A stretch of 55,183 nt of DNA, taken from positions 1-55,183 of the forward strand of contig JBHHXN010000015.1 of assembly GCA_046757025.1 (NCBI GenBank), read 5' to 3'. The notes under the pieces are model-generated. The model made no database searches, was not told where the DNA came from, and saw only the letters and a list, made by a program, of their open reading frames with translations. Source of the stretch: a bacterium. Lineage in GTDB: Bacteria; Zhuqueibacterota; Zhuqueibacteria; Oceanimicrobiales; Oceanimicrobiaceae. Positions 1-55,183 of this stretch are shown piece after piece (positions within the stretch are counted from its first letter, which is position 1; each line of letters opens with the position of its first letter). Both the position numbers and the translations under genes were made by a program.

Positions 1-52
1 AATTGTTTTTTAAAGAGATGCGGCGATTTTATAAAACCAATTCATTTAAGAC

Positions 53-90
53 TATCCGCTGGCATTACACTTAGTGTACGTTAGCGAACA
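53..90. promoter_or_regulatory. Tandem putative sigma54 enhancer-binding-protein sites (UAS), paralogous to 5890-5927
   Basis: TATCCGCTGGCATTACACTTAGTGTACGTTAGCGAACA matches 5890-5927 at 31/38 positions; that copy lies just upstream of a sigma54 -24/-12 promoter. Confidence 0.6.
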
Positions 91-109
91 AAAATATAAA
101 CCAGGTTTC

Positions 110-138
110 TTGTAATTTATCATATTTTTTACTATATT
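110..138 (+). promoter_or_regulatory. sigma70-type promoter for the 176-983 gene pair
   Basis: TTGTAA-17 nt-TATATT. Confidence 0.45.
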
Positions 139-175
139 TATTTAATTTTGAAATCTCTTTGAATTGATAAAATCC

Positions 176-403
176 ATGAGTAAACTAACCAAAGAACAAG
201 CCATAGCCTTTCGAAGACGTTGGCAGGCTGTCAATGCCGCTGAACTTGAGGAACTTCGAAACACCAACCTGGCGGATAAACTTCAGCAAACAGCCGCACT
301 TATGGCTTCTGCTCAATCTATGGGGTGGAGCGAGACCATCGATTCGGACGAGGCTGAAGTCTGGCAGCGCTGGCAGCAATTGCGAGAGAAATATTATGGC
401 TGA
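176..403 (+). CDS. Small helical hypothetical protein, putative partner of the downstream nucleotidyltransferase
   Basis: ATG at 176; stop overlaps the next ATG (ATGGCTGA); Trp/Arg-rich helical 75 aa. Confidence 0.7.
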   Translation: MSKLTKEQAIAFRRRWQAVNAAELEELRNTNLADKLQQTAALMASAQSMGWSETIDSDEAEVWQRWQQLREKYYG

Positions 404-983
404 AGCGGAAAGCATCGCCCCACTATTAAATACTTTGCGCGACCTGATGAACTGGTTCCAAACCGAACAAGTAAAAGGCATGGTGATTGGCGGCGTCGCG
501 GCATCTTTACTTGGTCGTCCTCGCTTTACACGGGATGTGGACGCCCTGGTTCTGCTTGAAGAATCGCGATGGGCAGAGTTTCTCACACAGGGGGCGCAAT
601 ATAATTTTATTCCACGCATAAGCGACGCATTAAAGTTTGCTCAAACATCTCGGCATTTTTTACTCAGACACAAGCCTGGTGGAATTGATCTGGATATTGC
701 GTTTGCGGCATTGCCCTTTGAAGAAAACAGCATTGCGAATGCCATAACCTTTGATATTGGAAACCTCATGTTACGCCTCCCAAATCCAGAAGATTTAATT
801 ATTATGAAGGCGGTTGCTTCCCGTCCAAAAGATCTAATCGATATTGAATCTCTAATCGACGCCAACTCCACTCTGGAATATTCACGCATACGACTTGTGG
901 TGCAGGAATTTGCGGATGCGCTTGATATGCCTGACCTTATTGAAAATCTTGAAAAAATTCTGGTAAAAAAGTGTAAAAAATAA
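396..983 (+). CDS. Nucleotidyltransferase (DUF6036/AbiEii-like, pol-beta superfamily)
   Basis: IGGVAA...RPRFTRDVDA motif, EDLIIMK...RPKDLIDI C-terminal motif; ATG at 396 overlaps the upstream stop. Confidence 0.8.
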   Translation: MAEAESIAPLLNTLRDLMNWFQTEQVKGMVIGGVAASLLGRPRFTRDVDALVLLEESRWAEFLTQGAQYNFIPRISDALKFAQTSRHFLLRHKPGGIDLDIAFAALPFEENSIANAITFDIGNLMLRLPNPEDLIIMKAVASRPKDLIDIESLIDANSTLEYSRIRLVVQEFADALDMPDLIENLEKILVKKCKK

Positions 984-1072
984 TTGACGTGCCAAAAGGT
1001 AGATTACCAGAGTTTCTCTCTGAAACATTAGAAAACGAATGTCCACCATTCATTTAAAATCCACCATCATCT

Positions 1073-1156
1073 TCATTCATACTTCAATGCCTCCACCGGA
1101 TTGGCCAGCGCTGCCTTCACCGCCTGCATGCTCACCGTCAGCAACACCACTCCCAT
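1073..1156 (-). pseudogene. Relic C-terminus of a second MacB/FtsX-type ABC permease
   Basis: Reads MGVVLLTVSMQAVKAALANPVEALKYE*, a diverged copy of the intact permease end LLTVSTQAVKAALANPVESLRYE*. Confidence 0.7.
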
Positions 1157-1226
1157 TTCGGATTTCGGAAGGCGGATTTCGGATTTTGATCTTTCCGCAA
1201 TCCGAAATCCCCAATCCACAATCGAA
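1156..1226. repeat. Inverted arrays of degenerate heptamers (GGATTTC / TCCGCAA type) forming a hairpin
   Basis: TTTCGGATTTCGGAAGGCGGATTTCGGATTTT ... TCCGCAATCCGAAATCCCCAATCCACAATC; a similar degenerate copy lies at ~3651-3695. Confidence 0.65.
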
Positions 1227-3635
1227 TCATTCGTATCGCAAACTCTCCACCGGATTCGCCAGCGCTGCCTTCACCGCCTGCGTGCTCACCGTCAGCAGCG
1301 CGATCACCAGCGCCAGCCCGCCGGCCAGGGCAAACACCCACCACTCGATAGAAATCCGATACGCGAAGTTTTGCAACCATTTGTTCACAGCAATCCACGC
1401 TGCCGGCCAAGCGATCAAATTAGCCAGCAGCACCCATTTCATAAAATCCGTGGATAACAACAGCACCACACTGGAAGTGGACGCCCCCAGCACTTTGCGA
1501 ATGCCGACCTCTTTCGTACGGCGTTCGGCGGTAAAGGAAACCAGGCCAAACAGACCCAGGCAAGCAACGAAAATAGCCAGCAAGCTGGCGGAATAAATCA
1601 TCCTGCCAAATTGCTGATAACTACGATATGCCCGATCGATTTCTTCATCCAGAAAATAAGGGTTCACATTTGAGGCTTGCGTGAGCCGCCTGAAGGTATC
1701 TTGAATCGAGGTAATTGCGCCCTGAAGGTTTTGGCCATCGATTTTTATCATAATCGCTCGAAATCGCTGTGGATCAATTTTGAACAGCGCTGGCCGAACC
1801 AGTTGGTTGAGCTCACGGAAATTAAAATCACGCACAACCCCGATGACGCGGCCGTCGTACATGGGCTCAATCTTATCCTTAAACTTAAAATAAAGCTCCA
1901 TCTCTTTGCCGGTGCCGCTCCGCCAACTCAATGCTTTGAGCGCCGAATGATTCATTAAAACACCCTGTTTCAAATCCGTGGCGATTTGCTGATCAAAAAA
2001 TCTGCCTTCCATAACATCTATTTCCAGGGTTTTACAGTAATCAAAATCCACATAAATGATATCGAGCACCACATCTTCCAAATCTTCAGACCTGACCATG
2101 ATCCCGTTTTGTGAAGTGACGCCGGGTATCTGCGAAGCGGCGGTGACGCTGAGTATTTTAGGGTCTTTGAGCAATTCATTTTTGAGCAATTTATAATTTC
2201 TGTGAATCGAGGCGTCGTTCATCGGAACCACCACCACGTGCTCTTTGCTAAATCCCAGGTCTTTGTTTTTCACGAAATTCATCTGCTTCTGGATGATGAG
2301 TGCGCCAATGATTAAAGTGATTGAAATGGCGAATTGAAATACGACCAATATTTTTCGGAACAAACCGGAGCCTGCGCTTGCCTGTAATCCTTTCAGCACC
2401 TTTGATGGTTTAAATGACGACAAAACCAGGGCCGGATAACTGCCCGAAATGATACCGACGATAACAGCCGTACTGGTGATCATAATGAGATAGACAAAAT
2501 TGCCGGCATAATTGACGGATAATTGCACGCCCGCAAAGCCGTTAAAAATAGGCAGAAAAAATTCCACAAAAACCAACGCCAGAATGAGAGCCAATAATGC
2601 CACCAGTACCGACTCGGCAATAAACTGAATGATGAGTTGTCTGCGGTTAACTCCGATGACTTTTTTAAGTCCGACCTCTTTCGCTCGCAGGGTGGAACGA
2701 GCCGTGGCGAGATTCATAAAATTGATACAAGCTATTGCCAGAATAAACAAGGACAGCAAACTCAATACCGTGGTGATTAGCGGACTCCCGCGTCTTGTGA
2801 ATGGCAGACCATTTAATTCACCGGAGCCAAAGTAGATCTCCTTCAGCGGCAGCAATTTCAATTTCAGCCAATCATAAGCGCCGTGGTCAACATACTGCTC
2901 TGTGAATGAAATTAACTGGCTTTCAAATTCTGCCGCATCCACATTCTCTTGCAGTTGAAGGTAAGTCAGGGTGGCGCTGTCCCAGTGATCATGCAGCCAG
3001 AAATCGCTCATGATGGATTTTAAGCTGCTGTAAGAAGCGAGAAAATCGAACTGAATGTGCGAGTTTTCTGGAATGGGTTCCAGCACGCCAGTGACTTTAA
3101 ATTCAAAAGGCTGGTCATGAAAAGACACCTTCAATGACAAAATTTTATTTAAGGGGTCTGCAGTTCCAAAATATTTTTCAGCCATCGCGGGAGTTAAAAT
3201 CACCGAAAAAGGCTCTGTCAGGGCAGTCTGCGGATTACCTGCTTTTAATGGAAACGTGAAGACTTCGAAGAAAGAAGGATCTGTGAAAAAGAATCTCTCT
3301 GAAAACTGTTTTTCTGCTGCCCCCGCTACGCCGTAAACATAAGTAAATCGATCCGCATTTTTCACCGCTGGAAAGTTTTGTAGCAACAAGGGGGCTAAAG
3401 GCGCACCGATGTTTGCTCTTTTTATGACCTGATTTTCCGTACCACAATCACGGCTAACCAGATAAATCCCATCACTGTTTTCATGAAATTTATCAAAACT
3501 AAATTGAAATTGAATGTACAAAAGGATGATTAGAAAACAGGTCAGACCCAGCGCCAGGCCGGTGATGTTAATGATAGAATAAACTTTGTATTTTAACAAA
3601 TTTCGCAGTGACAGCTTTAAATTGCTTTTGAACAT
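1227..3635 (-). CDS. ABC transporter permease, duplicated MacB-PCD/FtsX type
   Basis: MFKSNLKLSLRNL start with GAGGAGG RBS; IACINFMNL..R.KEVG and RRTKEVGIRKVLGAS motifs; ANPVESLRYE end. Confidence 0.95.
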   Translation of the reverse strand: MFKSNLKLSLRNLLKYKVYSIINITGLALGLTCFLIILLYIQFQFSFDKFHENSDGIYLVSRDCGTENQVIKRANIGAPLAPLLLQNFPAVKNADRFTYVYGVAGAAEKQFSERFFFTDPSFFEVFTFPLKAGNPQTALTEPFSVILTPAMAEKYFGTADPLNKILSLKVSFHDQPFEFKVTGVLEPIPENSHIQFDFLASYSSLKSIMSDFWLHDHWDSATLTYLQLQENVDAAEFESQLISFTEQYVDHGAYDWLKLKLLPLKEIYFGSGELNGLPFTRRGSPLITTVLSLLSLFILAIACINFMNLATARSTLRAKEVGLKKVIGVNRRQLIIQFIAESVLVALLALILALVFVEFFLPIFNGFAGVQLSVNYAGNFVYLIMITSTAVIVGIISGSYPALVLSSFKPSKVLKGLQASAGSGLFRKILVVFQFAISITLIIGALIIQKQMNFVKNKDLGFSKEHVVVVPMNDASIHRNYKLLKNELLKDPKILSVTAASQIPGVTSQNGIMVRSEDLEDVVLDIIYVDFDYCKTLEIDVMEGRFFDQQIATDLKQGVLMNHSALKALSWRSGTGKEMELYFKFKDKIEPMYDGRVIGVVRDFNFRELNQLVRPALFKIDPQRFRAIMIKIDGQNLQGAITSIQDTFRRLTQASNVNPYFLDEEIDRAYRSYQQFGRMIYSASLLAIFVACLGLFGLVSFTAERRTKEVGIRKVLGASTSSVVLLLSTDFMKWVLLANLIAWPAAWIAVNKWLQNFAYRISIEWWVFALAGGLALVIALLTVSTQAVKAALANPVESLRYE

Positions 3636-3691
3636 ACGATCCTCCTCTTTCAGATTGTGGAGCGCGGATGGCAAAATTCCGATAGCCGCAA

Positions 3692-4381
3692 TCAAACATG
3701 AAAAGCCTCTTTGATATTTTCCGTGACCACATGACCATCAAATAGATGAATGATGCGCTGGCTGTACTCAGCATAGGACGGGGAGTGCGTCACCATAACG
3801 ATGGTGGTGCCGGCTTCGTTGAGCTCGGTCAGCAGGTTCATGACTTCGTCGCCGTGCGCTGAGTCCAGATTACCCGTGGGTTCATCTGCTAAAATCAGCT
3901 TCGGGCGGGCAATCACCGCTCGCGCTACGGCCACACGCTGCTGCTGACCTCCCGAAAGCTGCTGCGGAAAATGATTCTTGCGGTGCATGATCTGCATGTT
4001 TTCAAGCACCTCTTCCACGCGCGTTTTGCGATCAGCCGACGAATATCCGAGATAGAGTAAGGGCAGCTCAACATTTTCATAAACCGTCAGCTCATCGATC
4101 AAGTTGAAACTTTGAAAAACAAAACCAATGTTGGACTTGCGCAAATTCGCTCGTTGTCGTTCTGAATATTTCGACACTTCCTGCCCCAGGAAATAGTATT
4201 CGCCGTCGGTGGGATTGTCCAGCATTCCCAACACGTTCAACAATGTCGATTTACCACAGCCCGAAGGCCCCATAATGCTGACGAATTCACCTTCGTTGAT
4301 CTCGATATTGACGCTGTTCAAAGCCGTGGTTTCAACCTCTTCCGTGGTGTAAAGTTTTTTGAGGTTTTTGGTCTGGATCAT
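3692..4381 (-). CDS. ABC transporter ATP-binding protein (LolD/MacB family)
   Basis: Walker [17 protein letters not shown] signature, [11 protein letters not shown]. Confidence 0.97.
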
Positions 4382-4515
4382 TGTGGCCTCCTTGTTGGAA
4401 TCATAAATTTAATTTATAATCAATTTCTTGTTCTGTAATTTCATTTATGAGTGCGCTCTGGGTTGTTTGTCATTTTTGCCAACATACGTCATCGGGGTCG
4501 CCTGTTTAAATCGGC

Positions 4516-5775
4516 TCATTTCAAAATCAACTTGTCGATATCTCCGAAACTGTCATACGTGGAAGTGATGACTTTCTCGCCCGGCTGCAAGCCCTGCAGC
4601 ACTTCAAAAACCTGCGGATTTTGCCGGCCCAGTCGGATGCCGCGTTTAGTGGCCTCGGTACCCTCTTCGTTTAAAACGTAAATCCACTGACCGCCGGTTT
4701 TTTGATAAAATCCGCCGCGCGGCACCAGCACCGCTTCAGTGAGATCCCCTAGCTCCAGCCGAATGTGCAGGGTTTGGCCGCGGCGAATGCCGGACGGAGA
4801 TTCCCCCACAAACTTTAAATCCACTTCAAAACGGCCGTCGCGAACCTCGGGGTAAATTTTATCCGCAATCAATTGGTAGGTCTGGCCAGCAAAATCAAAT
4901 TCACCCCTCAAACCACGGTGAATGCGGGCCAGATAGTGCTCGTCGATGCCGGCGCGCACTTTAAAACCGTCTAACACGTCGATCTGCCCCAGGCGCTCAC
5001 CCGCGGATTTGATTTCGCCTTCAAATTCGGCGTTCAGTGAAGTAAGCTGCCCGCTGATGGGGGCGCGGATGGTCAAATCGTCCAAGCGCTGGCGAGCGAT
5101 TTTAAGATTGGCTTCCAGACGAGACAGGGAGGCTTCCAATTGTTTCATTTGTACTTCTTGAAAAAGAGAGTCCCGTTTAAATGACTCAATATTTAATTCT
5201 TGACGTTTTAGTTGATACTCGTATTCATCGCGAGTGGCATCGAATTCTTCCTGCGAAATCAGATTTTTCTGCCACAATTCTTGGCGTCGGTCATACAATC
5301 TTTTCAGCCGCTGAATTTGATACTCCTGGTCGATCAACTGCTGGCGCAGCCGCAGACGATTTTGCTCCAAACTAAACCGGGTACTGGTGAGCAAATTGCG
5401 CTGCTCCAGCACCGCCGCGTCCTGAGAAAGTATTTGAATGTGCAGCGCGCGATTTTCTAATTGCAAGATCTTATCCCCGGCTTTGACTAAACTGCCGGCT
5501 TGAATAAAAATCGTATCCACCCGGCCGCCTTCGATGGCATCGAGAAAGATCGTTTTAATAGGCAAAACGTTGCCGGTGACCGGAATAAACTCCTGAAACG
5601 GTCCTTTTTTGACTGCCGAAATGGTGATCTTTTCCTGGTCCACATTCAATTTGGTGCTGCTATCACCAAAAAGAAAATGGTATATGACAATGATAAAAAA
5701 CAAGCCAGTTACGGAATATCCGGCAATTTTCTTTGGCGGCCATTTCTTTTTTTCAAGCTTCCGATCCATGCCCAT
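4516..5775 (-). CDS. Efflux RND/MacA-type periplasmic adaptor (membrane fusion protein)
   Basis: N-terminal TM, lipoyl half-motifs (GGRVDTI, IRAPISGQL), coiled coil, GLQPGEKVI; ATG 5775 has a GAGG RBS. Confidence 0.92.
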   Translation of the reverse strand: MGMDRKLEKKKWPPKKIAGYSVTGLFFIIVIYHFLFGDSSTKLNVDQEKITISAVKKGPFQEFIPVTGNVLPIKTIFLDAIEGGRVDTIFIQAGSLVKAGDKILQLENRALHIQILSQDAAVLEQRNLLTSTRFSLEQNRLRLRQQLIDQEYQIQRLKRLYDRRQELWQKNLISQEEFDATRDEYEYQLKRQELNIESFKRDSLFQEVQMKQLEASLSRLEANLKIARQRLDDLTIRAPISGQLTSLNAEFEGEIKSAGERLGQIDVLDGFKVRAGIDEHYLARIHRGLRGEFDFAGQTYQLIADKIYPEVRDGRFEVDLKFVGESPSGIRRGQTLHIRLELGDLTEAVLVPRGGFYQKTGGQWIYVLNEEGTEATKRGIRLGRQNPQVFEVLQGLQPGEKVITSTYDSFGDIDKLILK

Positions 5776-5820
5776 AAATTGCCTCATTATTTTTTCCTAT
5801 TGAAAATCCCGAAGATAATT

Positions 5821-5837
5821 CGCAATAGCTGTGCCAG
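5821..5837 (-). promoter_or_regulatory. sigma54 (-24/-12) promoter of the efflux/ABC operon
   Basis: Minus strand CTGGCAC-AGCTA-TTGCG, canonical spacing, ~45 nt before the start codon. Confidence 0.85.
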
Positions 5838-5889
5838 TATCGATTTTATGACAATTAGCTTAACGACTTTAAAAACGACGATTTAAAAG

Positions 5890-5927
5890 TATCCGCTGGC
5901 ATGACACCAGGTGTCCGCTGGCGAACA
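5890..5927. promoter_or_regulatory. Tandem putative bEBP binding sites (TGTCCG-N4-CGAACA-like)
   Basis: Two related half-palindromic sites starting ~54 nt upstream of the -24 element; duplicated at 53-90. Confidence 0.65.
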
Positions 5928-6176
5928 GGAAAAGTTGGATTTAAAAAGGGCAGATGTTAGAGATATCACTGCAGAGAATTCCGGATGGATTAAAGATGAG
6001 TCGAAAAAGGCTTAATTTTAAATGTAAAGGACAAGTTTTGCAGGCGTGACAGTATGGATAGAATTTTGAATAATGCAGGAAAATCTATCTTTTCAACTCA
6101 ACCGTTTCAAATTCATGTTCGGTATGCCTTCCGAAAAGGTAGGCAGAAATATTATGCTATTTCATTTTGATTTTAG

Positions 6177-6205
6177 TTGCTTTTTTACAAAAAATTCATT
6201 AGTAT
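6177..6205 (+). promoter_or_regulatory. Possible sigma70 promoter giving a ~255-nt leader before 6469
   Basis: TTGCTT-17 nt-TAGTAT. Confidence 0.35.
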
Positions 6206-6468
6206 TTACATGCATCTTTGGTTCACCGCATTAAAAGCACTGATAAAATCTTCCCGAACAATTTTGTTGTGTACCGCTCTTGCTGAAGGTGTATTTCGGT
6301 TAATTATTCATTCTGTGAAGTAGCAGGTAGAATACCAAAAAGGGAAGTTTTTATTTAAGTGAGCAATCACCACACTCAAATGTCTGTTGTTGCAGATTGC
6401 ATTTCTGTGTTTAGTGTGAAAGAGTATCAAGCAGTATTGGAGTATCTCAATTTTAAAGGGAGGTAAAA

Positions 6469-6702
6469 TTGAACGATCCATTAGAGGTGCAGATTACAAA
6501 CGTTGGCGTAAAAGAAGTTCATCGGCTCGATACGATGATCGACGCCATGAAGGAAATCAACTATCAAGACAAAGTGAAACATTCTATTGAAGAACGAGAT
6601 TATGTGGTCACGGTGAATCCTGCCACCATCGATGAGCTCAAAAAAGTGTTAAACGTAGTGCTTCGCTATGTCGATGCCGAAAAAATCGAAATAGAAACTT
6701 GA
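6469..6702 (+). CDS. Small acidic hypothetical protein (77 aa)
   Basis: Strong RBS AAGGGAGGT before TTG; alternating beta/alpha pattern; family not recognised. Confidence 0.75.
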   Translation: MNDPLEVQITNVGVKEVHRLDTMIDAMKEINYQDKVKHSIEERDYVVTVNPATIDELKKVLNVVLRYVDAEKIEIET

Positions 6703-7035
6703 TGATTACGTTTATTAGTCCGAGGTCGAATTAAACCAGAATTCTCTGCACAAAGTAAAGGAAGGCGGATCTTCCGGGTTCGCATGGCGGGTCAAAAGCC
6801 TTTCACAGGCATGACCGCTGGTGGAGAATAACGCCTGAATCTACTAAAATTGTTATCCTCAATGGCTGTATTTCCCTTCTGAGTTTTCGTCCCTTCTTTT
6901 TTCCAATCAGATAGAATACATCCAAATTGACGTCAAGCTTTTGCTGGTTCACGCCGCAGGCCTATTCCGCATTCTGTGCCATGTTGACGGTAATATCTTG
7001 TAGCAAATACTCAAGTTGAACAAAAAGCAATCGAT

Positions 7036-7191
7036 TATTTAGTGTCTATACGTAAAGAGTTTTTTTTGTCATTCCTGCATCTTTAAGCGGGAATCCATTG
7101 GTCAGTTGGGCACGAGATTCCCGATGAACTTGCCCTGCATGTTGTAAGCAGGGAGCACTCGGGAATGAAGATTAAGGATGGACACTAAATA
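7036..7191. mobile_element. MITE-like element with nested REP-type palindromes
   Basis: 11-bp perfect terminal IR TATTTAGTGTC/GACACTAAATA; internal GTCATTCCTGC..GCGGGAATCCA and GATTCCCGA..TCGGGAATGA, plus a nested CCCTGC..GCAGGG hairpin. Confidence 0.6.
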
Positions 7192-7329
7192 TCTTAGGTG
7201 CAAAACAGTTATGCGCAAAAGACACAAACAGCCAATCGGACGTGCCGAAAAGCTAAATCGCAAAATTCAGATATGGTAGATCAAAACTCAGAATGGAGTG
7301 GAAACACAAAACAGAACCGTGACTAAATT

Positions 7330-8607
7330 ATGAAATTCGAAAAAAAACTTGCATCAAAATCGATCTTATTTACGATATTGCCGCCGCTTTTCTTCTGTCT
7401 TTTATACGCTTGGTTTTGCCAACCGGTTTTTTCACAAGTCGACACCCTGCGTGTGGCCACGTACAATCTTTTGAAATTTCCTGGTTCAACCGGGGTACAA
7501 CGGGTTCCCGCCTTTCGTACGGTCATTCATTTTATGAAACCCGACATTCTGATCGTGCAAGAGCTGCTATCGGAGTCCGGCTACCAGATGTTTCTACGCG
7601 AAGTGATGAATTTTCAGGAAGACGTGTATGAGGCCGCTCCGTTTCGCGACGGACCCGATACCGATAACGGTCTCTTTTATAATCACACTAAACTGCAGCT
7701 AATCAATTCACAACAGATTCGAACCGATTTGAGAGACATCTCAGAATATTCTCTCAAAGCGGGAGAAGTGGAATTTAAATTTTATTCCCTGCACCTCAAA
7801 GCGGGGAGCCGTTCGAGCGACCAAAATCGCAGGTTGAGTGAAACCACCACTTTGCGCAACCACTTGAACACCCTCGCAGAGGGCACGGATTTCATCGTGG
7901 GTGGAGATTTTAATATGCGTTCTTCATCTGAAACGGCTTACATCCGCTTAACAGAAGACCAGAATGACAACGACGGCAAACTGTTTGACCCGCTGAATTT
8001 GTCGGGGAATTGGCACGACAACCGACTTTTTTCACGCATTCACACGCAATCTACTCGTTCCAATTCTTTTGGCGGCGGCGCCTCCGGCGGCCTGGATGAC
8101 CGCTTTGATCTGCTGCTGATTTCCAGCAGCCTGATGAGGCACGGCGGCATGGACTTCCTGTTTGACAGCTACACTGCCCTCGGAAACGATGGCAGCCGAT
8201 TGAATGACAGTATCAACGCCGGCATGAATGGATCGGTGCCGGACAGTGTGGCGGATGCGTTGCTGGCGACTTCGGATCATCTGCCGGTGTTTGCGGATTT
8301 TGTCTTCAACTCCGTCACTTCGGTAACCACCCGGGGGGTGGCCAGAACGTTTTCGCTCGCTCAGAATTATCCAAATCCTTTTAATCCCACTACTACCATT
8401 TTTTTCACATTGGAAAGGCCCGCCCGTGTTTCATTGAAAGTGTTTAATTTATTGGGGCAAGTGGTCACCGTTTTGGTAGATGAACAGAAACCGAAGGGGG
8501 AATACCGTTTGCAATTCAACGGCGACGGTTTGGCCGGAGGCATTTATGTGGTGCAATTGCAGGCCGGGAACTTGTCGGAAGTTCGAAAAATGGTGTTAAT
8601 CCAGTAA
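7330..8607 (+). CDS. Secreted endonuclease/exonuclease/phosphatase (DNase I-like) protein with T9SS type-A CTD
   Basis: ATYNL, VQE, SLHLKA, GGDFN, SDHLPV motifs; C-terminal QNYPNPFNP...KMVLIQ. Confidence 0.9.
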   Translation: MKFEKKLASKSILFTILPPLFFCLLYAWFCQPVFSQVDTLRVATYNLLKFPGSTGVQRVPAFRTVIHFMKPDILIVQELLSESGYQMFLREVMNFQEDVYEAAPFRDGPDTDNGLFYNHTKLQLINSQQIRTDLRDISEYSLKAGEVEFKFYSLHLKAGSRSSDQNRRLSETTTLRNHLNTLAEGTDFIVGGDFNMRSSSETAYIRLTEDQNDNDGKLFDPLNLSGNWHDNRLFSRIHTQSTRSNSFGGGASGGLDDRFDLLLISSSLMRHGGMDFLFDSYTALGNDGSRLNDSINAGMNGSVPDSVADALLATSDHLPVFADFVFNSVTSVTTRGVARTFSLAQNYPNPFNPTTTIFFTLERPARVSLKVFNLLGQVVTVLVDEQKPKGEYRLQFNGDGLAGGIYVVQLQAGNLSEVRKMVLIQ

Positions 8608-8661
8608 GCTGCACGAAACAGGGCAGGACAAACCTGGTATGGCTACTTTACCTCTTATTAG

Positions 8662-8735
8662 TGGGCGATACTGGAGTCGAACCAGTGACCTCTGGTATGT
8701 GAGACCAGCGCTCTAACCAGCTGAGCTAATCGCCC
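8662..8735 (-). tRNA. tRNA-Val(CAC), CCA not encoded
   Basis: GGGCGAT/ATCGCCC acceptor stem, anticodon arm CTGGT-CTCACAT-ACCAG, GGTTCGACTCC T arm. Confidence 0.97.
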
Positions 8736-8753
8736 TAATTTAGCTGTGAAAAC

Positions 8754-8782
8754 AATGTAATCAATATTTTTTTAACGGTCAA
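8754..8782 (-). promoter_or_regulatory. sigma70 promoter of tRNA-Val(CAC)
   Basis: TTGACC-17 nt-TACATT on the minus strand. Confidence 0.7.
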
Positions 8783-8989
8783 GAAAATTTTATTTCGTGG
8801 CTTAAAACCTCACTAACGTGGGCTAATCCATCCGTTTCATTTCCAAATTATATTTGGGAACGAATTGTTCCCCCCTGTAACGGAGATTTTATTTCGTGGC
8901 AACCCGTTTTTTTGTATCAGACGGATAACGTTAATTTTATGATTATTACCTGGAAATGTAAAGTAGGATTGCTACTCGAGGTCGACAGG

Positions 8990-10483
8990 CTACCGCTTCT
9001 CAAAAACCCCCTTAAAAAAGGCTTTCATTTTGGTCATGATCTGTTTTGCCAGACTTTTGGTTTCGACGATGCGTTCCTCGGGAGTGGCGTTAGCCAGAGT
9101 TTGCGAGTTGCGCACTTTGCGGGCGGCGACCACCGTGCTGATGGTTTCTGCCATTTCGGGCCGCTTCGTCAGCAGGGCGTTCATGTGTTCTTTGGTGATT
9201 TCGTGTGCGACCACATCCGTCACCGCCACGATGGTGGCTGAACGCGGCTCGCCGGTGAGCAGAGACATTTCCCCGAAAAATTCTCCGGGCGTTATCTGGC
9301 CGACTTTCAGCGAAGGCTTTTTGCTATTGGTATTTATAAAGGCATGCAGCAACCCTTCGGAAAGAACAAACATGGAATCGCCTTCGTCTCCCTGCTGGAT
9401 GATACTTTCCCCTTTTGCAAAGTTCCGGTGAATCATATTGCCCGCTAATTCAATCAACTCGCTGCCGTTGAGATGCTTGAACAGTTCGGTCCTGCGCAGC
9501 AGCTCTTTGCGGTCCTCCAGCGACTGCGAATCCAATTGCCGCACCGGCATTTTTTCATAAAACAAATCTTGCTTGGGATAGGCCGGAGTGATGCCGGCTT
9601 GCTGCAATTGTTGCAGGATATTTACCGTCACCAAACTACGGGCCGCGCCCTTGGTGATGCCGTCGTTCCAGGGGCACATCCAGAAACGGACTTTGTATTC
9701 AATTCCAAGTGAGTTGGTAGCATTGACAATGACGTTGGGCTCGGGCTGTTCCAAAATCCCTTTTTGCCCCATCGCCGTTTTTGCCCCGGCAAGCAACACC
9801 CGGAATGCCCTATCGATGGGCACGGAAAAATCTAAACAAAAGGTGGCTTCAAACCGGCTTTCCGGTCCTGCGCCCCAGAAATTAGTGACCACCTTCATGC
9901 CCAACAGGCTGTTGGGTAATACCACGATGGAGTCATCTTCGGTATATAAACGGGTGGTTCGCCAGTTGGTCTCAATAACTTTGCCGGTAATATTCTGAGC
10001 GGGACTGGAGCCGTGTACCATGATCCAGTCGCCGAGTTTGTACGGCCGGTCAATATTGATGGCCAGACCGGTGAACACATCCAGTATGATATTGCGCAGG
10101 GCGAAACCCAGAATCAAGCCGATGACGCCCGAAGTCGCCCAGAAGCCGGTCACGGATCTTTTGAAAACAATGCCGACGATACCCGTAACCGCGACGATGT
10201 AGATAATGATGGTCATCACATCTTTCAGGAGCCGCGGCACGGGCGCACCGATGGTTTTTCGCACCAACCTATCCCAGAAGAAAACGATCACTAATCGATT
10301 GAGAAAATGCGCAGCAGACAACCAGATTCCGATCTGAATGGCGTATTTTATCACCATCTGGGTTTGGCTGATGGCATCGTCGCCAAACTGGAAAAGAATA
10401 TCTTTGTTATAAAGAGCGAGACTTCCAAATAATATCAAAGTCGTAATGGGAAACCACAATCGACGGAAATTTTCATTGTTCAT
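8990..10483 (-). CDS. MscS-family channel with C-terminal cyclic-nucleotide-binding domain (bCNG-like)
   Basis: GVIGLILGFAL, PYKLGDWI, NWRTTRL, VLPNS; cNMP cassette GEFFGEMSLLTGEPRSAT. Confidence 0.92.
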   Translation of the reverse strand: MNNENFRRLWFPITTLILFGSLALYNKDILFQFGDDAISQTQMVIKYAIQIGIWLSAAHFLNRLVIVFFWDRLVRKTIGAPVPRLLKDVMTIIIYIVAVTGIVGIVFKRSVTGFWATSGVIGLILGFALRNIILDVFTGLAINIDRPYKLGDWIMVHGSSPAQNITGKVIETNWRTTRLYTEDDSIVVLPNSLLGMKVVTNFWGAGPESRFEATFCLDFSVPIDRAFRVLLAGAKTAMGQKGILEQPEPNVIVNATNSLGIEYKVRFWMCPWNDGITKGAARSLVTVNILQQLQQAGITPAYPKQDLFYEKMPVRQLDSQSLEDRKELLRRTELFKHLNGSELIELAGNMIHRNFAKGESIIQQGDEGDSMFVLSEGLLHAFINTNSKKPSLKVGQITPGEFFGEMSLLTGEPRSATIVAVTDVVAHEITKEHMNALLTKRPEMAETISTVVAARKVRNSQTLANATPEERIVETKSLAKQIMTKMKAFFKGVFEKR

Positions 10484-10577
10484 TGACTAATACCTGAAAA
10501 ATAAAATTTGAGGGCATTTTACGTTTTTGCGGTTCGACAGGATTTGCATTTGTCCGGAGGATTCAAGATTAGGCTGA

Positions 10578-10943
10578 TCATTTGGTCAAATAATAACCCG
10601 CGTTGTTCATGGCTTTAAAAAGGGCTTTTAATTGACCATCGGTGGCGCCATTTCGTTCGGCAAAGGCAACGGCTTTTTCTCGTACCACGCGCAATTCTCT
10701 TTTATTTTCCTTGAAAGGCAACGACCAGGTTTTAGCCGCGCCATTTGAAAAAGTAACCAGAAGCCGACCGTCCTCCACCGTGGCCGTCATCCTGTGGGCA
10801 GCGGATTTACGGGGACGCATGTTGGCTTTTTCAACCGGTTTGATGTTGAACACGCGCCGCAGCACGTCGTCGGGGGTTTCACCAAACTTGCCGCGTTCAG
10901 CTATGGCCATCCATACTTCGTTGGAAATGCGAATCGTCCTCAT
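10578..10943 (-). CDS. Hypothetical protein with N-terminal RHH-like (SeqA-N-like) domain
   Basis: AGGAGG RBS; MRTIRISNEVWMAIAERGKFGETPDDVLRRVF resembles the SeqA N-terminal/RHH pattern. Confidence 0.75.
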   Translation of the reverse strand: MRTIRISNEVWMAIAERGKFGETPDDVLRRVFNIKPVEKANMRPRKSAAHRMTATVEDGRLLVTFSNGAAKTWSLPFKENKRELRVVREKAVAFAERNGATDGQLKALFKAMNNAGYYLTK

Positions 10944-11394
10944 GGTTAGATAATCCTCCTGATCGCTATCACACGTAAAATACTATCAAGAGTGTCACTG
11001 TGCAGAAATCGATTTCTTTTTGTAGAAAATTAATTACCTAACTCGTTTTGTAAAGGTAAAGAAAAAGGTATTTTCTAACCGGGGATTTGCTCAGAAGAAA
11101 CAGAAGTTTAAACAACGAAGACCACGTAAGAGACCGAAAGGCAGCCGTATCCATGCACAATCGCAGCGTCAATTAAATGGCGAACGTCCCCTGAAGATTA
11201 GTAATTCCCGAAAGCAAGCAAGGTTCCATCTAAACTACCCATTCGTCAGAGAAGACAAAACAAATTCGAATAGCAGATGCTCATAACACAAAATGGTCAA
11301 TCAGGCTTATAGAACATTTTAATTTGAGATCTGTTTGGCATTTGGAGTGGGTTTGTGATTTTTTAAATAGGGCGCAGGCCAGGTACGGCTTTCT

Positions 11395-11688
11395 TTACGC
11401 CCAGTCCGGCCAATCGATCTTGCGATAGATTCGATAGGTGATGCGCCAGACAAGAAATCCAACCCCCGCCGAAATGACCACAGCAACAATAATACTGAGA
11501 TACTCGCCGGTTAAAAACTGACGGTGAAGCTGTACGCCGGTCAATAAAACAACTCCCACCCAAACATACTTGGCCAGATGCCAGAGAGTGTTCAGATCCC
11601 GACCCTGCGGACTTTTGGAAAACGCGATGCCATCCATCAAAGCGTTGACAGCATACCCGAGTATGATTAAAAAACTTAGAATGATCAT
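11395..11688 (-). CDS. Small membrane protein (about 3 TM)
   Basis: Three hydrophobic segments; start uncertain (ATG 11688 chosen). Confidence 0.6.
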   Translation of the reverse strand: MIILSFLIILGYAVNALMDGIAFSKSPQGRDLNTLWHLAKYVWVGVVLLTGVQLHRQFLTGEYLSIIVAVVISAGVGFLVWRITYRIYRKIDWPDWA

Positions 11689-11901
11689 GAAGACGATTTG
11701 AAATTTGTTGAGGTGAATTGCATCAATTTGTTGAACAATTAAACAAATAATAAATTCACTGCAATATGGCAGACTCACCCATAATAGTCAAACAAATATT
11801 GGTTTTAATCCGAATTATTTCAAATTTACCCTAAAATACTGCTGCCACATTGAAATCAATTTTAATAAGGCAGTAAGTTTTTACCAACCCCTTCTCAAAA
11901 T

Positions 11902-11937
11902 TGTTCATTTTCTGCCCACATGCGCAAAAATTTACCA
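11902..11937. promoter_or_regulatory. Tandem putative bEBP UAS (TGNNCA-N5-TGNNCA-like)
   Basis: TGTTCA-TTTTC-TGCCCA and TGCGCA-AAAAT-TTACCA, ~90-120 nt upstream of a -24 element. Confidence 0.5.
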
Positions 11938-12023
11938 TTTAGTAACCAGGGAAATTCGTCATGTGGGTTGAAAGATAGTTGGAATTATGCCTGAAGATTG
12001 CCGAATTTGCTGAGGTTTATTTA

Positions 12024-12039
12024 TGGCATACAAGTTGCG
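12024..12039 (+). promoter_or_regulatory. sigma54 (-24/-12) promoter of the adhesin/motor operon
   Basis: TGGCAT-ACAAG-TTGCG with canonical spacing. Confidence 0.8.
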
Positions 12040-12102
12040 TGGATACGGGTTGAACTTAGAGAAAACTGCGAGAATGGACAGGTTTTTGAAGGAAACGGTG
12101 AA

Positions 12103-13137
12103 TTGAGAAAAGATTTTGTTTCGAAGATAAAAAGTCGTAAAAAAAAACACTTATTAATTAGCGGCCTCTTGTTAATAAGTGGGTGCGCTGGCAGCCAATT
12201 CCAGACTGTTGAGCTTTACATGCGACAACAGGACTGGCAAAAAGCACAAAGTTCATTGGATGAATATCTTAAAAAAAACCCCAGGGACGGGGAAGCGCAT
12301 CTTTTACTCGCTGAAGTGTTCGGAGAATTGGATTCCATTCAGGCCATGCGCAGAACGCTGACTACCCTCCGACAGATTTCTCCCAAATATGAAAACTCGG
12401 CGGTTTTCCTTTTGAAAAAATATTGGACTAAAAATTTTAACCGCGGTTTAAAGCTGTTTCAATTGAAAAACTACCGGCAAGCGGCCAATCAATTTGGACT
12501 TGCCGTGCAGATCGACAAAAGCCAATTTATTGGGCTGCAAAAATTAGCGGACGCGCTGTTCATGGCCGGTCGATATTACGAAGCCCAAACGGCGTACCAG
12601 CAAGCGTTAAACATGCAACCTGACAATCTGATTTTAAAAAACAATTTAGCGGAAATTTACTTCATTAAAAAACAGTACCAAAAATCGGTAAATTTGTGCA
12701 ACGAAATATTGAACAAACACGAACTGGAGATCAATGCGCTCATGCGGCGCGCTTATGCGTACGATGCATTAAAAAACTATTCGGAGGCGGTTAAGGATTT
12801 TGAACGATTGATTGAACTAAGTCCCACTCCCAAATTATTAACCGATTTCGGGATGTTGCATTTTCGCCAGCAGGAATACCACAAAGCCATCGACTATTTC
12901 ACCGCGGCTTTGGCAGACTCGTCGAACAATTATTTGCTCTACCGCTATCTCGGTGAAGCGAACTGGCGGGTGCGCAACTACCAGGACATGGTTACTTGGT
13001 ACCGGAAGATCGTGGAATCCTCCCCGGACGATCTTCTGGGCTGGAAAAACCTGGCGCTGGCGTACGAAGCCCTGGGCAAAAAACAACTGCTGGTGGAAGC
13101 CCGAAATCACATAGACAAAATCACCCGTACCAACTAA
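12103..13137 (+). CDS. TPR-repeat lipoprotein
   Basis: Lys-rich N-terminus plus lipobox LISGC; multiple TPRs; TTG 12103 chosen because it lies downstream of the sigma54 promoter. Confidence 0.85.
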   Translation: MRKDFVSKIKSRKKKHLLISGLLLISGCAGSQFQTVELYMRQQDWQKAQSSLDEYLKKNPRDGEAHLLLAEVFGELDSIQAMRRTLTTLRQISPKYENSAVFLLKKYWTKNFNRGLKLFQLKNYRQAANQFGLAVQIDKSQFIGLQKLADALFMAGRYYEAQTAYQQALNMQPDNLILKNNLAEIYFIKKQYQKSVNLCNEILNKHELEINALMRRAYAYDALKNYSEAVKDFERLIELSPTPKLLTDFGMLHFRQQEYHKAIDYFTAALADSSNNYLLYRYLGEANWRVRNYQDMVTWYRKIVESSPDDLLGWKNLALAYEALGKKQLLVEARNHIDKITRTN

Positions 13138-13167
13138 ACCAATTCATCATAATTCAGAGAGGATGTT

Positions 13168-16100
13168 ATGAGGATACGTGTCTGCGTATTCTGTGGAATG
13201 AGAACTGTTTTCTGGTTTCTGTTTTTAGGCTTGTTGCCCGCGGGCCTGCTTGCACAGCCCGAGGTTGCGCAGGTTGTGCCGCGCCAGAATGAAATCCACA
13301 CGCCGGTAACCAGCCGCGTAACCGTGACCTTTTCCCAGGACATGGATGCGGCCTCTCTGAACAATCAAACGTGGGTGGTCAGCGGCAGCCTTACCGGCAT
13401 TTACAGCGGGGTCATCACCTACGAAGCCGCCACCCGCACGGCGCACTTCACGCCCACCAGCTTTTTTAAAGAAGGTGAAATTATTTCGAGCACGCTGACT
13501 GCCGGCGTTCTCAGCCGCTCCGGGCAGCCCCTGTCGAAGCCGTTTCAATGGTCGTTCACGGTGAGTGTGGAATACGGCAGCGGGATTTTTGAAGAGCGCA
13601 TCGAGATCACCAATCCACAAAACGAGCGGGATGCCATCGCCATTTACAGTGGCGATTTTAACAACGACCGCTATGCGGATCTGGCCCTGGCAAATATGGC
13701 CACCAATACGGTAACCATCTACCTGAATCGATTTGCGGTGTTCGGAGGATCTTTTGAATTTCAAAACAGCGTGGCAGTGGGTAACGGTCCCAATTCCATC
13801 GCTGGGGGCGATTTTAACAACGACGGCTTGCTCGATCTCGCCGTCAGCAATTTCGACGGTAATAGTATTTCTTTGCTGCAAAACAACGGCGCTGGGAATT
13901 TCTCAGTTTCGCAAACCATTCCTACTGCCGAGCATCCCGTACAAATTACCACCCGAGATTTCAACAACGACGGCAAAGTGGATTTAGCTGTGCTGGCCTT
14001 TGGGGTGAATCGGCTGCAAATCATTTTGAATTTAGGCAATGATATCTTTTCGCCGACCTCGGAAAATTATGCTACCGGCGCCAGCCCTTTTGGTTTGACT
14101 ACAGGCGATTTTGACAACGACGGCGATGTGGACATCGTTGTCAGCAATTCCGGTGACAATTCCATCACCATGTTTGACAACCTTGGCCAGGCCCGTTTCA
14201 GCAACGCCGGCGAATTCGCAGTGGACGATTCCCCGACCATGATTCAATCCAACGATCTTTTAGGGCGCACGACTCCGAACAAATTTGGCGATGGACGGTT
14301 AGATTTGGTGGTAATCCACCCCAACCTCAACACGGTTTCCATACTGGATAATCGCACCCGCGACGGCGGCTTTGTGGTCAGCCAGAAACTGCAGGTAGGC
14401 GTGCGGCCGTCCGCGGTGGTCATCGCGGATATCGACACCACCGACCAGAGCGCCCTCACCGCCGGGCTCGGCAAAGACCATGATCTGGATCTGGCAGTGA
14501 CCAATTTATTCGCACAGAATCTCACCATACTAAGAAACGATTTCAATAACGGTCTGGCCTACCAGTCTGGCGACACGTACGCGTCCGGCGCCACCCCCAT
14601 CGCGCTCACCAGCGCGGATTTCGATGGCGACGGCGACCTCGATTTCGCCATCAGCAATTTCGCCACCAACACCCTTTCCATCTTATTGAACCGCGGCGGC
14701 CGAAGCGGCAACATTCGCATTTCTCTACCACCGCGTGTTCTGGACTTTGGGCAGGTGTATGTGGGAACCGATTCGGTGCGGCGGCTCAGTGTGATCAATC
14801 CTACCGGCGAAACCATCACCGTAGAAAACATTTCCACGACTTTGCCGGTTTTTACGGTCGCGGATTCGCAGGTGGAGATCGCTCCCGGGCAAACGTTTAA
14901 CCTGGCCATCACCTTTTCACCCATGGACACCGTAGTCTATGAAGACACCCTGACCTTTCGCACACAAGGATTGAGCAGCTTTGAAAATCTAACGCTGGGA
15001 TTGCGCGGGGAGGGCATTCGCGCTATCATCAGCGTTACGCCCGACACCCTGAATTTTGGCAACGTGCTGCCGCCGCAGTCGCGCACCCGGCCCATTCAAA
15101 TCAGCAACGGCGGCAACGGTGCCATCAAGATCAGCGACATGCGGTTCACGCATGCCGACTTTTCCACCCCCGACCCGAATCTGACCGTTCCAGCTTACTC
15201 CAGCCAAATGGTGGACATCACTTTTCAGCCAACGGCTGTGCGCGCGTATCTGGACACGCTGACCATTTTCAGCAACGACAGCAGTCAGTCGCAGTTCCCG
15301 GTGATTCTTCTGGGCGGGCCCAATCAATTTCCGCCGCAAATCACCTCCACCGACACCATGACCGCCGTGGAAGATGTCTTTGCGCAATACACCGCCACGG
15401 CAAACGATTCAGACGGCACCGGGGCGCAGTTTACTTTTCTGAATTTACCGAGTTGGCTGCAGGTCAGCTCACCCGCACCGGAAAACAACTCCATCGAAGG
15501 AACTCCCCGCGAGGGCGACTTAGACACGACCTTTGTGGTCATTGCCAGGGACGGCATTTTTTCTGACACCCTTTCGGTTTACGTTCGCGTCATCCCGGTC
15601 AACGATGCGCCGGTATTCAACGCCATTTCGGCGCAAACGGCGCAGGAGCTTTCTCCGCTCACTTTCAACCTGTCAGCTGCGGACCCGGAAGACAGCACTC
15701 TAACTTATTCGGCGCTGAATTTGCCCCAGGGCGCAGATCTCAGAAACAATCTCGATAATACGGCCACCTTTTCCTGGACGCCGCCCTTTGGCTCACGCGG
15801 GGACTACACCGTGACGTTTGTCGTCACTGAGCTCTGGGAATCCAATCCGCTGAGCGATACCACACAGGTCAAAATCAGCGTGATTGAAACGCTGCCGGAT
15901 TTAACCGTGGCTTCGCTGGGGATTAACGACACCGACATCACTTTGAATCAAACACGCTTGATAACCGGAGTTGCGCGCACTGAAATCGTCCCCGTGCAAC
16001 AGGCCTTCCGAATCACTTTTTTACACGATGGCAACGTGGTGCGGGATACGGTGGTCACCGGATTGGACTCGGGAGAGGAAGTGACTTTTCAGTATGCCGC

Positions 16101-16497
16101 GACCTTTGCGCGCCTGGGGAGTCACGAAATCGTGTTTTATGTGGACATGAGCAACCTGGTCACCGAAGCCGACGAAGAAAACAATTCAGCGGTTCTGCGT
16201 TTGAAAACCGCCCTGGGATCGGTGGTGGTTCGACCCAATCCGTTCACACCCAACGCCGACGGTTTCAACGATATGGCGGAATTCAATTTTGCCAAACTAT
16301 TTGTGCAGCAGCCACAGCTAAAAATTTATAAATTCAACGGCGATCTTCTGACCACCTTGAATCAACCTGTGGGAACGATTTTTCGGTGGGATGGCCGCGA
16401 TGATCGCGGCCGCGATCAGAAGCCCGGAATTTATCTTTACGTTCTCACCGATGACGAGCAAAAAGTCGCCAGCGGCTATCTGGTGCTGGCGCGATGA
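13168..16497 (+). CDS. Large adhesin: Ig-like (Big_5) + FG-GAP propeller + ASH/choice-of-anchor D + cadherin-like + CARDB + T9SS type-B CTD
   Basis: Signal peptide; GDFNNDG..DL repeats; LDFGQV/LNFGNV; VNDAPVF; PDLTV..EENN; PNPFTPNADGFND...WDGRD..GIYLY C-terminus. Confidence 0.88.
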   Translation: MRIRVCVFCGMRTVFWFLFLGLLPAGLLAQPEVAQVVPRQNEIHTPVTSRVTVTFSQDMDAASLNNQTWVVSGSLTGIYSGVITYEAATRTAHFTPTSFFKEGEIISSTLTAGVLSRSGQPLSKPFQWSFTVSVEYGSGIFEERIEITNPQNERDAIAIYSGDFNNDRYADLALANMATNTVTIYLNRFAVFGGSFEFQNSVAVGNGPNSIAGGDFNNDGLLDLAVSNFDGNSISLLQNNGAGNFSVSQTIPTAEHPVQITTRDFNNDGKVDLAVLAFGVNRLQIILNLGNDIFSPTSENYATGASPFGLTTGDFDNDGDVDIVVSNSGDNSITMFDNLGQARFSNAGEFAVDDSPTMIQSNDLLGRTTPNKFGDGRLDLVVIHPNLNTVSILDNRTRDGGFVVSQKLQVGVRPSAVVIADIDTTDQSALTAGLGKDHDLDLAVTNLFAQNLTILRNDFNNGLAYQSGDTYASGATPIALTSADFDGDGDLDFAISNFATNTLSILLNRGGRSGNIRISLPPRVLDFGQVYVGTDSVRRLSVINPTGETITVENISTTLPVFTVADSQVEIAPGQTFNLAITFSPMDTVVYEDTLTFRTQGLSSFENLTLGLRGEGIRAIISVTPDTLNFGNVLPPQSRTRPIQISNGGNGAIKISDMRFTHADFSTPDPNLTVPAYSSQMVDITFQPTAVRAYLDTLTIFSNDSSQSQFPVILLGGPNQFPPQITSTDTMTAVEDVFAQYTATANDSDGTGAQFTFLNLPSWLQVSSPAPENNSIEGTPREGDLDTTFVVIARDGIFSDTLSVYVRVIPVNDAPVFNAISAQTAQELSPLTFNLSAADPEDSTLTYSALNLPQGADLRNNLDNTATFSWTPPFGSRGDYTVTFVVTELWESNPLSDTTQVKISVIETLPDLTVASLGINDTDITLNQTRLITGVARTEIVPVQQAFRITFLHDGNVVRDTVVTGLDSGEEVTFQYAATFARLGSHEIVFYVDMSNLVTEADEENNSAVLRLKTALGSVVVRPNPFTPNADGFNDMAEFNFAKLFVQQPQLKIYKFNGDLLTTLNQPVGTIFRWDGRDDRGRDQKPGIYLYVLTDDEQKVASGYLVLAR

Positions 16498-16535
16498 TCG
16501 AATGGTACACACAGGAAGGCATCAGGAAGTCTCCG

Positions 16536-18329
16536 ATGAAATTTCATTTTAAAATAAAATTATCCATTGTTTTCATTCTGCTTTTTGAAATGTCGCTCGC
16601 AAACCCAGGCCGGGCACAGAATATGATCAGCGCCAATCCGGCTGAGCTCATCGATTTTAAATCGGTTTTTGTCAATCCCGCGATTCTCTCATTTCAAAAT
16701 GCTCACGCGGCGATGGGGGGTAAATTGTTTCATTTAGGCTTTGTGGAAAATCAACTGCAAACATTTCGTCAGGGTTTTGTGAGTTTGGCGCTGCCGTTTG
16801 GCATTGACGATTTTACTGGCATCGGCATTCAGGCGCAATATTTTAACACACCGCTGTTCAGTCAGAGCAACATCTCCTTTGCCGCGGCCAGACGCTTTCA
16901 TCGAATTTTATCGTTGGGGGTCAAACTGAATGTTTTCAACAAATCGTTTAATCGAGACAATTTTAATTTGGTCGAAGCAGACGATCCCGTTTTTGCCAAC
17001 GGTACCACTAAATGGAACGCCACTTTTGGCGCCGGGCTGTCCGTCATTCCCTACCCCTTTTTAAGATTGGGGGTGGGGATCGATCACATAAACCGCGCAA
17101 ATGTATCTTTAATTAATGACAATGTCTATGAACCATTCAAAAGCTATTTTGGCGTGGTGTTGACTTTTGGAGCCCTGCGTGCAGCATTCAGCGCCACCCA
17201 TGCAGAGGGGCAATTCCACCCCGAAACGTCCATAGGTTCGGCCTTCGCTCATGCCGGATATTTTATGCTCGGCTTCAACGACAAAGCCGTGCAGGTGGAA
17301 GGTCAGCTACGCATCACCGGTCCGTTGAGCATCAATTATCGTTACGATTACACGCTGTTCGACGGGCAGAGTGTGGGCAACGGCTCGCATCAAATCACCC
17401 TCATTCACGAATTTGATCGCAAACCCGCTTTACCGGAAATCAAGGTTCCGGAGGAGTTTCTGCTAAGATTCGAGCCGCCAGACAAACCACTGGTGGAAGA
17501 ATCCAAATTTTACATTTACCCTTCGCTAGACAAGCTGGAAATCATCCACAAAAAATTAACCCGCTTCATCGACCCCAATGTGAACCAGGGGGCGCTGTCA
17601 CAATTGTCAGCGGCCGATATCGGCGTTCTGGACTCAACTAAAACCGAGACTTACTTGCCCTTTGTGAAAGATACGGTGGATCAGGCAATTTTACCCGACC
17701 CGCAAGAGCTTAGTCTGTCCGGTAACTATCGTGCATTCATTGAAAAAATTTCTGAAGATTTAAAAATAAACAAGAGCCTTAAAACCCAGATTTTTACGCC
17801 CGGCGAATCCATGAGCCGGGCCGTGGGGTTGCGGGAATTTTTGCAAATCGATTCCACGGCAGCGAAGCAAGTGGCATTCTTACATACGACTTACAAATCG
17901 AAACAAGACAGCCTGCGGGCAGCCGAAAAGTTGGGACAACGATTCATTCAACCCCGAGAATCGCTGCTTCTGCTTTCGCACAACTCCACCACGTTTTCCA
18001 TCATACCCGTGTCGCAAATTCACTTTGCACAAAGCTGGCGATTCATCATTGAAAACAAGCGCGGAGAAAAAGTCAGAATTTTTCAGGGTATCGGCATGCC
18101 GCCGGATCAAATAGTGTGGGACTGGAAAACAGCCGAAGGCGAATTGGTTTCCCCTGGTACTTATCACTTTTACATGATCTGGCAGGATAACCAGCAGACG
18201 CAACATACCTCCGAAAAATACAATCTCTTTGTTCAAAAAATCATCAGAAACATCACCATAGAAGTCACCAATAAACCCAAACCTACAGGAGTAGATGCCG
18301 ATGAAATCAATATTATTCTCAAAAAGTAA
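16536..18329 (+). CDS. PorP/SprF-like outer-membrane beta-barrel with a ~300-aa C-terminal extension ending in an FlgD-like Ig domain
   Basis: N-terminal NPA motif, amphipathic strands, YRYDY...GSHQITL barrel end; later WDWKTAEGELVSPGTY; start may be 16494. Confidence 0.72.
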   Translation: MKFHFKIKLSIVFILLFEMSLANPGRAQNMISANPAELIDFKSVFVNPAILSFQNAHAAMGGKLFHLGFVENQLQTFRQGFVSLALPFGIDDFTGIGIQAQYFNTPLFSQSNISFAAARRFHRILSLGVKLNVFNKSFNRDNFNLVEADDPVFANGTTKWNATFGAGLSVIPYPFLRLGVGIDHINRANVSLINDNVYEPFKSYFGVVLTFGALRAAFSATHAEGQFHPETSIGSAFAHAGYFMLGFNDKAVQVEGQLRITGPLSINYRYDYTLFDGQSVGNGSHQITLIHEFDRKPALPEIKVPEEFLLRFEPPDKPLVEESKFYIYPSLDKLEIIHKKLTRFIDPNVNQGALSQLSAADIGVLDSTKTETYLPFVKDTVDQAILPDPQELSLSGNYRAFIEKISEDLKINKSLKTQIFTPGESMSRAVGLREFLQIDSTAAKQVAFLHTTYKSKQDSLRAAEKLGQRFIQPRESLLLLSHNSTTFSIIPVSQIHFAQSWRFIIENKRGEKVRIFQGIGMPPDQIVWDWKTAEGELVSPGTYHFYMIWQDNQQTQHTSEKYNLFVQKIIRNITIEVTNKPKPTGVDADEINIILKK

Positions 18330-19614
18330 AAAACCGGCGTTGAAAATATTCACCTGCCTATTCTGTACTTTGATGGTAGTAATTCTCTTGACTCTTCCCG
18401 ACAATTCTTTCGGCATGCAAAAGCAAAAAAGAGTGGCGAATCAGCCAACCCCATCCAGCGCGGCAACCGCTTCGCCAAAAACTTCTCTCGATGTGAGCCA
18501 GTTCAGCGACCTCAAAACTTTTTGGTCTTTGACCAAATTGGGCGGCGGCATCGCGTTAGTGATTTTTTTAGTTCTCGGGCTCGGTATCTTCCTGATCATT
18601 CTGCAAATTTATGAGTTGATGATCGACAAGTTCAAAGGCCGGGTACTGCTTTCCGTGGATTACCGGCAGCACACCATCAATGAAATGAGCGGTCTGGTGC
18701 AAAAATACCCCAACAATCTGACTGCCCGTTTGTACTCTATTTTGCTCTCGATTTTTCACTCAACAGGCAACACCCGCGACTTTCACGACGAAATCGCCAA
18801 TTACATTCAACTGCAGCAAGACCGATTTGCTACTTTCAAAGGCCGATTGGCTTTTCTTTCAGACACTGCCGGAGCGCTGGGCTTGTTAGGCACGGTCTGG
18901 GGTATGTTTGTGACATTTTTTGGCGGCAACCTGGACAGCCAGCGAATTTTGAACGGCATGGGTCTGGCCCTGGTAACCACCCTCATCGGTCTGGTGGTGA
19001 GCATTATTTTGAATTTCTTTTCAACCGAAGTCTTCAGCATTTTTAACAAACGTCTGGATATCATCGCGTCGAAAGCCGATGAATTCCGGCTCTGGCTCAT
19101 GGCCATCGTGCACCAGCGCAACAAAAAAAACAACAGCGGTGGCTCGCAACCCAACAACGGACCGGAACGCAAATCATCATCTCAACAGGAGACGTTCACC
19201 GCCACCCTGAACGAATCGGTGATCAATTCTCTTTCGCTGAAAGCCATTTCTGAATTCAAACAGGATGGCTTCATCGGGCACAAACTCAACGAACCCATCG
19301 CTATTTTTGTGGAAACCGCCCAGGGGCGTAAAGTCGCCGGCGTGCCCATTCGATTTGAGGTGGCCGAAGGCAACGGCGTTCTGGCCAACAAGAATCAGGT
19401 GGCCTGGGTTAAGACCGACAAAAAAGGGCTGGCTAAAATGGACTGGTTTCTCGGACATCAGGTGGCGCCGCAAAAACTCAAAGTTTCCATTGCCAACAAC
19501 ACGCAGGGGGCTTTGGAATTTGTCTCCTTTGCCCGCCCCTACATCGCCGACGAGCTAAAGAGCGGTGTGCCGGCGCGGCAGAACAGCGGACTGAACCAGA
19601 GGATGTCATCTTGA
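18295..19614 (+). CDS. MotA/TolQ/ExbB proton-channel protein with signal peptide and C-terminal Ig-like (Big_1-like) domain
   Basis: LGLLGTVWGM and ALVTTLIGL helices; GVPIRFEV..GNG..TDKKGLA..W.LG Ig pattern; start may be TTG 18340. Confidence 0.88.
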   Translation: MPMKSILFSKSKKPALKIFTCLFCTLMVVILLTLPDNSFGMQKQKRVANQPTPSSAATASPKTSLDVSQFSDLKTFWSLTKLGGGIALVIFLVLGLGIFLIILQIYELMIDKFKGRVLLSVDYRQHTINEMSGLVQKYPNNLTARLYSILLSIFHSTGNTRDFHDEIANYIQLQQDRFATFKGRLAFLSDTAGALGLLGTVWGMFVTFFGGNLDSQRILNGMGLALVTTLIGLVVSIILNFFSTEVFSIFNKRLDIIASKADEFRLWLMAIVHQRNKKNNSGGSQPNNGPERKSSSQQETFTATLNESVINSLSLKAISEFKQDGFIGHKLNEPIAIFVETAQGRKVAGVPIRFEVAEGNGVLANKNQVAWVKTDKKGLAKMDWFLGHQVAPQKLKVSIANNTQGALEFVSFARPYIADELKSGVPARQNSGLNQRMSS

Positions 19615-19615
19615 T

Positions 19616-20026
19616 ATGGGCACCGGCGGCACACTCATTCGTTTGATCGATATCGTTTTTATTCTGCTTTTCGGTTTTATTTCCATTTCCGAAATAAACG
19701 AAAAAAGTCAGATTGAGCTGCCCAAAAGCTCGGAAACTCCGCCATCGAACCCGGACAAAGAACAGGTGATTTTCGTGGGCATTCGCCCGGACGGCATCTA
19801 TCTTCTGGAACACGAACAAAAGATGATCGGCGATCCCTTGCAGCTTTTTTCGTACCTGCAAAATAAAGCGGCCCAGGCGGTTGAGCAGGGCACAGAAATT
19901 CGAGTGCGGATTCGATCCAATTTCGATACGCCCATCAAATACACCATGGCCGCTTCGGATATTTGCGATCATTTGAATATCCCAAAAGGCATCGACGTCC
20001 GCCGAACCAGCGGCTTCAGCCGATGA
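19616..20026 (+). CDS. ExbD/TolR family protein 1
   Basis: LIDIVFILLFGF TM with the conserved Asp; IELPKS; VRIRSN. Confidence 0.88.
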   Translation: MGTGGTLIRLIDIVFILLFGFISISEINEKSQIELPKSSETPPSNPDKEQVIFVGIRPDGIYLLEHEQKMIGDPLQLFSYLQNKAAQAVEQGTEIRVRIRSNFDTPIKYTMAASDICDHLNIPKGIDVRRTSGFSR

Positions 20027-20132
20027 TCAGGCCACAAATGGGAAACAACCGCAAGCCTTCTTTTAGAGAAACAGAAGTGTGCGGTTCAAAGCAAACAACT
20101 CATGAATTTGAATAAAAACTAAGGAATAAAAA

Positions 20133-20534
20133 ATGACCAAAGGTGGCATCATCATTCGACTTATCGACGTTGCTATGATCATCCTTTTCGGATTCATTGC
20201 CATCAGCGACATCAAAGTGCGGGCACAGATCAAATTGCCCTCCGACAAGTTAGAGACTGAACCGAAGAACCAGGAAGAGCCCATTTTGATCCGGGTGCAA
20301 ATCAGCGAAACCAATCGCTTTGCTATTAAAGAAAATGATGAAATCCTGATCGAAACAGTCAGCCTGGAGGAATTAGAGGACCGGCTGGCGCTAATTAAAA
20401 ACGAAAACCAGGAAATGGTGGTGCTCATCGAGCCCAACGAAGAGTCGCTCATCCAGAACACGGTTTATGTGCTGGATATTTGTGAGAAACACCGCATTCC
20501 AAAAAACATCAATTACGAAAGTTTGCAGTTCTAA
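20133..20534 (+). CDS. ExbD/TolR family protein 2
   Basis: LIDVAMIILFGF TM with the conserved Asp; IKLPS; VYVLDIC; TAAGGA RBS. Confidence 0.88.
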   Translation: MTKGGIIIRLIDVAMIILFGFIAISDIKVRAQIKLPSDKLETEPKNQEEPILIRVQISETNRFAIKENDEILIETVSLEELEDRLALIKNENQEMVVLIEPNEESLIQNTVYVLDICEKHRIPKNINYESLQF

Positions 20535-21592
20535 TGTATGTGATTTCAAATACAAAATCGAATACGGATAAAATTGTTGCGGCGTTTTTAACTTCCGCCT
20601 TTTTATTTGGATTTTACTTTTTCCTGCAGCGGCAAAAACTACCGCAGGTAAAGCTCAAAACCGACACGTACGAAGAGATCAACTGGTCAAGATTTAAACC
20701 GCAACCCCAAAAAGTCATCGACAAGCCGCAGCCGGTGAAAGTGAAAGAACCGCTGCAAATAGAAAAACCCCCATTGCCGCTACCACAGCCCAAAAGTGTT
20801 GAAAAGATCGATTTGAGCGCTTTAAACAACCTGGCGCTGGCTGATTTAAACCAGCCGAAAAAGTCTTTGAAAAAACCAACCTTAAAAAGTGAACCCTCGC
20901 GCTCGACTTCTGGTGGGCAAATGAAAGTCAATTTAAAAAAATCCCAGATGCTGGCCGGACTCAATATCTTGCTTGACAATTCATCGCGCAAACTTAATAT
21001 CCAATCCCGCGGTCAGCGCGGTAAGAGTCAAAATGCAAGCGGCGTTTTATCGGTGAAATCCGGCCAGGGTCTGGATGTGGGCAATGAAATCAATTACGCA
21101 GGCGGCTCACGCAGCCTGGGCACTCCCGAAGCGAAAACCGTGGGCGGAGGTGATATCCAAATCTCGGAGTTAGATCTGTCAGAGCTCGGTACGGATTACT
21201 CGGATCTGACGCCTGTTTACCGCGCACTGGTGGAGTGGATGAAGCAGCATCCGACCGCTTTTCCAGAAGTGGTTGGCAGGTTCATGGAAAAATCACCTCA
21301 GGATTTGACCTCCATCGTGCAATTCAAAATTGGAAATCGCCAGTTTCAACTATATCTACTGTGCAAAGAGAAATTGTATGAGGTGCGAATTTGTTTGCTG
21401 GAAGGCCATACTTCCACGTACCTCATCGATCGCGGTTTCAAGGAAAAAAGCCGCTTTTTGAGGGTGGGCACCGTGAACCGCAGTCAAACGGGGGCGCCCC
21501 TGGCCTTCAGTACCGTAAGGCAGGCCGCTTCAAACCAACGCACACAACAATTTTATCAGATCTTTCTTTCCTGGTGGGAAAGCGTCAACTGA
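20534..21592 (+). CDS. TonB/TolA-like energy transducer with a non-canonical C-terminal domain
   Basis: Single N-terminal TM, Pro/Lys-rich linker (KPQPQK..PPLPLPQP), Gly/Ser-rich region; start overlaps the exbD stop (TAATG). Confidence 0.65.
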   Translation: MYVISNTKSNTDKIVAAFLTSAFLFGFYFFLQRQKLPQVKLKTDTYEEINWSRFKPQPQKVIDKPQPVKVKEPLQIEKPPLPLPQPKSVEKIDLSALNNLALADLNQPKKSLKKPTLKSEPSRSTSGGQMKVNLKKSQMLAGLNILLDNSSRKLNIQSRGQRGKSQNASGVLSVKSGQGLDVGNEINYAGGSRSLGTPEAKTVGGGDIQISELDLSELGTDYSDLTPVYRALVEWMKQHPTAFPEVVGRFMEKSPQDLTSIVQFKIGNRQFQLYLLCKEKLYEVRICLLEGHTSTYLIDRGFKEKSRFLRVGTVNRSQTGAPLAFSTVRQAASNQRTQQFYQIFLSWWESVN

Positions 21593-21656
21593 ATTGTGTG
21601 CAGGAGTCTTTCCGTCAAATAGCATGGTAAGCATAAATGAATTTTCAGGAGTCAAG

Positions 21657-23186
21657 ATGTTGAACAAAATCATCTGGAAAGGCGTGATCGCCTTCCTGGT
21701 TTTCACCGGCTGCGCTGGTAATTTTTCAACCGCGAAAAAGGGCAAAAGCCGGCTTATGGTTCCCGCCGGTGTCGATTCTTCCGTAGCGATCAAAGCGGAC
21801 TCGCTTTCTAGGAATCTGTTCGTCTCTCTCAACCGCGAAAATCGAGCGGACAACTACAAAGCGCTGGGCGCCCAGAACACCAGCCGCAGCGATACCTTGT
21901 GGAAATATTTATCCAACAAACTGGATCCCTCGATCAAAATTTCTGTGCAGGATTCGCTGGCGGCCATTCGGGCATTCAATAAAGGTGCTTTGAATTTGCA
22001 AAAATTCGCTAAAATGCAACAATCCAGCAAGCCGAGTCAATCCCTGGAGTTGTTTAAATTGGAAACCCTGAAATTGCTGCAAAATGCGCGCAAGTATTTC
22101 GAGCAGGCCCTGATTCTGAATCCCTTTGATTTGGAAACCAAGAGCTGGCTGGCGCGGGTGTACCAAAGTCTGGCAGCGCGATTTTTAGACGACGACAACC
22201 ATGCGCGCGCCATCAAAATTCTGGAAAACCTGCTGCACATAGAAAAGGGCGAGCACGCGCTTTACGGTCGTCTGGCGGAAAGTCACTACGCACTCAAACA
22301 CTGGCAAGCCGCCCATTTTCACTTCCAAAAAGCCGAATCCGTACTGAGAGAAACCGCCGGCCTGGACTTCACGCACAGCGACTACACGCAGGATGTGGCG
22401 CTAGACACCGCCGCCCTGTTTTATTACGTTTACTACCAGGGCGACACGGAAATCAAAATGCATCTGGCGGCTCGCGGTACCAAAAGCCTGCAGCGCGCCC
22501 TGACTTACGCTTCCTCGCAGCAGGAGCGGGACGATATTCTCAGCTACATCGAATGGATCAACTGGGACGACGGCAATGTGGAAGCCGTGGAGCTGCGAGA
22601 CAAATATCTTGCTTTACAGGAGAAGAAAGAGTACGGTCAAGCCGCCAAAGGATTGTTAAGACTCATTCCGAAACTAAAAACCCGCCGCGCTATCGATGAG
22701 ATCGTCTGGCGTCTGGCGGTGCTGGAATATCAGTTTCTCCAGCGTCAGGATGCGGCAATGGAGCGGCTAAAACAGGTGGTCAAACTTGCGTCCAAAGACC
22801 AGAACGGCGCGCCGCTGGATTCTACCTATCAAAAATATTTCGACAGCTACGGCATCATGTGCCACAATTCGGGTCTGGAAAATTACACCAAAAACCGCAA
22901 ATTTGCCTTCATGTATTTTCAGCAAGCCGTGGCCATCGATTGGCGGAGCCGCGCTAAAAGCCATCTTGAAATCGCCAAACTATCGCGCAACAATCCACGC
23001 GCGGTAATTGAAAACTGTCAGCAGGCCCTCAAAGCGCTAAAACAATTGGACCCTAATGAAAAATTGCAAGTTTACCAGCTCATGGTGGAAGCCTTGAAGC
23101 GCACCGGCCAGTTCGATCAGGCGCGCACTTATTACGGGCAATGGATTGGACTCAAAAAAAGCAGCCAAAGGAGTAGCAGAAGATGA
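21657..23186 (+). CDS. TPR-repeat lipoprotein
   Basis: AGGAG RBS; lipobox FTGC; TPR patterns such as ARKYFEQALILNP. Confidence 0.82.
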   Translation: MLNKIIWKGVIAFLVFTGCAGNFSTAKKGKSRLMVPAGVDSSVAIKADSLSRNLFVSLNRENRADNYKALGAQNTSRSDTLWKYLSNKLDPSIKISVQDSLAAIRAFNKGALNLQKFAKMQQSSKPSQSLELFKLETLKLLQNARKYFEQALILNPFDLETKSWLARVYQSLAARFLDDDNHARAIKILENLLHIEKGEHALYGRLAESHYALKHWQAAHFHFQKAESVLRETAGLDFTHSDYTQDVALDTAALFYYVYYQGDTEIKMHLAARGTKSLQRALTYASSQQERDDILSYIEWINWDDGNVEAVELRDKYLALQEKKEYGQAAKGLLRLIPKLKTRRAIDEIVWRLAVLEYQFLQRQDAAMERLKQVVKLASKDQNGAPLDSTYQKYFDSYGIMCHNSGLENYTKNRKFAFMYFQQAVAIDWRSRAKSHLEIAKLSRNNPRAVIENCQQALKALKQLDPNEKLQVYQLMVEALKRTGQFDQARTYYGQWIGLKKSSQRSSRR

Positions 23187-23893
23187 AATTCAGATTCCCA
23201 TTTATTTTCGCCTTTTTGATCTGGTTAGCTCTCATCATTTTATCGGCCAAACTGTTTTCTCAACAAGGCAAAGACATGAAGGTCGATAAGATGTCGGTGC
23301 CGGTGGTGTCCATAAAAGATCGTGCGCTGATCGATTTTTTCATGTTCGAATTTTTTATCGCCGAAACCCTGGTGACACAAATCGACATCATCGACGCCAC
23401 TGGCAACGGTTTTGGGGAAGACGATCTGGTGAAGACCTACCCCTCGCAGGCCATCTACTTTCCTGTACCTTCGGACAGCGCCCAGAAAATCATGAACAGC
23501 TGGCAATTCAAAGCCAATTTTCAAATCGTCAGCGAAAACCGCGAACCCACGGAATTTGAAAATCCGACCAATGCCAACGCCCCGAACGGCATCTTTGCAG
23601 CCATTCTAAAAGGCGTCAATCGCAACTACCGCGATCAGCCCATCAAAATTTTATTCGAACGTGACAAAAATGGCGTGACGTTTGAAATGTGGGGCTATGA
23701 GCCGGCCGCATTGAGCTACACGCCGCCGCCACCGCCGGTGCCTGACTCGGTGGTCACTTACGATTTGGTGCACGTATTTCGAGCGGACACGCTCATCAAA
23801 GCCGACACCACCCTTTACGATTTGATCTATCTGTACAAAACGGTCAGCGACACCGTGTATATCGACAGCAAAACCAAAGCGAATTTGTTTTGA
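23183..23893 (+). CDS. Secreted hypothetical protein, last gene of the operon
   Basis: ATGA overlap, signal peptide, DATGNGFGEDD, poly-Pro, D-T/S-rich beta tail. Confidence 0.8.
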   Translation: MKFRFPFIFAFLIWLALIILSAKLFSQQGKDMKVDKMSVPVVSIKDRALIDFFMFEFFIAETLVTQIDIIDATGNGFGEDDLVKTYPSQAIYFPVPSDSAQKIMNSWQFKANFQIVSENREPTEFENPTNANAPNGIFAAILKGVNRNYRDQPIKILFERDKNGVTFEMWGYEPAALSYTPPPPPVPDSVVTYDLVHVFRADTLIKADTTLYDLIYLYKTVSDTVYIDSKTKANLF

Positions 23894-24222
23894 GAAAAAC
23901 AAAATCACACCGTATGATTTCACCATAGTAAAACTTCAGTCTTGGTGGATTAACTATTCATTCCCAAATAAAATTAGGGAATGAGAATTATAGCCTCCCT
24001 TCATTAGTGTGGTTTTATTCACACTAATGAATTCTCCTTGACTTTAATCTGCAGAATGTTTATTTGATGAAGGAAACATTCTGCATCTTTACACCAATCC
24101 TCGTTTTTACACAACTCTTTAGCTAAAGCCTTTCTGAAAAAAAGAACGAATTTACGGTAGAGTTTGCAGGTCATCTTGACTTCATAATGCAATATAATCA
24201 TTAACTTGAATCGGGAATAGCC

Positions 24223-25233
24223 ATGAGCCCTTTACGATGCAAAATAAAAGGTTATTTTATGCTGTTCCGAGTGCTGCCGGTGATGGTGTGGGCCGTCACT
24301 GGCACGCTGGTGGGAACCTCTCTGGCCTCCATGAAAAATTATGAAATAAACTGGCCAGCTTTTTTGTTAGTACTTTTGATATCAGCTTTGGTGCAGGGCT
24401 ATCCAACACACATAATCAACGAAATTTACGACTGGAAAAGCGGCGCAGATCCGCAAGACCTGCGAGCGAAAAAATCGGGTGGCAGCAAAGTTTTGCAAGC
24501 CCAACTGCTCAGCATTGGCGACTTGTGGTGGGCTTTTGTGATTTCAAACCTGATTTTAGCGGGTCTGGTGTATTGGTGCATTAAAGTTATCGATATCAAA
24601 GCGTTTTACTTTTTCTTTTTGCCGGCGTATTTCAGTGCGCTCTTTTATACGCTGCCGCCTTTTCGGTTTGCCTATCGTCCATTTTTAGGCGAATGGCTGG
24701 GGGGATTTGCCGGCATGTTTGTGCTGGTGGTGGGCAGCTACTATGTGCAAACTTTCAGCGTGAATCTATATGTGATTTTGAGTGCCGTTGGTTTTGGAAT
24801 CATTTTCATCGGCATCATGATCTTTTTCCATTATCTCGACTATGAAAACGATCAACAAGCCGTGCCGGTAAAAAAAACGACGGTGGTTTATTTGGGATTA
24901 GAAGGTAGCAGAAAATATGTGTACTTTTGCCTGGTGGTTTCATTTGTGATCTTAGGAATAACCGTCCTGAAATATGAGTTTAAATTGATACCCCTGCTCG
25001 TTTTATGCAGCGCGGTGGGGTTCGGTCACAGCCGCATAGATTTAAACGACCCCAGCACCATAATTCGCTGGGGTAAATTTGTCACCATGGTGACATTAGC
25101 GGCCAGTCTGGTTCTGGCTGGTCTGGCACAACCGATTTTGCTGTTGATGACGCTGCCAATTAGTGTGAGCTACTGGGCACACAAAAAGTTCGGCAAACTA
25201 AAAACCGTTTCTGTTCAGAAACGAAAAGAATGA
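24223..25233 (+). CDS. UbiA-family prenyltransferase, MenA-like
   Basis: NEIYDWKSGAD, GGS, YTLPPFRFAYRPFLGE, DYEND...KKT; multiple TMs. Confidence 0.85.
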   Translation: MSPLRCKIKGYFMLFRVLPVMVWAVTGTLVGTSLASMKNYEINWPAFLLVLLISALVQGYPTHIINEIYDWKSGADPQDLRAKKSGGSKVLQAQLLSIGDLWWAFVISNLILAGLVYWCIKVIDIKAFYFFFLPAYFSALFYTLPPFRFAYRPFLGEWLGGFAGMFVLVVGSYYVQTFSVNLYVILSAVGFGIIFIGIMIFFHYLDYENDQQAVPVKKTTVVYLGLEGSRKYVYFCLVVSFVILGITVLKYEFKLIPLLVLCSAVGFGHSRIDLNDPSTIIRWGKFVTMVTLAASLVLAGLAQPILLLMTLPISVSYWAHKKFGKLKTVSVQKRKE

Positions 25234-25323
25234 GCAAAACGGCTTCCAGCAAAACCGGATATTCTTTTGGAGAATGAAATTAAATAAACCGCAATTATAA
25301 TTATAAACATAAAGGAGTGTTTA

Positions 25324-26166
25324 ATGAGATCATATAAATTGTTACTTTTTTTAGCCTTAATGATTCCAGCAACCCTGAGTGCTCAGGTGCGCATCAATGA
25401 AGTTTTACTTTCCAGTTCGGGTAACCAGGTGGAGTTAAAGAATTTCGGCGATGTGGCCGTGGATGTTTCCGGTTGGTTTTTGTGTTCGCGATTCAATTAT
25501 CCTGCCATCGCCACCCTCACCGTTCTTAGCGGCTCCAGGACTATCCCCCCAGGCGGATTGTTAGCATTAGGAGGATTAACGCTAAACAATGCTTCCGCCG
25601 ATCTGGGATTATATACCACTAACAGCAACTTTGCTATTCCTGACAATATGGAAGATTTCGTCCAGTGGGGCGGGGCCGGCAACGGACGGGAGTCGGTGGC
25701 AGCGACCAAAGGTATCTGGTCTAGCGGCGACTTTGTGCCCGCCGTGGTAGACGGTCACTCCATCGAGTATGACGGCAGCGGCAATTCCCCGGAGGATTGG
25801 TTCGATCAGGACAATCCAACCATCGGCGCCGAAAATGGCGTAGTGACGGGGGTTGAAGATGAGGTGGTCAACGTACCTTCGCAGTTCAACTTAGAACAAA
25901 ATTACCCCAATCCCTTCAATCCAAGTACGGTAATTCACTACACTTTACCGCAAAACGCGGATTTGACGGCGGTGAAATTGGATGTCTACAACATTCTGGG
26001 GCAAAAGGTCCGCACGCTGGTAAACGAAAACCAATCGGCAGGTCCGCACGCGGTGCTATGGAACGGCAAAGATGATGATGGCAATCTGGTGGCCGGCGGC
26101 ATTTACCTCTACCGATTACAAGCCCGTTCGTTTTCCGCTGTAAAAAAGATGACCTACTTGCGTTAA
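25324..26166 (+). CDS. Lamin-tail-like domain protein with T9SS type-A/FlgD-like CTD
   Basis: VRINEV, VELKNFG..VDVSGWFL; QNYPNPFNP...WNGKD..GIYLY..KKMTYLR. Confidence 0.88.
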   Translation: MRSYKLLLFLALMIPATLSAQVRINEVLLSSSGNQVELKNFGDVAVDVSGWFLCSRFNYPAIATLTVLSGSRTIPPGGLLALGGLTLNNASADLGLYTTNSNFAIPDNMEDFVQWGGAGNGRESVAATKGIWSSGDFVPAVVDGHSIEYDGSGNSPEDWFDQDNPTIGAENGVVTGVEDEVVNVPSQFNLEQNYPNPFNPSTVIHYTLPQNADLTAVKLDVYNILGQKVRTLVNENQSAGPHAVLWNGKDDDGNLVAGGIYLYRLQARSFSAVKKMTYLR

Positions 26167-26214
26167 TGGCAACCAGCCACCTGTCATTATGGCCTTCATG
26201 AAAACACTCAAAAT

Positions 26215-26265
26215 CGCCGACTGTTCAATTGGGCATTTGCAACCGCAGTCGGCGTTATTGTTTTT
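26215..26265 (+). terminator. Putative intrinsic terminator
   Basis: CGCCGACTG...CAGTCGGCG followed by TTATTGTTTTT. Confidence 0.55.
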
Positions 26266-26569
26266 GGAGGGACAGGGAATGGGTTCTCCTGGTTCCCTGC
26301 TGATTGCTAACTATTTAAAATCAAATAGTCTTCTACTCAAATGCGTATCTTCATTTTTCATCCATTTTTAAAAAATCTCTGGCAAATGCAAATCGGATTG
26401 CTTAAATTGTTCAGCCTCGATCAATCTGAGCGTTGATGAACGTAAATTAAAACACAATTATCAAAATTCAGCCATGTCACTCCGCTCTTCAAATAGACCG
26501 AACTGTTTGTAAATTAAACATATACTTCAAATCACAACAACTAATTCGATTTAACAACAGGAGAATATT

Positions 26570-26959
26570 ATGTTTAATATACCATTTAAAAAAGTGGGAT
26601 TCATATTAAGTTTAATGCTGTTTTTTCCCTGGCATTGTTCGAAAGATAAACCTTTAGCCACGATTTTTGAACCAGAGGAACCGCAAGAAAATCGCGAATT
26701 GCAATTCTGGATTTTTAACGATCGATTTGATCCCGTAGCACTCGAAATGTTTGTCGGAGAAAAAGTTACCTGGATAAATAAAGACCATCAGGCCCATACG
26801 GTGGATAGCGGCAGCCCCATGAATCCAACAACCGAATTCAATTCACCTCTGCTCGACCCCAATGGGTCGTACACGCTGTCATTTACGAGAGCAGGGACGT
26901 ATCTTTTTTATTGTTCACGGCACCCAAATGGGAAACAAGGACGCATCACCGTAAAATAA
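26570..26959 (+). CDS. Cupredoxin (plastocyanin/amicyanin-like) lipoprotein 1
   Basis: VGEKVTWINKD..AHTV, GTYLFYCSRHP; signal ending WHC. Confidence 0.88.
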   Translation: MFNIPFKKVGFILSLMLFFPWHCSKDKPLATIFEPEEPQENRELQFWIFNDRFDPVALEMFVGEKVTWINKDHQAHTVDSGSPMNPTTEFNSPLLDPNGSYTLSFTRAGTYLFYCSRHPNGKQGRITVK

Positions 26960-27154
26960 GGTGTTATATCCATGAATTGAATAAACAATCCCGTGGATTC
27001 CTTACTTTGAATGTTGCAACCGAGTCTTTGGAGTACCGTTCCAAAAACGAAACGTGCGTGATTAGTTATCTGTCGCAAAAGGGTTTAACCATCCTGATGG
27101 TACCGTAAGTGATTTTAATCATCCATTCTGATTTGAATATTCTGGAGGAAGAAC

Positions 27155-27520
27155 ATGAAAATCAATTTTAAATGGCTGAGCATTTTGGCGTTGCTGGCTG
27201 TCCTCACCTGGCACTGCGAAGACCTACCCACCGGCGTGGAAACGCGCGGCGACAACGAAGTATGGATTTTCAGCGGTCACTTCGAACCGTCCACATTGAC
27301 CGTCAGCGTGGGCACGCGCGTCACCTGGAAAAACAAAGACAGCGGCACGCATTCGGTGGATCCCGGCACTTTGGGCGCTCCCACAAAAGCTTTCATCGGA
27401 TCACGAAATTTAGACACCAACGATACCTTTTCGGTGACTTTTTCCAACGCAGGTTCGGTGAAGTATTATTGTGCCATCCATCAAAACAACTTAAAAGAAG
27501 GGACGATCATCGTACAATAA
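27155..27520 (+). CDS. Cupredoxin lipoprotein 2
   Basis: VGTRVTWKNKD..THSV, YYCAIH; signal ending WHC; GGAGG RBS. Confidence 0.88.
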   Translation: MKINFKWLSILALLAVLTWHCEDLPTGVETRGDNEVWIFSGHFEPSTLTVSVGTRVTWKNKDSGTHSVDPGTLGAPTKAFIGSRNLDTNDTFSVTFSNAGSVKYYCAIHQNNLKEGTIIVQ

Positions 27521-27625
27521 AATTGTGGAGCGAAATCGAGCCGTCTATATCCGTAACCGAGTTCTGCTCGAAGAATTGCCATTCACTCTGCAGCCGACTC
27601 TCGCTGAACCGTGCCTCGTTCTAAC

Positions 27626-27756
27626 GAGACTGTCGAAAAAGTCAAAATTAAGTGATTCTTCATGCTGAGCGGAGTCGAAGCATGATATAAAAACAACGAG
27701 TTACGGCCTTCGACTCCGCTCAGGCTGAATTAAAAAACAATTTTTTCGACAGTCTC
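27626..27756. mobile_element. 131-bp MITE with 15-bp TIR, AAC target duplication and REP cargo
   Basis: GAGACTGTCGAAAAA...TTTTTCGACAGTCTC; AAC on both flanks; internal 16-bp IR CTGAGCGGAGTCGAAG/CTTCGACTCCGCTCAG. Confidence 0.8.
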
Positions 27757-28044
27757 AACGATTTCCGAATTTACCGCGAAATCCGCATGGCGGTGCTGTC
27801 TTTTCAACACCCCCTGACGAGTGCCCGGGATTTGACAGAGCACCTGTGTGTCTTCATTTCTGGCCGCAATCTAACCCATGCCATAAAAACCCAATCTATC
27901 CGCGTTTAACATGTTGCGTGTCTCCTCAAATGTTTCACAAAGCCATTAGCGCATCCTTGTCTGCCTTAAATTTTTAAATAAAATGCAAAAAAAATTGGCC
28001 TAAGTTGGAATAAAAACTCAGCATTAAAGTATTATACAATTAAA

Positions 28045-28071
28045 TGTAACTTTTATGATCTTCGAAACGTA
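28045..28071 (+). promoter_or_regulatory. Possible ECF-sigma promoter upstream of the TA pair
   Basis: TGTAAC-17 nt-CGTA. Confidence 0.45.
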
Positions 28072-28263
28072 TATAAGCATCGATTGAGCTTGATGATTTT
28101 TTCATCAACGAAAAGTGAGTCTGATCGCAATCCATATTCTGATCAAATCATGCCTGAGTGAATCCAGTTAATCGAACTTTTAAGATAACGAATTCTCATT
28201 TATCAGGCACACATCGATGGGGATTGAATCGACGCTTATAACAAAAATAAATTGGAGTAAGTC

Positions 28264-28530
28264 ATGAGACGTAGAACTTATGCAAAAACAAGTCAAAGAT
28301 TCGTTATGTATATACCAACGAACCTTCGGGAAGAAATCGAAACCTGGGTCAACAAGATGGGTATCACTTTGGCAGAATTCGGCAGAGAAGCCTTTGAAAC
28401 CTATTTAAGCGATAAAAGAAAAGAAGAACGAACCGAACAATTGGTAGAAACCTGCAAAATTTTAGATCAGCATAATGATTCTGTTTTGAAAGAGTGGTCT
28501 TCACTTGAACAAGAGTCCTGGCCTGCATGA
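28264..28530 (+). CDS. Ribbon-helix-helix antitoxin (CopG/MazE-like)
   Basis: RFVMYIPTNLREEIETWVNKMGITLAEFGREAF RHH pattern, acidic tail, ATGA overlap with the toxin. Confidence 0.8.
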   Translation: MRRRTYAKTSQRFVMYIPTNLREEIETWVNKMGITLAEFGREAFETYLSDKRKEERTEQLVETCKILDQHNDSVLKEWSSLEQESWPA

Positions 28531-28883
28531 ACACGTACAAATACGGCGACATCGTCACCGTTCGAGTCAACAACCATTCCGAAACTAACCAGAAGGGCGG
28601 CACCCGTAACGCCGTCATCGTATCTGCAGACGTCATAAACGATATCCTGCAGACCGTCATCGTTTGTCCGATTATCGCCTCCAAAGGCGTATCCGATACC
28701 CGGATTGGCGCCACCTTTATTCCTAAAAATGTCGGGGGTCTGGAGCGCGATGGTCTGGCATTTTCACTACAAATCAAAACCATCCACAAAGATCGCATCG
28801 TTCAACGAATCGGCTCATTACCCATGGAGTATTTGTACCAAATCAAGGAAAGCTTGCAGGCTGTGCTTGATTTAGACGAATAA
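28527..28883 (+). CDS. mazF: PemK/MazF family endoribonuclease toxin
   Basis: GDIVTV, GTRNAVIVS..N, TVIVCPI, QIKTIHKDRI..RIGSL. Confidence 0.88.
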   Translation: MNTYKYGDIVTVRVNNHSETNQKGGTRNAVIVSADVINDILQTVIVCPIIASKGVSDTRIGATFIPKNVGGLERDGLAFSLQIKTIHKDRIVQRIGSLPMEYLYQIKESLQAVLDLDE

Positions 28884-28971
28884 ATTTCCTACCTTTCGTT
28901 ATCTTTTCCAGCGCACATTTAAAATCGTTAACTTTTATTCAGATTCTCCAATTGCCGACGATTATTTAATG

Positions 28972-29104
28972 AGGGTCTGAACGAAAACTTGAAAAAACGC
29001 GATAATAAATCTCTGGTGCGAGGGCGTCCCGCCGAGCTGAACAGAGATTCACCCTCGGCTGGGAAGCTTTCAGGTAAGAGAGGGCTCGTTTCTGTTCAAA
29101 CCCT
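28972..29104. mobile_element. Degenerate MITE-like element
   Basis: Terminal IR AGGGTCTGAACGAAA vs AGGGTTTGAACAGAA (12/15); internal GCCGAG/CTCGGC stem. Confidence 0.45.
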
Positions 29105-29148
29105 AATAAGACATTCTTCGTAGTTTTGTGGTACTAAAAAGGGCTCCA

Positions 29149-29931
29149 ATGTATTTTTTGTCTAAAAAGAAATGTAAGTTCGCCCTGTTGATTTTACCGT
29201 TCATTATGTTGTCGGAGCTTGCTGCCCAGAGTCCTGCCGATTACCTGGAACAAGGCAACCAATTTGCAAAATTGTTTGACAATACTCGGGCGTTAGATAT
29301 GTATAAAAACGCTTTGACCGTTGACACCAGCAATTGTACTGCGCTCTGGAGAATTGCGGAATCCTATATCAATTTAGGTGAAGAAGCCGATAAGAAAACG
29401 TGTGTGCAGTATTTCTATGTGGCGGAAAAGTGGGCACGTAAAGCGGTGGCAAACTGCCCACAGACCGCCAACGGTTATTTTTTCGTGGCCATCAGCTCCG
29501 GTTATCTCGCTCTTCACGAACAGGGCAAACAAAAAATCAAACGTTCGAAAGAGGTCAAAGAAAACGCAGAAAAAACTCTGGAATTGGAACCCAATCATCA
29601 TGGCGCCTACCATGTTTTAGGCCGCTGGCACCAAGAGCTGACCAGCTTAAATTGGTTTCTGAAGGCTTTGGCCAAAATCGTTTACGGCGGGGTGCCGCCG
29701 GGAGCGAGTTATGACGCTGCCGTTGAAAATTTTAAAAAAGCCATCAAAATTGCTCCCGAGTGGATAAATCACCACAAACAATTGGGCATTACTTACATGA
29801 AAATGGGGAACTGGCAGCTCGCAAAAAGGGAATTTGAAACGGTGTTGGAATTACCCATCGTCGATCATCAGGATGAGCACCACAAAAACGTTTGCCGAAA
29901 GCTATTAAAGAAGCTGGAAAATAAAAGCTAA
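29149..29931 (+). CDS. Secreted TPR protein resembling the RMDN/PTPIP51 family
   Basis: Signal peptide; ALWRIA, LGRWHQELTSLNWFLKALAKIVYGGVPPGASYDAAVENFKKA. Confidence 0.8.
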   Translation: MYFLSKKKCKFALLILPFIMLSELAAQSPADYLEQGNQFAKLFDNTRALDMYKNALTVDTSNCTALWRIAESYINLGEEADKKTCVQYFYVAEKWARKAVANCPQTANGYFFVAISSGYLALHEQGKQKIKRSKEVKENAEKTLELEPNHHGAYHVLGRWHQELTSLNWFLKALAKIVYGGVPPGASYDAAVENFKKAIKIAPEWINHHKQLGITYMKMGNWQLAKREFETVLELPIVDHQDEHHKNVCRKLLKKLENKS

Positions 29932-30022
29932 AAAAGCACCCTCTCGTTTCACCCATTCACACAAATTCACCACATTCAAAATCTCCAAAAAAAATCTGCT
30001 TTTATCGCATGCTGGTGTATAA

Positions 30023-31231
30023 TTAATTTGAGCAAAATTCGGCGCAAATGGCGTCGCTGAGCAAAAAGCCCTTTCGAGTTAATCTGATAAATCCATTTTC
30101 GATTTCCATAAGATCGCTTTGCATTTTCAGCTTGCCGTCGGTCAGATCGAGGATGAGCTGGTCATCTTGCAAGGGTTGTACAAAAAACTTCGAAAGAGGT
30201 TGAAGGTACTTTTTCAAAAACGACGTGCCAAATTCGGCCTCAAAAGAAGGTAGGTGCAATCCATGCACCTGACGCAAACCTAAAAATATTCGTTCAAAGC
30301 AGCGAGTTTCGCTATCGACTTGTTCTTCTTCCGCCACGGGCAACCTCCCTTTTTCAAGGCAGTCTTGATATTTCACCAAATTACGGACATTCCAGAAGCG
30401 CTTATTTTGGATGAACGAATGCGCTGAAGGACCCAGCCCTAAATAAGGGCTGCCGTCCCAATATTTTTGATTGTGTAACGAGTGTAGAGCCGGTTTGGCA
30501 TAATTGGATACTTCGTACTGAAAATAGCCTTTTGCATTCAGAAACTCCATGGTAAACAAATACATCTTTTTTTCTATCTCTTCGGGAGCTCGGTGGACGA
30601 TCCCCTGGTGCAGTTTCTGTGTGAACGGCGTTCCGGGTTCAAAGGTCAGGCTGTAAGCAGAAATGTGCTCGGGGTTCAAATCGACCGCCTGCTGCAAATT
30701 ATTTTGCCAGGTAGCCAGCGCTTGGCTGGGTAACGCGTAAATTAGATCCAAACTGATATTTTCAAAACCGGCAACACGGGCGAATTCAATGGTTTTGAAG
30801 GCCTCATCTGCGCTGTGAATTCGCTCCAGTATTTTCAGCTCATCGGGTTGAAAGGATTGGATGCCCACACTTAAGCGATTGACGCCCGCGTCCAGGTAGG
30901 CTGACAATTTTGGTAGATCGACGGTTCCGGGGTTGGTTTCAACCGTGACTTCTGGTTGCAAACTAAAATTAAAATTTGAAAACACGTAATCAGTTAACGA
31001 GCGCAAATCTTTTGCTGCCAGCAAGGATGGTGTGCCGCCGCCGAAATAAAGTGTGGCAAATTCCAAATCTCGAACAGAGGCCGCTTCGGAATAAAGCGCG
31101 ATTTCTTTTTTCAGAGCAAGTAAAAAGGCAGGAATCTGGGCGTTTTGCTGAGCAACGGTATAAAAATCACAATACCCGCAACGCTTCTCACAAAACGGAA
31201 TGTGGATGTAAAAACCCGCCGTCACAGCCAA
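30023..31231 (-). CDS. hemW: Radical SAM heme chaperone HemW (HemN-like)
   Basis: YIHIPFCEKRCGYCDF, YFGGGTPS, YEVSNY, HNQKYW; follows lepA-lepB. Confidence 0.92.
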   Translation of the reverse strand: MAVTAGFYIHIPFCEKRCGYCDFYTVAQQNAQIPAFLLALKKEIALYSEAASVRDLEFATLYFGGGTPSLLAAKDLRSLTDYVFSNFNFSLQPEVTVETNPGTVDLPKLSAYLDAGVNRLSVGIQSFQPDELKILERIHSADEAFKTIEFARVAGFENISLDLIYALPSQALATWQNNLQQAVDLNPEHISAYSLTFEPGTPFTQKLHQGIVHRAPEEIEKKMYLFTMEFLNAKGYFQYEVSNYAKPALHSLHNQKYWDGSPYLGLGPSAHSFIQNKRFWNVRNLVKYQDCLEKGRLPVAEEEQVDSETRCFERIFLGLRQVHGLHLPSFEAEFGTSFLKKYLQPLSKFFVQPLQDDQLILDLTDGKLKMQSDLMEIENGFIRLTRKGFLLSDAICAEFCSN

Positions 31232-31250
31232 CTACTTACTTTTCCAATGA

Positions 31251-32057
31251 TCATCGAATCAAATTTGCCAGGCGGGACCACCGTACGCGGTCGACTAAAT
31301 TCCAAACCGGCCCCATTCTGTCCCAGGAAAAATAGATTATCAGCGCTTCCCCCACCACGTTTTCTTCGGGTAGAAAGCCCCAAACCCGGCTGTCCGAGCT
31401 GTTATCCCGGTTGTCGCCCATCATAAAATAATGCCCTTCTGGTACTTTCACCGGGCCATAGTTGTCGGCTCGCATGAAGCCGTCGGCATAATGCCGGATA
31501 ACATAAGATTTTTTATAAGGTGTGACGATTTTTGTGTATTGCACATACCGGCCTTCGGCTTTGTCGAATCTTCGGCCGAGATCGATAATTTTGCCTTCGG
31601 GTTTGCCATCCACAAACACCTCGCCATTTTTTACTTCCACAGTTTGACCACCAACCGCAATGCAGCGTTTGATGTAATCCAGTTTTTCATCTCTTGGATA
31701 TTTGAAAACCACAACGTCGCCGTTCTGAGGTTTTTTAAAGGCCGGCAGGCGGAAAAACGGAATTTTGGCGTCGATGATTGGAATTCTATCTGGCGTTCTA
31801 ACCCCGTAAATGAACTTATTCACTAAAAGAAAATCGCCCACTAACAGCGTGTCTTTCATGGAACCGGTGGGGATGCGAAACGCCTGTACCACAAACGCTC
31901 GTAAAAACATCGCCGCTAACAAAGCCACTAAAATGGCTTCTGTGTATTCTCTTACGGTATTTTTGGGTGGACTTTTTTTGCGATTACTTTGAACAGCGGT
32001 TTTTTGCATGTTTTTCTTATCCTGTTTTAATGCCATGGGATTGCGCTTGTTTTTCAT
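31251..32057 (-). CDS. lepB: Signal peptidase I
   Basis: IPTGSM, YIKR, GDNRDNSSDSR. Confidence 0.96.
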   Translation of the reverse strand: MKNKRNPMALKQDKKNMQKTAVQSNRKKSPPKNTVREYTEAILVALLAAMFLRAFVVQAFRIPTGSMKDTLLVGDFLLVNKFIYGVRTPDRIPIIDAKIPFFRLPAFKKPQNGDVVVFKYPRDEKLDYIKRCIAVGGQTVEVKNGEVFVDGKPEGKIIDLGRRFDKAEGRYVQYTKIVTPYKKSYVIRHYADGFMRADNYGPVKVPEGHYFMMGDNRDNSSDSRVWGFLPEENVVGEALIIYFSWDRMGPVWNLVDRVRWSRLANLIR

Positions 32058-32111
32058 GACAAACTCCTTGTGCGCTATGTAATTCTTCTAAGACACTATT
32101 TCTCCTGATAT

Positions 32112-33905
32112 TTATTCCACTTTTAACACAGCCAGGAATGCCTCCTGAGGAAGCTCCACTCGGCCTACTTGTTTCATTCGTTTTTTACCTTCTTTTTGCC
32201 GCTCCAACAATTTGCGTTTGCGGGTAATATCGCCGCCATAACATTTGGCGGTCACATTTTTGCGCAGCGCTTTCACGGTAGTGCGCGAAATGATTTTACT
32301 GCCGATGGCCGCCTGCACCACCACTTCATAGAGCTGTTTAGGTATTAATTCCTTGAGTTTGCTGCAAATTTTTCGCCCCCAATCGTATGCTTTCTCTTTG
32401 TGAATGATGTACGAAAGAGCATCCACAGGTTCGCCGTTTATCAAGATATCGAGCTTCACCAGGTCGGACTTGCGGTATTCGGCAAATTGATAATCAAAAG
32501 AAGCGTAACCCCTTGTTAACGATTTGAGTTTGTCGTAAAAATCAAAAATAATTTCTGACAAAGGAAAATCATAATGTAAATTCGCTCGCGTCGGATCGAT
32601 GTATTCAGTGTTTTTATAAATACCACGCCTATCCTGAGAAAGTTTCATGATATTTCCTATATACTCCGTGGGGGTGATGATATCCGCTGAGATGTAAGGC
32701 TCCTCGATATATTCAATGGTGGTCACCGGTGGAAGTAGGGCCGGATTATCCACAAACACGGTTTGATTTTTATTTGTATGAGCTCGATATTCGACATTCG
32801 GCATGGTGGTCAGAATGTTAAGCCCATATTCTCTTTCCAGTCTCTCCTGGATAATTTCCATGTGCAAAAGCCCCAAAAAACCGCAGCGAAAGCCGAAGCC
32901 CAGCGCTTGCGAAGTTTCGGGCTCATACAGCAACGAAGCGTCGTTGAGTTTCAGGCGTTCCAGCGAAGACCGCAGCTCCTCGTAATCATCGTTTTCGGCC
33001 GGAAAAAGTCCGCTAAAAACCATAGGCTTGATCTCCTGATAACCCGGCAGTGGATTCCCGGCCGGTTGGCGGGCACTGGTGATGGTATCGCCGACTTTGG
33101 TATCCTGCACTTGTTTGGCGCCGGCGATGCAGTAACCCACTTGTCCCACCGACAATTGCTCCCTTTTGATCTTTTTAAGCTGCAGAATCCCGACTTCGAC
33201 TACTTCAAACTTTTTGCCGCTACTGAAAAATTTGATCTCCATACCCGGGCAAATAGTTCCAGAAAACACTCGAATATATGCGATGGCTCCGCGGTAGGAA
33301 TCAAAAACTGAATCGAAGATCAGCGCTTGCAGCGGGGCTTTGCCATCGCCATTGGGAGCCGGGATTCTCTTGATGACGGCTTCCAATATTTCCTCCACAC
33401 CGTGCCCTTCTTTGGCGCTGGTAAGCAGGATTTCACCTTCGTCAATGCCCAATATTTCAATGATTTGCTGTTTGACGAGATCAACCTGGGCGCTCTTTAA
33501 ATCGACTTTGTTGATCACAGGAATAATTGTCAAATCGTTTTCAATCGCCAGGTACAGATTGCTGATGGTCTGTGCTTCCACCCCCTGTGCAGCGTCCACC
33601 ACTAAAATCGCGCCTTCACATGCGGCCAGGCTGCGGGACACTTCATAGGTAAAATCCACGTGGCCGGGGGTGTCTATCAAATTCAAATGATATGTATCGC
33701 TGTCGGCTGCCCGGTACTGCATGGTGACGGTGTGCGCTTTGATGGTGATACCGCGCTCCCGTTCCAGGTCCATATCGTCCAGCACCTGATCCATCCCGAC
33801 TTTCGCCAGGGTGCCGGTTTTTTCGAGAATGCGATCGGCCAGAGTCGATTTACCGTGATCGATGTGTGCGATGATGCAAAAATTTCTTATCTTATCAATC
33901 TGCAT
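32112..33905 (-). CDS. lepA: Elongation factor 4
   Basis: [38 protein letters not shown]. Confidence 0.99.
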
Positions 33906-33980
33906 GGGGATTTATTACATAAACAAAAGCCAGACCATTTGATCTGGCTCAAAATTATCGGTATAATTTCAAAGCCGATA

Positions 33981-34009
33981 AATTTAGTAATTTTTTCGCT
34001 ATTAGTCAA
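33981..34009 (-). promoter_or_regulatory. sigma70 promoter of lepA-lepB-hemW
   Basis: TTGACT-17 nt-TAAATT. Confidence 0.65.
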
Positions 34010-34125
34010 TAGGAAAGTACGGGCCATCTGCTTTCTTGCGGCAGCCTTTCTTTGGCTTTACACCCCCCCCAAAAAAAACCGTTGCCCGCTGGCTTGCTCA
34101 AATAGACAATTAGAGGTTGGCTGGC

Positions 34126-37100
34126 TCACTTCAATAGGGTCATTTTTTTCGATTGACGAAAAGTGTGGGAAAGGTCTCGCGATGCCCGTGCAATCAATGA
34201 ATAAAAATAGACGCCGGACGACACCGCTTTACCGGCATCGTTGCGTCCGTCCCAGGTAATCGAATAAAAGCCAGCCGCTTTCATTTTCTGATCTATCAAT
34301 TTGCGCACCATTTGTCCCTTGATGTCAAACACCCAAATCGAAATCTGTGAGTTCACAGGCAACTGGTACTTTATGCGCGTTTCCGGGTTGAATGGATTGG
34401 GATAATTTTGAGCTAATTGAAAGTGTTCCGGCGCCGCCACTCTGGCGCTAATCTGGCCAAGAGTTTCACTCATGCCGGATTCGTAAATGATTTCCAGCGT
34501 GTAAATGTACTCAAAACCGCTGTTCAAGTTTGCGTCTTTAAACGAAAACACTTTTTCGCCCAACAGCGGTTTTTCATTGAGCTTTTTTCCGCGTTCATGT
34601 CGGGAGTGACTTCGCCACAAATTAAATCCAGCGTGACGGCTGCTGAAAGCAACTTCCCAGGTCAGCATCACGGTGTTTTCCTGCACCGTGGCATCGAAAC
34701 GTCCCAATTCCACTGGCACGGCAAAATCCACGTGCACCGCCACCGAGTCTGGCAGACTACTCAGGCCTTGATCGTCCACCACCACCAGGGTAAACAGGTA
34801 TTCGCCGGGTGCCAGGGTCACCGGCGGATTCACGACATCTGGTGGATCCGGATCGCCGCGCCATTCAAACCAGCTTATGGCGCCATCCCGATCAAAAGAG
34901 CGGCTGCCGTTTAAAACAACCTCTGCTGTTTTTTGACCGGCGGTTAGCTCCACCGTGACGTCGGCGCCGGCGTTCGCAAAGGGCGGTTGGTTTACAGTCG
35001 CCGGAAAAAACGCCAAACCGCTCAAGCCAGCAAATCCGGTGGCCAGAACAAATTCGCCTTCGCCGGTCACGGTATCGATGGTCACAATGCCGCCAGCGCG
35101 GGCATCGGTTCGACCCAGGCCGCCGTACAGTTTTCCGTCCGGGCCAAAAGATAGTGCCCGCACATCGGTAAAATTCATGGGGCCGATGACGCTACCGGCG
35201 CCCGATTGTACGTCGATGGCGATCAAATCAGAGCTGTTAGCTTCTGGCACCACGCCGAACAAACGACCATCGGCTGAAAACGCCAGATCCGCGACTACGC
35301 CAAATCCGGTGCTGCCCACCACACTCATTCCTCCGGTTTTCAGGTCAATTTCCACAAGCCGGGTAAATTCCGAAGAGTCCGGTTGAAAAACGCCAAACAA
35401 CCTGCCAGAAGGATGAAAATCCATGCCAAATATGATTCCCTGTGCGACTTTTTTGATCAGGGTAGGCGTGCCGGTGTAAATATTCAAATCGATCAAATTG
35501 CCGCTGTGGCCGTTGGTGGTACCCACCAAAACGCCATCTTTTCGAAAAGACATACCATTCACTTCGCCATACCCCAAAGTAGCGCCAACCACCGTAACCG
35601 AACCCTGGGGCAAATCCATGGCGATGAGGGTGTCTGAACGGGCGGTAGCGGCAAACAAGGTTGCCGGGGGCGGCGGTAGCATACCCATGCCCTCCAATGT
35701 CAGTGCTTTGATGGGATCGTCAAAGTCCGTGCTGACGACGTTGACGAGTGATTTCGCGGAGCCCAATTTTTTGGTTTTAAATATAATTTCAAATGAGGCT
35801 GTGGATTTGGGCTTCAGAACCAACGGCAACGCCGGCATTTGCAAAATGCGGGCGGATGAATCCTGACTGACAATTTGAGAGATAGAAATATCCTCGGTAC
35901 CGATGCTGCGCAAGCTCACGGTGCGGGTTAAGGTGGCGCTGTTGACAAGAATTTCACCGTAATCAATTTTCGGCGGAGAAAGCGCCAGTTGCGCACCCGC
36001 GAGCACGGCCGGACGCATGGCCAGTCCGCTCACCGAAGCAAAACCAATCCTGCCAACAATCAATCCTTTACCGGTGAATTGATCGATTGCGATCAATTCA
36101 TTTTGAGATTTTCCGCCGCCTTTCACACCGAATAAATTCCCCTCTGCGTTGAAAACCAGATCCGGAGTCGCGCCGCCCAAACCGGTGACACCGACGAGAA
36201 CGGCTGCGCCTGTTTGCTTGTCGATGGTGAAAATGCCGTCTTCTACCCGCGGTCGAAAGCCGGCGGTGGAACCCCAAAGTGCGCCGTCGAACGGATCGAA
36301 CGCCAGACCAGCAAAGAGATCGCCGGTGTACCCGATAAATTGCGTCTCGCCGCTTCGGGTATCGATGGTATATAAATTAAAATTGCTGTTCACGCCGTAC
36401 AGAACATTGTTTGAATCAAAGGCGATGGCATCCAAAAATCCCAGACCGGTTTCGGCCACAAAGATGGCTTTGCCCGTGGCCGCATCGATGCGATAGAGAT
36501 CACCGCTGACGCGTTCGGTGCCGAAAATTTCGCCTCTGGAATTGATGGCCAGACCCGGCACCCCATCCAGGCCCGTGGCGCCGACAATGGTGCCGTACCC
36601 CGTTGCCGGATTGATGGTGAGCAAACTGCCGGGCACGCTTCCCCGCTTGCCCGTGGAAGCATAAAAAACCCCGAAATCCGCCGCAGAGACCGGTTTAGCG
36701 TGCCCAAAGAGCTCGATGGATTTAATGGGTTTGGCCGCGTCATTGCTGAAAATCTGCAACAGCGAGCGGAAGTCGCCGGTATCGGCCGGTGCAAAGGTCA
36801 GGTGAAACAAATAGCTGCTATCCGGCGGCAGCACCAGCGGCACGGGGGGAAGGCTGTCGGCCACAAATGGCACGCCCGGTTCAGAAACAGCTGAAATCGC
36901 TAAGTTTTGTGAACCAATGTTTTTTACGGTCAACGTTTGCGGGGGGCTGACCTCCCCGGCAAAAAGCGACCCAAAATCCAGAAATCCAGGACGCACGTAA
37001 ACCACGGCTCCACTAAAACTGGTGAATTCATCCGCCGCCAGGGCCGCGGGATTTGATTGCACGGACATGACATCCGTAACCGCGCCGCTGTTCGGAGCCA

Positions 37101-39042
37101 GCAGATAAATGGTACCATCGGCAACAGTCGCAAACAGCACTTTCATCGCCTCCGAGAAGGCCAGTCCCACAATGTTTTGACCGGGACCCGCGAAACTGTT
37201 TATCACCTCGCCGGTAAACGGATCCAATTCATAAATTGTGTGGCCGTTTTCCACAGCGAATAACGAAATACGCGAGCCCGCAAAGGTCAAAGCGGTGATG
37301 AATTTAAACGGCAAAGTCAGACGGTTGCGCACAATCCCTGAATTTGGATCGATTTCATAAATTCTATTTTGCTCAAAATCCGAGACAAAAAGCGACTTAC
37401 CAGAAAAAGCCAGGCCATCGAAACGGCCAATGGCATTGACAAAAATGGAATCCTGCACGCTGCCGTTGAAGCCATCGAGTTTGTAGATTTTATTCAAATT
37501 CACCGCGTTTACTACGTACAAACTGTTGCCGTCAAAGGCAAATCCGACTCGCTCCAGATCTGCAGCGCCAGACAGAGAATAAGTGCGTTTCGTGGTGGCC
37601 AGAACCGGATCCAAATCTAAAATTGACTGCGAGTTCCCATCCAGTAAAAACAAAGCTGCTTCGGGCGGAGCGGGATTTTTGGCCTGCCCACGCAAGACAA
37701 GTTTTTTTACCGACGTGTTGATGTCGTTGCTTATTATTTTTAATGTATCAACTAAAGTGCCGGCCGCGATGGGCGCAAAAGTGACTTCAAAAGAAAACGT
37801 GTCGTCGTTTGCCAGAGTGTGGGGTAAACTCGGGACTCGGCTCAACTGAATTTCATCATTCGTACTTCTTATTTCTGAGATCACCAGTGCGTCGGTGCCG
37901 GCGCTGCGGATTGTAAGTGTTTTCGGTGCGCTGGTGGTGTTCACCAGAATGCGGCCAAAATCCAGGCTGCCGGGAGAAACACTGAGAAAGGAACCGCGCG
38001 GGGTGCCGGTGCGAAAAGCCATGGCCGTCAGGGAGGCTATGCCGGTCGTGCCAATGATGACGCCTTTTGCAGTGGTTTTATCAACGGTAATCAAGGTGGG
38101 GATGGTGTTCACACCCTGCCCTTTCAGCGCATACAACTTCCCATTGAGGTCAAAATGCAGAGCCGGTGTAGCTCCGCCCAATCCGGTGCGCCCAATTAGC
38201 GAGGCTGCTCCGGAAGCGGCATCGACGGTAAAAATGCCGTCCGCATCCGATGGATTGCTGCCACTGACTGCCGCCCAGAGCTGGCCGTCGATGGGATCAC
38301 AGGTCAGGCCGGTGAAGCGATGCCCCGTGGGACCCACAAGCGCAGAACGGCCGGTAGTGGTGTTGATTTTATACAGGCTAAAATTGGGTGCGTCCGCGGC
38401 GATGGCGTACAGATTGTCTTCCTTGTCAAATGCCATGCACTCCAACCCCGCCACACCCACATCGGCCACAAAAAACGCCTCACCAGTTTGAGCATCGATG
38501 CGGTACAATTTACCGGTGTTTTTCTCAAACGTAAACATTTCCCCGTGCGAGCTGATGGCCAGCCCGGAAAGACCCGAAAAGCCCGTAGCCCCGATCAACT
38601 GCCCGCTGCCAGTAGCGATATCGATGGAATACAAACGACTACCCGAGGGATGATCGCCCAAAGCAAAGCAAAGTCCGAATTCCACGGCCTGAATTTCGTT
38701 GATGACCCGCACAATAAGATGTGTGGTCGATTTGTCAAATGGGATAAATGCAGTACTAGCGGAGCTACTTGCCAGTCTCAATTGTGCCGGTCTGCCAAAC
38801 AATTTCGCTAAAAGCAGAGCGGTTTTTGAAACCGGGCTCGCAAAGCTTTTCTTCAAAGCGCCATCTAGGAGATTGTCCATTGCAGCCGAATGATTGAAAA
38901 CGATGGCTTTGGCGATGGTCTCGAATGGCAGCACACAAAAGCAAAAACAAACAATACATCGAAGGATAGTTTGCTGGAATAGAGTGAGGTGATTTCTAAT
39001 TTTCTGGATGTTTAATCTAAGCTGCGGTTTCATAAAAGCCAT
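34126..39042 (-). CDS. Large T9SS cargo: four beta-propellers alternating with three ASH/choice-of-anchor D Ig domains, PKD-like domain, type-A/FlgD CTD
   Basis: LYxIDxxTG..GLAF repeats; LDFG..IISND Ig units; NQPPFANAG; VPVEL; QNYPNPFNP; start uncertain. Confidence 0.88.
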   Translation of the reverse strand: MAFMKPQLRLNIQKIRNHLTLFQQTILRCIVCFCFCVLPFETIAKAIVFNHSAAMDNLLDGALKKSFASPVSKTALLLAKLFGRPAQLRLASSSASTAFIPFDKSTTHLIVRVINEIQAVEFGLCFALGDHPSGSRLYSIDIATGSGQLIGATGFSGLSGLAISSHGEMFTFEKNTGKLYRIDAQTGEAFFVADVGVAGLECMAFDKEDNLYAIAADAPNFSLYKINTTTGRSALVGPTGHRFTGLTCDPIDGQLWAAVSGSNPSDADGIFTVDAASGAASLIGRTGLGGATPALHFDLNGKLYALKGQGVNTIPTLITVDKTTAKGVIIGTTGIASLTAMAFRTGTPRGSFLSVSPGSLDFGRILVNTTSAPKTLTIRSAGTDALVISEIRSTNDEIQLSRVPSLPHTLANDDTFSFEVTFAPIAAGTLVDTLKIISNDINTSVKKLVLRGQAKNPAPPEAALFLLDGNSQSILDLDPVLATTKRTYSLSGAADLERVGFAFDGNSLYVVNAVNLNKIYKLDGFNGSVQDSIFVNAIGRFDGLAFSGKSLFVSDFEQNRIYEIDPNSGIVRNRLTLPFKFITALTFAGSRISLFAVENGHTIYELDPFTGEVINSFAGPGQNIVGLAFSEAMKVLFATVADGTIYLLAPNSGAVTDVMSVQSNPAALAADEFTSFSGAVVYVRPGFLDFGSLFAGEVSPPQTLTVKNIGSQNLAISAVSEPGVPFVADSLPPVPLVLPPDSSYLFHLTFAPADTGDFRSLLQIFSNDAAKPIKSIELFGHAKPVSAADFGVFYASTGKRGSVPGSLLTINPATGYGTIVGATGLDGVPGLAINSRGEIFGTERVSGDLYRIDAATGKAIFVAETGLGFLDAIAFDSNNVLYGVNSNFNLYTIDTRSGETQFIGYTGDLFAGLAFDPFDGALWGSTAGFRPRVEDGIFTIDKQTGAAVLVGVTGLGGATPDLVFNAEGNLFGVKGGGKSQNELIAIDQFTGKGLIVGRIGFASVSGLAMRPAVLAGAQLALSPPKIDYGEILVNSATLTRTVSLRSIGTEDISISQIVSQDSSARILQMPALPLVLKPKSTASFEIIFKTKKLGSAKSLVNVVSTDFDDPIKALTLEGMGMLPPPPATLFAATARSDTLIAMDLPQGSVTVVGATLGYGEVNGMSFRKDGVLVGTTNGHSGNLIDLNIYTGTPTLIKKVAQGIIFGMDFHPSGRLFGVFQPDSSEFTRLVEIDLKTGGMSVVGSTGFGVVADLAFSADGRLFGVVPEANSSDLIAIDVQSGAGSVIGPMNFTDVRALSFGPDGKLYGGLGRTDARAGGIVTIDTVTGEGEFVLATGFAGLSGLAFFPATVNQPPFANAGADVTVELTAGQKTAEVVLNGSRSFDRDGAISWFEWRGDPDPPDVVNPPVTLAPGEYLFTLVVVDDQGLSSLPDSVAVHVDFAVPVELGRFDATVQENTVMLTWEVAFSSRHAGFNLWRSHSRHERGKKLNEKPLLGEKVFSFKDANLNSGFEYIYTLEIIYESGMSETLGQISARVAAPEHFQLAQNYPNPFNPETRIKYQLPVNSQISIWVFDIKGQMVRKLIDQKMKAAGFYSITWDGRNDAGKAVSSGVYFYSLIARASRDLSHTFRQSKKMTLLK

Positions 39043-39703
39043 TTCAAATTAGAATAAATCGAGACACAAAAATGGAATTACCAGTATGTTAAACACAATT
39101 TTTGAGCAAGTGTCAAAATCACTTTTTAATTTAAGCAGAACAATTCTTGAGTTTTGGAAATTGGCAACCAATTGCCAGAATTCGGTCAATCAGTCACGAT
39201 GTCAAGTGAAGGATTTGCTGTTCGCGATTGGTTATCCGCGTTTCGAAGCACATGGGAAATATGCTGGTTAAAGTGAAAAACCCGTTTACGCAGGACCTCA
39301 AATGCAGACCGCCGCCGTTCTCTTTATAAAAAAGCGACCTCCATCTATATCATACCTAAAAGTATGAATGACCAGTTGAAAATCTGTTTGGATAGCTCAT
39401 CAAAGAGCTATCGGTATCCTGGTTCGACTCCGCCACCATGAAAAAATACGCTTCATCTTGAGCGGAAAAGACACTTGCGCCTGAGTGCCAAAACAAGTTC
39501 GGGAAAGGCCATTTTTTCAACGGGTTATTTCCTATTAAAAATGAAATTGTTTACATTTCTTAAATTAAAAAATCAATAAATAATTACGAAAAAATTCATG
39601 ATTTGAGTAAATATTTCCCGATAAATTAAAATCCATTGCAAATCGTCCTTGACTTTTAGAAATAATATTATAAATTCGAATTGTTTTAAAAAAACGATAG
39701 CGA

Positions 39704-39781
39704 GGGCGATTAGTTCAGTTGGTTTAGAATGCCTGCCTTACAAGCAGGAGGTCACTGGTTCGAGTCCAGTATCGCCCACCA
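39704..39781 (+). tRNA. tRNA-Val(TAC)
   Basis: GGGCGAT...ATCGCCCACCA; anticodon arm CCTGC-CTTACAA-GCAGG. Confidence 0.98.
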
Positions 39782-39858
39782 TAAAACACCGCCCCTTGAC
39801 TACACGCCAAGCCATCCGTTTTCCTGATTGATGAAATTCGCTTTTCTTTATTTGCGTT

Positions 39859-40362
39859 CTACTCCGATTTAAGCTTTTCTTCGCTCAATTGAATCAGCCG
39901 CGGTAAAATGCGGTCTAACTCTTCATCGATGATGCGGGCACACTCCTGATAAACGGCCAGACTGCCACCAATGGGATCCTCGATGGATTCGTGAAAGTTA
40001 TCAGAAGTTGGTCGTGCAAATGCTTTTAACAGAAACACGTTTTCACGAAATTCCGTAAAGTTTTTCTGCAAATAATCTTGATGTTCCACCGCCATGGCAA
40101 AGATGATGTCCATGTCTTGCAACAAGTCCTCTGTCACGCCCTGTGACTGGTGATTTGCAATATCGGCGCCCAGATCATTGGCCACTTTAATGGCGAAAAA
40201 AGTGGCGGGATTGCCGTACAAGCCCAGGGTGCCGGCCGATGCGACGGATACACGATCTCGCAGATGCGGGGGTATTTTAATTCTCAGCAACCCTTCCGCG
40301 ATGGGACTGCGACAGCTATTTCCCGAACAGACGAACAAAATATTAAACGTGTTCCTACTCAT
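39859..40362 (-). CDS. Low-molecular-weight protein phosphatase, probably protein-arginine phosphatase (YwlE-like)
   Basis: CSGNSCRS P-loop, SAGT, IEDPIGG; adjacent to tsaC. Confidence 0.9.
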   Translation of the reverse strand: MSRNTFNILFVCSGNSCRSPIAEGLLRIKIPPHLRDRVSVASAGTLGLYGNPATFFAIKVANDLGADIANHQSQGVTEDLLQDMDIIFAMAVEHQDYLQKNFTEFRENVFLLKAFARPTSDNFHESIEDPIGGSLAVYQECARIIDEELDRILPRLIQLSEEKLKSE

Positions 40363-40999
40363 TTAACAACTCCTTTAAACAGGCAGTTAGTTGATTTTTT
40401 GAAATGGCGCCCTCACGAACTACCCTGAGCTCCCCTTGTGCAAGGTCCACAACCGTGGACGGCTTTTGCGCTGGAAAAGTGCCGGCATCGATGACCATAT
40501 CCACCTCGTTTGCAAACGACCACACCACCTCCCGGGCGCTCTGCGCTGGCTCAGCCCCCGAAGCATTGGCACTGGTGGAGGTCACCGGCTGTCCGTGCAA
40601 ATGCATCAAGGCTCTGGTGATGGGATGATCGGGATACCGCAGCCCGATGGTTCCGCTGGCGCTCACCATATATTCCGGTACACTGGAGGCAGCCCGAAAA
40701 ATCAGCGTTAACGGACCAGGCCAGAAAGTGTCCATGAGCACTTCCGCTTGTTTGGAAATTTCAACGCACAATTTCCGCGCTTCTTCGTCTGAGGCGATCA
40801 TTATCGACATCGGTTTCGAGCTTACCCTTTTTTTTAAATGATAAATTCTTTCCACGGCGGCTTTCAAAAAAATATTCGCACCCAGTCCGTAAACCGTTTC
40901 GGTAGGATAGGCCAGTACCCCACCTTGCTGCATCACCTCCACAGCTGGATTTAATTCGGAAACTTCAAAATGATTCGGATCGATGGTCAGGACTTTCAT
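40355..40999 (-). CDS. tsaC: L-threonylcarbamoyladenylate synthase (TsaC/Sua5/YrdC)
   Basis: YPTETVYGLG, KKR..KP, FWPGPLT, STSAN, PSTVVD, REGAI. Confidence 0.95.
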   Translation of the reverse strand: MKVLTIDPNHFEVSELNPAVEVMQQGGVLAYPTETVYGLGANIFLKAAVERIYHLKKRVSSKPMSIMIASDEEARKLCVEISKQAEVLMDTFWPGPLTLIFRAASSVPEYMVSASGTIGLRYPDHPITRALMHLHGQPVTSTSANASGAEPAQSAREVVWSFANEVDMVIDAGTFPAQKPSTVVDLAQGELRVVREGAISKNQLTACLKELLNE

Positions 41000-41033
41000 A
41001 TTATCTTACTCGTTTAATTTGCCGTCTGAATCG

Positions 41034-41948
41034 TCAACCCACCCAGCGCTCTTCTTCATCCCAACGCCTCATGATTTTGCGATTGCGCATTCGAATAGCC
41101 ACAAACACAAAAATAAACAGCAGCAGGATGAAAATCCATAAAAAAGTCTCAAAATCAAGCAAAAAGCGCCAACGATATTTATTTTCGATGTAGTTATACC
41201 AATCTTTTTCAAATTCATAAATATCCTGGCCATAATGGTCTCGGATTGCCACATCGAAAGATGGCTCGGACCGCACCGCCTGCACGAGCTCGACCAGGGC
41301 ACGGAAGCCCAATTTATCTTCGATAAACAGAATAACCGAGTAGCTTTCTTCGTAAGCCAGACGGGCCTTTTCGCTATGAAAATCCAGCATGCCATCGATT
41401 TCATCCAAGGGGATAATGGAATTGCTGAGCAGCGCCTTTGAGATGGCTTTGCCGCCGGAAAAATCGGCGTCGTAGGAAAAGTAGATGGCCATGCCTTCAT
41501 GGAACCATTTGGGAACATGCTGAGAAGGTGCCAGCGACTGACCGATGAGCACGTGCACCAATTCGTGCCGGAGAACCCTGGCGAATTTGCCGGCATGCCT
41601 GAAATAGTTGGGAGATTTTAAAAAAATCAAGCTCTTATCGGGATCCGCCACGCCTGCGCCCCAGTGCGGAATCATCTGGCCGGTGAGCTGGTGAAACACC
41701 TGGTCCGATGGACTTAAAAATATCCGAACTGGCTGAGTGTAGCGTAGGCCGAGCTGCTGGGAGAGATCGGCATATTCTTTTTCGACTTGTATTGCCAGAT
41801 CCTCCGCCAAATTTTGATCGGTTTCAGTGTAATAAATCTCAAAGAGCGTGAAATTGATTTTGTACCAGTCGATTTGACTGGTTAAACTGGCCGGAGCAAA
41901 AACCAAGCAAACAGCAAGCAAAAAGGTGATTTGCAAAGCGAATTTCAA
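41034..41948 (-). CDS. Peptidase MA-clan metallopeptidase-like protein with C-terminal TM anchor
   Basis: Signal peptide, HELVH...WFHEGMA, AYEES, C-terminal TM plus basic tail. Confidence 0.85.
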   Translation of the reverse strand: MKFALQITFLLAVCLVFAPASLTSQIDWYKINFTLFEIYYTETDQNLAEDLAIQVEKEYADLSQQLGLRYTQPVRIFLSPSDQVFHQLTGQMIPHWGAGVADPDKSLIFLKSPNYFRHAGKFARVLRHELVHVLIGQSLAPSQHVPKWFHEGMAIYFSYDADFSGGKAISKALLSNSIIPLDEIDGMLDFHSEKARLAYEESYSVILFIEDKLGFRALVELVQAVRSEPSFDVAIRDHYGQDIYEFEKDWYNYIENKYRWRFLLDFETFLWIFILLLFIFVFVAIRMRNRKIMRRWDEEERWVG

Positions 41949-43102
41949 ATTGCTTCCAGACCCTGTTTCAAATCGGCGATCAAATCTTGAACCGCTTCCA
42001 CTCCCACGGAAATGCGCACCAGCCCGTCACTCAAACCAATTTTAGCACGCTCTTCCGGTGGCACCGAGGCGTGGGTCATGGAAGCCGGATGGCTGATCAA
42101 ACTTTCCACGCCGCCCAGACTTTCCGCCAGCGCAAAAATGCGCACGGATTCCAGCAATTTTTTACCGCGCTCAAAATTTCCCATCTCGAATGAAATGATG
42201 CCGCCAAATCCCGGCTGACCCTGCGGGTCCAACTGCTGCCGGGCAGCCAGCTCATGCTGAGGATGGCTTGTGAGTCCGGGATAATGGACTTTCTCAACCT
42301 GCGTCTGCTGCACCAAAAAATGTGCGATCTCCGTGGCGTTGCGATGGTGCTGCGGCATGCGTAAATGCAGCGTTTTGGTGGAACGCAACAAGAGCCAGCA
42401 ATCGAAAGGACTGGGAACAGCGCCCACGGCATTTTGTATAAATCCGAGACGTTCTGCTAATTGGTCATCATTGACCACCACAATTCCCCCGATGACGTCG
42501 CAATGACCGCTGATATATTTTGAGCTGCTGTGCACCACGATGTCCGCTCCCAAATCCAGGGGGCGTTGAAAGTACGGACTCAAAAAGGTGTTGTCCACCG
42601 TGAACAACAAACCGTGATTTTTGCACAATCCCGCGATGCCCTGCAAATCGGAAATTTTCAGCAAGGGGTTGGTGGGGGATTCCACAAAAACCATTTTGGT
42701 ATGCGGACGCAGCGCTGCTGCAATGTTGTCAAGGTTGGCGGTGTCCACAAAACTGAATGTCAGGCCGTAGTCGGTCATGACTTGCTCAAAATAACGGTAG
42801 GTTCCGCCGTAAACGTTGTCGGTCACGATCACGTGCTCACCTTGTTTCAGCAGCCCCATAATTGCGGAAGTGGCGGCCATGCCGGAGCCAAAAGCAAATC
42901 CGTATGCGCCGTTTTCCAGGGCCGCCAGATTCTTTTCAAAGGCTTCGCGCGTGGGGTTGGCGGTGCGGCCGTATTCATACCCTTTGTGGACGCCCGGCGA
43001 TTCCTGCACGTAAGTAGACGTTTGATAGATGGGTGTCACGATGGCGCCGCTGTCGGAGTCCGGTTTCTGGCCGGCGTGCACCGCCTGGGTTGCAAATTCC
43101 AT
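41945..43102 (-). CDS. Cystathionine gamma-lyase/synthase (Cys/Met metabolism PLP enzyme)
   Basis: PIYQTSTY, YGRTANPTR, SGMAA, HSSSKYISGH, AESLGGVESL. Confidence 0.95.
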   Translation of the reverse strand: MEFATQAVHAGQKPDSDSGAIVTPIYQTSTYVQESPGVHKGYEYGRTANPTREAFEKNLAALENGAYGFAFGSGMAATSAIMGLLKQGEHVIVTDNVYGGTYRYFEQVMTDYGLTFSFVDTANLDNIAAALRPHTKMVFVESPTNPLLKISDLQGIAGLCKNHGLLFTVDNTFLSPYFQRPLDLGADIVVHSSSKYISGHCDVIGGIVVVNDDQLAERLGFIQNAVGAVPSPFDCWLLLRSTKTLHLRMPQHHRNATEIAHFLVQQTQVEKVHYPGLTSHPQHELAARQQLDPQGQPGFGGIISFEMGNFERGKKLLESVRIFALAESLGGVESLISHPASMTHASVPPEERAKIGLSDGLVRISVGVEAVQDLIADLKQGLEAI

Positions 43103-43116
43103 TTTCCCTCCAAAAT

Positions 43117-44490
43117 TTATGATGATATATAATCTAACAGATCCGATTTAGTGATAAATCCAATGATCTTACCATTTTCTTCAACCAGCACCGCCGGGCA
43201 GGTACGCGAAAGATGGCTTTTGACCTCTTCGATGCTGTCATGATGACTCACGATGGGAAAGCTCTCCTGCATGACTTCTTTAACTGGGTGATCAAATAAC
43301 GTGTGATCTTCGATCACCTGCCCCATCAAAACCCCCTCTTCCAGACTTCCAACCGCTTTGTTTTCATCGTCTAAAACCGGCATTTGCGAAACATTGTATT
43401 CCCGCATTTTTTCCAGCGCAGTGCGCACGATATCGTTCGGTGTGACCGAAATAATGGCGGGTAAACCCGTGGTTTTTTCCTCCAGAATTTGTTTGAGAGA
43501 AATCTTTTCGAAATCTAAAAAGCGATTTTCCTGCATCCATTCATCTGAATAAAATTTGGAGAGGTAGCGTTCACCGGTATCCGGAAACAGCACCACCACC
43601 ACTTTGTTTTCAGGCAGCGTTTTGGCCAGTTTGAGCGCTGCACATGCCGCGGTGCCGCTGGAACCGCCCACGAAGATGCCTTCTTCCCGGGAGATCTTTC
43701 TGGCCATATTAAAAGATTCCTTGTCGGTGATTTCGTAAATTTGGTCTATGTATTCAAAATGCACCGTACCCGGAATAATGTCTTCGCCGATACCTTCTAT
43801 TTTGTACGGTTTGGCCTGAGTGATTTGTTTGGTTTCGAAATATTCTTTCAATATCGATCCCGCCGGATCCGCGCCGATGACTTTGAGATGGGGATTTTTC
43901 TCTTTCAAATATTTACCCGTACCGCTGATGGTGCCGCCCGTGCCAATTCCAGCCACAAAGTAATCGATTTTGCCACCGGTCTGCTGCCAAATTTCAGGAC
44001 CCGTCGAGAGGTAGTGGGTTTCGGGATTCATGGGATTAAAATACTGATTAGCCAAAACCGCACCCGGAGTTTCACGGACGATCTTTTTCGCGACCTCGTA
44101 ATAACTTTCCGGCGAATCCGGCGGCACCGCGGTGGGCGTCACCACCACCTCCGCGCCGTAGGCTTTCAACAAGCGAATTTTTTCGGCACTCATTTTGTCG
44201 GGCATGGTAAAAATCGCCTTGTACCCTTTTAAAGCCGCAACCAAAGCCAGTCCGGCGCCGGTATTCCCCGAAGTCGATTCCACAATGGTACCCCCCGGTT
44301 TCAGTTTGCCCTCTTTTTCAGCCGATTCAATTATGGTAAAAGCAATGCGGTCTTTCACGCTGCCGCCGGGATTAAAATATTCAACTTTCGCCAGTACTGT
44401 GGCCTTCAAGCCTTTGGTTATGCGATTGAGTTTGATTAAGGGCGTGTTGCCAACGGTGTCGAGTATGTTGTTTAAAATCCCATCTCTCAT
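43117..44490 (-). CDS. Cystathionine beta-synthase with C-terminal CBS domain pair
   Basis: NPGGSVKDR, TSGNTG, GTGGT, YKIEGIGED; C-terminal CBS repeats; GGAGA RBS before ATG 44490. Confidence 0.93.
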   Translation of the reverse strand: MRDGILNNILDTVGNTPLIKLNRITKGLKATVLAKVEYFNPGGSVKDRIAFTIIESAEKEGKLKPGGTIVESTSGNTGAGLALVAALKGYKAIFTMPDKMSAEKIRLLKAYGAEVVVTPTAVPPDSPESYYEVAKKIVRETPGAVLANQYFNPMNPETHYLSTGPEIWQQTGGKIDYFVAGIGTGGTISGTGKYLKEKNPHLKVIGADPAGSILKEYFETKQITQAKPYKIEGIGEDIIPGTVHFEYIDQIYEITDKESFNMARKISREEGIFVGGSSGTAACAALKLAKTLPENKVVVVLFPDTGERYLSKFYSDEWMQENRFLDFEKISLKQILEEKTTGLPAIISVTPNDIVRTALEKMREYNVSQMPVLDDENKAVGSLEEGVLMGQVIEDHTLFDHPVKEVMQESFPIVSHHDSIEEVKSHLSRTCPAVLVEENGKIIGFITKSDLLDYISS

Positions 44491-44512
44491 TGTAACGTTC
44501 TCCAAGATTGTA

Positions 44513-44995
44513 TTAATTAATTTTATCGATCACTGAATTGATCAGCATGATCAAAACCTGCCGCACACTTTTCGGGTCTGAAACCTTGCAAAATGTCAAC
44601 TGCACATGTTCCGCCAAATTCAATTCAACATGCATAAATTTATCGGGAACCATTTTCTGCTTATTTTGCAAGATTCCGGCCACAACAAACGGGATTTTGT
44701 ATCGGGATACTAAAGAATCGATGGTTGCTTTCACATCGGAGTAGGATTCGGATTCGTTCCAGTTGAACAAAACCACATAGCCCAACAATTTTTTTGAAAC
44801 CAAATCCCAGGATGGGTTCAACTCTCGGTCGGTCAATTCGAGGCCATAGAGATGTATCACAAGCTGATCATTTATTTGCAATCGACCAAATATCAGATTA
44901 TCGGTTATTACATCAATTTCATCGCAAACCGCTTCGATAAACTCCTGCTTGCTCTCCTTTCCCGGACCAACAATCGCAATTTCGCCAATTCTCAT
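44513..44995 (-). CDS. Degenerate MglA/CvnD-like small GTPase-fold protein
   Basis: IAIVGPGKESKQEFI, FGRLQI..LVIHLYG, WDLV..LLGYVVLF, SVRQVLIML; G1/G3/G4 degenerate. Confidence 0.72.
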   Translation of the reverse strand: MRIGEIAIVGPGKESKQEFIEAVCDEIDVITDNLIFGRLQINDQLVIHLYGLELTDRELNPSWDLVSKKLLGYVVLFNWNESESYSDVKATIDSLVSRYKIPFVVAGILQNKQKMVPDKFMHVELNLAEHVQLTFCKVSDPKSVRQVLIMLINSVIDKIN

Positions 44996-45041
44996 TTTTA
45001 TCAGGTGTTCTGCTGAACCGGTAAGAATAACCGTCCCATGG

Positions 45042-46271
45042 TTAATTTAATATACCCAGGTGGTCGCTGCTGGCTTTTTTCCCATTGAGGAGATTTTCAC
45101 GAATCATGAGCAATTCACTTTTATTCAGATAAATCTGATTCTCAGCAGACATAGAATCGGACCAACGGCGGTTTCGATTTCTACGCTCAATACGACGCCG
45201 ATCACCTCGCCGGCGCTCGATTTTGTCATTTTCAGAATTGCCAGTAAAAAAGTTAACCAGCATTCTTGATATCTGACTGTCGCCATTTTTATTCTGATTT
45301 GTCAAAACTATGGATTCTGTTTGCTTTTCCACTTCCTCTACGGCAACTTCCTCGAGCGCGCCAACTTTGAACAGCTTTACCACCAGAGTCAGCGTTTTTA
45401 AATCATCCAGGGGGCTCCTTTCGATGAGATCGAGGATTCGGATATCATTTTTAACCAAATCCAACAACGATTTTTCGTCCGTAGAAAAATGGCCGCTTGG
45501 AATTTTTTGAACCCGTTTTATGGTTGCCTGCATCGGAGGCAGGACACGGGTCAATCGTTCCCAGCGATCCCGCATAATCAAGCCCCTCTGAATCAAATTC
45601 TGCGTGGAAGTTTTGATGGCTTTCGCTTGCTCGACCTTCTGCATTTCCACTTGAAAACTGCCGTCGTTCCAGGTAAACATTCTGAACAGGGCTTTTTCCG
45701 ACTCCAGACTCTCCAGCGCGGCGTCGTAAACCTCCCCTTCATTCATGTAAACCAAGCCTTCCATATCGTCAAACTGAATTTCAATGATGCCGGATTTTTT
45801 TCCAATTGCCAGAATCTGTAACAATTCAATCAAATTGATATCGGCCAATTTGCCGGAAAAGCCTTTTGACAATTTCGGTGGCGTAGCCTCAAAGCGCGCA
45901 ATTTCACTCAGGATAATTTCAAATCGAATTTTGACTTCTTCCGCATCGAAAGGAATGGAAATGTAGTCATCTACGCCCATGTTGATGCTGTGCACTCGTT
46001 CTTCAACTGACCGATGTTTGCTCATCAAAACAAATGGAATGTTGCGGGTGGCAGATTGCGACTTCAATTCGCGCAATAAATGGTGGCCGTCAATTTTGGG
46101 AAGTTCGTTTTCGGCGAGCATGAGATGCGGTCGGAATTCTCTGCAGGAGGCCAAGGCGGCTACCCCGTTGTCCACAATCTTCACTTCGTAACCGGAAGAA
46201 ATCAACGACTTTCTCAAATCCTGAATTTCTTGAGAATCCTTTACCGCGATTAAAATTCTCTTCCTTTCCAT
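45042..46271 (-). CDS. Atypical receiver + DUF4388 protein
   Basis: REC fold (LPKIDG, GVDDYI); FSGKLADINLIELLQ...KSG...GEVYDA...WNDGSF DUF4388 pattern. Confidence 0.85.
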   Translation of the reverse strand: MERKRILIAVKDSQEIQDLRKSLISSGYEVKIVDNGVAALASCREFRPHLMLAENELPKIDGHHLLRELKSQSATRNIPFVLMSKHRSVEERVHSINMGVDDYISIPFDAEEVKIRFEIILSEIARFEATPPKLSKGFSGKLADINLIELLQILAIGKKSGIIEIQFDDMEGLVYMNEGEVYDAALESLESEKALFRMFTWNDGSFQVEMQKVEQAKAIKTSTQNLIQRGLIMRDRWERLTRVLPPMQATIKRVQKIPSGHFSTDEKSLLDLVKNDIRILDLIERSPLDDLKTLTLVVKLFKVGALEEVAVEEVEKQTESIVLTNQNKNGDSQISRMLVNFFTGNSENDKIERRRGDRRRIERRNRNRRWSDSMSAENQIYLNKSELLMIRENLLNGKKASSDHLGILN

Positions 46272-46341
46272 TTTAAATCTCGAGTGTTAATCCAATGACG
46301 ACAAGAAATGCCTGAATTTTGTAATCTAAAAACAGACCGCG

Positions 46342-48180
46342 TCACGACTTTTCGACATCGTAGTCGGGACGCTTCAATTGTTTGAGAAGGTGTTTAACTG
46401 AATGGGAATCCTCAACCTCAATTTGAACCAATTGTTCGCTTTCGTCCATTCGTAAAGAATAGCGCACCACGTCGAGCGGGATAGATCTGTTTTTTGTTGT
46501 TTGATAGACCGCCACAACATGTGGGGCATCCAGTCGTTGTTTGAGGGAGTTGATGAGATAACCGGCATAGCCCAGATTCGCGGTATTATCTCCCCGAATC
46601 AACACCACGTAACCGATCAATGTTTCAGCCATTTGGTGCAGCATCTCAAGAAATTTACTTTCCGTCGAAAGTCCGATCACCTCAAGCGTGCAATTGTTGG
46701 CAGTCGAAATTTTACCAATTTCAATGGCGCGTTCGTTACTGGTTTTCGCTGCAACCTGCCGCGAGGTGAGGGTAGCGATCATGGCTTTTCTGGCTTCATT
46801 GTCCGAGCCGATAATGGCCAACTGCCCGGTGACACCCGATCGCTTGTTGAACAAATCATTGCATACCGCGAGCAATTCATCTGTCTCGGTTTTTTCAACC
46901 GACCTTTCATCGGGTTTGGGCCTGCCGTTAACAGCGGCCGGCTCCGCCACAGGGGGGCCAACCGGTTTAAAGTGAAACGGTTTTTCCTGTATTTTTTCTT
47001 CAGGTTCAAATGCCACTTCTGATATTTCGCGATGGACTTTTCCCTGCTGTGGAATTTGCACCTCGATTTTCTGATCTATTTTGGCTTCGGGTATCTGAAC
47101 CGAATGTTCATTTGGATGTGGAGGCGTCGGACGCTCTTGAAATGGCGGTTCTTTTGGTCCGGGAAACGACGTCGAATCCCGTTCAAAAGCCGCGGTATCA
47201 AATGGCTCCGGCGGCGTTTTTTCCGCCACCCCGATTTCGAGCGGACGAATAAATCCTTGCTGATACAATTTGGTGATCTTTTCTAACGCTTTGATGTCAT
47301 CGTAATTGCTTTCAGCCAGCACGTTGCTAATGGCGCGGCGGCCATCAAACAAAGCGATGAATTTTTCGGCATCCGCGGAGATCCTTTTCTTTTTCAGAAT
47401 CTGTTCAAAAATCGCGGTCTTGACAAACACGGTCTGCAGAGAAGGCAGTTGCTTGATCAGTTCCTCTCTTTGCTGCATACGCTTGAAACCTTGTAACAGC
47501 AATCCCAGATTGCTTACGGTGATCTCGTCCTTCACATTCACATCTTTGAAGGTCATCACAAAATGACCGCGTTTCCACGGCAGCATTTGATAAACGGCTT
47601 TTTCGGCTTTGAAATTTCCCAACCTGGCGTTCACCACGGTGCCGTCTCTGAAATAAATTTCCCCGTTCAGGTTGTTATGGTCATACACTGATAAAACACC
47701 GGTGCACCGTTCCTGGCCGTAATTTTCAACCAGGTCCTCCACACTTTTTTCCTCCAATCTGCCTACAATATTTCTATTGGTTTCGGCGCCTTCATTGCGG
47801 ATTCTTTCCAGGCGTTTTAATATCATTTTCAATCGCGCGATAACTTCTTTCACATGCAGGGGCTTGATCATGTAATCTTTCACGCCGGACCGCAAACCCT
47901 TTATGCGGTTTTCCAGATTTCGTTGATTGGTTAAAAATACGATTGGAATGGCGGCAACGGTGGGATCACCATGTAATTTTTCCTGCAGCGCAAAACCGTC
48001 CAGACCGGGAATGTCCACTTCACAAACCACCAGATCCGGACGCTGCGATTGAATGATACCAAACGCGTCGATACCATTGTTAACGGTCGTGACTGAAAAA
48101 TTAGCTTTTTCCAGGCTTTCTTTTAAAATTTGCAAATTTTTCGGATCGTTGTCGACGACGAGAATGGTTGCAGTATTCAT
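46342..48180 (-). CDS. Atypical receiver + DUF4388 + Pro-rich linker + degenerate MglA/CvnD-like domain
   Basis: ILVVDND, IPGLDG, DYMIKP; GEIYFRDGTVVNA..WKRGHF; C-terminus paralogous to 44513-44995 (LIGYVVLI, SVKHLL). Confidence 0.85.
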   Translation of the reverse strand: MNTATILVVDNDPKNLQILKESLEKANFSVTTVNNGIDAFGIIQSQRPDLVVCEVDIPGLDGFALQEKLHGDPTVAAIPIVFLTNQRNLENRIKGLRSGVKDYMIKPLHVKEVIARLKMILKRLERIRNEGAETNRNIVGRLEEKSVEDLVENYGQERCTGVLSVYDHNNLNGEIYFRDGTVVNARLGNFKAEKAVYQMLPWKRGHFVMTFKDVNVKDEITVSNLGLLLQGFKRMQQREELIKQLPSLQTVFVKTAIFEQILKKKRISADAEKFIALFDGRRAISNVLAESNYDDIKALEKITKLYQQGFIRPLEIGVAEKTPPEPFDTAAFERDSTSFPGPKEPPFQERPTPPHPNEHSVQIPEAKIDQKIEVQIPQQGKVHREISEVAFEPEEKIQEKPFHFKPVGPPVAEPAAVNGRPKPDERSVEKTETDELLAVCNDLFNKRSGVTGQLAIIGSDNEARKAMIATLTSRQVAAKTSNERAIEIGKISTANNCTLEVIGLSTESKFLEMLHQMAETLIGYVVLIRGDNTANLGYAGYLINSLKQRLDAPHVVAVYQTTKNRSIPLDVVRYSLRMDESEQLVQIEVEDSHSVKHLLKQLKRPDYDVEKS

Positions 48181-48277
48181 GGCAAGGCTTCAGACTTGAA
48201 TAATGTCATTTTTCATACTTTATCGTGATCGGCTGCTGTATTCTTTAAATTATTGCTGTAATACTTTAAATATTTTG

Positions 48278-48306
48278 AATATAAATAAAATCCGTTCCTA
48301 TGTCAA
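48278..48306 (-). promoter_or_regulatory. sigma70 promoter of the 48180-onward leftward operon
   Basis: TTGACA-17 nt-TATATT. Confidence 0.72.
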
Positions 48307-48320
48307 GATAATTCTTTTCA

Positions 48321-48365
48321 ACAAAACAAAAGGCCAGTGTGAAGCACTTCCTATACACTGGCCTT
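48321..48365 (-). terminator. Intrinsic terminator after 48398-48658
   Basis: 11-bp stem AAGGCCAGTGT/ACACTGGCCTT followed by a T-rich tract on the minus strand. Confidence 0.75.
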
Positions 48366-48397
48366 ATGGGAAAAGGGAAGGGTTAAATTTATATTAA

Positions 48398-48658
48398 TTA
48401 ATTTTCATTGACCACGAAAAGGTTTCGGGACAAGCCCTCCGCTAAGGTTATAACACGTTGTGATACCGGTTTGTTCAGTTCATCATCCAGAATACTGTGA
48501 AACATCTCACTCTCAAAAAAATGTTGGCTGCATTTGTCACAACAATTGAAATGATGTAAAATTAAAAGTCCTTTTTGTAAATTACAATCCTTCCTGGTTA
48601 GTACAAACTTCTCAATGTCTTCCGCCTTAAGGCATGACTCAATAATTTTTAGTTTCAT
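48398..48658 (-). CDS. Small protein with a ZAS-like HxxxCxxC motif (putative anti-sigma factor)
   Basis: HFNCCDKC preceded by CL..EDIEKFV; soluble, 86 aa. Confidence 0.65.
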   Translation of the reverse strand: MKLKIIESCLKAEDIEKFVLTRKDCNLQKGLLILHHFNCCDKCSQHFFESEMFHSILDDELNKPVSQRVITLAEGLSRNLFVVNEN

Positions 48659-48774
48659 TATCTCTCACCCGAGAGCCCTCTAAATTGGTACGTTGTTTTA
48701 ATTAACCTTCAGGCTAATTATGTTTTTTTGTTTCAGATAATATATACCTACAAGGTACCAATTTTTCGGAAAAA

Positions 48775-49944
48775 TTATAATAATTCCATCAGCGACTCTC
48801 GGAACCACTTCTTGATCAACTTGCCCAGGTACTCAAAAATCGTGCGCTCTTGCGTTCGGTAACTGACCTGTGACAACTCAGGCATGTAACGCCTTAGATG
48901 TTTAAAATATGAGTCATACTTTTTCCCCTGGCTGATATCCTCCAAAATATCCGCCAGCGCCAGATAATAAATCTTGCCTTTTTCTTCGGAGATTTTTTGA
49001 GTTTTTACGTACTGACATTGAATTTTATTTTGGATCTTTTTCAAAACGCGCAATTTGCGTTTTTCAATTTCTTTCAGTTTCAAATCGTCCAGTGGAGAAT
49101 GCTCCCCCACCTGAGAAATCAGGCGGTCACGGGCCATTTCCAGATTGGTGTGCCGCATAATACGCGCAACCATATCCAGTGGTAGAAAATTTTGATAACG
49201 TTCATCATTTTTTATGACACTCAACATCTTTCGAATTCCAGCCGAGACCGGATCCTTGGGGCAGTAAAAATTTAAATATTCTCCTCGAAGCGACTTCTCA
49301 GGAATAGTTGGCATGGATTTACGCAGGTAGTCGTAATTCAGGTGGCCATTGCCGTTGGTTCCCGGGCTGTGGGCATGACCATTCTGCGGAGACGTGCCGT
49401 TATGATTCCCGTTCTTAGGAATACTTTTGTAGGCGCCGTGGCCATTATGGCCGTTGGTAAAAAAGATATATTCCCGACCCATCTCTTTGAACGAATCAAA
49501 ATCCGAAGCGCTCTTGATGGCGACTTTAATATTTCTTACGATTTTTGCACCTTCGGGATCCCGTTCCTTAAAGATACGTGACAGCTCCTGTTTGGTTTTT
49601 TTGATGACCAAACGTCTCAACAGCACCAGGACTTCCACGTCGTCGAGATCTTCAACCTTTGTGGTGTTGTGACAAAAATATCTTTTGAATTGCACGAACT
49701 CGTTGTTCTCGTTGCGCATGAACAAACCGGCCACGCAATCCAATGCCAGGTCTTCCAATTCTCCGACATTTTTGTTGCGTTCCCATCGGATATGTTTGCC
49801 GATCACTTCCTGGTATTTCAAATAACTCAAGGATATTTTTTGAACCAGATTGACAAATTCAATCAGATCGGATTCTTTTTGTTCCCCCTTACAGATGGAC
49901 GATACGAGTCTTGCTAAATGGGTGGTTTTAACAATGGTGTTCAT
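48775..49944 (-). CDS. Hypothetical protein, possibly a highly divergent sigma70/ECF-like factor
   Basis: GGGAG RBS; EDLALDCVAGLF and LLRRLVIKKTKQELSRIF resemble sigma region 2; internal NGH-rich insert. Confidence 0.6.
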   Translation of the reverse strand: MNTIVKTTHLARLVSSICKGEQKESDLIEFVNLVQKISLSYLKYQEVIGKHIRWERNKNVGELEDLALDCVAGLFMRNENNEFVQFKRYFCHNTTKVEDLDDVEVLVLLRRLVIKKTKQELSRIFKERDPEGAKIVRNIKVAIKSASDFDSFKEMGREYIFFTNGHNGHGAYKSIPKNGNHNGTSPQNGHAHSPGTNGNGHLNYDYLRKSMPTIPEKSLRGEYLNFYCPKDPVSAGIRKMLSVIKNDERYQNFLPLDMVARIMRHTNLEMARDRLISQVGEHSPLDDLKLKEIEKRKLRVLKKIQNKIQCQYVKTQKISEEKGKIYYLALADILEDISQGKKYDSYFKHLRRYMPELSQVSYRTQERTIFEYLGKLIKKWFRESLMELL

Positions 49945-49987
49945 AAGCTCCCTATTCCCGTTAATTAAAAAATGTTCTTATGCTCCT

Positions 49988-50003
49988 CGCAATTTTTGTA
50001 CCA
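49988..50003 (-). promoter_or_regulatory. sigma54 promoter of 48775-49944
   Basis: TGGTAC-AAAAA-TTGCG on the minus strand. Confidence 0.7.
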
Positions 50004-50083
50004 TTGAATAAAGAGCTTACTTTTCTCTGAGCTATGTTAAATAGTTATTAAATTTAGGGGCAGGAACTGCTTTGTACAGAAGA

Positions 50084-50119
50084 TGTGTTTATATGAAACA
50101 AATGTATCAGGCTGAGACT
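50084..50119. promoter_or_regulatory. Tandem putative bEBP UAS (TGTNTCA-N3-TGANACA-like)
   Basis: TGTGTTT-ATA-TGAAACA and TGTATCA-GGC-TGAGACT. Confidence 0.5.
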
Positions 50120-50125
50120 ATGGAG

Positions 50126-50161
50126 AAAAGAAAAATGCCACTTCCAAAAGACCGTGGCATT
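50126..50161 (-). terminator. Intrinsic terminator after the NtrC-family gene
   Basis: AATGCCAC/GTGGCATT stem followed by a T-rich tract on the minus strand. Confidence 0.6.
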
Positions 50162-50194
50162 GCAATTAGTGGGTAAATTATACTACATTTTCTT

Positions 50195-51577
50195 TTATTT
50201 CATCATAGGTAGTCCATACTTCTTAGCTTTTCTATAAATAGTTGCCCGGCCAATTCCCAGTTTTTTTGCGGTTTGTGAAATATTTCCTTCACACTCTAAA
50301 AGCGCCTGGCGCAACGCTTCTTCTTCTAATTTCTCGATCCAGCTCGATAATTTATTATCAGACTCATAAATCTTTTTCTCACCCAAAGAGCGAATGGAAT
50401 TCGGTAAATCTTTAGAAGCAATTTCCGGCGGAGTGGCCAGCACCACCGCACGCTCGATGGCGTTCTCCAATTCCCGGACATTGCCCGGCCAGTGGTAAGC
50501 CATCAACAACTCCAATGCGTCAGGAGCGATGTTTTCGATTTCCTTGCCCTCCTGCTCGGCATACTTGGTTAAAAAATGCGCCGATAACAGGGGTATGTCC
50601 TCTTTACGTTCTCGTAAGGCTGGTAGTTTTATGGGGAAAACCGAAATGCGATAATATAAATCCTCTCGAAACACTTCTTTTTTCACCGCCTCTTCCAGAT
50701 CTTTATTGGTGGCAGAAATCACTCGGGTATCCACTTTAACCAATTCATTGCCGCCAACGCGCTCGAACTCGCGCTCTTGCAGCACGCGCAGCACTTTGGA
50801 CTGTGTGGCTGGAGTCATCAAGCCAATTTCATCTAAAAAAATCGTGCCGCCGTCAGCCATTTCAAATTTGCCAATGCGGCGGCCAGTGGCACCGGTAAAG
50901 GAGCCTTTCTCATGACCAAAAAGCTCGCTCTCCAGCAAAGACTCCGGCAGAGCGCTGCAATTCACCGCCACAAACGCGTTATTGCTCCGTTGTTTATTAT
51001 GAAAATGAATGGCGCGCGCAATGAGCTCTTTTCCTGTGCCGCTCTCTCCCTGAATCAACACGGTCACGTTGCTGTCCACCACCTTCTCCATGGCGCGAAA
51101 AACTTCCTGCATCACTCCACTCTGGCCGATGATATTACTGAATTGGTAGCGGTCTTTTAACTCCCGTTTCAGCTCATCGACTTCCCGCATCAAAGACGAA
51201 TTCATCAAGGCGTTGTTGACGGTCACCAGCAGCCGATCGCTGGCAAAGGGTTTGCTGATAAAATCATAAGCACCTAATTTCATGGATTGTACCGCGCGTT
51301 CAATGGTTCCATGCGCCGACATCATCACTACCGGAATCAAAGACTCGATCTCGCGAACGCGTTTCAGGGTTTCGATGCCATCTATGCCCGGCATTTGAAT
51401 ATCCATTAAAATCAAATCCGGCATGGACTCTTTGACCATCTTGAGGCAAGCCTCGCCGTTGGTAGCGGTCTTGACCTCGTAGGATCTTTCTTTCCGCAAA
51501 TTGATCTCGATCATTTTGCAGATGTTTTTGTCATCATCGACTACTAAAATGGTGCTTTTGGGAACCCTCCTGCTCAC
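50195..51577 (-). CDS. sigma54-dependent response regulator (NtrC/AtoC family)
   Basis: Canonical REC (VVDDD, MDIQMP, KP), GESGTGKE, GSFTGA, WPGNVRELEN, Fis-type HTH. Confidence 0.97.
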   Translation of the reverse strand: MSRRVPKSTILVVDDDKNICKMIEINLRKERSYEVKTATNGEACLKMVKESMPDLILMDIQMPGIDGIETLKRVREIESLIPVVMMSAHGTIERAVQSMKLGAYDFISKPFASDRLLVTVNNALMNSSLMREVDELKRELKDRYQFSNIIGQSGVMQEVFRAMEKVVDSNVTVLIQGESGTGKELIARAIHFHNKQRSNNAFVAVNCSALPESLLESELFGHEKGSFTGATGRRIGKFEMADGGTIFLDEIGLMTPATQSKVLRVLQEREFERVGGNELVKVDTRVISATNKDLEEAVKKEVFREDLYYRISVFPIKLPALRERKEDIPLLSAHFLTKYAEQEGKEIENIAPDALELLMAYHWPGNVRELENAIERAVVLATPPEIASKDLPNSIRSLGEKKIYESDNKLSSWIEKLEEEALRQALLECEGNISQTAKKLGIGRATIYRKAKKYGLPMMK

Positions 51578-51636
51578 TGCAATTCTCCATGATCTCTTGG
51601 GTGAATGTTGAGTGTCAATTGTTTAAAATTGTTCTT

Positions 51637-51665
51637 AAAATAAACAATAAAGGATAAATTTTCAA
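51637..51665 (-). promoter_or_regulatory. Possible sigma70 promoter of the NtrC-family gene
   Basis: TTGAAA-17 nt-TATTTT. Confidence 0.4.
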
Positions 51666-51756
51666 GCGTTTTTTAAATAATCTGAATTTATTTATTATTT
51701 TTTTTAAAATTAACGCCTGTTTAATTTTGCGTCTTTTTTTAAAAAAAACGCCATCT

Positions 51757-52743
51757 TCAAGCACGTTGTTTTGACTGCTGCTCTATTATTTTGGTAATTT
51801 CCACCGCCACCGCCAACACGGCCTTACCGTCCTCTCCATCCACCAGTGGCTTGGCACCGGTGCAAACCGACTGCACAAAGGCCTGCAGCTCCATTTGCAG
51901 CGGATCGGCGTCCACGACGGGCAGCGCCTGACAAACAATTTTTTTTCTACGCGGTAGATCTGCCACTTTCCCGTCGTCACCTGTCGCCTTCTTTCCCGGA
52001 TTTGGAATTAAGTAATACTTTTCAGCGGTCTGCCGCAGGAAATCAATTTTAAAATAACTGTTTTTTTGAAATAATTGCAAAGTGCGTACTTTATTCGATG
52101 CGATACGACTTGCTGAAAGATTGGCCACACATCCATTGGCGAATTGCAAACGCGCATTGGCAATATCGATTTCCGGAGACGCCACCGCGAAACCGCTAGC
52201 ATCGATTCGTTCTATATCACTCTGCACAAAATGCAGTACCAGATCCAGATCGTGAATCATCAAATCCACCACCACCGCCACGTCTGTGCCGCGGTGGCTG
52301 AAGGGAGCCAATCGTTTGCACTCCAGGTACATGGGTTGCAGCTCCTGGCCCGCCAAAGCCCGCACCGCTGGGTTGAACCGCTCGATGTGGCCGACCTGAA
52401 GAATCATGCCACTGCTTGCGGCCAGCTCAACTAATTCAGCCGCTTCTGCCACTGAAGATGCGATGGGCTTTTCCACAAAAACATGCTTGCCTGTGGCCAA
52501 AGCCTTTTGCACAATTTCAAAATGGCTTTTCGTGGGTACCGCCACCACCAGCGCCTGCGCTTGTTCCAAAAGCTGCTTCATATCTGAACACGCTTTGACT
52601 CCGTAAATTTGAGCCATCCTCTGGCTTTTCTCAAAATGGATATCATACACACCCGCCAGCTCCACTTCGGACAATTTACTCAATGCAGCACAATGCAGCT
52701 CGCCTAAATGTCCAAGCCCGACTTGAGCGATTTTTAGTTTCAA
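51757..52743 (-). CDS. Gfo/Idh/MocA oxidoreductase (GnnA-like)
   Basis: GLGHLG, VEKP, GHIERFNPA, DLMIHDLD. Confidence 0.92.
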   Translation of the reverse strand: MKLKIAQVGLGHLGELHCAALSKLSEVELAGVYDIHFEKSQRMAQIYGVKACSDMKQLLEQAQALVVAVPTKSHFEIVQKALATGKHVFVEKPIASSVAEAAELVELAASSGMILQVGHIERFNPAVRALAGQELQPMYLECKRLAPFSHRGTDVAVVVDLMIHDLDLVLHFVQSDIERIDASGFAVASPEIDIANARLQFANGCVANLSASRIASNKVRTLQLFQKNSYFKIDFLRQTAEKYYLIPNPGKKATGDDGKVADLPRRKKIVCQALPVVDADPLQMELQAFVQSVCTGAKPLVDGEDGKAVLAVAVEITKIIEQQSKQRA

Positions 52744-52761
52744 AGATGCGGCTCCGTTGTT

Positions 52762-52810
52762 AGTTTCGAGTTTCGAGTTTCGAGTTTCGAGTTTCGGGTT
52801 TCGGGTTTCG
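52762..52810. repeat. Tandem heptamer repeat, 7 x RGTTTCG
   Basis: (AGTTTCG)5(GGTTTCG)2. Confidence 0.95.
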
Positions 52811-52953
52811 AGAGTTTTGGGGAAATTAACTAATTTGCCACTTTTGCCGATGATTTTATTTGTACAATGGCATCACAAAAAACCCCTTTTTTTACGAATG
52901 TAAAGTAAAACAATTTAGGGATGGAAGCAATCATTTTTTCAGAACCGATATGC

Positions 52954-52982
52954 TTGACTTCTTAAATCATAAATATTATATT
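52954..52982 (+). promoter_or_regulatory. sigma70 promoter abutting the start codon
   Basis: TTGACT-17 nt-TATATT, then 7 nt to ATG 52990. Confidence 0.65.
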
Positions 52983-52989
52983 TGCAAAC

Positions 52990-55008
52990 ATGAAATCATA
53001 TTATTCCCTTTTCGCATTTGTTTTTCTGTTTTCGGCCTGTACGAGTCGAGATGATGAGCTGGCGCACATCATCACACAGGAAAGCCAGCGGGTGAGCTGT
53101 GACAGTTTGCTGACCTATTTTGAAAGCACCGAACCCATAATCCGCGCCCGTGCGGTAGAAGCCGTTGGAAAATTGCAGGATTCTACCTGCATTGAGGCCG
53201 TGGCCGGCATGCTGGACGATCCCAATCACAACGTGCGCATGGAGGCCGTTTTCGCACTGGGGCAGATGGGCAGCGCCAGCGCCGAAGAGGCGCTCATCGA
53301 ACGATTTCATGCCAAAGAAATCAACGACATTAAAGTGCGGATAATAGAGGCCCTCGGTAAAATCGGCACTAAAAAATCGTTCCCATTGCTGCTAACTTTA
53401 TTTACTTCGGATAAGGCGAACTTGCGAGCTGAAGCCGCTCTTTCCACAGCCAGAATGGCCATGCGGAAATTGAACAATTCCTCCCTGACTAAGGCGCTGG
53501 CTATTTTGTTGCACGACGATGATGAAGAAGTCAGGTGGAAAGCCGCCTATGCTTTAATGCGTATCGGAGACAACCTCGAAGTGAAAAGTTTGAGAAACGC
53601 CCTGAACGACGGCGATCCGCGCGTCAGAATGTACGCCATTCAGGCACTGGGAAAATTGCAAGACCTGGGCTGTTTGGAGACGTTTGGCCGAATCCTTACC
53701 CACGATCCGGACTGGCGCGTTCGGGTGAAAGTTGCCAACACCCTGGGTAGTTATCCGCTGCGCCGGGTCGCCAACTACTATTCCTTGTTAAATCAGGAAA
53801 CCCACGTGCGTCACGCCATCCTACAAGCCGTAGGATTAAGCGCGCAGAAAGAGCCGAAACGGTTCCAGCAAAATAGTCGGGAGCACAACCTGGCCCGATT
53901 CTTATTAGAGCAAGTTTTAAACGAACAAACCAATCATCACGACCAAGACAGTGTATCGGATTACACTTTGTGGCATCCATCGGAAATCGGAGCGGCTCTA
54001 ATCTCCTATGCGCAATTGATGCAAAGCCGGGGTATCGATCTGATCGCCCGCTTTGCCGAACACAACGAAACATCTGTACGAGCACGCGCCATGTCGGCCT
54101 TGGGCGAAACCCAATCTTCCCAGGCGTTTCGAGTGTTTGAAACACATTACGCCTCGGCGCCAGCTATGGTGAAAATCGCCATTCTGCAGGCGCTGCCCAA
54201 AATACCTGCCACCGCCAGCGACAAAATCTATTTGCAGGCTTTGAAGGAAAATGACCAGGTTCTGTTGGCTCTGGCTGCGGAGGCTATCAGCCAGGACACC
54301 GTTAAAAGTCAAATGCATGTGCAAAACATCATTCAGGCTTATGAGAAATTACCGCCGCCTGTGGATGCAGAATCCGTGCAAATGATCTTTCAGGCTCTGG
54401 AAAAAATCGGCGACTCCAAAGCCATTCCGGTACTCGAAAAAGCCCTGAAATTTCCCGACAAAGCCATTTCAAAAGCGGCGGCGGCAGCACTGGAAACGCT
54501 TACCGGAAAATCATACAACCATAAGATCACACCGGTAACCAGGCTTCGCGAACAGATAAATTACCGAGACCTGGCCAAATTGAATGACGCCCGTGCGTTT
54601 ATCAAAACCAGTCGCGGCAGCATCGAAATCAAACTGTACACCAGCGATGCCCCTTTGACGGTTTTAAATTTCGTGCAGCTTGCCGAAAAAGGTTTCTTTG
54701 ACCGATTGACCTTTCATCGGGTCGTGCCCAATTTTGTCATTCAAGGCGGGGATCCGCGAGGGGATTCCTGGGGCTCACCCGGTTACGCCATTCGTTCCGA
54801 ATTCAACAAACGCAACTATTTGCGCGGAACGGTTGGCATGGCCAGTGCGGGTAAAGACACCGAAGGCTGCCAGTTTTTTATCACTCATTCCGAACAACCG
54901 CACCTGGATGGTCGCTACACGGTGTTCGGGCAAGTCACCTCCGGCATGGATGTGGTGGACGCCATTCAGGAAGGCGATGTGATGGAACTGGTTTCCATCA
55001 GAAAATGA
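52990..55008 (+). CDS. HEAT-repeat lipoprotein with C-terminal cyclophilin-type PPIase
   Basis: Lipobox FSAC; VRxxAxxALG repeats; FHRVVPNFVIQGGDP, GMASAGKDTEGCQFFITH, HLDGRYTVFG. Confidence 0.94.
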   Translation: MKSYYSLFAFVFLFSACTSRDDELAHIITQESQRVSCDSLLTYFESTEPIIRARAVEAVGKLQDSTCIEAVAGMLDDPNHNVRMEAVFALGQMGSASAEEALIERFHAKEINDIKVRIIEALGKIGTKKSFPLLLTLFTSDKANLRAEAALSTARMAMRKLNNSSLTKALAILLHDDDEEVRWKAAYALMRIGDNLEVKSLRNALNDGDPRVRMYAIQALGKLQDLGCLETFGRILTHDPDWRVRVKVANTLGSYPLRRVANYYSLLNQETHVRHAILQAVGLSAQKEPKRFQQNSREHNLARFLLEQVLNEQTNHHDQDSVSDYTLWHPSEIGAALISYAQLMQSRGIDLIARFAEHNETSVRARAMSALGETQSSQAFRVFETHYASAPAMVKIAILQALPKIPATASDKIYLQALKENDQVLLALAAEAISQDTVKSQMHVQNIIQAYEKLPPPVDAESVQMIFQALEKIGDSKAIPVLEKALKFPDKAISKAAAAALETLTGKSYNHKITPVTRLREQINYRDLAKLNDARAFIKTSRGSIEIKLYTSDAPLTVLNFVQLAEKGFFDRLTFHRVVPNFVIQGGDPRGDSWGSPGYAIRSEFNKRNYLRGTVGMASAGKDTEGCQFFITHSEQPHLDGRYTVFGQVTSGMDVVDAIQEGDVMELVSIRK

Positions 55009-55183
55009 GGCGCTGGCGGGAAGGTGGGACTATCTACTCGACGCACACGCTGATACCACAAAATTTCACACCAATCATGAAAAGTTGTTGCGTTTAGTTA
55101 AAATTTTGTTTACATAGTAGTAGTGAGTATTTCCTAATGCAGCGAAAAGCCGCAAACCGAAAAGCGAAATTCGCAAAAAGGAA

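Follow-up and report, generated by a model that had tools for sequence, protein, structure and literature searches.

Several proton-driven stators are known to work at the outer membrane, namely those of the Ton and Tol systems, the flagellar stators, Agl-Glt and GldLM. In Myxococcus, the Agl-Glt machinery combines one TolQ-like and two TolR-like subunits with connectors of TonB-like type, with TPR proteins and with barrels in the outer membrane that act in surface adhesion, and we know of no T9SS elements in Glt. In Bacteroidota, GldLM is thought to pull the shuttle with its cargo off the SprA pore. PMC8986121 describes GldLM/PorLM as a proton-driven inner-membrane motor serving T9SS-exported adhesins and, according to PMC9143113 and PMC12618676, proteins carrying a C-terminal domain (CTD) of type B bind and require cognate PorP/SprF-like proteins.

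The nine-gene operon described here (g1-g9) is predicted to encode an undescribed machine that would pull on or move a surface protein, because an operon conserved in several phyla joins an ExbB/ExbD-type motor and the periplasm-spanning connector g7 to a PorP-like barrel and an adhesin with a T9SS signal. A full-text literature search found no paper that describes such an operon; the match to 'SprF' in PMC5087111 was an unrelated abbreviation.

Layout and conservation of the operon

The features found in the window, i.e. the whole stretch of 55,183 nucleotides that was analysed, are listed in Table 1. The first-pass annotation had described a sigma54-promoted, tightly packed run of nine genes, and this was confirmed: the nine plus-strand ORFs are separated by intergenic gaps of 30, -4, -35, 1, 106, -1, 1 and -4 nt, and the promoter is the sole strict TGGYAY-N5-YTGC match on the plus strand of the 55 kb window. 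Of 29 related loci, eight also have this element 5' of g1; these eight show a g4 identity of 45-62% (L067, 45; L046, 46), and the element is absent from locus L047 (g4 identity 42%). Scans for sigma70 promoters and terminators gave counts not above those of shuffled sequence.

Table 1. Features of the operon, with positions in the window
Feature	Position	Strand	Evidence and remarks
Operon	12024-23893	+	sigma54-type promoter, then nine tightly packed genes g1-g9
Sigma54-type -24/-12 promoter element, TGGCATACAAGTTGCG	12024..12039	+	TGGCAT-N5-TTGC
g1, TPR lipoprotein	12103..13137	+	TPR_2 98.8 bits, TPR_16 91.5 bits; lipobox LLISGC; ORF listed from 11998, likely start TTG 12103, 3' of the promoter
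g2, 1109-aa secreted adhesin-like protein	13168..16497	+	signal peptide; CHU_C 31.9 bits (cut-off 27)
g3, PorP/SprF-like 14-strand outer-membrane barrel	16494..18329	+	PorP_SprF (PF11751) 37.9 bits (cut-off 22.3), residues 87-303; likely start ATG 16536
g4, divergent ExbB/TolQ-type stator subunit	18295..19614	+	MotA_ExbB 50.5 bits
g5, ExbD/TolR-type subunit	19616..20026	+	PF02472 41.8 bits; membrane Asp12 (LIDIV)
g6, second ExbD/TolR-type subunit	20133..20534	+	PF02472 49.4 bits; membrane Asp12 (LIDVA)
g7, inner-membrane-anchored connector	20534..21592	+	membrane helix 10-33, linker, C-domain 208-352
g8, second TPR-like lipoprotein	21594..23186	+	TPR_19 34.7 bits (weak); lipobox VFTGC; likely start ATG 21657
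g9, secreted protein	23183..23893	+	signal peptide; no Pfam or NCBIfam family

The complete g1-g9 order, with g1 as the leading gene, was found in 23 of 80 related loci from KSB1/Calditrichota, Rhodothermales and Balneolales (22 by scripted count, plus L071 read from the locus table), and a complete operon is carried by a cultured Rhodohalobacter (locus L097). Of the 67 loci whose upstream flank is 2.5 kb or longer, 46 have a g3-type gene immediately 5' of g4; of the 46 with 5.5 kb or more downstream, 45 have g5, g6, g7 and g9 after g4, and 6 of these 45 lack g8. Gene by gene, g7 was found in 63 of the 80 loci, g9 in 54 and g8 in 52 (phmmer). Beside the full gene order, two variants with rearranged genes and one paralogous copy exist; the order g4 to g9 followed by g2-g3 occurs in loci L052, L053, L063 and L065, and a paralogous set g3'-g4'-cargo-cargo-g5'-g6'-g7'-g8' in loci L131 and L132, with g9' in L132. 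On contig C21 of the window's assembly lies a second cluster pairing a barrel, here PorV-like, with a Ton-like motor. In a search of sequencing runs, those listed as containing the sequence were four DNA runs of one study, with no RNA run among them.

Among 81 genomes of the window's phylum, 25 carry g3 and g4, one carries g4 alone, four carry g3 alone and 51 carry neither, and 31 of the 36 g4-type genes have a g3-type gene at 10 kb or less (phyletic counts and pairing by manual reading of the search rows). The co-conservation of the motor with the adhesin and barrel, proposed as a check at first pass, thus holds by synteny and by phyletic pattern. Most of the phylum's genomes lack the operon, which is therefore optional. 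In both Gemmatimonadota genomes tested (2/2), g4-g9 are present and g3 was not found at E <= 1e-8, which indicates that the motor half can work without the barrel or the adhesin.

Adhesin, barrel, motor and connector proteins

According to Pfam, g2 contains Big_5, FG-GAP_3 (a propeller of six stretches, 118 bits), ASH/HYDIN Ig, cadherin-like, CARDB and CHU_C domains. Its C-terminus is a type-B T9SS signal by the CHU_C model (31.9-35.9 bits), and scores 28.2 bits against the NCBIfam type-B CTD model TIGR04131, below the cut-off of 35. In each of 45 proteins whose genes lie immediately upstream of a g3-type gene, CHU_C was detected. That 16536-18329 encodes a PorP/SprF barrel, as had been proposed from the sequence, is borne out by the Pfam family match and by a FadL/PorV-like 14-strand fold. 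Indeed, PF11751 recognises 30 of 38 g3 orthologues, and g3 is the single PorP-type match in the whole genome; its score against the NCBIfam PorP model TIGR03519 is 46.5 bits, below the cut-off of 90.55. In the AF2 model (pLDDT 82.9), the barrel comprises residues 70 to 306, approximately, and is followed by a conserved C-terminal tail of about 300 residues, which contains a hairpin, an alpha/beta domain and a FlgD-Ig/CTD-like sandwich. Foldseek matches include FadL and PorV chains (8gl6_F, 6h3i_F), and the barrel fold matches the transporters FadL, TodX and TbuX with E about 1e-9. A PDB sequence profile of g3 gave only weak matches, in its tail, to PorU (C-terminal domain, E 0.04) and FlgD (E 0.38); no TonB box and no plug domain were identified in g3. 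As with SprB-SprF and the other type-B pairs (and PorE) in the T9SS of Bacteroidota, a CHU_C/TIGR04131-type adhesin gene lies directly 5' of a PorP/SprF-family barrel, and SprA and PorV are present in the genome. In contrast to these pairs, g3 has its long tail, g2 and g3 share an operon with an ExbB/ExbD motor, profile searches of the assembly detected neither GldK nor GldL nor GldM, no PorE-like OmpA protein is encoded in the operon, and both proteins fall under the NCBIfam cut-offs.

The stator subunit g4 is built of a signal-like N-terminus, three membrane helices and a single C-terminal Big_1 Ig domain, which is present in most of the 417 relatives found; residues T200 and T228/T229 are invariant. 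Under the standard ExbB topology, this Big_1 domain would be cytoplasmic. The motor genes score far under the cut-offs of the NCBIfam Ton equivalog models (exbB2, 28.1 vs 135). A quick tree, whose outgroup rows have long branches, places a branch with SH-aLRT 91 between the g4 family and the genome's seven other MotA/ExbB/TolQ proteins; a grouping of the motor with ordinary ExbBD, which at first pass would have spoken against the reading, is not seen with the ExbB, TolQ and MotA proteins of this genome. Judged from these sequences, the operon motor forms a clade of its own, separate from the ordinary ExbB-TonB, Tol-Pal and MotA systems of the genome. The genome carries an ordinary ExbB-ExbD-ExbD-TonB set elsewhere (TonB_C, 81 bits), as well as a complete Tol-Pal operon on contig C97 (TolB, Pal and CpoB at 397.6, 137 and 127 bits, over cut-offs of 343, 125 and 90). 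In agreement with the first-pass annotation, Pfam and NCBIfam searches detected no TonB-dependent receptor, TolB or Pal among the operon genes; there is no TonB-dependent receptor in the flanks either, and no peptidoglycan-binding (OmpA/Pal) domain in the nine proteins.

The connector g7 has a membrane helix, one face of which (A-T-L-Y) is conserved, a disordered Pro/Lys-rich linker and a C-domain that is conserved and folded in the model. It belongs to no Pfam or NCBIfam family and has no PDB sequence match at E <= 1 and no Foldseek match at E <= 0.001; the highest-scoring match in the structural comparison, to a spirochete flagellar sheath protein (Z 6.0), is within the chance range. As no TonB_C was detected by sequence, and neither TonB nor TolA appeared among the fold-search matches, the earlier label 'TonB-like' stands for the build of the protein (helix, linker, C-domain) and is unsupported as homology. 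In Gemmatimonadota, g9 is fused to about 350 additional residues, and these 348 residues have no Pfam family and no PDB match. A protein atlas search with the g7 C-domain and with g9 gave best scores of 0.82, which are leads only, and a complex prediction for the g3 tail, g9 and the g7 C-domain, run without controls, gave a score of 0.00, which bears neither way.

The motor side resembles the Ton system in its MotA/ExbB-family g4 with conserved membrane Thr, its two ExbD with membrane Asp, the membrane anchor and proline-rich periplasmic linker of g7, and an outer-membrane barrel partner, g3. It differs in that no TonB_C domain or fold was found in g7, that the operon encodes no plug/TonB-box receptor and g3 has 14 strands instead of the 22 of a TonB-dependent receptor, and that g4, with its Big_1 domain, stands in a separate clade and ordinary Ton systems exist elsewhere in the genome. 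With Tol-Pal it shares the order of stator, connector and TPR protein and an envelope-spanning build, but TolB and Pal are lacking from the operon and the canonical Tol-Pal operon lies elsewhere. Compared by description, the operon resembles the design of the Agl-Glt gliding machinery; however, its sole NCBIfam match to that system is GltE at 25.1 bits (cut-off 225), obtained through the TPR repeats, which leaves any homology to AglRQS/Glt, the system named at first pass, unsupported. As for GldLM/PorLM, the operon would likewise provide a proton-driven inner-membrane motor for T9SS adhesins, whereas its stator is of ExbB/ExbD type and its connector is another protein.

T9SS context and possible roles

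The profile search for sprA and porV suggested by the first-pass annotation was positive in the window's assembly (SprA 867 bits; PorV_fam 303 bits), T9SS_OM_PorV scoring 239.9 bits, below its cut-off of 250, and the genome encodes at least 150 type-A CTD proteins. SprA is present in the five other operon carriers (5/5; six carriers with the window's assembly), in 78 of the 81 genomes of the phylum (65/65 of the high-quality ones) and in about 52 genomes of the phylum without the operon motor, the g4-type motor occurring in 26 of 81. GldL and GldM gave no match in the window's assembly by a profile search that may miss distant forms; canonical GldK was not found there, its model matching only FGE-sulfatase domains of unrelated proteins; and GldM (TIGR03517, a model that may miss distant forms) was found in none of the 81 genomes of the phylum. 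In the phylum of the L097-bearing Rhodohalobacter, by contrast, TIGR03517 exceeds its cut-off in 9 of 41 genomes, and in the sample of that phylum the two genomes with g7 and the nine with GldM do not overlap. A 33-bit partial GldM match in the L097-bearing genome corresponds to a 222-aa ORF outside any gld operon and was rejected.

The operon is tentatively read, with somewhat less than even confidence, as building an envelope-spanning, proton-driven force transducer that would work on a surface adhesin retained by a barrel of its own. In brief, g2 would be exported by Sec and then by SprA via its type-B C-terminal domain, and would be handed to its cognate barrel g3, which would hold it at the surface as SprF does for SprB; g4, g5 and g6 would form an ExbB/ExbD-type stator powered by the proton gradient; g7, in the role of TonB or TolA, would be anchored beside the stator by its helix with the A-T-L-Y face and would cross the periplasm with its linker; and its C-domain would, along with g9 and both TPR lipoproteins (g1, g8), engage the 300-residue periplasmic tail of g3, so that motor work would move, tension or switch the adhesin after export. 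The contacts among the nine proteins are putative parts of this model; mechanical work on the barrel-anchored adhesin is the most likely function, and the action of the motor on the adhesin is what we infer from the operon. Against the force transducer stand the failure to find a TonB or TolA fold in g7 or a TonB box in g3, the two Gemmatimonadota genomes with g4-g9 and no g3, the predicted cytoplasmic Big_1 domain of g4, which the model leaves unexplained, the NCBIfam cut-offs missed by g2 and g3, and the absence of the operon from most of the phylum.

An engine dedicated to secretion or hand-over, in which the motor would energise the pulling of the g3 shuttle and its type-B cargo off the SprA pore for one cargo only, appears unlikely. 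It would suit the distribution of GldM (0/81 vs 9/41 genomes in the two phyla), the failure to find GldL and canonical GldK in the window's assembly, the cargo genes inside the motor operon of the paralogous cluster and, as parts of PMC12618676 state, the requirement of type-B cargo for its cognate shuttle in secretion; but the GldL/GldM models may miss distant forms (the L097 Rhodohalobacter gave the 33-bit partial match only), Gemmatimonadota retain the motor half without any g3, and export in the window's phylum needs no such motor, given the type-A CTD proteins of this genome and the SprA-bearing genomes without it. The motor could also be taken for the general T9SS engine of lineages without GldLM, as SprA is in all six carriers examined, GldM was not found in the window's phylum, and g7 and GldM genomes are disjoint in the Rhodohalobacter phylum sample. 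This is very improbable: the occurrence of SprA in 78 genomes vs the motor in 26 weighs heavily against it, which leaves the GldLM-independent secretion step considered at first pass unsupported in this general form, and the operon bears its own single cargo and shuttle.

Rather improbable as well is a Tol-Pal-like envelope system, in which stabilisation or tethering of the outer membrane would fall to g4-g9, with g1-g3 as an anchored add-on. The order Q-R-R-connector-TPR does resemble tolQ-tolR-tolA ... cpoB, Gemmatimonadota have g4-g9 alone and, in parts of PMC12204202, PorE, a PorP partner proposed to be Tol-Pal-like, is said to possibly use a TolA/TonB-like transducer; yet Tol-Pal is already encoded by a complete operon in this genome, none of the nine proteins has an OmpA/Pal domain detectable by Pfam or NCBIfam, and most of the phylum is without the system. 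The similarity of the g3 fold to FadL, TodX and TbuX, together with that of the motor to Ton systems, would fit energised import through a FadL-like channel opened by the motor, with g2 capturing the substrate, but g3 shows no plug domain or TonB box, its sequence family is PorP/SprF and not FadL, and its partner always has a T9SS type-B signal, which leaves import scarcely credible.

Implications

As a force transducer, the operon would add one stator form to those known, with an output genetically tied to a T9SS-secreted adhesin and a PorP-like carrier, and two components of this machine, the connector g7 and g9, fall in no known family. It is possible, if doubtful, that it represents a further class of Ton/Tol-type envelope machines, ancient enough to be common to Calditrichota/KSB1, Rhodothermota, Balneolota, Zhuqueibacterota and Gemmatimonadota, in which a connector whose fold is new, together with an ExbB-Ig/ExbD2 stator, would drive a PorP-anchored T9SS adhesin for GldLM-independent gliding, retraction or grip, each shuttle barrel having its own Ton-like motor in GldLM-less phyla. 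The model is directly testable, since a cultured Rhodohalobacter has the complete operon. In summary, the finding bears on the post-export role of type-B cargo-shuttle pairs and on energy coupling to the cell surface in T9SS phyla that show no GldLM.

Operon layout and encoded products

Nine ORFs, g1 to g9, are encoded on the plus strand of the window, with intergenic gaps of 30, -4, -35, 1, 106, -1, 1 and -4 nt, and their products were assigned to families by Pfam and NCBIfam searches (see table). The motif TGGCAT-N5-TTGC is the sole strict sigma54-type match on the plus strand of the 55 kb window and lies inside the g1 ORF as listed, so that g1 probably starts at TTG 12103. Among 29 related loci, eight also have this element 5' of g1, each of them with 45-62% g4 identity (45% in L067, 46% in L046); L047 (42%) lacks it. 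The neighbouring genes, coding for a mechanosensitive channel and a UbiA prenyltransferase, are unrelated to the operon. Elsewhere in the window, an NtrC-type activator (Sigma54_activat 238 bits) is encoded 27 kb from the operon's sigma54-type promoter.

Coordinates and annotation of the operon, of other features of the window and of related clusters
Feature	Position	Strand	Annotation
Nucleotidyltransferase	234-983	+	AbiEii/DUF6036-type; candidate toxin-antitoxin or defence component
T9SS cargo candidate	7330-8607	+	Endonuclease/exonuclease/phosphatase-family protein; type-A/FlgD_ig CTD
Operon g1-g9	11998-23893	+	Nine ORFs
Sigma54-type element	12024-12039	+	Putative promoter
g1		+	TPR protein; lipobox LLISGC
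g2		+	1109 aa; signal peptide, Big_5, six FG-GAP stretches, ASH/HYDIN Ig domains, CARDB, C-terminal CHU_C
g3		+	PorP_SprF 37.9 bits (cut-off 22.3), residues 87-303
g4	18295-19614	+	MotA_ExbB 50.5 bits
g5, g6		+	ExbD; membrane Asp in both
g7		+	No Pfam/NCBIfam family
g8		+	Weak TPR; lipobox VFTGC
g9		+	Signal peptide; no Pfam/NCBIfam family
T9SS cargo candidate	25324-26166	+	Lamin-tail-domain protein; type-A/FlgD_ig CTD
T9SS cargo candidate	34126-39042	-	1638-aa propeller/Ig protein; type-A/FlgD_ig CTD
Regulatory genes	45042-48180; 50195-51577	-	Two DUF4388 response regulators and NtrC-type sigma54 activator
L131	G003:C18:52000-71999		Paralogous set
L132	G005:C32:82000-101999		Paralogous set
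L133	G000 C21:4643-21206 (outside the window)	-	1558-aa and 996-aa proteins (FlgD_ig/type-A CTD ends), 707-aa PorV-like barrel, 545-aa ExbB-like, two ExbD, 197-aa unknown, 1073-aa NHL protein

The C-terminal CHU_C domain of the adhesin g2 scores 31.9 bits (Pfam cut-off 27) and its TIGR04131 match 28.2, below the NCBIfam cut-off of 35; CHU_C is found at the C-terminus of all 45 g2-type proteins encoded beside a g3-type gene. The first-pass annotation of g3 as a PorP/SprF barrel is upheld by its PorP_SprF match, a domain present in 30 of 38 g3 orthologues, and by structure; TIGR03519 scores 46.5, below its cut-off of 90.55. Indeed, in the AlphaFold2 model (pLDDT 82.9) residues 70-306 form a 14-strand barrel, which in Foldseek matches FadL-type channels and the PorV of two SprA complexes (8gl6_F, 6h3i_F; target TM 0.55). 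The conserved tail behind the barrel starts with a hairpin, continues as an alpha/beta domain at residues 391-477 and ends in an Ig-like sandwich at residues 488-591. The sandwich is similar to the C-terminal domains of the T9SS: the g3 profile gives weak matches to many of the genome's CTD proteins, and FlgD_ig was detected in 6 of the 38 orthologues.

In the model of the connector g7, a disordered Pro/Lys-rich stretch of about 170 residues joins the membrane helix (10-33) to a C-domain (208-352) that is modelled with confidence and is built from three helices, a sheet of six strands and one last helix. The earlier description of g7 as TonB-like was not borne out by sequence, as neither a TonB nor a TolA domain was found in searches of Pfam, NCBIfam and PDB sequences; by structure, the highest Z reached was 6.0, and Foldseek returned nothing at E <= 0.001. 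The membrane helix carries a conserved A-T-L-Y stripe with a spacing of four residues, which, with TonB as the model, may be a packing face.

A distinct ExbB-like motor family

The g4 family (417 search matches, with KSB1, Calditrichaeota, Rhodothermaceae and Balneolales among the source names) consists of distinct ExbB-like proteins that end in one or two Big_1 domains, and short paralogues without Big_1 also occur. g4 has a signal-like N-terminus, three membrane helices and a Big_1 Ig domain at residues ~300-420; with this topology, the C-terminal Big_1 would be cytoplasmic, which would be an odd location for an intimin/invasin-type domain. The g4 profile is remote from stators of solved structure: among PDB sequences, ExbB (E 0.003) and TolQ (E 0.007) lie equally far from it. 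In a quick maximum-likelihood search, with long outgroup branches, one branch (SH-aLRT 91) separates 32 g4-family rows from the seven paralogues of the window's genome, and subclades within the family track phyla. Judging from this tree, the operon motor is a clade of its own and is not grouped with the ordinary ExbB, TolQ or MotA proteins of the genome.

The genome also encodes two Ton sets, ExbB-ExbD-ExbD-TonB (TonB_C 81 bits) and TonB-ExbB-ExbD, along with a MotA/PomA-like stator. Its Tol-Pal operon is complete, with TolB at 397.6, Pal at 137 and CpoB at 127 bits, each above cut-off. Since its Ton sets and Tol-Pal are separate from the operon, the possibility that the operon is the Ton or Tol system of this genome was rejected. 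In Poribacteria, two ExbD are co-transcribed as a single unit with an ExbB that carries a fused Ig-like domain (PMC5087111), and this unit is possibly related to the operon motor.

Conservation and distribution of the gene set

Scanning a single genome for each species yielded 147 g4 relatives, of which 80 loci were retained and annotated with profiles built for this analysis. Co-conservation of the motor with the adhesin and barrel, a test set beforehand, was found: the complete g1-g9 order is present in 23 of the 80 loci (22 counted by script, plus L071, skipped because of overlapping ORF calls), and a g3-type gene lies immediately 5' of g4 in 46 of 67 loci with sufficient upstream flank. 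Downstream, g4 is followed by g5, g6, g7 and g9 in 45/46 loci with sufficient flank. g8 is lacking in six of these 45 (L049, L057, L058, L061, L072 and L089), which form a clade including Zhuqueibacterota without g8 between g7 and g9; the core set can thus do without g8. Where no g3 lies upstream (21 loci), g2-g3 come after g9 in four, twelve are from Gemmatimonadota and five are other cases or contig ends.

Among 81 genomes sampled from the window's phylum, g4-type genes, counted if the match covers the membrane part, occur in 26 among the matches listed, and g3-type matches in 29. Among the matches listed, 25 genomes have both, one g4 alone, four g3 alone (barrel-only matches) and 51 neither, and a g3-type gene lies <=10 kb from 31 of 36 g4-type genes. 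Gemmatimonadota loci (L074, L100, L102 and others) hold g4-g9 only; in two Gemmatimonadota genomes with g4-g9, g3 was not found at E <= 1e-8. These searches suggest that the g4-g9 motor half can stand without the barrel. Gemmatimonadota g9 is ~590-600 aa long, the ~350 extra residues being a C-terminal half of no known family, and in L100 a 776-aa FGE-sulfatase-domain protein is next in line.

A second, paralogous set is encoded in Calditrichota CLD2 and in a Zhuqueibacterota genome (L131, L132), in the order g3'-g4' (no Ig)-two CTD-like cargo genes-g5'-g6'-g7'-g8', with g9' present in L132. g4' directly follows g3', and the two cargo genes lie between the ExbB and the two ExbD. Another cluster of cargo, barrel and motor genes (L133) is encoded in the window's genome.

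T9SS context and functional reading

The genome of the window encodes SprA (867 bits), PorV (PorV_fam 303 bits), at least 150 type-A CTD proteins, a single type-B CTD protein (g2) and a single PorP-type barrel (g3). A 'T9SS-dependent M6-like inactivated metalloprotease' (667 bits) is also encoded. Models for GldL, GldM and canonical GldK, which may miss distant forms, detected none of the three in this genome, and GldM was detected in none of the 81 genomes of the phylum. In the phylum of a Rhodohalobacter genome that carries a related locus, the GldM model is above cut-off in 9 of 41 genomes, and these do not overlap with the two g7 genomes of this sample. The five other operon carriers examined, Gemmatimonadota among them, all encode SprA.

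The first-pass annotation had allowed for a GldLM-independent secretion step. A rival reading of the operon as the general engine of the T9SS was rejected: SprA is above cut-off in 78/81 genomes of the phylum (65/65 high-quality ones) versus 26/81 for the motor among the matches listed. The other rival readings are that the operon hands over one specific cargo as a dedicated engine, that it is a tether of the Tol type, or that it energises import. No description of the operon was found in full-text literature searches.

From the genes, folds and co-conservation of the operon, we infer a motor acting on a displayed adhesin. In published work, type-B cargo is exported and held via PorP/SprF-like proteins (PMC9143113; PMC12618676). 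Here, g2 would likewise pass through SprA on export and be held by g3. The periplasmic tail of g3 would be the part on which a stator of g4, g5 and g6 works, together with the g7 connector and with g1, g8 and g9. PorE, a partner of PorP, may according to a published suggestion use a TolA/TonB-like transducer (PMC12204202), which agrees with this general idea. Such action on the g3 tail could move, tension or switch the g2 adhesin.
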